This document shows positions 1 through 64,000 of a stretch of 64,000 nt of DNA, one piece after another. Within the stretch, counting starts at the first letter, position 1. Every line of letters starts with the position of its first letter. Source of the DNA: Salpingoeca rosetta (Eukaryota; Protista; Choanoflagellata); contig JAWQFM010000017.1 of the NCBI GenBank assembly GCA_033442325.1, forward strand, positions 1,105,125-1,169,124, in the 5' to 3' direction. A program made the position numbers and the translations under genes. A model generated the notes under the pieces. That model did not search any database, had not been told where the DNA came from, and saw nothing but the letters and a program-made list of their open reading frames with translations.

Positions 1-812
1 TATGTGTGTGTCGTGTGTGTGTGTGTGTGTGTGTGTGTGATTTTCAGAAGACTACAAACAAGCTGCTTCGCCCTTTCCCCTAACCACACACTCGCACACG
101 GGCCTGAGCTTGGCAATCATGAATGTACCTTCTTTGCATGTGCAGGAGGTGCATGTTGCGGCAAAGTACGTGGTGCCCGTGCTGCTGTCTGTCTTGCACT
201 CATCACCTTCACATGTGCTGCCACTCAAACACACGCAATCATCTGATGTTTGTGCGCGTGTGTGTGAGGGTGTGAGAACAGGCGAAAAGATTCATGGTTG
301 CAAATGACATACAATGGTAATGATATGCACACAAGAACACGAACACCACCACCATCAACAACAGCACAAAAGCATCAACAACAGCACAAAAGCATCAACA
401 ACAGCACAAAAGCATCAACAACAGCACAAACGCATCAATAACAGCACAAAAGCATCAACAACAGCACAAAAGCATCAACAACAGCACCACAAACACCACC
501 CTTCGTACTTTTGTCGTCTGGGCCCCTGCTGGCGGCTGGGCACGTGAGCGGCTTGCACTTGTCCTTTGTCGCTGCGCCCGTGGTAGACGTGAATGTGCCC
601 GAGGGGCAGAGGTTGCAGGAGTAGCGTGGGAACTGTGTGCTGAATGTTCCACGTGCTGCAAAGGTGATGCAAGGGAAAGGAGATGAAGTTGAAAGCAGTG
701 GGTGCAGGTGTGCGAATGTGTGTGTGTGTGAAGAATGACGTGGTGTTGAGCAACAGGCGAGTTCAACAAAATGATAGCACTCGCGCCTTGCCACCGCCCA
801 CGTCACCGTAAA

Positions 813-894
<82 letters not shown>

Positions 895-1933
895 GCACGC
901 ACGCACACACACGCACACACACACACACGCACAAACACAAACACAAACACACACACACACACACAAACACCACAAGCAATCACCCTTTTCCCTACTCCCC
1001 AACACGCCCACGCACCACACGGTGTGCATTCTTCGCGGGCGGATGGCGAGACGGTGCCAGCGGTGCACGCGGGGGACGAGAGGTCTTGCTCGTACAAATC
1101 AAGCTGGTGCGCAGGGCTGCATATTGTGTGTGGAAGGGGGGTGGGGAGGAAGAGGGAGTGAGCGTGACAGGTGTTGAGAGTGACATGGGGTTGAGGGGGG
1201 ACAGGAGTGACGTTAGAGGGGATGGAATTGGCGTCGGGTGGATGGCGGCACGCTGTGAAGGGCAAGCACTCAGGTGCAACACATGCACGCGGAGTGTGTG
1301 TACACAGCAATGCGCAGGTGTAAACCGGCGTTTGTGTGTGCACAGGCACAAGTAAGCACACTCAAACTCACTGCATAATCACTTGCGAAGCAGAGACATC
1401 TGACGAGTTGACGGTGTAGAGGAAACACTCTCCCCTTCGCGCTGCGTTTCCAGCAGCAAACGCCTTGCATGTCGCGGAATGAATACACAGCACAGCACAC
1501 GCCTCCACAGACACGCGCGCAGAGACGGTGGTGGCGGCCGTGGTTGTCTGGATGTGCGTATCGGGCGATTCAACGAACGCAGTCTGGGCCAGTATCACTG
1601 CAGGTAGTGGTGTTGTGTTTGGTGGGCACCCAAAGTCCGAGAGTGGAAGAGTGAGCAAACATAGTCAAGCAGCAGCAGCACCAGCAGCAGCACCAGCAGC
1701 AATGGCAGTGACAGCAGAGCGGCCATGACAGCAGTCTTCCGCCTTGCAGCGCCATACCATGCTAAAAGCACACACACCCAGGCACACACGTCACTCACGC
1801 TGCCCGTATTTGTCTGTGCGTTCGTAGTGGGCGGTGGTTGCGTCATCTGTGGGCACAAACGTGTGCGTGAGGGAAGTGCCACGCGTGTCCGCAGCAAGCG
1901 AGCACGTGCCCGTTGTCCCGGCACTAAACGCAT

Positions 1934-1980
<47 letters not shown>

Positions 1981-1983
1981 TGT

Positions 1984-2017
<34 letters not shown>

Positions 2018-2767
2018 TTTGTTATGGGTGGTGCGTTATGTGTTTGTTGTTTGCATGTGTGTGTGTGTGTGCATGTGTGTGTGTGTGTGAAAGAATGAAC
2101 GCATGCGGACGTGTCGAAGTGAATGGCGGAAACAAGCAACCCATGTGGCTGAGCAGAATGTGGACAAGCAAACACAATTGAGCGGAAAGCATGCGAGACA
2201 TGACTGAAGAGCAGTAGAAGAAGGCACACAGTAGAACTGTGTGTGCATACATCCACCCGGTAACAACAGCATGGGGCTCACGGTGCAACACGTACGCTGT
2301 AAAGTCGAAGGATTTACAGGTGACATCAACGATGCACAGGCGTGCACACCGCTCCAGCGTCACGCCACGCAGTTGATCTGCATGCACATGTATGCACACA
2401 TGCACACAACACAAACACGAACACGAACACGAGCACGAGCACAAACAGCAAACAGCAAACAGCAACAGTTCGCGTAACGACCACACATCCACGTTAGTGA
2501 TGACAGTACATCTCACACGAACACGCGCCGCAAGAGTATGTGTATGTGTGTGATGCCATGCAACAGTGCAACGGTGTGTTTGAACTGAACAAGGCACATG
2601 CACGAGCCCTGATGTGGAAGTATGCATGCACGCATGCATGCACAAACAGCAACTTGTTGCAACTTGATGGCAAAACGTACGAATGTCCTGCTCCTCAATT
2701 TCATGCATTGGATATTTCACAAACGACGCCAGCGGCGAATCTGCACACACGACATACGTGTGTGTGT

Positions 2768-2813
<46 letters not shown>

Positions 2814-4782
2814 TGAACAGGGATCGCCACTTCCAAAACGATGTTGTGCAGTGCAAATGTAAATGGTGTGGGCGGCAGCATGCTCGCTGGAACGTACCAT
2901 TGTCAAGAGAACAATCGGTGGCAGCAGCTGCTCCAACGCTGGGCGTGGTGGTTCCACTTGGACAGGCAGAGCACGTCATGTGATCGCTGCTTGCCTGCGG
3001 AAATACCAACAAACAACAGCATACACGGGCGCACAAACAGGACAGATTTGCGCGTGAGACAGCCCAGCAAGGACAAGCACCAGACAGAAGCGATGAAACA
3101 GGGACGTCGCAGACGGCATGGGATTGTGGATGGGAAAGATGTCACTCGCTGAGGACCATCCATTCACTCATTCATACCGTGTTCAATGACACGTTCACCA
3201 TCACCAACCGACCCATGAAAATGCTCGCGAACACAACACAACACAACACAACACAACACAACACAACACAATACAACACAACACAACACATACACCGAGC
3301 CACTCACGTATGTTCCTTGCGAGCATGGAGCGCAGCCTGGGTAGCTGCCCGTCGTGGACACGTATCCAGCCGGGCACGAGCCCGTTGGAACGGCGGCGAT
3401 GGTGAAAGTGGGCGTCTGCGCGGACGCAACGAGGTTGTTCGTGGCCACCACAGCAACCTTGTACATGGTCTGGCATGATGATTGGGAGACAAATGGAGGG
3501 CAAGCACGAAAGCAGCGGTGAGCATGTCGTAAAGAGTCAGCCAAGTGTGTGTGTGGACAACACCACCACAACGGAGAGAGGGTTTGAGCAAGGTACACAG
3601 GCACACGACTGCAAGCAAGCACGCACTCACGACACGCCGGTGTACACAAGCAGGCATGCGTACTCAAGACTCACGCAGGCGCACACGCGCACACCCCCAC
3701 AACGACAACAACAACCCACATACATCAGGAGAGAGATCTGAGGGCACACGCCATGGAAAGGAGCCGTTGTTGGCAACGGAAGAGGCGATGGTGCGTTCCA
3801 ATTTGGGGCGAGACGTGCCACCACTCGTGGTCACGCGCAGCAAATGCACATCCACCTGCCGACGACAGCGCATCAGCGAGCATGAAAGTGGTGCATGCGT
3901 GCATGCATGAAAAGGAAGCAGTTGCACAAGAAGGATGTAACATGTACAGCATGGCACACAAGAACGCGGAGAACAAGCAAGAACGCGGAGAACAAGTGGG
4001 TGTTGCATGCGAACGTGCGAGATTTCAACCGCACCGCCTCCACTTGGACGTTTGCGATCCATGTCACAGGACACGGGCCCCCCAGGTAACACGTTGTTCC
4101 AATGGTAGGTGTGACCACCTCATGCACCAAAGCATCTGTCCACAATAATCACCGCAGCCACCACAGAAATAAGCATGCACACTGATACGCACACACGCAC
4201 ACACACACGCACACGCACACGCACACGCACACACACGCACACGCACACGCACAGACACGCATACAGACACGCACACGCACAGACACGCATACAGACACGC
4301 ACACACACGCACACGCACACGCACACACACACAAGGCACACCTGGGATGCATTTGCAGTCTGAACACTGAGTGGAGGCGAAGGTGTCAAAGCCGTCCAGG
4401 TCGTGCGTGCATGCAGCGGAGTTGGAGTCGCTGGTACACGACGTGCCAGGCTGGCACTTGCACGTGTTGCTGCCTCCGCCAGCTACAGGCGAAGCACTGT
4501 CTGGGCAACTGGCCTCGCACGCCACCGCAGCTAACGCTGCAGCAAAACCCACCAAACACACCACGAAGGTGAGCACCACAAGCCAACCACACAACAGCAC
4601 CTGCCGTTCCACGACCTCTCTCAACTGCTCTGCTGTGCAGAAATGTAAACACAAGGACAAAGGACCACCATGCAATCAAGCCAGCAAATGTCAGCAAAGG
4701 TCCAACACAAACAAAGAGCTGTCACCGACCCACCTGAGATGACGACGGCACAGCGCAGCAACAGCGGCATCGCGTGCGCCAT
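1..4782 (-). CDS. Multi-exon secreted/cell-surface protein: signal peptide, Cys-rich module, Kre9/Knh1-like Ig domain, ephrin-receptor-like (GCC2_GCC3) repeats, two PAN/apple domains; 3' end beyond the left edge
   Basis: Exon 1 4782/4770-4734 ([12 protein letters not shown]) splices GT-AG to 4536-4342 ([13 protein letters not shown]...CKCIP), forming a signal peptide. Later exons (approximate): ~4130-4035 [20 protein letters not shown]; ~3855-3724 [17 protein letters not shown]; ~3470-3308 [32 protein letters not shown]; ~2993-2897 [10 protein letters not shown]; ~2378-2305 [24 protein letters not shown]; ~1924-1799 CSL..HYER; ~1598-1372 [25 protein letters not shown]; ~1110-1020 LDLYEQ..CTAGT..CTPC; ~655-508 [10 protein letters not shown]; ~240-128 CLSGSTC..CTSCTC. 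Confidence 0.75.
353..488. repeat. Intronic 20-bp minisatellite (CATCAACAACAGCACAAAAG), about 6.5 copies
   Basis: The unit acagcacaaaagcatcaaca recurs at 361, 381, 401, 421 (variant), 441 and 461 with no spacers. Confidence 0.95.
815..970. repeat. (CA)n microsatellite, representative of dozens of intronic/intergenic CA/GT and CAACA/TGTTG tracts in the window
   Basis: Seen directly. Similar tracts at e.g. 1934-2088, 18371-18421, 24538-24600, 27306-27524, 32818-32889, 33082-33200, 36236-36494, 61292-61439, 63667-63732. Confidence 0.98.
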
Positions 4783-5440
4783 CGCGACTGCCCGAGTCAA
4801 CCAACAACCAAACAAAGGACGCGGGGTAGCTCCTGCTCGAGTCACGCCACGAACAGCCAGCCAAGTCGCACTCACAGCAGACAACACAAGGAGAGAGGAG
4901 AAAGGTGGCAGCAAAAGCAAAATGGGGCGACGAGGAAGGACAACAACAACAAAACCGGCGCCGCCATCGCCAATTTTGACAAGTCCAACACGTTTTGTTT
5001 GCTGTTGCCACCCTCAACCAACAACCCTGACAACCCATTCACCCACACACCCAGCCAGCCCAGTCGCCCAGCCACACCATGTGTGGCAGCAATCCCATGC
5101 CCCTTGTGATTGTGTCACGGCAAGTTCTTGCGTTGCGTGCGCGTTGCGTGCAGTCGCAACACATGAATTGTGAGCAAAGGGCAGCAACACGACAGATCCA
5201 GAGGATGGGTCGCAAGACATCCAACAAACAAAGGCAAACGATGCAAGAAACCAGTCAGGTGACACAGTAAAGCAGTGACGTGACAAGCAACACAGCAGCA
5301 ACACGACCCTGACTCAAAATATAAACATAAACAAACAAACCCGCAACAGCCAGCACAGCACACAAAACACCACACCACCACAGTAATGCCATGATCTCAT
5401 TTCCACCACCCCTCTTCCACCCAGCACACCAGCTGGTATC

Positions 5441-8332
5441 ATGACCTCGACAGCTACAGGTACCAGCGCCATGTCTCAGCCCTCGGCAATAATCATCCTC
5501 ACCGCCGCCATGGAGCGCCAAGTACACACGCTTGCCGGCCACGTCGCGTGCGCGTTCCAAGCCATGGCCTTGAGCATTCCGCCAGAGGTCATCTTCAAGA
5601 TTGCGGAGCTTGCAGTTGTTGCCATCGCCACCCAACACCAACAGCAACAGCAGCAGCACCAGCAACCACAACAAATTGGAAGCACATCAGCGCACCTTCG
5701 CCACCACCGCAGCAATCACCACAGCAGCAGCCACAACAACAACAACAACCACTGCGCTCAGCCAGCACCTCACATCTTCAACGCCACTCAAGAAGACATT
5801 GTCGCCGATGCGCCCGCGTTCCTCGCAAGCATCTTCCGGGAAACAGTCTTCCTGCAGACGCACGAGCACATTGCGCCGTTCCTCCTCCCGCTCCTGCACC
5901 GGGCCCGCCTCATCCCACTGCCGTCGCCAGCCGATCTTCAACGGGGTGAACCGCGCCACGCCCCACAAGACCAGGAAGAGGTGGACGAAGAAGAAGCAAC
6001 AGCAACAGCAGCAGCAGAACGACAACAGGCAGGAGGCGCGCGAGAAGCAGGATCATCACATGGCTACCACCATCACCACCACCACCACCAAGAACAAGAT
6101 GGCAAGTCCCAAGAACATCCCTGCTGTGAGAGCTTTGGCAAAGCCATCGAGGGTGACGCACGCGCCGAGACGCACGACGACACCAGCTCGCACACGCGCT
6201 CATCATCCATCCACTCATCATCCATTCACTCATCATCCATCCACTCAAGCAAGAACACGGCTAGCCTCCGGCGATGGCAGAGGCGCAGGCGGCAGGAGAG
6301 AGCGAGCTTGCTGCAGGACTACGCGGTGCAACGTGTCGCGGCAATGCCGCAGCTCATGCCACTGCATGGATGCCACGAGGCCCGCAAGGCCGCGCTTTGT
6401 CGACCGCGGGGCCTGGCCCTTATGGCCGGCGTGCCGCTCCCCGGCCACGACGACATCAGCCAGGACAGCCGACGCATGCGCCGCCTCCAGAGCACATCTG
6501 GCAGGTTTGCTGGCAAGCGCAGCAGCGACGACGCAGGCCCTCACAAACATTACCACCGCAGCATCAGCAGCCCCGCCATGGCAGCACTGACGACACCAAT
6601 GCATGCCACCAACCACTCAACAGCAGCGCACAAGAAGGCTACGCCTGCGACCGACGCAAAGCACAAACATCCAACGCCAAGCCTCCCCTTGGCCAACACG
6701 CTGCTGTCGCCAGCCAAGATGACCCCGCCATCGACGCGAACACCGAGCCTGTCCCCTGCACCCCGCTCAGGCGACGGCGGCGGCGATGAGGATGACGAGG
6801 TGATGACGGCAGTGGGCTGCGTCATGTCGTGGTGGCGGGAGGATGTGGAGCAGACGCACGGTTTGCGCACCATCAGCCACCGCGAGCACGTGTGGGGCTG
6901 GTCGGGCGCCCTCACCCCGGCCGTGCGCAAGGAGAAGCGGGCCATCGCGCAGCAGTTGTGTTACCGCCTGTTTGGCTTTGCGCCCGGTGCAGTGCTGCCC
7001 TACCACGCAGAGACACCCGGCCTGAACGAGTTTCTCGCCTGCGTCGTCGCCATGGACATCCTGGGGCCCTGGCTTGACGAGGTGCACCTGCTGCACGTGT
7101 GTGCCTGCATCCGGGCATGCACCCCCTTCCTGCCCACCAACAACAGCACCCTCGCTGCCCTGTACGACACGTGCATGCGCATCTGCGTGGAGGACCTGCC
7201 CTTCCTCAGGCCGCTGCCGCTCGCCGTCCTGCAGCGCACCATCAAGCAGAAGGTGGAGAGCGCGTGCCGGCTGGCCACCAAGGTGGTGGGCCACTTTGCC
7301 GCCAAGGACACGCGCGTGTTCCTCGCCAACGCACACGCGCAGCTGCCATACCAGGGGGCCGCCCTGCGCGGGCCAGCCACGTGCACGCTTCTCCATGCAT
7401 GGCTGCGGGCGATGGCAGAGACCATCCACTTCTTCGACGCGCTGCTGGCAGAGCCAGACCACATCTTCCCGCGCTACGGCGACGTGCGCACGGACGACGA
7501 GCACCAGCGGCTGCAGGACAGCGCCGCGCGGAACCTGCGACGAGCACGCGTCTTTGTTGGCGCGCAGTTCATCACCGCAGCCATCATGCAGGCCGTGCTG
7601 GCGCTGACGGGGTTTGACATCGACACGGCCCCACTGCACGAGCTGTTGCCGCACGCGGCCGCCTCTGCTGCCCTCGCTTCATCTGGCCACAATAGCGATG
7701 CTGATGATGGTGTGGCGAGAGATGGTGACGCTGGCGAGGCGAAGGGTGGTCGTGATGCACGACTTGAGGGCCACCACAGCCCCAGCAGCAACAGTGGCAA
7801 CAACAGCAGCGGCAGTGGCAGCAGATTTGCCTTTGATGACGAGCGTGTTGCCGATCACACATATGCAGAGTGGCTTCTGCATGCCGGCTTTGCACTCAGC
7901 GAGAAGGCGGCGACGAAGAAGACGGCGACGAAGGAGAAGCGTGACGATGGACCTCAGCTCCAACAGCATGCACAGCAGCAGCAGCATGCACAGCAGCAGC
8001 AGCATGCACAGCAGCAGCAGCAGGGGGAGGAGGAGGAGGAAGAGGAGGAAGGCGCGCCTTCTGCGCAACGCGATTGCAGCGCTGCGTTCCGGCAGTTGTC
8101 CCTGGGGGTGCTTCACGCCCTGGGGGAGACAGAGGCTGGGGACAGCCGCAATGGCAGTGACGCACGCCGGTGCAGCACGAAGCTGGATACAACCAGGCAC
8201 GCAGTGTTTGAGCAGTGCTTGGACATGTGCTTCTCGTCTTCGCAGGGGCAGCTGGACATTCCCTCCTTTCTCGCACACATGCCAGATCCGGCCGTGGTCG
8301 TGGTGGCCAGCTTTGTTGACAGGTGCATGTGA
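5441..8332 (+). CDS. Intronless 963-aa protein resembling a bacterial (cyanobacterial-type) HD-like hypothetical family, with low-complexity insertions and a degenerate HD motif
   Basis: Long ORF with coding-like codon usage. Blocks PHIF..FLASIFRETVFLQ, LFGFAPGAVL..GLNEFLACVVA..L..CACIRACTPF, RLATKVVGHFA..FLANAHAQLP and IFPRYG..AARNLRRARVFVGAQF match, from memory, the order of the family motifs FHTPEHIF..AALFHDxVYxQ / FGFxPGQ..GxNEFLSA..IxACIEATIPF / RLANRDV..FLDNTWxLLPE / A.RNL..ARxYLxxK. Confidence 0.7.
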   Translation: MTSTATGTSAMSQPSAIIILTAAMERQVHTLAGHVACAFQAMALSIPPEVIFKIAELAVVAIATQHQQQQQQHQQPQQIGSTSAHLRHHRSNHHSSSHNNNNNHCAQPAPHIFNATQEDIVADAPAFLASIFRETVFLQTHEHIAPFLLPLLHRARLIPLPSPADLQRGEPRHAPQDQEEVDEEEATATAAAERQQAGGAREAGSSHGYHHHHHHHQEQDGKSQEHPCCESFGKAIEGDARAETHDDTSSHTRSSSIHSSSIHSSSIHSSKNTASLRRWQRRRRQERASLLQDYAVQRVAAMPQLMPLHGCHEARKAALCRPRGLALMAGVPLPGHDDISQDSRRMRRLQSTSGRFAGKRSSDDAGPHKHYHRSISSPAMAALTTPMHATNHSTAAHKKATPATDAKHKHPTPSLPLANTLLSPAKMTPPSTRTPSLSPAPRSGDGGGDEDDEVMTAVGCVMSWWREDVEQTHGLRTISHREHVWGWSGALTPAVRKEKRAIAQQLCYRLFGFAPGAVLPYHAETPGLNEFLACVVAMDILGPWLDEVHLLHVCACIRACTPFLPTNNSTLAALYDTCMRICVEDLPFLRPLPLAVLQRTIKQKVESACRLATKVVGHFAAKDTRVFLANAHAQLPYQGAALRGPATCTLLHAWLRAMAETIHFFDALLAEPDHIFPRYGDVRTDDEHQRLQDSAARNLRRARVFVGAQFITAAIMQAVLALTGFDIDTAPLHELLPHAAASAALASSGHNSDADDGVARDGDAGEAKGGRDARLEGHHSPSSNSGNNSSGSGSRFAFDDERVADHTYAEWLLHAGFALSEKAATKKTATKEKRDDGPQLQQHAQQQQHAQQQQHAQQQQQGEEEEEEEEGAPSAQRDCSAAFRQLSLGVLHALGETEAGDSRNGSDARRCSTKLDTTRHAVFEQCLDMCFSSSQGQLDIPSFLAHMPDPAVVVVASFVDRCM

Positions 8333-8692
8333 ATGAACGCGTGTGTGTATGTGTGCGTGCGTGCGTGTGCGTGTGTGTGTGCGTGTGTGCGTGCGTGTGT
8401 GTGTGCGTGCGTGTGTGTCCATGCCCACGTGCATGCGCTGCAGCCATTTCTGCTTCCAACAAACTCAAGAACTCACAAAGTCAATTCACATTGTCTGCTT
8501 GGTTCATGTAATGTGGTTGAGGCGATTCACTTGCCGAGACACGCGTTGACAAAATAAAATGCACTCACTGTTCATGTATCCGTCATCCATTGGTTCCTTC
8601 AGACAGCAACACGCACACATACACACACGCACACGCACGCGCACATACACGCACACGTGCACACGCACCCTCTTCTACTCGCTCCCACCAAA

Positions 8693-9961
8693 TCACGCGT
8701 TCCCTCTCGCGTCGTCATCATCTTGGTCGCTGTGCTCCTGTTGTGCACTGCCATCAGCTCCATCCTCATTCACCGACACATCCTCATCTGCCAACGCCTC
8801 CTGGTCGTCCCCACCATCACTATCATCGTCGTCGACAGCACCGTTTGCTACTGGCCACTCGCCACCACGCAGCAGGGCGTCCACACGTGCCGTGCGCTGG
8901 GGGCGCAGGTTTGCAATCGCAAACGCGTCCTGCGGGCGAGCAGAGAGCTGGGCCAGAAGTCCAGTGCGTGTGGTCCTGTCGCGGCGGTTGCGCTTGGGAA
9001 ACACCTTGCTGCCCCAGTGGTTTGTGACGCGGTTCGACGCAAACGCTGTCTCGAGGGTGTTCACGTGCTGCTCGTCCACGTCCTCCCTTGGACGGTGGCA
9101 GACATAGACGACACCGCGCCACTGCGACCAGGGGTCACTGCGATCGATGGGGGCGTGCTTGTCCTGGCCCTTGGCCGAGTGCACGAGGGAGGAGAGCCAG
9201 AGGATCATGCTGCCCTTTCTGGCGTGGACGCACGTCTGGTAGGCGCCACCGGTTGCGCGCACATACGCGGCGATGGCGCGACAACCGTCCTCGCGGAAGA
9301 GGTGGAAGTCGGAGACAGCGGAACGGCACCCGCCATCGAGGTCCAGGAGCTCTTGCAGGTAGTGGTGGGACGTTGGGGAGCAGCGGAAGGCGGCCGTCGT
9401 GTTGGTGAGCACGACTTGACCCTGGATGCACTTGAAGATGTTGTCTGTGTCGTGGGTTTGGTCGACGTGGGCCCAGTCCTTCTCCGGGTCGTGGAAAGGC
9501 GCGGTGGGCGGCTTGACGTTGATGCCGTCGCAGCTGGTGACGAAGCGGGTGATCTCGCGCCCGCGCAGGCCGCTGTAGGCATGCTGGAAGACGTTGTGCA
9601 CGCGGTCGTCGCTGCGGATGTCCCACACCACGGGGAACTGGGCCACCAGGCTGTGGTACATGCCCTGCCGCGGCCCTGCGGGGAGGTTTTCGCGGGTCCA
9701 GGTCTTTGGCTTTCGGGTGAGCGCCGGGGAGAGCGCGTGGAGCGAATCCGCAAGCTCATCCATGGCGGCGTTGCACTCCGCGTCCGTGAAGACATTCTCC
9801 ACCACCACGACGCCATGCGAGCGGATGTGGTCGGTCAGCCGCTGCCGCAGCTCTGGGCTGGCGTAGTCCACGCGAGGAATCACCTTCTCACACGCACACC
9901 CAATGGTGCTGTCAGAGCTGGCTGTGGCCGGTGCCTTGGCAGAGTCGGCTGTGGTCGTCAT
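8693..9961 (-). CDS. Phytanoyl-CoA dioxygenase (PhyH)-like 2OG-Fe(II) oxygenase, intronless
   Basis: 422-aa ORF with HGVVVVENVF, HxD iron ligands in WAHVDQT, CIQGQV, the distal His in GSMILWLSSLVHS, the 2OG-binding Arg in RGVVYVC, and NRVTNHW; acidic tail. Confidence 0.85.
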   Translation of the reverse strand: MTTTADSAKAPATASSDSTIGCACEKVIPRVDYASPELRQRLTDHIRSHGVVVVENVFTDAECNAAMDELADSLHALSPALTRKPKTWTRENLPAGPRQGMYHSLVAQFPVVWDIRSDDRVHNVFQHAYSGLRGREITRFVTSCDGINVKPPTAPFHDPEKDWAHVDQTHDTDNIFKCIQGQVVLTNTTAAFRCSPTSHHYLQELLDLDGGCRSAVSDFHLFREDGCRAIAAYVRATGGAYQTCVHARKGSMILWLSSLVHSAKGQDKHAPIDRSDPWSQWRGVVYVCHRPREDVDEQHVNTLETAFASNRVTNHWGSKVFPKRNRRDRTTRTGLLAQLSARPQDAFAIANLRPQRTARVDALLRGGEWPVANGAVDDDDSDGGDDQEALADEDVSVNEDGADGSAQQEHSDQDDDDARGNA

Positions 9962-10134
9962 CTCTGCTGTGGTCAGGCGAGTGTGGTTTGGTGGTTGGTG
10001 GTTGGTGGTTGGCTTGGTGTTGGTGGTCGGTGTTGGTGTGGGGGGGGGGGGGCAAGGAAAATGGTGAACAAAACGACAAGCTTGTCTTGCTTGTTCGTCT
10101 GTTGTGTTGGGGGGGGGGGGTGTGGTGTTCTGTT

Positions 10135-10154
10135 GTTACGCAGGCCTGCGTAAC
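10135..10154. promoter_or_regulatory. Perfect 20-bp palindrome GTTACGCAGGCCTGCGTAAC in the divergent intergenic region
   Basis: Self-complementary sequence seen directly. A regulatory role is inferred from its position between the PhyH and SAMD9-like starts. Confidence 0.35.
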
Positions 10155-10563
10155 CGCAGGTGAAGGAGAAGGACAGTGAACTAGTGAATGCTCTGTGGAT
10201 GTGCGTGATGGAATGAATGCCACACAACAAGGACACAGGAGCAAGCCACTGGAACGAGGAGAAGCTTTGATGACTCACTACGATGGCTGGCAGTGTACCC
10301 AGTCATGTGCTCATGTGCAATGTGAGGAGCGGAAGAAGAGACTAAGAGAAGACGCTCCCTCTCCGTCCGTGCTGTGTGTCACATCACACTTCTCTTGTCA
10401 CATGTCGCATCTTGGCTGTTGTGGTTTGTGTTGGAAGTGTCAATCCGCTGACTGATGTGTTACATGTGTGAATCAAAAATGGACGGTTTCCCCCATTTTG
10501 AGATTAAAAAGCCTGAAAGTGCCTCCCTTCCTCCTTCATGTCAACATCCAAAGACAGCACAGC

Positions 10564-13500
10564 ATGCCGCATCCTCAAGCACGCCCTCTTGAAGGCTTTC
10601 ATCATCGCTTCACCCTTGACTGGCGGATACACCAAAGAAGCCGGCCACAGCAACCACAGCAAGCTCAAGGGCCGCCGTTGAACACAACACCGACAGCAAC
10701 AACTGCTCGCTGTGACGCTACGCCTATCAGGACTCGCACTGACGACTGTCGCGCGGATAAGAACAATGGAGGTGCACTCAGACACGTCGAACAACTACCA
10801 ATCACAAGAAACAGCAGGACACCACAGCTCAATTGGCAGAGGCACCACCACCAAACAACAAGAACAACAAGAACAACAGAGACGACGTCTCCAGGCGAAC
10901 AGCTACGAAAACTCGTTCTTCGCATCCTCAACGGCACCGCACCTGGCATCATACAGCTCACTTGCTCGCGAACAACGACCGTCGACACACTGAGGCAGGA
11001 TATTGGCAACGCGTTCAGGCACGTGGATTGGCTGCACGGTTTCTCCTGTGATGTGGAGCAGAACCTACGTCTTGGAAGCCGTCATGTTTTCCTGGATGTT
11101 TCGAGCCGAGCCCTCGCTGAGGACGACGTGTACACGGTCGACCTCCACGTTCGGCCGCTTCCGCTCGGTCAAGTTGGCTTGGAGAACCCGCCCCTGTTTC
11201 GGAGCGGCTCCCACGGCGGGCACAGAGATCGGCAGGCCCTGCAGCGCTTGGCCAACTTGGAGTGGGCAGACGTCGACCCAGCACACCCAGAGCACAAGGA
11301 AATGAAGGCTGTGGCAGATGCACCTCACTGGGATGAGCAGGCGCTTGATGCAGGGGCGCGAGTCTCGTCGCAAGGACACGAGGGTGGCGTCTTTGGCCCG
11401 ATCGCAGCAACGGTACCTTCACACGAGCTGAACAACCTCGACTTCAAGTCCTGCTGCGGCAGCAGCTCCAGTGGATGGACGCTGTACGCCGACACCAGCA
11501 CCATTGCGAAATTGATGAAGGACACACTGCCTGCCTTGCTCAACTCCATCAACACAAATGGTTGTGCAGACGCCACGGCTCACCTTATTTGCGGTGTGGT
11601 CGACAATGACGACGACTGTCACGTGAGCGGGATTGTGCCTGAGGAGCCACTTGAATGTGATGCGTACTTCAAGGATGTGATTGACCAAATCAACACGCGA
11701 ATTCATCAGCAGCTCTTTCCTCCCCTGCCAACAGGCTCTGCAACACTGCACGTGCATCGTGTGGTCGATTGCTACACCGCGCTGGAGGACGGTGGCCTGG
11801 ACAAGAACGACGGCGAGTACAAGTTGGTGCTCTTTGGGCGTCGTGAACTCGACACGGCGGCATTCTTGCGTGGCAAGCTTCAGGGCAAAGGGGCATTGTT
11901 CATCAGTGGGAACGGAGAGAACCCTCAACACGCAGTTGTGTTCCACGCACAAGCGCAAACGCCCTCGCTGACATCCTCAGCATCATCAGCATCGACAACA
12001 GCGTCACCGACGTCCTCGGCGACACCAGCTTCATCAGCGCCATCATCAAGACAAGAGGTTGGAACGAGCGCCATGTCATTTTCGGCGCAACAGCTGCTGC
12101 AGTACCTGGAGGACCACGATTGGAAGCACGTGCCTCGGTTTGTGCTGCAGCTCGTTTTCAAGCCACCTCCTCATCTGATCGGCACATTCATCGACACCCA
12201 CGCCTTTGCGCCCGTGTATGTGGACAACGGTGAAGAGGCCAGCCTGTCTCGCATTGGGATGTGGGCCAGGCTCCACCCTCAGCCAAGCGTGTCCACCCAG
12301 TCGCTGATGGCAGGTAGCTGGTACGTCAAGCTATGCGTGGGCGCGGTCGCAGAGAGGTGGCTGATTGCCAAGGGGGTCAGTTTCCAAGCAGGCGTCTCTT
12401 CTCCGGCCGCACATGCCCACGAGCTCTCACGTGTGTTGCAGAGAGGCCAGCAGCCCTTCTTGTTGTTTATCGCGACAACTGATGTGGAAGCTGGTGCGCT
12501 TGACTCCATTGGGCTGTCTCAATCCGCAGCCCCCGTCCTGATTGTGTTGCTGGCAGAGCGGCTACTTACCCCGACCGAAACTTTTGCGACCCTGAAAGCC
12601 CTCCAGCCTGCATGCGCTTGCGCGAACGTGCACGTGATTGATCTGATCTCCATTTGCAGTCCCAGAGACAAGAACGATGTCAGCGGCATCAGCGCTGTGC
12701 CGCTAGCCACAGTCGCCAGCGATGACAACGAGGAAGCCGTGCACTTTACGTGGCTGCATCATGTCACCCCGGTCAAGCAGGCGACATCTTCTGCAACCAA
12801 CGAGGTTGCGGATGTGTCTCAAGAAGCGCAGCAGCAGCAGCAGCAAGAGCAACATGAGCAAGAACAGCAACATGTGCAGCAACTTGTGCAGACACAACAG
12901 CAAGAGCCACAACAGCGACAGCAACAGCAGCACGTGGACGGCGCCCACATCCCCGCCCTGGCTATGACTGCAGAAGACCGGCAAACTGCGTTCGTGGACT
13001 GGCTTGAGGGGAAGACGCCAATGCAGTGGGAGATTGCATATGACATCCCAGAAACCACGGGCATCCGCGAGCTTGAAGCAGAGGTGTTGGCATCACTTTC
13101 ACCAGGCCAGCTTGGGTGTGTGGTGGCTGATAAGGCTGAGGCTGGTGCCGGCGCAAGTACTGCTTTGAGGCGTGTTGCTGTCGTGCAGGCGGACCGAAAT
13201 GCATTGGTGTTCTGGGGCGGCGACGGCAGCAACGTACCCAAGCAGAAGCAACGTGCCCGTGCTGTGTGGTATTACATGGTTCGCCAGTACCGAGAGCCTC
13301 GCCCTGACGGCGCATCATGGAAGCACCTGTTGCTGGTGATTGACGCGCACCCGCGCTCGGCATTCACGCTGCTGCAGGCGGGGCGGGACGTTCTCGACAT
13401 GCACAGCAATCGTGACATACGTGCCTGCGTTGTGTTGGCGTCTGGCTGTCCAGCCTTTTCGTCCAAGCACTTCAAGCCTCCGGTTGGAGCACGCTTCGTG

Positions 13501-15075
13501 CCCATCCATGCATTTCTTCGTACAGAGGCGGACATTGACAATGTTCACCGCGCCCTGGTCAAGTTCTTGCCTGACCGACAGCCCCAGCTCGACGATGTGC
13601 GCTCCGAGGCCCACAGGAGTCTTGCATTCAGCGACGCACACCCCACCACACACGACAGCTACATGTGCAACCATATGTTTGTCTTCGCTCTAGCTGCCCT
13701 GCGTGGGGAGTTCATGCCGCCACGCAGGCTGGTGCGAACGGTCCTGGACAGCACTACCCCTGCAGAGAAGCGTGTTCTGATGGCTCTGGCGTTTATTCGC
13801 GCTTTCTGCCTTGCGGACACGCCGGTTCCCCTGTGCTATGTGAGCGGTGACGGGGCCTTGTCCGCGCGCTTGCAACGGCTTGTGTGCTTCGCCTCCCAAG
13901 ACAACGACCAAGTTCGGTTTTGCCACCCCTTCTACGCGCGGATCTTTGTGGAGGAGGCGGCCTCGTGCCAAGCGTCACCCGGGGGCACCGCTGTCATGTT
14001 GAGGCTGGGCGCCGAGAGCTTAACAAGGAGCGACCGAGCGCAGCTGTTGGGCATGTGGGCGGAAACAGTCCGGTTTCTACAGAAGCCACGCGAAGGCGTT
14101 GACGCTGGAACGCGACTCCTGCAACGTGTGGCGAATGAGGTCCTGCTTCAACGGCATGGTGACGAGTTTGCCCCGCTTGTGAAGCGCGTGCTGTTCCCTG
14201 CACAGCGCTGCGAGCGCTCTGGCGACCTTGAGGCTGAGCTTGACAGGCTGTTCAAACCTGTGCGACAGAACCAGCCCCGTGCATGGTTCGCAGAGTACGA
14301 CAATCATCTCTTCGGACACGAGTGCGTTGTCAGGGCGCGGGTGTTCCGAGAGTATGCACTGGCGGACGTTGACTGTCGACCAAAGGTGCACGACTGCATT
14401 GCTGAGGTCGCTGTGAAGTGGGCTGAGGAGGCATGCCAAGTGTTTCATTTTGACGGGAACAAGCGCCGTGATCTCAGAGCAAGCCAGGATCGTGTGGCTC
14501 GACACTTGCTTGCCACTTGCCATGCAGCATGGTGGCGTCGCTCGCATGCCACGTGCCGCACGAACCAGTGTTCCGAGCCTGGCACTGGCAAAGAGGGGCG
14601 CGGCGGCGATTTTCCTCATGGCTGCAATGATGACGATGATGACAACGACGATGGGGGTGATGAGGAGGGGGATCAAGCGTGGCAACCTCCGCCTCGGTAT
14701 GGCCCAAACACAGCACTTTCGCGTGGTACCACCCTTGCGGGGAGTGCTGGCGGTCGAGCCGGTGTGCCTCGATCTCGTTCCTTGGGGCACCTTGCCAGAC
14801 CCGATCCCCAACTCAGCGTTCGTCGCCAGCCTTCTCCTAGTCCTGCGCCGTGGTTTCCCCATTCCACAGCAACAGTGGCGTCATCAACACGCCGCAACGC
14901 AACTCGTGCCAGCGCGTTTACACCAACTTCTGCTGCCCGCGGCGCTCGGCCAAGTCCATCAGGTTCAGGTTCATATCATCAACGGAACAGCGACGACAGC
15001 CGGCGCTATGTTGACCAAAGATACCAGCGCCCTCGCCCATCGGCCTCAGCCACAGCACTGCAAGACCCGTGCTAG
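10564..15075 (+). CDS. Intronless SAMD9/SAMD9L-like STAND P-loop NTPase with AlbA_2 (Schlafen)-like nuclease domain and N-terminal ubiquitin-like region
   Basis: ORF open from 10468; first ATG at 10564. AlbA-like motifs: HE..LDFKS, LPALLNS..NG..HLICGVVD and RFVLQLVFKP (~11377-12170). STAND motifs: WLEGKTPMQW; Lys-less Walker A AEAGAGASTALRRVA (13135-13180); Walker B LLLVID (~13327); FVFALAAL..F..LVRTVL; VRFCHPFYA (~13912-13938); LLQRHGDEFAPLV (~14143-14181). Confidence 0.72.
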   Translation: MPHPQARPLEGFHHRFTLDWRIHQRSRPQQPQQAQGPPLNTTPTATTARCDATPIRTRTDDCRADKNNGGALRHVEQLPITRNSRTPQLNWQRHHHQTTRTTRTTETTSPGEQLRKLVLRILNGTAPGIIQLTCSRTTTVDTLRQDIGNAFRHVDWLHGFSCDVEQNLRLGSRHVFLDVSSRALAEDDVYTVDLHVRPLPLGQVGLENPPLFRSGSHGGHRDRQALQRLANLEWADVDPAHPEHKEMKAVADAPHWDEQALDAGARVSSQGHEGGVFGPIAATVPSHELNNLDFKSCCGSSSSGWTLYADTSTIAKLMKDTLPALLNSINTNGCADATAHLICGVVDNDDDCHVSGIVPEEPLECDAYFKDVIDQINTRIHQQLFPPLPTGSATLHVHRVVDCYTALEDGGLDKNDGEYKLVLFGRRELDTAAFLRGKLQGKGALFISGNGENPQHAVVFHAQAQTPSLTSSASSASTTASPTSSATPASSAPSSRQEVGTSAMSFSAQQLLQYLEDHDWKHVPRFVLQLVFKPPPHLIGTFIDTHAFAPVYVDNGEEASLSRIGMWARLHPQPSVSTQSLMAGSWYVKLCVGAVAERWLIAKGVSFQAGVSSPAAHAHELSRVLQRGQQPFLLFIATTDVEAGALDSIGLSQSAAPVLIVLLAERLLTPTETFATLKALQPACACANVHVIDLISICSPRDKNDVSGISAVPLATVASDDNEEAVHFTWLHHVTPVKQATSSATNEVADVSQEAQQQQQQEQHEQEQQHVQQLVQTQQQEPQQRQQQQHVDGAHIPALAMTAEDRQTAFVDWLEGKTPMQWEIAYDIPETTGIRELEAEVLASLSPGQLGCVVADKAEAGAGASTALRRVAVVQADRNALVFWGGDGSNVPKQKQRARAVWYYMVRQYREPRPDGASWKHLLLVIDAHPRSAFTLLQAGRDVLDMHSNRDIRACVVLASGCPAFSSKHFKPPVGARFVPIHAFLRTEADIDNVHRALVKFLPDRQPQLDDVRSEAHRSLAFSDAHPTTHDSYMCNHMFVFALAALRGEFMPPRRLVRTVLDSTTPAEKRVLMALAFIRAFCLADTPVPLCYVSGDGALSARLQRLVCFASQDNDQVRFCHPFYARIFVEEAASCQASPGGTAVMLRLGAESLTRSDRAQLLGMWAETVRFLQKPREGVDAGTRLLQRVANEVLLQRHGDEFAPLVKRVLFPAQRCERSGDLEAELDRLFKPVRQNQPRAWFAEYDNHLFGHECVVRARVFREYALADVDCRPKVHDCIAEVAVKWAEEACQVFHFDGNKRRDLRASQDRVARHLLATCHAAWWRRSHATCRTNQCSEPGTGKEGRGGDFPHGCNDDDDDNDDGGDEEGDQAWQPPPRYGPNTALSRGTTLAGSAGGRAGVPRSRSLGHLARPDPQLSVRRQPSPSPAPWFPHSTATVASSTRRNATRASAFTPTSAARGARPSPSGSGSYHQRNSDDSRRYVDQRYQRPRPSASATALQDPC

Positions 15076-15366
15076 AGGCGGTGAGGCTGGGCTGGTGGGT
15101 GGCTTCTTCTTGATTTTTCACTTGTGTGTGTGTGTGTGTGCGTGTGTGTGTGCGTGTGTGTGTGTGCGTGTGTGTGATTGCGTGAGGTGTGCGAAGGCGA
15201 GAGGCTGAGAGGAGAGGAGGGTATGAGGGGGGTTAGGTTGTGAGAGGGTGAGCGGAGGGACTGAGGGAGGCTGGGTGAGTTGTGGGCGTTGCTCTTGCTC
15301 GTCTGGCTGCTTGCTTCTTCCTTGTTGTGCGTTTGTGTGTTCTGTTGCTTCCATCTCCGTTTGCTT

Positions 15367-15496
15367 TTCAAAACGTGCGCGGCAGCCGCTTGCCAGCGAT
15401 TTTCTATGAAAACATGCATAATTTTCTGAACAGCTGTCACCGTTGACAGCAGTTGTCATCCAACCGTTTTCTGTGCCATCCGCCAAAATTTTCAAA
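15367..15496. promoter_or_regulatory. Candidate CDE/CHR and E2F-like cell-cycle elements upstream of SMC2
   Basis: 15367-15382 reads CCGCGC-ACGT-TTTGAA on the minus strand (GC box, 4-nt spacer, CHR). 15480-15496 is CCGCCAAA (E2F-like) followed by TTCAAA. Confidence 0.3.
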
Positions 15497-15723
15497 GCGC
15501 TCAAACACCACAGCCAACCACACACCACAACCAACTCGCTCCACCGCGACTTGCCTGCGTTGTGCCTGACGCCGAGGAGGGCCACCATACACACACGCAC
15601 GCACGCACACACACACACACACACACGCACGCAAACGGCGTACCTGTGGCCTGAGCACCACGCTTCCAGCACACAAGCACACACAGCCGCTGGCACTTTG
15701 TGACAGCCACACACCCACCAGCC

Positions 15724-18368
15724 ATGTTCATCAGCGTGCGTTGTTGTGGTTGTTTGTTGTTGGTGGTTGTCGGTGTTGATGTTGGAACATGACCTGCTTG
15801 CTTGGACGTGAGTCGACAGAAGCGCGGCAGTGGAGGGCGTGGCGATTGAGCCTGTGGTCCATGTCGAGGCACTTGAATGATCCTCACTCTTTGTTGCTCG
15901 TGCCGTGCCTTGTGTGCCTTGTGTGGGTTGTGTTAACAGGAGATTATCATTGATGGGTTCAAGTCCTATGCCCAGCGCACGGTGGTGTCGGACTTTGATC
16001 CGTTCTTCAACGCCATCACCGGTCTGAATGGCAGTGGAAAGTCCAACATCCTCGATGCCATTTGCTTTGTCCTTGGCATCTCAAACCTCAGCCAGGTGCG
16101 ACCGCTTGAGCGTGTGCTTGTGCTTGTCGTTGCGTATCCTTGCGTGTGTGCTTGTCGTTGCGTATCGTTGCGTGCGTGTGTATGTGCGTGCTTGTCGTTG
16201 CGTATTGTGGCGTGCGTGTGTGCTTGTTGTGCGCGTGCTTGTCGTTGCATGTCCTCGTGCGCTTTATTGCCAGCGCTTGTTCTTTGCGATAGTTGGCTGT
16301 GCAACCAAAGCACAAGCGATGTGAGTGTGTTTGCAGCATCACTCAAGGTGTCGGTCGTTGGGCTGTTGTGTTTGTTGCAGGTGCGCGCAAGCACGCTGCA
16401 GGAGCTGATCTACAAGCAGGGCCAGGCCGGCGTGACCAAGGCCACTGTGTCGATTGTGTTCAACAACGAGGACAAGGACCAGAGCCCGATTGGCTACGAG
16501 CAGCACGACACCATCACTGTGACGCGGCAGATTGCCATTGGCGGAAAGAACAAGTACATGATCAACGGCCACAATGCGCAGCAGTCGCGTGTGGCAAACC
16601 TCTTTCAGTCCGTGCAGCTGAACGTCAACAACCCGCACTTTCTCATCATGCAAGGCCGTATCACCAAGGTGCTCAACATGAAGCCGCCCGAGATCCTGTC
16701 GATGATCGAGGAAGCAGCGGGCACGCGCATGTTCGAGAGCAAGAAGACCGCCGCCCTCAAGACCATGACCAAGAAGGACAAGAAGGTGCAGCAAATGTGT
16801 TTGCGTGCGTGTGTGTGTGTTTGCTTGTGCGGGACGAAAGTGACAGTGGGAAGGTGGGATGGGATGGGCGAATGCAACGCACAGCTGTGAACGTATGCCT
16901 GAGGGGAGGGTGTGTGTGTTGAGTTAAACGGCGACAAGTTATAGCGCACACCAGTGTCTCGCTTTGATAAGCGACACAGTCAACTCACGCCTCCTGCCCC
17001 TTCTCCACCACCGACAGGTGCAAGAGATCCAGACGCTGCTCGATGAAGACATCACGCCGACGCTAGAGAAGCTTCGCAAGGAGCGCACGTCGTACCTCGA
17101 GTTCCAGAAGACGAAGGTCAGCAAATCCTATTGGGCTGGAACTGGGGCTGCTGCTTCTGCTGGTGGTGATGGAGGAGGTGGAGGAGGTGGTGCAGTGCAA
17201 TGCAGTTGTTTCGCATGATGGTGTTTACGACTGTGATGTTGGTGTTTGTGGCGCTGGCTGGCCATGCAGTTGCAGAGGCGCTGTGTGTGTGTGCGCGTGT
17301 GTGTGTGCGTGGGTGGGTGTGTTTCCAATCGCTAGAATGTCTCTTCCCTCACACTGCTGCTCGTGTGCGTGAATCGGATACCAGGCGGAGATTGATCTGC
17401 TGACACGCTTCCTCGTCGCATGGTCGTACCAGCGCGCAGAGGTGTGTGCACGTGCGTTTGGGTGGTGCTGAAGTCGTGTCCTTGTGCACTGCATGCTTTG
17501 TTTTTTTGACGCGCCAAGCTGAAGGTTCAACTGAAGCGAAGCATGCACAGCGTGACATATGTGCCATCACACCCAACTCACAATCACAATCACACACGCA
17601 TACTCATAATCACAATCACAATCACAATCAAACACACCCTTTCCTTACCTTCCCCCAATAGCAAACGCTGTCTGCGTCGACAGATGCGCTGACGACGGCT
17701 GAGGAGCGGGTGAAGGAGCTGCGTACGCAGGTGCGCACGCTCGAGGGCGACCGCGACAACACCCAGCAAAACATCTCCCTGCAGCAGAAGCGCCGGGATG
17801 CGGTGCGTGCTCTCGCCACTGATATGTGTGTGTGTGTGTGAAGCTGTTGTAGATGAAGACGATGTTGAGAGTTTTGTTGAGTTTTGTTGAGTTTTGTGCT
17901 GCTTACGCTGTGCGAATGCACATGCACACACACACACACATTGCTCACACACCTCAACAAGTGGCGGTGCCCGCATGCGTGTATGTGTGTGTGTCTCTAG
18001 GAGATGAACTCTGCTCTGCGGACGATGGAGGAGCAGGTGGGCAACCTGTCCAAGGTGGTGGTCAAGGCCAAGGCCGAATATGACAACAAAGTCCACGCTA
18101 TTGAGGAGGAGGAGGCTGCACGCAAGGCGCACCTCGCCCAGATTGAGGAGGTTTGTTGCCGTGGTGGTGATGACGATGATGGCGATGATGGCGATTGAGG
18201 GGGGTGCTGACAGAGGTGATGGAGAAGGAGGAGGAGAGCGACGAGTACGTGTGTGTACGTGGGCATGTGCATACGTTTGGGTGTGGCCTGTCCGAGGTGC
18301 GGTCAACATGATATCGTGCTGCTTTGGCATGCATATTCGTCCCATAGTTCAGCACCTATTCGCGCTCC

Positions 18369-18427
<59 letters not shown>

Positions 18428-19566
18428 GAACTGCAGACGCAAAAAAGCCTTGAAGACAAGGCGGGAGAGATTGACGCTGCGCGCGCTGCTGTTGAATCTG
18501 GCCAGACTGCCCTGCAAGCAGCGCAGGACGGCGTGGCGGAGAGCGAGAAGCGCTGCATGGCTGCATCTGTCGGCGCCTCATCCGTATGTAATGGGGGGGG
18601 GGTGGAGGTGACTTGGGATGGTTTGTGGTTTGTGGTTTGTGGTTTGTGGTGCGGTGTGGGTGAGCACGTGCATGTTTTCGCGTGTTTGGGTGCTGTTGTG
18701 TGTGTTTGGTGCCCGAGGCTGTGGGTGGCGGCAAATCCTATGTAATTTGCTGTTTGTCATTGCTACTCACACGTCATGGTGTCTTGTGCAATTTCGATAC
18801 GCAGGACGGCACGAGTCTCACGTTTGCCGAGCAGATCAAGGAGCTGCAGAGCGTCATCTCAACCGCCTCCACGCAGGTCTGTCCAAGTCTGGAGATGTGT
18901 GTTGCTGTTTGTGCGCGTTTGTGCTTGTGTGTTTGTGCGTTTCTGTTTGTGTTGTGGTCGTTGTTGTTGTTCGTGTCTTTGTTCTTGCGCTCGCGATCCA
19001 TACGGAGGTGGTCGCCATCATACTATTCACATTCGTCCTGTGCTCGCCCCCTTTAATCCGCACTGTAGATGAAGCAAGCAGAGATGACCATCTCCCACGC
19101 CACGAGCGAACTCAAGACAAAGAAGCCAAACGGTGAGGCAATAAAGCATTGCGCACACGCCCTCGCTGACGAATGCCCGTCACTGCCACCGTTTTCTGAT
19201 GTTGCGGCTGTACATGCGCGCGAGTTTTCGCGTTTCACTGTGCTATTTCTTGTGCATGCATGTGTCAATGTGCACTGTCTTGCACTGCGCCATCCCACAC
19301 TGACGCCTGTGTGTCGCTTGACGCCACAGCCAAGAAGAGCGAGTCGGAGTACAAACGGCTCCAGCGCGACGTGAACGCCCTGGAAACCGATCTCAAGGCC
19401 ATCGAGGTGCGTTGCGTGCGCATGCCTGTGTTTGTGGACGTATGCGCATGCGCTTGGCCTATGTACCTTGGATTGAATGCACATATAGGTTCATTCTTTT
19501 TCCACTGCTTCATGCGTCACTTTGCTCACACACTCTCCTCGCGATCTGCGACTGCACATTCCACTC

Positions 19567-19603
<37 letters not shown>

Positions 19604-22600
19604 CACGCACTCACGCGCACACACACACACACACACACACACGCTCACGCACTCACACACACACACGCACTCCCTGTCTGCGCAGGAGCATGTGGCAAAG
19701 CTTGCCTTTGATGAAGGCGAGGAAGCGAAGCTGCACGAGCAGAAGCAGGCGCTCGACCGGGAGTATCTCGCTGCAAAGGACCAGGTGGACACGCTGTCCG
19801 CTAGGCTGTCCCGCCTCACCTTTGAGTACAAGGACCCCGAGCCTGGCTTTGACCGCTCACAGGTACGCTGACCTACATTGTGTTTGCATGTACATGTGTG
19901 TGTGTACGTGCGCGTGAGTGCGAATACAGCCGTGCGTGGAACGTGTTGCACTTTCGATGACCCAGCTCATTTCTATCGCTTTGTCTAATGCATGATACTT
20001 ACTTTCACGACAACTCCATATTCCACCATCACCACCGCGGTTACCACCATCACGGCTATCGTCATCGTTTGACCACGAAATACCACGCCGTCAGGTGCAC
20101 GGTCTGGTGGCTGAGCTGATCGACGTTGCCGATGCGAGCACGGGCACGGCGCTTGAGATCACGGCGGGCGGCAAGCTGTACAACGTGGTGGTGAAAGACG
20201 AAGTGGTTGGCAAGAAGCTGCTGAGCAAAGGCCAGCTCAAGCGCCGTGTTACCATCATTCCCCTCAACAAGATTGCGGCCAGGTCTCTCAAGGACGATGT
20301 TGTTCGCCGCGCAAAGCAGGAGGTGGGTGTTTGTGTGTGTTTGTGTGTGCGTGTGTGTTTGTGTGACAGTGAGTTTTTGAGTGAGTGATTGAGTGAGTGA
20401 GTGAGTGTATGTACGCATGTGTGCGCGTGTCAGTGTGAACACACATGTTTGTGTGTGTGTGTGAGTGCAAGTGTACGTTCACCGACTCATGCATCTCCGT
20501 CCACTCTCCCCTAAACGCCAACAATCATGGTGTGCAGGTTGGTGAGGAGAATGTTGACGTTGCGCTGAGCCTGATTGGGTACCCTGCTGAAGTTGCTGCT
20601 GCCATGGAATACGTCTTTGGCCGCACGCTGGTCTGCAGGACCCTCGACATGGCAAAGAAGGTGGGCGCAAATGCTCGCGCGTGTCTTGTGTGTCTTGTGT
20701 GTCTTGTTGTGTGTGTGTGTGTCTTGTGTGTGTGAGGTTGGTGTGTGTGTGTGTGTCTTGTGTGTGTGTGTGTCTTGTTGTGTGTGTGTGTGTGTCTTGT
20801 TGTGTGTGTGTGTGTCTTGTTTTGTGTGTGTGTGTGTGTGCGCGCATGAGAGCAGGTTGTGGAGTTTTTTCATGCAACATGTGTGTCATCGCATCACAAA
20901 CCTCACCCCACTCCCTCTGCTTCACGACTTGTGTGTTTTGGCGGATTGTGTATGTGTTTTGTTCTCGTCCCCTTCCTGACTGACACCAGGTCACGTTCCA
21001 CGACAAGATCCGTGCGCGGACGGTGACGCTTGACGGCGACGTGTTTGACCCGAGCGGCACTCTCACGGGCGGCGCCAAGGCCTCGTCCTCTGGCGTCCTC
21101 CTCGCCCTGCAGGTAAAGCACATGGGCACATGCTGGTGGCGTGATGTTGTAGTGCTGGTGTGGCGTGCTATTGTTCTGTGAAGGACAAAGTCATTGGAGT
21201 TTCTTGCGAGTTTACTGCACACCTGACAAGCCAGCATGCACACGCATGTGCAATCACGTGTGTTCATGTTCACGCACACTCTCACTCATACACGCACACA
21301 CACACGCACGCACACACATACACACACACTCATACACATTCACGCACACATACACACGCATAAATGTGCAGTCCTTGAGCAAGGCGCGGCGCCACCTGAC
21401 GCGGGTGGAGACGGAGCTCTCGCGGGTGAACAAAGCGCTGGCGGCTGCGAGCGACGCAGCTGCACGCTACCAGCGGCTCATCAGCAACCGCGACATGAAA
21501 GCGAGCGAGCTGGAGGTGCTGCGGGTCAAGCTCGACTCCAACGTGCACTACAAGGTGAGCAAACTGATGGCGGTGGTGGAGACCGTGGTGGTCGAAATGG
21601 TCGTGGTGATGATGAGATGGGTGGGCGTGTTTGCTTGACGCGGTGTCTTTGAGTAAGCATTGGTACCACCACAGTTGTCTCGCTGACACGCTGTCACACA
21701 AACAAATGCATGTGCGGTTCAGGCCGTGTCTGAGGTCAAGGAGTTGGAGGAGACGATTGCATCGTCGAAGGAGCAGCTGACGGCGAGCAAGAAGCAGAAG
21801 CAGGACGCAGAGAAGAAGATCAAGCAGCTTGAGAAGGAGCAGGCGTCCTACGCCGACAAGGTAGTGCAGCAGCACTCGTGGTGATCATTGTTGGCGGCTG
21901 GTATTGGTAGTTTGTGTGCTTGTCGTTCTGTTGCAGACCAACGAAAGGCTTTGCATTGGGCGCTTCAATGCGTACACTTATGCACACACACACACATACA
22001 CATACACACACATGCATACGGCAGCGCGACGAGCAAATGCGCAAGGCAGAGGAGATGCGCGCTGCGGCGAAGGAAGCGCTGAAGGCGGCCAAGGCAGAGG
22101 TGCAGCGGCTGCAGCAGGCGCACGAGGAGCAGGTGCTGGAGCGCGACGCCCTCGCCGGTGAGCTGAAGACCATGCAGAGGCAGACGGACAAGTTTGCAGA
22201 GACGCTTGAGAAGCTTGCGCAGGAGAAGGAAACGCTCGCTGCGACGCTGGCGTCCAAGAAGCGCGACTTTGAACAGGCAGATGACCAGTGAGTATTGAGT
22301 TGGCAGGCGGTGTGTGTGTGTGTGATGTGGTTGTTTGCTTGCGTGCACTTGTTTGCTTGTGCATGTTTGCCTCGCTTTGGCCATACGCACACACACACAA
22401 TATGACATGCTGTTCTCACCTCTCGTGCAAACACGTCAGGCTGACGCGCAAGAAGGAGAAGTTGACGGCTGTAGATGCGAAGCTGCGAGAGCTGAAGACT
22501 CATCTGAAGGAAGTGCAGGCGGAGCTCGACGCAAACGCGCTTGAGCTGAAGAAGCTCTCCCACGACAAGGACAAGCTGGCACGCGAGAAGAAGGAGGCAG

Positions 22601-24053
22601 CTGCCACGGTGCGTGCATGCATTTTCCTTGTAGATGAACGCATGTTTAATTGTTATTTGCAGCGTGTGTTGGTATCCTCCGTGGCAGGGGATACCCTGCC
22701 AGCTCTGCTTTACGGTCACCGCCTCACACCGTCCACTCCTCAACAAAACTGCATGTGTATTGTTGACGCAGGTAATGGCGCTGGTTCGCCAGCACGAGTG
22801 GATTGAGAGCGAGAAGCAGTACTTTGGGCAGAAGGACACCGCGTTTGAGTTTCGGGAGGGTGATCCCAACCGCGACCCATCGCTGTGCAAGAAGCGGCTG
22901 GCGCAGCTGCAGGCGTCCCAGGACAAGCTGTCGAAGAACGTGAACATGAAGGTCATGGCCATGTTTGACAAGGCTGAGAAGGAGTACAACGACCTCATCA
23001 AGAAGAAGCAGATTGTCGAGCAGGACAAGTCAAAGGTGCGCGCACGTGTGTATGTGTACGTGTGTGTAGGTGTGTGTGGTTGTGTATGTGTATGTGTGTG
23101 TGTGTGTGGTTGTGTAGGTGTATGTGTATGTGCGTGTGTAGGTGTGTAGGTGTATGTGTATGTGTATGTGTAGGGGTTTGTGCGTGCGTATGTGTATGTG
23201 CGTGTGTGTGTGTTTGTGCGTGCGTATGTATGTGTGCGTGTAGGTGTGTTTGCACAACGCATGAGTGTTTGAGCTTGCAGAATTGTATCAACACCACAAT
23301 GGACTGCACTCTCACGCTTACTCTTTCCCTCACACCATCACACTCATACCCCCCTTCCCCCGCAATGCACATTGGTCAGATTGAGCAAGCGATTGAGGAG
23401 CTTGACCAGAAGAAGAACGAGGCACTGCGCAAGGCGTATGTGCAGGTCAACGACCGCTTTGGGTCCATCTTCTCCACCCTGCTGCCGGGCACGCAGGCGA
23501 AGCTCGTGCCTGCAGAGGGCGGGGATGTGCTGAGCGGCCTGGAGGTGAAGGTCGCCTTTGGCCAGGTCTGGAAGGAGTCTCTCACCGAACTCAGCGGCGG
23601 CCAGCGGTACGCGTCTTTGTTGTTGGTGGTGTTGCTGTTGGTCATGGTGTTGGTGGCTGGTGTTGGCGATGGTGTAAGTGTTGTTGGTGTTGTTGACATT
23701 GCTGTCTGCTGTGCGGCGGAGACGGCCAGTCTTCGTCGCGTCTGTTTCACTGCACACACATGTCGTGCTTGCTTCTTTTCCCTTTCCCATGCACACGCAC
23801 GCTCACACACACACACGCACGCTCACTCACGCACGCGTTTGCCCTGTTATTCCCCACCTCCACTTGATACAATTCTCCAGGTCTCTTGTTGCGCTGTCGC
23901 TGATTCTGTCGCTGCTGCTGTTCAAGCCCGCGCCGCTGTACATTCTGGACGAGGTCGACGCTGCACTCGATCTCTCCCACACCCAGGTGCCGTGGGGACG
24001 TGGTTTTGTGTGCTTTGTGTGTTTTATATGTGTATGTGTGTGTGTGCATATGT

Positions 24054-24127
<74 letters not shown>

Positions 24128-24534
24128 CATGTGGAGGGAATAGTGCTTGCGAGCTATAGTTGCTCGACCCCGAGACCGACCTTCTGCCGCGCTCTCATCT
24201 TCGCTCACGGAACATTTCTTCTTCTGTTTGCCTCGCCCTCGCCATCCTCGTCACCATCGTTTAGAACATTGGCCAAATGCTGCGCATGCACTTTAAGAAG
24301 TCGCAGTTTGTCGTTGTGTCGCTCAAGGACGGCATGTTCAACAACGCCAACGTGCTCTTCAAGACCAAGTTCATCGACGGCGTCTCGACCGTGCGCAGGT
24401 GTGTACGTGTGTGTGCGCTTTTGTGCTTTTGTGCTTGCATGTACGCGTTCATGCATGTGCATGTGTGTGTGTGTGTGTACATGTGGCTGTGAGCATTCTT
24501 GGTGTCCGAAGCCATGTGCAATAGACAATTTGAT

Positions 24535-24602
<68 letters not shown>

Positions 24603-24729
24603 CAGGTTTGCTCAAGCACCGTCTGCGACCGAGAAGGAGAACTCAAGCGGCCGTAAGGCGGCCAACACGTCCAAGAAGCCCAAGCGCGCAGCTAAGGTGC
24701 CCGCAGCCCTCGCGGCCCAGCGCTCCTGA
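15724..24729 (+). CDS. SMC2: Structural maintenance of chromosomes protein 2 (condensin), 24 exons
   Basis: [15 protein letters not shown], Walker [35 protein letters not shown], hinge [36 protein letters not shown], signature LSGGQR, Walker [16 protein letters not shown] exons: 15724-15735, 15940-16095, 16381-16785, 17018-17116, 17385-17441, 17662-17802, 18001-18150, 18437-18583, 18805-18876, 19069-19132, 19330-19406, 19686-19862, 20095-20322, 20538-20660, 20990-21112, 21372-21554, 21723-21860, 22025-22287, 22440-22608, 22772-23035, 23380-23606, 23881-23986, 24265-24398, 24606-24729. Confidence 0.97.
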
Positions 24730-25150
24730 GCGGTCATGTGGCATGTGTTGTTGGATGTTCTGTTGATCTGTTGAACTTTTGAACCGTCACGGGGATGTGT
24801 AATTGGAGGCTGTCATTGCTGCTCCAATTCCCATTGTGTTCATGCCCCTTCATCTACTCTGTTCATGTGGTGATGCATTCGTTCTGTGTGTCACGTGTCA
24901 TAGAGTTTTTTTTTCCTTCTGTGTGTTCATGCGTTGTTGAGTGCCGCCACTTTGTGCCTGGACAATTGTTGTTCTCGTTGATTCGCTGTATTTGTCGGTG
25001 TCCACCACGCCCTTTTCTTCCCCTTGCCAACCAGAAAGCCCTTGTGTGCATGCTCGTGTGTGTGGGCTGTTCTTGCTGTTCCCTGCACATTGTTGTTTCT
25101 TTACACGCTTCCTCCTACAATGAATGAATCATAGTGACGTGCTCATGCAT

Positions 25151-25192
<42 letters not shown>

Positions 25193-25296
25193 ACGTGTGT
25201 GTGTGTGGATGTGTGTGGACGTGTGTGTGTGTGGACGTGTGCCGAGGAGATGTACGCAGACAGACACAGAACAAACACAGAACAGACACAGAACAG

Positions 25297-25328
<32 letters not shown>

Positions 25329-25466
25329 ACACACACAGACACACACACAGACACACACACATGCATACACGCCATCGTGTGGTAAAATCAAATGCACCGA
25401 TTTTGCCAACAAATGAGCGTATTTTACCAACGTGGCAAAATCACACGTGTCTGACTGCAGAAGAAG

Positions 25467-29371
<3,905 letters not shown>

Positions 29372-29395
29372 TGCAGGTGGTGTGTGTTGTTGTTG

Positions 29396-29443
<48 letters not shown>

Positions 29444-30236
29444 TTTGTGTGTGTGTGTGTGTTTGTGTGTTTGGTTTGTGTGTTTGGTTTGAACCCTGTT
29501 TCTGCTTGCTCTTTCGTCCTTCCTCACTGCCTCTGCGTCTGTCATACCTCTTTCTTTCAAAGTGCGGTTGTGTTGTCGTGTATTGGATGTGGTTGGTGTT
29601 GGCCATGAACGAGGCGAAGAAGGGAACGGAAGGTGGTCGAAACAGAGGAGTAAAGGTTGGTTGAGTGACACGTGATAACGGCCGTGGTCACAGTACCTCA
29701 GCAGTAAAGTCAACGGTTCGGAAGGCTGCTGTTGCACGATGGCAAGCCAGCAAAGCACAGACAAGAACGTCAACAACGGCAGGCACGGATAGCAACCATT
29801 GCACACTCAGCCCAAAGCAAGGAGCAGAGCAGCAAATTGCATGTCACGACAGCACGCAGTGAGAGGCTGTGATCAGGAAAGGTTAAACACACAAGGCAGA
29901 CGCGTGAACAGACATAGCAAAAAGGTTGGTTGGCGAGAGGGCGGGGGAGACAAATGGCAATGCCAATGAAGGAGAACACACGTACATGAAAAAAGCAAAC
30001 ACACACACACACACACAAACATACTCTCTCACACACACAAACATACACTCACACGCACACAAACATACTCTCTGTCTCACACACAAACATACACACACAC
30101 ATACACACACACTCTCACACACACACTCACAAACGTACACACTCACACACACACAGCGCACTATCGTTGTTAGAAAAAGAAAGAGGGAACAAAAGAACAA
30201 GACGGCAACCATCATGGGTGGTCTGCCGCCATAACA

Positions 30237-31265
30237 TCACGATGACCACTGGCCATCATAATGACGGCCGTCGTTGTAGTTGTCATCCCTGCGTGGATGA
30301 TCCTGGTCTCGGGGTTGGTCTTGGAAGTGGAACTGGTGGCCATCGTGGTGGGGCCCACGTTCGGGTTGCTGACAACCGACGTCTGTGTTGAACAGGGCCG
30401 ACAGCTGAGGTTTGACCTGCAGCATAATCTCCTCTGTCTTGAGGGTTGCGAGCTCGCTGTCTTTCTGCTGCAGCTGCGTCCTTAGCTGTGCCACTTGCGC
30501 TTTCAGCGCGGCCACTTCTGCGTCGCGCTCGGCCCTTTTCTTTCTTTCGGACCTGGCTGTTGATGATTTCTTGCGCTCCTCCCTCAACCGGTCGCCCGCA
30601 CACTTGTCGAGAAGGCGGTGGATGGCTGGGAGCTGCCAACTCTGGAGCTCACGACTGAGCACTTTGTCGCAGAAGAAACGCACCCCGTGGCCTGGTTTAA
30701 ACTGGTCGAGGGTCTGCTCTGGATCCCGTTGCAGGCGCGCTCGCGCTTGTGCAAGCGTGGTGGTGTCAGGCGGCAAAATGCCAGCATGTATCAGGAGCTG
30801 GATATCGGCGTTGATTGACCCGCCATACAGAGATCGGCCTTGTCGTGTGGGCAAGGGCACCGTCTGCCGTCTTGGCCTCTGCAGCTGCTGGTGAAGCTGC
30901 TGTCGTCGCAGGGGGGAGGCCGACCTTCGGTGCAGAGGTGCAGCAGGCGCTGCTGAGGACTGCCGTGGCTGTTCTGCTGGCTGTTGCTGCATCTGTTGTG
31001 GCAGTGGTTGATACACATGCTGCTGTGGTTGCACTGGCACATGCTGCAGGTCCTGCTGCAATAAGTGTTGCAGCTGGTCCTGTTGTTGCTGTAATGGCAC
31101 ATTCCCGTTCACTGGGCGATGCAGTTCCTGCTCCCGCCGCAGCTCTTGCTGCGCTGGTGAACGCCCTCGCTCTTGCGGCGTGTGTTCTTCCGAGAACTGG
31201 TAGTGTGAGTGCTCAGAGTCGGGCGAAGACATGGTGCCCGAGCGAGGTCCCGTCGCCATCAGAAG

Positions 31266-31299
<34 letters not shown>

Positions 31300-31397
31300 A
31301 GAAACAGCAGTTCCTCTTGGTGGAGCGCATGTCCATGGTGGGGCTGACCAGTGCTGCTGTGACGCTGGTTTTTGTCGTTGTGAGCACTGCCGAACAT
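30237..31397 (-). CDS. Intronless Gln-rich protein with C-terminal basic region and leucine zipper (atypical bZIP-like transcription factor)
   Basis: Likely start ATG at 31397 (MFGSAHND). PolyQ/Q-rich N-half, then RLREERKKSSTARSERKKRAERDAEVAALKAQVAQLRTQLQQKDSELATLK with heptad leucines. Confidence 0.65.
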
Positions 31398-31763
31398 CTG
31401 CGTTTGGAGGTCAGTGGAGAAGGGGCCTTGATATGGGCCTGCTGCTGGGTGGGTGGTTACACGATCGCGTGAGGACTGTCTTTGCTCTTTTGAATTGGTT
31501 GGAGGAAAATGGCCAAACAAAGCCAAACAAAGCCCAACAAAGCCACACAGACGAGAAGAAGGGTGCGGAGAAGGTGCTGGCGAGTGGGGAGGACCGTCAA
31601 CAAAGAAACAGCCAGCAGCCTGCAGCCAGAAGCAAAGGGCATAGCCACTGGCTGGCAACAAAACGAAACCCTCACACCTTGGACAGCTTCGTTGAGTTGG
31701 AAATGATGACTCATCGAGCAGAATTGTGTTGGAAGTCTTTGGTAAATGCTCACAACTTGCGAG

Positions 31764-31775
31764 TTGGCGCCAAAA
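31764..31775. promoter_or_regulatory. E2F-like site TTGGCGCCAAAA just upstream of the dCMP deaminase ATG
   Basis: Matches TTTSSCGC on the minus strand and is near-palindromic; lies 22 nt before the ATG of an S-phase nucleotide gene. Confidence 0.45.
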
Positions 31776-31797
31776 AAAAGTCGGACGCAAACAGACG

Positions 31798-32232
31798 ATG
31801 ATGAGCGCGATGCAGGAGACGCGGTCGGGGAAGCGGGAAGGGTGTGTGAGCAAAGAGGCATGGCACATGGCCATGGCCATCCTGGCCAGTAAACGCTCAA
31901 AGGACCCAGTCACCCAGGTATACATGCACATGTGTGTATGTGTGGTGAGGGAGGGGGATCGTGTTGTGGTCGTGTTTGTGTGTGTGTTTGGGTATGTGGT
32001 TGTGTTTGTGTGTGTGTGTGTTTGTGTTTGTGCGTGTGTGTGTTTGCGCATGTGCTCTGTTTGGTGGAGCTGTGCATTCAAGTTTTGCAACAACACGGCT
32101 CATATTTGAGCGTGTCTTTGCAGGTGGGCTGCGTGATTGTGGATCCGAAAGGAATCGTGGTGTCCATGGGCTACAATGGCTTTCCCATCGGCTGCTCTGA
32201 CGAGGAGGTGTGTGTGTGTGTGTTTGTGCTCT

Positions 32233-32284
<52 letters not shown>

Positions 32285-32816
32285 GTTGTTTGCTGTCTTT
32301 TAATTTCGTACAGCCGCGCGTGCAAGTGAGGCCACCCCCTCGTGTGACTCTGCTTTGCTGGTTCTCATCTATCTTTGCTTTGTTTTGGTTTGGGACTGCT
32401 CTGTCGTCGAACACAGCTTCCTTGGGATAAGCACGCAGACAATCCATTGGAGACCAAATTCCCATACGTGGTGCGTGTCACGACAACTGCAACAGCACGA
32501 CGCTAACACGACACGACACCCACACATACACACATATACACATACACATACACACATACACAGGCACAGGCACGCACACACAGACACACAGGCACAGGCA
32601 CGCGCATGCAGTTTACTCATGATCCTCTCCATGCATCCCCATGTTCTGGCACCCACATGCTGTGTGGCATGACACAGTGCCATGCGGAGATGAATGCCAT
32701 TCTCAACACCAACGACCAGGATGTGAGCGGATGCATCCTCTACGCCACCCTGTTCCCCTGCAACGAATGCGCCAAGATGATCATTCAGGTGCGTGCTGCA
32801 CAACGAGGGCACCGTT

Positions 32817-32891
<75 letters not shown>

Positions 32892-33590
32892 CGGGGTGTT
32901 CGATACACCACAATATGCTTACCCATCATCAACAAGAGCAGCGTAATCCGTTTACTCACTCCTTGACCCCGTTTGGTTTTCCATCACATCAGGCTGGTAT
33001 CAAGGAGGTTGTGTACCTGTGTAACAAGTCAAAGGACAAACCACTTGTCGTCGCCTCACGCACTCTCTTTGACATGGCAGGTGTGTTGTGTTGTGTTGTG
33101 TTGTGTTGTGTTGTGTTGTGTTGTGTTGTGTTGTGTTGTGTTGTGTTGTGTTGTGTTGTGTTGTGTTGTGTTGTGTTGTGTTGTGTTGTGTTGTGTTGTG
33201 TGCTGTAGGTGTGCTGTTTCCGACTCATAGCACGTGCGGATATGCATGCACGCCCTCCGTCTCGCTCTCTTACACGCCCAATCATGCACACACACACATG
33301 CACATGCTTGTGCGCGCATGTCCGTGTTATCAGGCGTGACGTATCGTGCGTTTGACATGGAAGAGGCCGGCAGCAGGACCATCAAGATCAACTTTCGGCA
33401 GGTACCGCCGCCGTTTCACAGATCGCCACAACAAGACCGTGCTTGCAAGCAAACGACCGACGCATCCGCAGCGAAGAAATCCGAGCGAGAAGAGAACGAA
33501 GAGGAAGCGCAGCAGCGAGCTGGCGACCACACCAGTGCTGATACGGAGGGCACAACTCACGCCATGAAGCACCTGTCCCTGCACGCGTGA
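31798..33590 (+). CDS. DCTD: dCMP deaminase, 6 exons
   Basis: [73 protein letters not shown]. Exons 31798-31917, 32124-32207, 32417-32470, 32678-32788, 32993-33080, 33334-33590. Confidence 0.95.
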
Positions 33591-33729
33591 CATGACAGCT
33601 TGTGTGTGTGTGTTTGTATGTGTGTCTCTGTGTGTGTGCGTGCGAGTGTGTGCGTGCGAGTGTGTGCGTGCGTGCGTGCTTTACACTTGATTATGCCGTC
33701 ACAAACACCGACACACACACACACACACC

Positions 33730-33786
<57 letters not shown>

Positions 33787-34193
33787 CACACGCACACACA
33801 CCCATACGCATAAGCATACGCATACGCATGGGCACACACATGCGATTCTCGTTTTGTGGATTCCGTTCTGTGATACCTTTTATGCGTGTGCACATGCGTG
33901 GGGAAGATAAGGGAGGCTCCACAACCGTAATGATAAACGACAACAACAAATCCCCAAACCACGCACGCGAATATCGACAGGGAACTCGCGGTTCCATCCA
34001 CACGCACACGCACATGCACATGCACATCCTGGTACAGCCAGGCCAAACAATCACGCACACGCTTGCATCAACGAAGGGAGAATGACATGAGGCAGGAAAG
34101 GAGAAGGAACGCATGTCGCCAAAATGACAAGACAAACCAAACACGACGCAGAACGAGACAAGACAAACCAAACACGAGAACAGCGCCTGGGTG

Positions 34194-34680
34194 TCACGCT
34201 GCGCCGAGCCGTTGCGCTTCGTCAAATGCGTCGGCGTGTAAGGCCTCGCGCGCCTGTGAGCGCGGGCGGTGGCTGACGGAGCCAGATCGCCGGCGGGGAA
34301 GGAAGTTGGTGGTGCCGGTTGGCAGGATGCTCTTGGCGTCGCTCGTGTCGTCGGAGGTGAGGAAGTAGTGGCTGTTCTTGTCGACAGCGACCAGCGTCTT
34401 GATCATCACCTCGTCCTCTGTCATGACAATTGGCTTCTGGTTCTGCTTGTTCACAACGTGTGTGTCTGCGCCACGCAGCGCCAGAATCATCACGCTCTCA
34501 TACTCTGCCAAAGGTTGTGTGTTGGGCGGTGGGGGGAAGTGGTGAAGAGCAAGAACGGAGTGAGCGCGGGGTTGCATCACAATGCAGCAAGGTATGTGGC
34601 TACTCATGTACACGCACAGACACACACGGACACACAGACACAGACACACACAGACACAGAAACACAGACACACAGACACA

Positions 34681-34725
<45 letters not shown>

Positions 34726-36233
34726 CCCAAAACACGGCCAGCGCGTACGTCTGAAGTAAACGGCGAGGTGGAGCGGGGTGTTGCCGTCGGCGTCCTGTGC
34801 ATTCAGATCAATACCGGGCGCATCAACCAGCAGCCGCACCACGTCACTGCACCCAAGCGAAGGGATCGTGTGTGTGTGTGTGCGTGCGTGCGTGTGTGTG
34901 TTAGGGTAGCAGGTGATGGTCTAGGGCATGAGATTGTATGGGATCGCATGGTATGTGGAGGTGGGGTGTGTCTTGTGTAGTGATGGCAGTGTCGACCTGC
35001 AGGACACGATCGAGTTTTGCAAATTATCGCGTGAAGTGGTGACGTGCAGTGTGACTCACTCAAAACCGTTGCACGCCGCAACGTGAAGCAGTGTGGCGTC
35101 CTGCAAAAGCACGCCAATGAAACATACGCACCCACACGTGAGGCAGTGGTGTCGCTTGCACCAAGCAAGCGTGAAGCAAGGTGGACGGCGAAGTGGTTGG
35201 ATCAAACGTGCTTATCACAACGCCCACACCAAACAACCAAGCACTATCATACCGCCGCCGCCGCCACCATCATCATCATCATCATCATCATCGTCATCAT
35301 CGCCACCACCACCACCACCAGCGCCGAAATTACTGACGTTGTCGTTGATTGGAGCGTTGAGGTTGCGTCCTTTGCGGATCAAACGTTTCACATCCCGCAG
35401 CATCTTGCGCGCCGTGCCATGACGCAACTCGTCCAGCTGACACACAACAAGATGGGTGCGGGGGATGGAGAGGGGGAGAGGAGAAGGACAGGGGGCAACA
35501 AAGATGATTATGGGGTGAGGGTATGGTGCGTGTATTGGAGCGTGGAGAACCGAAAACGTGATGGGGACTCGGAGCACATCCGCGCAAATACACACACACA
35601 CGGGCGCACACACGGGCGCACACACACACACGCACACAGTCACACACACACACGCACGCACACACACACACACACGCACGCACACACACACACAGTCACA
35701 CACACACGCACACAGTCACACACACACACACGCACGCACACACACACACACACACACACATACACACTCACACACGCACGCCGTACATTGTCCAGGAGCC
35801 CCTGGTCTTCGAGGGCACGCTCGATGATGGCCTCTGTTCGCTCGTCGTCTGCCACGTCCAGTGCAAGATCGCCGTCTGCGTTTGCAAGCGTCACATCCGC
35901 TCCAGAGGCAATCAGCTTCGAGCAGATGCGCGCACCACCTGATGAGAGAGCCGCCACGAAAGGCAGGAAGGCACGGGGTGGTGGGAATGGGAAGGTAAGG
36001 CATTGCGTGTTGGGCCAGGATGATGGGTGAACTGGAACACACACAGGCAAGCACACGTGCACACGCGTGCGAGCGCACACGCGCGAATCGTGCACGGCGA
36101 CAGCGAGCATGGGTGGCGGTACCTGCTGCTGCGGCTGCGTGCAACGGCGTCCACCAGTCGTGATCGAGCGTATTGACATTTGCACCGGCATTTAGCAACA
36201 GTGTCACCGCTCGCAGCTGGCCTTCCACACACG

Positions 36234-36327
<94 letters not shown>

Positions 36328-36427
36328 NNNNNNNNNNNNNNNNNNNNNNNNNNNNNNNNNNNNNNNNNNNNNNNNNNNNNNNNNNNNNNNNNNNNNNNNN
36401 NNNNNNNNNNNNNNNNNNNNNNNNNNN

Positions 36428-36496
<69 letters not shown>

Positions 36497-37311
36497 GTAT
36501 GCGTGTGTGTGTGTGTGTACGTTGTATGCGTGTGAGTGAGGAGGCGGACAGCGAATCAGATGCACTTTTTTCGCCACAACGCATGATAATGTGTTGAGCA
36601 CAGTCGCACACACAGCCTTGCCTGTGGAGCGGGGTCATGCCGTCGCCGTCTGTGTCGTTGGGATTTGCGCCTTGCTCAAGGAGGGACTCGACGGTGGCCA
36701 TGTCGCCCTCAACGATGCAGTCCATGAGCAGGTCTGTGTCTGGAAACTTGACCATGCGTTTCCGGTTCTTCTTGGGCTTGGGCAGGTCTTTCTTCTTCAA
36801 CCTGTAGCCTCGCGGCGCATTGTGTACCTTGAACTCCACCTCCTGCAACACCAACCAAGGCAGTAACGTGGTTTGTTGGTGAGCCCGATGCAAATCGAGA
36901 AAATCGGGTGAACAGGGGAAGGGGGGGGGGGACACACAGGGCAACAGATGATTGAGGTGTGCACACATGTGTGTAAACACACAAGAACTTAGACAAGAAC
37001 TCTCGGACACTCGCAGGCAACATATGACTGTGTACACACACATGTGCACATGTACACACACACACACACACATGTGCACATGTGCACATGTACACAGCAC
37101 ACACACAGACACACACACACACAGACACACACACATATACATACAAACACACAAATACATACACAGATACACACACAAATAAACGCACACACAGACAAAA
37201 CACACACACCTCGCCGGATTCGAATCGCGCCAGGGTTTGCAGCTGTTCTTGTCTCCCTTGCTCTGCTGCCTTCTTGGCCTCCATCATGGCCGCCATGCTG
37301 TTGCTGCTCAT
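34194..37311 (-). CDS. Ankyrin-repeat protein phosphatase 1 regulatory subunit (MYPT1/PPP1R12-PPP1R16-like), 8 exons
   Basis: MyPhoNE-like RQEQL and RVxF-like KRMVKF directly before ankyrins GMTPLHRACVEG, WWTPLHAAAAAG, ADGDLALDVA, ATLLHVAACNG, GNTPLHLAV. Exons 37311-37210, 36842-36622, 36235-36123, 35938-35787, 35436-35338, 35100-35060, 34846-34749, 34504-34194. Confidence 0.88.
36328..36427. other. Assembly gap (100 N) within a (GT)n tract
   Basis: Run of N characters flanked by GT repeats. Confidence 1.
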
Positions 37312-37985
37312 GGTTGCCGTTGCTTGCTGTATTGGTTGGTGTCACCAGACGTGTGGCCTTGTGGCGGGTGGGTGGGAGTGCCAATCGAATCCTCCTTCGC
37401 CAACAACAACTTCCTCGTCTGCTTCTTCCCGTTGCTGAGGATTGTTGAATGATTTCTGCAAATGTTCGCGCTTGCCTTCGTGCTTGTTTTGTTTGTTTGC
37501 ATCCATGCTCGCAGGCAAACACAAGCATTCTTCTCCTTCCTGCCTGTTTGTGGTGTTTGTGCGTGGCGTGTGCTTGACCCAAGAAGCTGGGTTGTGCTGC
37601 TCCTGGCTCTCTCGCTTCCTCTTTTGACCCCCATAACCAACGACACTGAACACGAGAACCGTGAGTTCTCCTCTTGTCTTGTGGGTGGACCTGTTGAACG
37701 CGGCCCGCAATTTAGCAAGCAAGGCAACTCCCTCAGCTCAAGAAGACTCTGTTCTCTTCTTCGACTCTGCGTTCTTCTTTCTTCAGCCAACACCACGTTC
37801 TCCCTCAATTTACGCCTACAGTACAACCACCGCACAACAACGCTGCTGCTGTTGACCAGTGGCAGAAGCACTGCGCTGCGTGAGTGAGTGTGTATTTTGT
37901 GCTTGGTGGCCGTCAGCCAGCGGTGCATTGATATTGCCTGCAGGCAACACACCAAGCGGGCAAACCGTGACGAAACGGCGTCAGC

Positions 37986-38833
37986 ATGGCACCCGTTTCA
38001 GTACACCCACCACAGCACAGCCATGCACTTCGATGGCTCTCCACATTGCTCCTTGTTCTTGGCGTTTTCTCTTCTCTTTTGACCACAGGTATGGTGTGTG
38101 GATGGTGTCATGCAAACTGCGCAGCCGTTGCTTCTTCTTCCTTGTCTCGTGCTTGCTGTTGTGTGTTTTGGTTGTTTTCATCTCTACAACGCAGTCAATA
38201 CACACATGCTTGTTTGCATTGCTACTTTCATCAACATGAGCCAACTGCTCTTGTCCCATGCACTGCACACCCCATGTATTGCTTACACACACACACACAC
38301 ACACGCACACTTGCACACACACACTTGCCCACGCACAGCGGCCGGTTCGGCCATTGTGCTCGCCAACAACTTTGGAACATGTGGCATTGAGCCTTCCCTC
38401 GCCATCGGCAAGTGCGGCGCCGTGCACGTGTCCTTGGACTCATGGGAGCTGCAGCTTCAGGCACCGGCCGACCTGGAATGCAAGTTCTACCACGACAGCG
38501 ATTGCTCTCAAGTCGTTTCTTCGGGCCTCTCACCTGACATCTGGAGCACACCATCCTCCTCCATCCTTGCCAGAACAAACGTGCGCTTTTGTAAATGCTT
38601 AAATGGCCCTGACTGTTGTGCTTTCGTTGGTCGCTTGCTCTGTTGAACTTGCCCGCACACCTTCACAAGCTCTTGACGGTTCGTCTTCTTCGCCTTGCGA
38701 CACACACACACACACACACACTCACGCACAAACACTCACGCACAACACTCACGCACACACACACACACACACACACTCACGCACAACACTCACGCACACA
38801 CACACACACACTCACGCACAACACTCACGCACA

Positions 38834-38868
<35 letters not shown>

Positions 38869-41800
38869 TCACACACGCATAACGCACACCTTCTCTCCCT
38901 CTCTCCCCTCCCCCTCCAGGTTGGCAAAGGTCGCATGCCCGTGTACTTGCGGTGCGTGGGAACACAGACGGGAACAGAGGTGGTGCTCAAGAACACATGG
39001 AACGGGATCAGCACGATCAACGAGGAAGAGTCCCTGCTTGTTGTCGAGAACCACATTGCATGCGACCCAGATCGTGAGTTGTTCACGCAGTATGTGCTGC
39101 AAACCAACTTGAAACACACCTTGAAACACGGCCTGCTGCCCGCCCTTCTGTGATTCTTGCCCCTGCTCCACCGTTTGTCCCACACACACATACACACACA
39201 CACACATTGCTTGTCTTGCTCCTCTTTCTCATCACCCCCCACCCAACAAACACACACATGCACACATTACATCACCCAACACAACACCACCGCCAACAGC
39301 TGACCGCGTCGTGTTCTCGTTGAGCGCGAGCGCAACAAGCGTTGTGGAGGAAGATACACCCTCCATCACCTTCAACGTCAGCAGAACAGGGCCCACCGAC
39401 GATGACGTGAGCGTTCGCCTGGCCGCCGTTGATTTCCAGGCCTCGCGCAACGCGGACTACACGCGCGCATCCGCCTCCCGGCTCATCACGTTCGCTGCGG
39501 GCCAGACTTGGGCGCAGGAAACCATCCCCATCCTGGACGATGCCTTTCCGGAGCTTGCAGAGTCGTTTGCGCTTGCCCTGACGCAACCGACCTTGTTGAC
39601 AGGCTCTGGCCGCGAGGTTGTGCTTGAGGATGGTGCTGCCGTCGTCCTCATCACCATCCAGCCATCCGATGACCCGCACGGTGTCATTGCTCTCCGCAAC
39701 CCCAACACCACCATCGCCCTGACTGAGCCCCTCTCTGGTGCCACCACCATCACCATCCCGCTCGTGCGCACGGGCGGGACCTTTGGCTCCGTCACTGTGG
39801 ACTGGATCATTGACGGCGATGCACAGACCCACGACTTTGACGCGCTGCAAGGGTCTGTCACCTTTGGGTCTGCGGAGGCCGCCGCCAACATCACCCTGCA
39901 ACTGCGCGCCGACAACCAGCCTGAGCTGCTGGAACAAAGCGTGTTCCGGCTGCTCACCGCGAGCAACGGCGCGACCGTTGACGCCGCAAGCGCAGCCCTC
40001 ACCCTCACGGTTGACCCAAACGACGACCCACACGGCGTCGTCTACGTGCAGGCAAGCGAGCAGCAGCTCATCATGCACCACACTGGTCAACGCGCGCTGC
40101 GCATCCTTGCCCAGCGGTCTGCGGGCACGCAAGGCGCTGTCAACGTCACGTTCTCCGTCACCTTTGGCACGAGCAACATCATCAGCAACAACCTCGCCTG
40201 TCTGCAGCAGTTTATCATCGCCGACAGTGTCACCATCGCCATCTCACATGGCGCCGCCAGTGCAGAGGCAGTTCTTCCCTTCAGCGACACCGTGTTGCTG
40301 GAGCAAGGCGCCGGGTTTTGCCTGCAGGCAACGGCAGTCGCACTGGCAGATGGCTCCCCTGTCCTCGTGGCGTCGGATTCTTTGTCGCCTCGCCTCAACA
40401 CATCGCGTGTCGACGCCCGCGTGGTTGTCGCGCGTGCGTTTGCCAACGGCGTGGTTGGCTTTGCCGGCACAAGCATCAACCAGGCAGAGCCCGCCACCCA
40501 GCAGCAGGACATCACCATCCTGCTTGTGCGCTCTGGCGGTGGTTATGGTACACTTGACGTGCAGCTTTCTCTCACTGGGAATTCAGAGTACGCCGTGCCT
40601 GGCCAGGACGTGACCCTGTCATCTAACGTCTCCCACTTTGATGCTGGCGACTCCCTCCACGAGCTCACCGTCTCCGTGCACCCCGACAACATCCCTGAGC
40701 TTGCCGAACAGTTCTTCGTCACCGTGGCGGACATTCCGTCCGGCCGCGCCGCCATCGACTCGGACTCCTCTGTTCTCACCGTCACTGTCCCGGTGCGCTG
40801 AGATGATGACATGGGTTGTTTTTGGAAGTGAAATGGATGTCTCGTGCTCCAATAATTTCCATACACACACACACACACCCAATTTGCATGCATCCGCTTG
40901 CACACAAACGCACACACACACACTCACATGCACACACACACGTATACATACACACTCTCACAAATGCACATGCACACACATACACACTCACATAAACACA
41001 TGCACACACTGTACTGCACTGCAGAAAAATGACGACGCAAATGGCGTGCTTGGGTTTGAGGTGACGGGCTACCGTGTGTCGGAGACGGACCCGAGCGGAC
41101 ATGTGGTGCTCAACGTGACAAGGACACGCGGGGCGTTCCAGTCTGTGAGCGTGGCGTTTGCCACGAGCGACGGCACGGCGGTGGCCGGGACCAACTACGA
41201 GGCGCAGAGCGGGACGCTTGTGTTTGGGGAAGGGGAGCGGAGCAAGGAGATTGCGGTTGGGGTGCTGGATGCGGGGGCACCGCGGGCGCCTGTGCGAACG
41301 CTGACGGTGACGCTGGGACAAGTGATTGGCGGGGCGCGGGTGGCGGCCGCATCTGCCACAGCCACCGTCAACATTCAGTCCTGCCACCACTGCAGCTTCA
41401 ACATCATCGACTCGCCGTCCCCGCTCGTGACAGCGGAGCCAGCAGGCACCAACACGGCCGACGTGACGGAGGTGGCTATCCCTGTGCGGCGAACCCCAGA
41501 CACCTTTGGGCCCGCCACGCTCCACTGGACGGTGTTTGAGAATGACCCTGCCACTGGCGACATCACTGCCGTGCAGGCGAGCATGGACTTTGTTGACGCC
41601 ACTGGCGCGGTGTCCTTCGTGCATGGCCAGCAGGATGCCGTGGTTGTGCTGCACATTCGCAACGACAACGAGCCTGAATTGACAGAGCGCTTCAGCCTGG
41701 TGCTCGTCTCAGTGGACGGTGATCCATCGCTTGGAATCAACGCAACCCTGCCCATCGACATTGTTGCCAACGACCTGTGCTTTGGCAGCTTCTCGTTCTC

Positions 41801-44800
41801 GGCATACCCTGCGGCAGTGACTGTGTATGAGCCCCAGGACCCGTCCAGTGGTGCTCGCGTGCACACCTTCAACATCACACGTGCGCGTGGCACATTCAAC
41901 AGCGTTCGTGTCTCGCTGGAGCTGCAACTCCTAACGGCAGGCGACAGCGCTGCAACAAGCGACGACGCTGTTCTGCTCACACCATCTGTTGTCTTCGCCG
42001 AGGGCCAGACCTCTGCTCTTGCGCGCGTCTCCGTCACCAACGACAACATCCCCGAGATTGCAGAGAGCATCATTCTGCGCGCAGCAAGCGTGGCTGTGCT
42101 CAACACAAACGAGACGGTCACCTCAGACCTCGTCACCATCGACGACACGGACGACTACATTGAACTGGTGATTGCGGAGAACGACGACGCGCGGGGTGTT
42201 GTGTCCATCCGCCCGCTCGCCCTCACTGCCAGTGAAGGCGGTGCGCCCTCCGATGTACAGTTCACCCTCACCCGCACACGTGGTGTGTTTGGCGTCGTCA
42301 CGGTGACGGCTGGCCTCGTGTCAGTTGCGAGTGGCACTGCTGGCGTGAACGCAAGCAACGTCGCCACTCTCTCGGGCCCGGAGCAAGACGCCTTCCTTCC
42401 CATGCCCACTGTCACGTTTGTCGAGGGCCAAACCGAGGCTATGCTCTCTGTTGGCGTTGTGGATGACGACCTGCCGGAAGTGGACGAACAACTGCGCGTT
42501 GTCCTCGTCAACACGACCGGTGGCCTAGTCGTCGGTGCCAACGACACGGCTGTGCTCACCATTGCTGCCAGCGACGCAGCGTTTGGCGACCTGTCCATCA
42601 CCAACGCCTCCACCCTTGCTGTGCTGCACGAGTTGGAGGGTGAGGACGCCATGTACGAGCTGGAGGTTCTGCGTGGTGGCGGTGATTTTGGCACCATCAC
42701 GGTGGAGTGGCATCTGGAAGTGGTCACGCCTGGCGACGGTGGTACCACGTCCTCACCCCTCGTCCTTGGCAGTGACATCTCCCCATCGTCTGGGACGTTG
42801 ACGTTTGCGCCCGGTCAGCGACGCGCTGTGGTTGCGCTCACCGTGTACGCCGACAACATGCCAGAGACGAACGAGGAGGCCTTGCTCGTGCTGAGCAGCC
42901 CGACAAACGGCGCGCAGCTGCAGGCCAACGCCACGTCACGCCGGGTTGTGATTGAGGCAAACCAGGAGCCGCACGGCGTGGTCTCGCTGGCAGACGCCAC
43001 CATCATCGTGGACGAGGGCGCCGGCACGGTGTCCGTGGCCGTGACGCGCGAGAGTGGCGCCATTGGCCAGATCAGCGTCGATGTCACCGTGCGTGGCGTG
43101 TCCGCTGCGGGCGGTGGTGTGGATTTTGCAGCCACCAACACCACGCTGGTGTTCGCGCCGGGTGTTCGCCAGCTGGCGCACCCCATCACCATCATCGACG
43201 ATGATATCCCAGAGCTGGACGAGACGCTGGTTGTGTCGCTCAGCAACCCCACGGGCGGCGCGCTGCTTGGCGCCATCACTCAGACAGAGATCACCATCTT
43301 CAACAACGACGATGCGTTTGGGCTGGTGCGCGTCGCCAACACCACGCCCGCAGATGTCGCGGCGTTTGACGAGAGCGCAGCAGACAGCAGCATTGTGTTT
43401 ACAATTGTACGCGATGCGGGCGCCTTCACCTCCATCTCCGTGCCCTGGTCCCTGCAGCAGGTGGCCGGGTCATCTGCCGCCACGCCCGATTTCGATGTCA
43501 CCGCTGGTGTCGTGCAGTTTGCAGAGGGCGAGCGTGTTGCCACCATCACCGTGCACGTGCTCGATGACGACGTGCCCGAGGACGACGAGACGTATCAGCT
43601 GGTGCTCAGCAGCGTCACTGGCAGTGCGCGCGCACATCCGCAGCTTGGTCGCCACAACGTCACCATCGCTTGGAACGACAACGCCTTTGGCATCATCAGC
43701 GTGCAGGCGGGCGCGCGCAGCCAGCGCGTTGCTGAGAGCGATGGCAGCGTCTCCATTCCTCTGCAGCGCACGCAGGGCACGTTCCGCCGTGTTGGTGTCA
43801 ACTGGGTCATTGCCGTGGCCACGGTGAGCTCTGGTGACGTGAGCCCCACATCCGGCACCGCGTACTTCGAGCCCGGCAGCGACACCGCCGCCATTGTCAT
43901 CTCCATCACAGATGACGCAATACCAGAGGTTGACGAAGGGTTCACAGTGAGCCTGCAGAGCGTCACCGTTGCCGGTGCCCTGCTTGTGTCCGATTTGAAT
44001 GCTCTGCGTGCAGATGTCACAATCGTTGCCAACGACGACCCGCACGGCGTGATCAGCCTGCGCAGCGGCAGCGGCACGCTTGCGCTGACCAGCGGTGGCC
44101 TGCGCTCACTCCGCGTGACACTCGACCGCAGCGGTGGCACCATCCTTCCCATCGACATCACCTTCTCCGTGCTCATGTCACTGCCGCCTGGTGGCGTACA
44201 AGCCAGCAGTGGCAGCGGCGGCGGTACAGCAGAGCGCTCTCCCTGCCAGGCCCAGACCATCGTGTCCAGCCCGCAGACGGTGACCATGGGCGACAAGCTC
44301 GCGTCACGCGTCGTGAGCCTGCTGATTGAGGAGACGGCCGTGCTGGTGCAGGACGCCGTGTTCTGCATTCAGCTCGACTCTGTCGTGCTCTCCCGCGATG
44401 GCTCGCACACCAACACAAGCACGGGCCCGTCACCAAGCTTGGCGGCGTCCATGGATGCCCGTGCACTCAACGTGTCTGTGAGCAGTGCGTATGCCAACGG
44501 CCTTGTGGCCTTTGGCGACACTGCGGGGACCGTGCACGTGACGGAGGCAGCAGACCTTGACGCACCCGAGACACAGCTTGTGCCTGTGGTGCGGAGCGAC
44601 GGCAGCTTCGGCGATGTGGCACTGGCGTGGGAGATTGTGCCCTCACACACGGGTGACTTTGACGCTGTGAGTGGGACCGTGATGCTGCCGTCTGGGCAGT
44701 CGTTTGCGTCCATTCCCATCACCGCCGTGAAGGAGCAAGTGCCAGAGCTTGACGAGCTGTTTCAGCTGCGCCTGACGGGCATCACCAGCGGTACAGCAAC

Positions 44801-47194
44801 GCTGGGCGCCGGTGTCAACGACACACGCGTGCAGCTGCTCATCCCCGCCAACGATGATCCGTTTGGCGTGCTTGGGTTTGAGGTGACGGGCTACCGTGTC
44901 TCGGAGACAGACCCGAGCGGACATGTGGTGCTCAACGTGACAAGGACACGCGGGGCGTTCCAGTCTGTGAGCGTGGCGTTTGCCACGAGCGACGGCACGG
45001 CGGTGGCCGGGACCAACTACGAGGCGCAGAGCGGGACGCTTGTGTTTGGGGAAGGGGAGCGGAGCAAGGAGATTGCGGTTGGGGTGCTGGATGCGGGGGC
45101 ACCACGGGCGCCTGTGCGAACGCTGACGGTGACGCTGGGACAAGTGATTGGCGGGGCGCGGGTGGCGGCCGCATCTGCCACAGTCACCGTCAACATTCAG
45201 TCCTGCCACCACTGCAGCGTCTTCCTTGATCCTACGCAGGACCTGTTTGTTGGCGAGGAGCCTGCATCCCCTGATCCCGCCGATGCCACAGGCATTGACG
45301 TGCGTGTCCTGCGACAGCCAGACAGCTACGGCTCTGCGCTTGTTGGCTGGCGGGTGGTGCATGCAGGCACCAACACGCTTGCAAGCGACGACTTTGTGGA
45401 TGCCAATGGCACGGTGACGCTGGAGCACGGGGAGACCGAGACGACGCTCCGCCTGCTGCCGCGCGCTGACGCCACCCCAGAAACAGCGGAGGCATTTGAG
45501 GTTGAACTCACCAGCGTGAGTGGGGACCCGTCTCTCGGCAGTGACGATGTGCTGGAGCCTGTCACGCGCAATGTGCAGCTTGAGCCCAGCGACCAGCCGT
45601 ATGGGTTGTTTCGTATCGGCACCGCATATGTGCGCGACGGCAACAGTGGCGCGGTGAACTCTGTTGCCGGTACTGCCGATTCCGTGTCCACACAGGAAGG
45701 CGACACGGTGCAGGTGACCATTGATCGGCAGCACGGCACGCTCGGCGCTGTTGACGTGTACCTGATGCTGCTGTCCCTTGCGGGCGAGGTTCCTGCCGAC
45801 AACGCTGCAACCCCTGGCGATGACATTGCTATTCTGCACAGTGCTGGGATTGGTGCTGTTCGGTTCGCAGATGGGCAGACGCGTGCCAACGCAACGCTTG
45901 CCATCATCGACGACGGCCTGCCTGAGCTGGACGAGCGTCTGGTGGTCGCCCTGTTGAATGCCACCATTGTCGGAGACACCCTAGCAGCGAGCATGGATGC
46001 GCGGCGTGTGCGTGTGTCCAACACGACGCGTGAATCTGGCCTCACCATTGCTGTCGAAGAGAACGACGACGCACATGGGGTGTTTGAGCTCTCTGCACCG
46101 TCCCTCGCCAACGAAACGTTGAGCGAAGGTGCCGTGGCCACTGTGACTGTTGAGCGCAGGCGCGGCACGTTTGGCGCTGCTGGTGTCTCTCTCGTGCTTT
46201 CTTCAGTTGTTGATGACGACAACACGGCGACAACGGACGCTGTGCTCTCGCAAACAGACATCACATTTGTGGAAGGCGAGAGCTCTGTGCAGGTGACCCT
46301 GACCGTCCTGGACGATGCTGTGCCCGAGGATACAGAGTCGTTTGTGCTGTCCTTGTCTGCGGGCAGCGTGACTGGCGGTGCGCGGCTGTCACCAAACGCG
46401 TGGGCCACACAGGCGGCGTTCTCAGTTGCGCCCAACGATGATCCCTTTGGCGTGTTCACGCTCGCGCAGCCGCTGTACAGTGTGGACGAGCCAGCCAACG
46501 TCACTGTCACGGTGCTGCGGTCTGCTGGACTGTATCGCACCGTGTCCATCCCGTGGCAGGTGAATCAGAATGCCACATCTCCAGATGTCGCACCAAGCAG
46601 CGGAGTGGTCGTGTTCGTGCCGGGCCAGACAGAGGCGTATGTGCAGCTCACTGTCATCGATGACAGTATTCCTGAGGACCGTGAGGACGTGGTATTCACG
46701 CTGCAAGCGCCCACGTCGCCCGTTGCACGCATCGAGCGCAACACCACCACCATCCGCATTGCCGCCAACGACTTTGTCAACGGCGTGCTTGAGTTTGAAC
46801 CTGGTCTGAGTGTGCTACGTGTGGGCGAGGACGTGGGCTTGTTTTCCATCACCGTGCGCCGGCGTGGCGGTACGCAGGGCACCGTGTCTGCGGCGTACGA
46901 GACGCTTGACCTGACTGCAACGCGCAGCAGCAACGACTACGCGTATGCCCAGGGCAGGGTGGAGTTTGCGCCTGGCGAGACGGAGCAGACCATTTCCCTC
47001 ATTGTGGTTGACGATGACGTTCCAGAGGATGATGAGCGGTTTCTTCTCGTCCTCTCTGACGCCCAGGGCGGCGCCGTTCTTGGTCTCTCCTCCCAACGTA
47101 AGCACGCGCGCATGTGCGTGTGTGTGTGTTTATGTTCGTGTTGGTGTGTGTGTGTGTGTTGTGCTTGTGTGTATATGTGTGTGGTTGTGCTTGT

Positions 47195-47225
<31 letters not shown>

Positions 47226-50200
47226 GTAGTGCGTGTGTGTGTATGTGGACACGCTCATGTGGACACGCTCATGCGTTATGCGTTCCTTGGTTGCATCATC
47301 TCACACTTACATTCACACCATCACCTTCCCACCACCCCTACCCATCACTCCCCCCCCCAAACAAAACCAAACACAGTTGAAGCTGAGGTTGCTGCGTCGG
47401 AGCGGGCCAATGCCGCTGCTGTTGCCGCAGCCGATCTGGTCACGCTGCGCGAGATGCAGGTGACAAACCTCTCGGCAAATATCACTGCGCTCGAAGCAAA
47501 GCTGGACCGCCTTGCTGATGCCATTGCCAGCAACGAGACAAGCGCTGATGCTGTTGCTGCAGACCTTGCTTCCGCACGTGCGCTCCTGGCAGAGGAGAAC
47601 GCCAACCTGACTGCGGCACAGACACTGGCGCAGCAGCGGCAGGCCAGCCTCCAGGCAGCCTCGTCCGTGCTGGACTCCGCGCTGGCCACACGCACGTCCA
47701 TTGCAGAGCAGTTGGATGACGCCACGACGGCGCTGAACTCCGTGGTCCGACGCGTGGTGGACTTCACACAGGAGCCAGACACCATTGATCTGGCTGCACA
47801 GCTGCCGGCGCCGGAGAGCGAAATCGAGTACTATGCTGGCCTTGTTGTCACCGCCGTGTACTACACGCAGCCAGACAGCCCCACACCCCGCTCCATTGCT
47901 GTGCGCGAGGGGCTTGGCTTTGGTGTCGTTGGCTCCGCCTGTGGCGGCACGTGCTTCACGGGACTGCACGAGGTGCGACTGGCATTCAACACCACCGTCT
48001 CCAACGTCGTGTTTGAGAACAGCTTCACAGACTCGGAGGAGCCCCTCGGGCCTCTCGCTGTCACCATCTATAACCTGGATGGCACCGCCATCGACACCGC
48101 CATGATGCAGCGGGACGCCGTGTTCAACAACGCCTACAACATCTCTGCTGCGTTCCCCGGCGTTCGCATTGGCGGCTTTGCCGTGCAGGCAACCGACTCG
48201 ATTGTGCGCTTTGCCTCTGTTTCCTTTGATCAGGTGGAGGGTGGCAGCTATGAGGATGCGCTTGCACGCGTCAACACGTATTCGTCACAGCTCTCCGCTG
48301 CCGATGTTGCCGTGTTTGACGCCCAGCAGCAGGCAGGGCTCGCCGCCCAGGCCTACGTGCAAGCGGCTGCAGCGTTGTCGCAGCAGTCTGCAGAGACAGC
48401 GGCAGCACAGCAGCAGGAGCAGACGCTCAGCCAACAGGCCAGCGCACTCAACGCCACGTTGCTCATGTTGCGCACGGACAGCCGGCAAACCCAGTCCCTG
48501 CTCAACTCGCAGCGCCAGCGCTACGCGGACCACACCTTGCTCCTGCAACAAGCCGAGAACGAGCTCATCCAAGCGCAGGAGCAGGCAGACCAGCTGGCCG
48601 CTGCCGTGACAGAGGCGCAGCAGGCGGCCGTGTGCCCTGACCTGCAGTGCGTGTCCAGCATCACCGTGGAGATTGCACACAACGATGATGCCTTTGGCGT
48701 CTTCTCCATCAACGCGACTGCGGCTGTGGCCTCGGCCACCGCAGGCGAGGGCCAGGCCTTTGTTGTGCCCGTCGTGCGTGCTGCCGGCACCTTCCGCGCA
48801 GTCTCACTGCAGTGGCGCCTCAACTTTTCCTCCACAGCGTCACCAGCAGACATTGCTGCGCCCACCACGGGAGCACTCACGTTCTCGTCGCGTCAGACGA
48901 GTGCTGAGCTTGTGCTTCCCATTGTTGACGACGCAGTGACAGAGGAAGCAGAACACCTGAGCGTGATCTTGACAAATGTGTCCCTGGGCCGGGTTGAGGA
49001 CCCCAGCTCGCTCACACTCACCATCGACGCCAGCGATGCCGTTGGCATCTGCACCCCAACATCGTGCGCCAACAACGCCACATGCGTGGATGGCGTGTTT
49101 GACGTCACGTGCCTGTGCCAGCCTGGTTTCGCCGGCGACCGCTGCGACATCAACATTAACGAGTGCGCAAACGTGACCTGTTTCAACGGCGGTACCTGCG
49201 CGGACCGGATTAACGACTTTGACTGCGCGTGCATCAATGGCTTCCAGGGCAAGCTGTGCGAAATCTCACCGCTGTGCGACCAGGGCGAAACCTGGTGCTT
49301 CCGCAGCAACGCGTGCGTGCACACCGCCATCTCGCAGCAAACATGCCAGGTGCCGTGCGACAGCGAGACGCACGTGTTCTGCTTTGCGTCCCAGACGTGC
49401 CGCCCCCGCGTCGTTGCTGACATGCCATGCCCCGTTCCTGGACCCGCGCCGCTCATCACAGCACCGTTCGCCATCAGCGTCGCCGAGGACACGGCTGTGC
49501 TCACGTCGCTGGCGAGCGTGTACGCCACCCCGCGGCACCGCTGGGGTGAGAACATCACCTACTTCATCGAAGATGTAGGCATGGGCGGCGGTGCTGCTGG
49601 CGACGTTGCCAACACAACGGTTGCTGGCCCCTTTGCCATTGACACGCTGACCGGTGTGATCTCCCTCGTGGGGCTCTTGGATCGGGAGCAGGTGGACGCG
49701 TACACGCTCCTCGTGACTGCTGTCGACTCTGCACCAGACCACAAGACAAACAGCACCACCGTCACAGTGGTGGTGACCGACGTCAACGACAACAGCCCCA
49801 CGTTCGCGCCCGCCACCCCAACCGCGGTATCCGTGCTGGAGAGCGCGTCTGTGGGCACACAAGTCGCGCAACTGGTGGCGAGTGACCCGGATGCAGGGGC
49901 CAACGGCAACGTGCGCTTCACACTTGACGCCGGCAACGCACTGGGGTCATTCCAGCTCGACTCGTCATCTGGTGTGCTCAGCGTTGCTGGCACGTTGGAC
50001 GGCGATCAGCAGACGTCGTACACGCTCACCATCTCCGCACACGACCAAGGAACACCTCCGCTCACAACCACAACAACGCTGGAAGTGAACGTGGTCGTGT
50101 ACCCACCACCCGCCTTTACAGACGGAGGCAGCTACACAGCAGGGTTCCCTGAGGAGGCAACAGGGCTGGTGGTGCGTGTTAGCGCTACAGTCCAGCACCC

Positions 50201-53200
50201 GTACAGCAACGACGCCGTGATGTACGCCGTTGTGTCTGCGGAGACAAGCGAGGGTGATGACGTGACTTCACATGTTGGCGTCAACAGCACCGGGCACATC
50301 CACGCCACGCAGGCACTGGACCGCGAAAGTTACGCGTTTGTCGTTGTCACTGTTGCTGCCACAGATTTTGCACCGCTGCGCAAGACCTCGCTGGCTGTTG
50401 TGAACGTGACGGTGGTGGATGTGAACGACAATGCGCCCGTGTTCGACAGCAGCGTTGCAGATGGGGTGCTGGTGTTCGTGCGGGAGGAGGACGCGCCAGG
50501 CACCCTGGTCACAGACGAGCTCACGGCACAGGACGCGGACCAGGGCGACAACGCCCGCATCACGTACAGCATCGTGAGTGGAAACACGGGCAATGCGTTC
50601 AGCATCGACGCAGACACGGGCGTGGTGACGCTTGCCGCACAGCTCAACGGCAGCGTTGTGGACGAGTACGTGCTTGGTGTTGAGGCGCGTGACAACGCGG
50701 CGCACGTGAGTGACCAGCTGTCTTCGGTTGTGAGCGTGAACGTGAGCGTGGTGTACTTTGGGGCGCCCGTGTTTGGGGCACCGTCGTACCGCGGGAACGT
50801 GAGCGAGGACGCAGGCGTGGGGACGGGTGTTGTGCGTGTGTGTGCGACGGCACAGCACGACGGAGCAGACCAAGGGATTGACTTTGCGATTGTGAGCGGG
50901 AACGTTGGGGGTGTGTTTGGGCTTCGCATGGGCAGCGACAACGTGAGCGCGGAGGTGTATGTGGCGGGGCCGCTGGACCGCGAGACGCGCGGGGTGTATG
51001 TGCTTGGGGTGGTTGGGCGGGACCGAGGCCCGCTGAGGAAGCGGAGCGGGGTGGGCGTGCGTGTTGATGTGCTTGATGTGAACGACCACGTACCGGTGGT
51101 TGTGGGTGCCGATGGCGGGGAGAGCGGTGGGTGGCCCGAGCCTGTTGTGCGGATGGAGGTGCGCGAGGAGGCGAGCGTTGGGAGCGTTGTTGGGGTGATT
51201 GTGAGCGAGGATGGTGATGCTGGAGCGTATGGGACGGTGACTGTGTCTGTTGGTGCGACGCGTGTTGGCGGCGGGGACTTTGGAGGGGTGTTTTCGCTTG
51301 ACGGCGGGAGCGGGCGGGTGCTCGTTGCTGGCGTGCTTGATGGGGCTGAGACGCCCGAGTATGTGGTTGAAGTGATTGCGCGGGATGGCGGGGGCCTGAC
51401 CTCCAACGCCACCCTCATCATCACCGTCATCTACTTCAACGGGCCCCGGTTCAACGCCACTTCCTACGCTGCAACAGCAGCGGAAGACGTGGTTGTAGGT
51501 GCCACCATCGTCAACGTCTTTGCGGTTGCGCGTCACGACCAGCTAGATCGCACCATCGACTACAGTCTCGCAGACTCGCTTGGACTGTTCGACGTGACTG
51601 CTGATGGCCGCATTGTTGCTGCTGCGCCACTTGACTACGAGACAGCCACATTGCACGAACTGACGGTCGTGGCGACTGATCACGGCCCATTGCGCAAGTC
51701 CAGCAACGTCACTGTCGTGGTCACTGTGACTGATGTGAACGACAATGCACCCGAGTTTTCGCCGCCCTCCTACACATTTACCATTCGGGAAGACGCGAGC
51801 GAAGGCGTTGTTGTTGGCAGCGTGAATGCGTTTGACCTTGATTCTGGCGCCAACGCCGCTCTGCACTTTAGCACCGACTCGCCCGCATTTGCTGTTGCTT
51901 CGCCCTCAAGCAGCGGTGTCACGACCGTTGACGTTGTGGTGACGGCATATGGGGCTGTAACCCTGGACGGCCTGCAAGAGCCAACAATTACCTTGACAGT
52001 GACTGCCAGGGACGGTGGCAGCCCTGCCCTCTCCTCCACGGCGACAGTGACCATCGATGTGACGCTTGTGCCGACGGTGCAAGCGCCATACTTGAAGCTG
52101 TACAACACGCTCAGCGCAGCGTCTGGGTTTATCCCAGCCGAGTTTAGCAGAGACGTGTCGTCGCTCGCGCTGGTGTCGGACTTTGACACGCGTCACGGCG
52201 TGTGGGACATCAGCGTGGATGACGGGTCCACGTGGACACGTGTCAACACTGGCGCGCGATGGCGTGACAACACGGCGCTCGTGCTGCGGACGGGGGAGAG
52301 CAGCAGCACTCTGTTGCGGTTTGTGCCCACGGAAGGATTTGCTGGCGTTGCCACGGTGCATGTGCGTGCGTACAACGGGGACAACGCCACCATCACTGGC
52401 GCTGCTGCAGGTGCTGCTGCCGATGCACTCGTTGACGTGGGCGCAAGCCCCGATACCTTGCATGATGTCAGCGGCAATACCGCCCTGGGCGTTGTGTTCG
52501 TCGCCGCCCCGCTCAGCAGCGTGCAAGTTGCAGAGAGCACGAACGTGACCGTGGACCTGCCAAACCTGCTTGAAGACACATCGCTGCTGCAGAATGTCGG
52601 CGTGCAGCTGACATCACTCCTGCAAGGTCACCTGCAATTTGCCACGGTGAGCGGCCCCGCGACGGGCATGGCTGCGCTCACCACTGGCGGCTGCGATGGT
52701 ACCGGTACATGGTGTAACAGCACGGCCGTTGCTGTGATGTTCCCAGACGATGTCGACACGCTCGTGCAGCCGCGCGATCACGGCATCGTCGTTGAGAGCG
52801 TATCGGAGAGCGCCGGTGTGTGGCAGAGCCGAGCAGCGTCCGTGACTGGGTTTGAGGAGACACTTGTAGGCGATGTGGTGCCGCTGCAGTCGCTGCTGCG
52901 GTTTGTGCCGGCGGCAGAAGAGAATGGTCTGTTTGAGATGGTGGTGCGCGGGTGGCATGGAAAGCTGCATGCGCTCGCACGGCAAGCGAGCACGACAGCC
53001 CACACCATCACCATTCGCCAGAGTGTGGTCGCAGTTGCAGATGCCCCACGTGCGCTGACTGCGAACGTGACGCTGGCGCCCGTGCCATACGAAGTGACAG
53101 CGCAGACGGCGAACGGATCGCGCGTTGACGAGAGCATTGCTGGGCATGCGGTGGATGCAGATGGGCAGGCCATTGGCCTTGCTGTTGTTGGCGTCGCAAA

Positions 53201-64000: not shown

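Follow-up and report, generated by a model that had tools for sequence, protein, structure and literature searches.

The animal proteins SAMD9 and SAMD9L (SAMD9/9L) combine an AlbA_2 tRNase, a SIR2-like domain, a STAND P-loop, TPRs and an OB fold, and the Walker A motif of the family, as described with its core architecture by Mekhedov et al. (2017), reads GG[TS], with no canonical lysine and with an upstream histidine. The SAMD9L structure has this lysine-less Walker A, and NTP is bound whilst hydrolysis is undetectable. In bacterial Avs9 the AlbA_2 active site includes E14/D19, and a published analysis, which found no protozoan homologue, reads Avs9 and SAMD9/9L as convergent; published surveys likewise report no SAMD9-like protein in protists, which lends importance to a candidate from a choanoflagellate. 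Here we describe a gene of the choanoflagellate Salpingoeca rosetta, located in a 64,000-nucleotide stretch of contig JAWQFM010000017.1 (assembly GCA_033442325.1; hereafter the window), the product of which we judge, at slightly better than even, to be a SAMD9-like STAND protein with a Schlafen-type effector, built to the plan shared by animal SAMD9/9L and bacterial Avs9.

The open frame is unbroken from 10468 to 15075 (+), and its first ATG, at 10564, opens an uninterrupted protein of 1503 aa (Table 1), in agreement with the intronless ORF of ~1500 aa in a unicellular holozoan genome that the original prediction had proposed. Public annotation carries an identical gene model as one intronless range, the gene is present once (single copy) in S. 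rosetta assembly GCA_000188695.1, and tblastn searches using the relatives described below matched this frame only (10903-14544). The ORF is far beyond chance, relatives align collinearly over aa 114-1327, and the gene, with its open frame of 4.5 kb, is real. The motifs previously quoted from the window were all located in the protein, namely HELNNLDFK (aa 287-295), LICGVVDNDDD (aa 341-351), WLEG..MQW (aa 812-822), AGAGAST (aa 860-866), LLLVID (aa 922-927), RFCHPFYA (aa 1118-1125) and LLQR..FAPLV (aa 1194-1206); the SAMD9 motifs that had been given for comparison were set aside.

Table 1. Features of the S. rosetta gene and its predicted protein, with positions in the window.
Feature	Residues (aa)	Position	Strand	Basis or remark
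Whole gene		10564..15075	+	1503 codons + stop, no intron
Q/T/P-rich low-complexity N-terminal tail, unconserved in relatives	1-110	10564..10893	+	
Conserved N-terminal domain, with h-P-[LV]-P-x-G-x-[VL], a motif of the family, at its end	111-208	10894..11187	+	Alignment of relatives
Putative Schlafen/AlbA_2-like nuclease domain	284-445	11413..11898	+	Motifs and sub-threshold profile matches
S/T/A-rich low-complexity linker, variable in relatives	454-510	11923..12093	+	
Middle region, alternating strand/helix prediction	511-733	12094..12762	+	Low-confidence model
Q-rich low-complexity linker	734-800	12763..12963	+	
P-loop nucleotide-binding domain, preceded by a lead-in helix with W-x2-G-x5-W	805-985	12976..13518	+	Model, Foldseek, conservation
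Helical domain after the nucleotide-binding domain, invariant H1037 and F-x-P-P1052	986-1085	13519..13818	+	Model, conservation
Winged-helix-like element (beta hairpin + helix), invariant F-x-H1121-x3-A1125	1086-1140	13819..13983	+	Model, conservation
Short helical-repeat arm, presumed sensor, F-[SA]-P-L motif at aa 1202-1205	1141-1335	13984..14568	+	Model
Acidic then S/P/R-rich low-complexity tail	1336-1503	14569..15072	+	

Judged by sequence comparison, the protein founds a small and very divergent eukaryotic family. A HMMER search of 1.84 billion representatives returned 5 matches, none of them bacterial and none of them an animal protein. Another choanoflagellate, Microstomoeca roanoka, has a full-length collinear orthologue in its transcriptome (E 7.8e-59), beyond which there are four further clusters of relatives, with at least three lineages derived from metagenomes or read assemblies. 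Identity between the S. rosetta protein and its relatives is 19-30% over the collinear part, and the four full-length lineages are 19-27% identical overall. Contigs of the relatives bear eukaryote-type neighbours (VWA + alpha-kinase, MMtag and Methyltransf_16).

The C-terminal half is, as modelled, a STAND-type P-loop module in which the nucleotide-binding domain is followed by helical and winged-helix domains. The AlphaFold model of this half (aa 795-1340), built from 9 sequences and of moderate confidence (pLDDT 61.8, pTM 0.55), contains five beta-alpha units, then the helical domain, the winged helix and helical repeats. Using Foldseek against the PDB, ranks 1-6 were all human SAMD9 cryo-EM structures (E 5.1e-10 to 4.3e-8), as anticipated for a SAMD9-like module, followed by EfAvs5 (E 3.1e-6) and then by Dark, NOD2, Apaf-1, Avs4 and CED-4. 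The best SAMD9 E-value is better by some four orders of magnitude than those for Avs5, Dark, NOD2 and Apaf-1, and the protein is closest to SAMD9 by Foldseek local score only, because the TM-score favours Avs5, which superposes better (0.38 vs 0.31). There were 155 matches with E<=0.001, and the best 50 of these 155 are STAND and AAA+-type ATPases. In three family members Pfam PF25199 (nSTAND_NTPase5) was the best and only STAND-type match over the P-loop, with scores (19.6 bits in S. rosetta, 26.4 in P0003 and 13.5 in P0002) that in no case reached the 34-bit gathering score.

The absence of the Walker A lysine, noted from S. rosetta alone, holds across the family, as it does in SAMD9: the motif reads G861-A-G863-A864-S-T, with alanine in the lysine position, and conforms in all lineages to G-[AG]-[ST]-[ST] (GAST in S. 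rosetta, GGSS in P0005), whilst a basic residue upstream, K857, is invariant throughout. In Walker B (LLLVI-D927-A928) the aspartate following the hydrophobic strand is invariant, and the second position is D-A in S. rosetta as against D-[DE] in the relatives. A P-loop domain with this aspartate, then helical and winged-helix parts with a conserved histidine, joined to effector and repeat domains, characterise STAND NTPases in the sense of Leipe et al. (2004), and the protein conforms to this pattern; H1037, P1052 and H1121 are invariant, and the position of H1121 may be like that of the MHD-type histidine of STAND proteins.

At the sequence level the expected SAMD9 similarity did not materialise, since phmmer and hmmsearch against the PDB, which includes SAMD9 chains, detected none. 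Pfam, PDB, PADLOC and HMMER searches gave no significant match, whether to SAMD9, to Avs proteins or to proteins with AlbA_2, and no PADLOC family, the Avs models included, matched the whole protein, its AlbA-like fragments or its STAND half. The want of detectable similarity to SAMD9 argues for a convergent look-alike, in which a protist STAND family independently joined a Schlafen-type domain to a STAND core and works like SAMD9 without exclusive ancestry. The same reading draws on the missing OB fold, the lack of a demonstrable SIR2 domain, the different N-terminal domain, the higher TM-score of Avs5 and the published view of Avs9 and SAMD9/9L as convergent, with no protozoan homologue. We nonetheless regard such convergence as unlikely, since all six SAMD9 entries outrank the other STAND proteins, by ~10^4 in E-value, both families have the rare form of Walker A in which the lysine is missing and a basic residue stands upstream, and the host belongs to the sister group of animals, for which vertical inheritance is the simplest history.

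The AlphaFold model of the N-terminal half has a pLDDT of 35 and is unusable for assigning either an effector fold or a SIR2-like fold. Its best-modelled part (pLDDT 52-58) is the conserved domain at aa 111-208, which has no Pfam match and sits where animal SAMD9 proteins have a SAM/Death adaptor. The putative nuclease domain that follows contains E288-x4-D293-F-K, L-x-x-G344-V..D349..G356 and FPPLP (385-389), and none of the four full-length lineages has lost E-x4-[DE]-[FY]-K or G[VI]..D..G. Across these lineages E288, D293 and D349 are E, [DE] and D, respectively, and by their motif spacing would match the SLFN-type nuclease site, in which three to four acidic residues cluster. When the family profile of this region was searched against the PDB, SLFN11 (7fex_A) was the top match (E 0.025), and the whole-protein profile returned the same chain at E 0.098. 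The sole Pfam match of a fragment of the relative P0009 was SLFN_AlbA_2 (PF04326; E 0.07, 14.1 bits), below the gathering threshold of 25.3 bits, whilst the fragments from the window and from P0006 gave no match at all. Both signals fall on one stretch of ~50 residues. For the AlbA/Schlafen nuclease region of the original prediction there are conserved acidic motifs and two sub-threshold matches, but no AlbA_2 match of the S. rosetta protein itself, and the assignment of aa 284-445 is no more than suggestive.

Given AlbA_2 scores under every curated threshold, a S. rosetta protein that itself goes unmatched and an N-terminal model that failed, the protein could alternatively be a generic STAND scaffold without a nuclease, acting as a signalling or assembly platform, possibly outside immunity, with the E/D motifs serving a structural role. 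We consider this distinctly improbable, since two independent libraries (Pfam and PDB) return the AlbA_2 fold as sole or top match on the same motif and both acidic motifs persist at such low identity between lineages. The predicted strand-helix-hairpin-helix-strand order of the region also fits an AlbA_2 core.

The S/T-rich insertion previously placed within the AlbA region is present, but it forms a variable linker that follows the AlbA-like core. In the middle region beyond it R525, W567 and R569 are conserved and aa 617-706 are variable or missing in relatives. This region sits at the position of the SIR2-like domain of SAMD9. A SIR2-like domain gave no Pfam or PDB sequence match here, and Foldseek on the low-confidence model returned Rossmann-like matches at chance level only.

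The C-terminal sensor had been described as a TPR/OB region shortened and replaced by low-complexity sequence, and the predicted arm is indeed short, at ~195 aa much shorter than that of SAMD9, and ends in low complexity with neither an OB fold nor a Pfam match after aa 1335; the TPR part of the claim found no Pfam match in the S. rosetta protein. The tail stands in place of ~60-100 presumably helical C-terminal residues of the relatives, whose C-termini line up with the last part of the arm, helical in the S. rosetta model. The alternative frame showed no similarity to these C-termini, and no hidden exon was revealed. The tail, unrelated to the C-termini of the relatives, and the Walker B D927-A928 could indicate relaxed function, and together with four low-complexity stretches (aa 36-110, the two linkers and the tail at aa 1337-1503) might suggest a relic losing function, a reading that we hold to be very improbable since the frame has no stop or frameshift, every family-invariant residue is kept, and a missing catalytic acid may leave the switch working, given that NTP hydrolysis is undetectable even in SAMD9L.

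If the gene does encode a SAMD9-like STAND protein, this would be a cytoplasmic multi-domain switch, in which a small N-terminal domain particular to the family, a putative RNase of Schlafen/AlbA_2 type, a middle alpha/beta region, the nucleotide-binding/helical/winged-helix module and a short helical sensor arm would be separated by disordered linkers. The lysine-less P-loop, with the invariant Lys857, would bind nucleotide without hydrolysing it, holding the protein closed, until a pathogen- or stress-derived ligand engaged the helical arm. The STAND core might then open and oligomerise, freeing or assembling the N-terminal nuclease domains, which would cut RNA, most likely tRNA or another translation RNA, via E288, D293 and D349, so that translation would halt in the affected cell. 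An immune role and common descent with SAMD9 are both conceivable for such a protein. It is possible, though we lean against it, that the family is truly related to SAMD9/9L and older than the animals, and that a lysine-less STAND protein with an AlbA_2 effector was already present in the ancestor that choanoflagellates share with animals, and perhaps in a wider range of protists. Animal SAMD9/9L would then have been inherited vertically, later gaining SAM/Death and OB, and would owe their origin neither to transfer from bacteria nor to a new assembly within animals.

Compared with SAMD9/9L, the S. rosetta protein has a similar order of parts, in which a domain at the adaptor position is followed by a putative Schlafen/AlbA-type region, then by the middle region, the STAND nucleotide-binding domain and a helical arm; SAMD9 is the best structural match of its STAND half, and a Walker A lacking lysine behind a basic residue is common to both. 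It differs from them in that significant sequence similarity is absent, as are SAM, Death and CARD domains, in a ~195-aa arm with no TPR match and no OB fold, in the upstream residue (Lys in the S. rosetta family, His in SAMD9), in GA[ST] in most members rather than GG[ST], and in the long low-complexity linkers and length of its family (1060-1500 aa vs ~1590 aa). With Avs9, Avs5 (SIR2-STAND) and Avs3/4 it has in common the logic of effector, STAND and sensor, with Avs9 the E-x4-[DE] spacing of E14/D19, and Avs5 and Avs4 rank high among the structural matches of its C-terminal half; unlike the bacterial Avs proteins it has no PADLOC or bacterial HMMER match, and its host and relatives are eukaryotic. 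The Schlafen family has a helicase partner in place of the STAND core seen here, and the scores against it lie under curated cut-offs with a second lobe not demonstrated in the S. rosetta family, yet, within the N-terminal core known from SLFN11/13, the motif L-x-[VL]-G-[VI]-x-D...[VI]-x-G aligns, together with the helix after it, to SLFN11 and to positions 33-84 of PF04326, with E-x4-[DE]-[FY]-K present upstream.

The gene is real, single-copy and conserved. Its forward-strand frame, read from the first ATG, gives a product identical to that in the public annotation (contig GL832972.1, assembly GCA_000188695.1), which also places it in one uninterrupted range. All the window motifs listed in the original prediction were found in this product in the order given, and the genome is indeed of the unicellular holozoan type, since S. 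rosetta is a choanoflagellate. Four stretches of the protein are of low complexity (aa 36-110, 454-510, which is S/T-rich, 734-800, which is Q-rich, and 1337-1503). A chance ORF is ruled out by the length of the frame together with the collinear homologues described below. A conserved C-terminus concealed by a frameshift or lying in an exon further downstream was also considered and rejected: the overlapping alternative-frame ORF is without similarity to the relatives; when the relatives were searched against the whole window using tblastn they matched in frame 1 only, and the window thus holds neither a paralogue nor a hidden exon. Bacterial contamination or recent horizontal transfer is unsupported: the gene sits among eukaryotic genes on an S. 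rosetta scaffold of 1.39 Mb, its GC content is unremarkable against its surroundings and no bacterial protein matched it in the HMMER scan. Transcription is seen in a sister species, the orthologue from Microstomoeca roanoka being transcript-derived.

On both sides the gene is flanked by ordinary eukaryotic genes, and the surroundings do not look like a defence island (see the table). The gene, its two upstream neighbours and the 6562-codon frame, a giant intronless gene of adhesion or receptor type, are each single uninterrupted ORFs, whilst the adjoining SMC-family gene is spliced. The 422-aa neighbour additionally gave a weak sub-threshold match (E 0.0048) to Gig2-like, a family named for a fish virus-induced gene, and the first 500 residues of the 1025-aa ORF had no Pfam match even at E 1.

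Coordinates of the gene, its neighbours and the genes of its metagenomic relatives (window positions unless a contig is named)
Feature	Position	Strand	Remarks
Upstream gene	<=4770	-	3162-aa Ephrin_rec_like/TNFR_c6/PAN_1/Kre9 protein
Orphan ORF, two genes upstream	5441-8332	+	963 aa, annotated, intronless, no Pfam family
Divergent upstream neighbour	8693-9961	-	422 aa; PhyH-type dioxygenase (23.5 bits, threshold 22)
Open frame of the gene	10468-15075	+	
Coding sequence from first ATG	10564-15075	+	1503 residues
tblastn matches of relatives	10903-14544	+	frame 1
Walker B D927-A928	13342-13347	+	
Alternative-frame ORF	14450-15208		
SMC-family gene	~15724-24729	+	spliced, downstream
6562-codon ORF	40638-60326	+	~10 Calx-beta, ~8 cadherin, EGF and REJ domains
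1025-aa ORF	60543-63620	+	long TPR_12/TPR_10 array (aa ~518-806), C-terminal PH domain
Relative's gene, contig L002	3307-6720		intronless, compact metagenomic contig
Relative's gene, contig L003	1603-4794		intronless, compact metagenomic contig
Relative's gene, contig L004	21-3335		intronless, compact metagenomic contig

When aa 150-1300 were used to search 1.84 billion representative proteins exhaustively with HMMER, only five proteins reached E<=0.001, the window protein included, and none of them was bacterial or animal. P0002 (1306 aa, E 7.8e-59) is a complete transcript-derived ORF from the choanoflagellate M. roanoka in EukProt, and P0003 is a 598-aa product of a 2-kb read-assembly contig covering the NTPase part only. 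The remaining two, P0004 (with cluster mate P0006) and P0005 (with mates P0007-P0009), come from JGI metagenomes and Logan assemblies. The metagenomic relatives trace to samples JGI 3300073881 and 3300045922, SRR30649436 and ERR4592245; the genes beside them on their contigs are of eukaryotic type (VWA plus alpha-kinase, MMtag, Methyltransf_16 and MoaC with an N-terminal extension), and they themselves probably belong to protists. In pairwise BLAST and a nine-sequence alignment the full-length relatives match the window protein collinearly between aa 114 and ~1327, at 19-30% identity. Word-indexed protein searches using the window protein, the family alignment or that alignment minus its low-complexity member returned the query alone, low-complexity words having probably swamped the candidates. 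Metagenome pattern scans with two family alignments gave no confirmed relatives, and when the AlbA-like fragment of one relative was compared with plasmids by tblastn, transporter genes were matched by chance and nothing else.

In scans of the window protein against Pfam, NCBIfam and PADLOC no family reached threshold, nor did NCBIfam and PADLOC scans of protein fragments yield anything meaningful; the sole recurring signal was a sub-threshold nSTAND_NTPase5 match over the P-loop region (19.6 bits for the window protein, 26.4 for P0003 and 13.5 for P0002, against a cutoff of 34). The C-terminal half (aa 795-1340) was modelled using AlphaFold2 from the nine-sequence alignment without templates, giving a model of moderate confidence (mean pLDDT 61.8, pTM 0.55). 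It begins with a lead-in helix and five beta-alpha units, the P-loop following strand 1 and an invariant Asp following strand 3, and continues with a helical domain, a winged-helix-like beta-hairpin plus helix and ~195 residues of helical repeats. Foldseek comparison with the PDB, one of the checks proposed alongside the original prediction, placed human SAMD9 cryo-EM entries at all of ranks 1-6 (9zjv, 9zjz, 9zjr, 9zjs A and B, and 9zjw; E 5.1e-10 to 4.3e-8), followed by the SIR2-STAND protein EfAvs5 (3.1e-6), Dark, ORC/Cdc6, NOD2, Apaf-1, Avs4, CED-4 and Avs3. SAMD9 was a match returned for the protein's own model; the SAMD9 motifs cited for comparison in the original prediction played no part in the analysis. 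The SAMD9 structures became public in 2026, after the structure predictor had been trained, which together with the template-free modelling means that the match is not template copying. TM-scores were low throughout, as is expected where domain orientations differ, and that of Avs5 (0.38) exceeded that of SAMD9 (0.31), so that 'closest to SAMD9' depends on the local 3Di+AA score.

The Walker A motif of the window protein reads G861-A-G863-A864-S-T, and that of the family G-[AG]-[ST]-[ST], the P0005 lineage having GGSS. No member has the canonical lysine, which bears out the lysine-less P-loop originally proposed, and all members keep Lys857, which lies six residues upstream where strand 1 ends. 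Mekhedov et al. described GG[TS] in place of GK[TS] as a trait of the SAMD9 family, with a conserved upstream histidine possibly compensating, and in a SAMD9L cryo-EM preprint a histidine occupies the place of the lysine and NTP is bound unhydrolysed, ATPase/GTPase activity being undetectable. This derived-looking trait, common to the present family and SAMD9, agrees with the Foldseek result and is independent of it. The Walker B motif is hhhhD-[DE] in the relatives versus D927-A928 in S. rosetta. Combined with a Walker A that has no lysine, this Asp-Ala pair predicts that the S. rosetta protein binds nucleotide but does not hydrolyse it. Further family-invariant residues are H1037, P1052 (F-x-P-P), F1202/L1205 (F-[SA]-P-L) and H1121 (F-x-H-x3-A), the last of which lies at the winged-helix element and, we infer, takes the role of an MHD-type histidine.

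For the AlbA_2 nuclease the picture is mixed: the window protein was unmatched by the AlbA_2 profile, whilst the family profile and P0009 gave suggestive sub-threshold signals. When a whole-family profile was run against the PDB, SLFN11 (7fex_A) came first (E 0.098), and rows at E ~0.7 to 1.5 (Acb1, ATP synthase OSCP and a subunit of a viral polymerase) were dismissed as noise. A profile of the AlbA-like region (aa 284-445) alone again placed SLFN11 top (E 0.025), the runner-up being at E 1.7. SLFN_AlbA_2 was the sole Pfam match up to E 10 of the P0009 fragment (E 0.07, 14.1 bits against a cutoff of 25.3). All three alignments to SLFN11 or SLFN_AlbA_2 span one motif, L-x-[VL]-G-[VI]-x-D...[VI]-x-G plus the next helix, in which D349 (G[VI]..D) is invariant, and upstream of it E288-x4-[DE]293-[FY]-[KR] is kept in all four full-length lineages. 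The N-terminal half, modelled separately, gave a model of such low confidence (pLDDT 35) that it does not serve as a structure, and its matches in Foldseek were chance-level and Rossmann-like; neither is counted for or against AlbA_2 or SIR2. After the unmodelled E-x4-D-F-K segment, the secondary structure predicted in that model for aa 284-402 is a helix, two short strands, a second helix and a strand, an order which we take to be compatible with an AlbA_2 core. The family's E-x4-D spacing equals that of E14/D19 in the Avs9 AlbA_2 active site as given in a 2025 evolutionary study, which describes the site as three to four acidic residues needed for SAMD9/9L and Schlafen activity. An AlbA_2 domain in this region is likely, though still putative.

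Elsewhere the protein departs from SAMD9. No SAM, Death or CARD domain was found in the window protein, and aa 111-208 form instead a family-specific domain of ~100 residues. The middle region (aa 511-733), which has an alpha/beta look in a low-confidence model and is in part absent from the relatives, gave no SIR2 signal, and the protein matched no TPR family. The presumed C-terminal sensor is, as predicted, short and ends in low complexity: a short helical arm, with whose end the relatives' C-termini align, is followed in S. rosetta by a low-complexity tail with no OB fold. No sequence similarity to SAMD9 was detected, though the PDB sequence set searched contains SAMD9 chains.

In humans the SAMD9/9L genes are of major importance in antiviral defence and in disease, and whether they arose by vertical descent, bacterial transfer or convergence is debated. 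The most recent kingdom-wide survey, of 2025, reported that SAMD9/9L had no significant match among protozoa, algae, fungi or plants, and none of the papers searched connects choanoflagellates with SAMD9 or with Schlafen-type STAND proteins. That a SAMD9-like STAND protein occurs in the animals' sister group, and has relatives in other, uncultured eukaryotes, closes this gap, and the choanoflagellate family offers an outgroup with which to root animal SAMD9/9L. Having no Pfam domain above threshold, the family escapes routine annotation, and a like approach may bring to light further STAND proteins of immune type that protists conceal.

The established parts are the architecture, the core fold, the peculiarity of the P-loop and the conservation pattern, and as an explanation of the whole we lean slightly towards a STAND switch on the SAMD9/Avs9 plan with a putative Schlafen-type effector. 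By analogy with SAMD9/9L and Avs, the switch would rest nucleotide-bound and autoinhibited, the short helical arm would sense a trigger, and opening or oligomerisation would activate the N-terminal Schlafen-type nuclease and so shut down translation; ligand, oligomerisation, nuclease activity, substrate and immune role are all drawn from that analogy. Common descent of the likeness to SAMD9, judged from five to nine very divergent sequences, is a tentative and rather doubtful proposition, with convergence as the alternative. The window protein differs from SAMD9/9L in sequence and in having no OB fold, and its counterparts of the AlbA_2, SIR2-like and TPR parts are putative, so that we regard it as belonging to a SAMD9-like STAND family and not as a SAMD9 orthologue. 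SAMD9/9L are nevertheless its nearest structural likeness, and by analogy it may work in a like mode.
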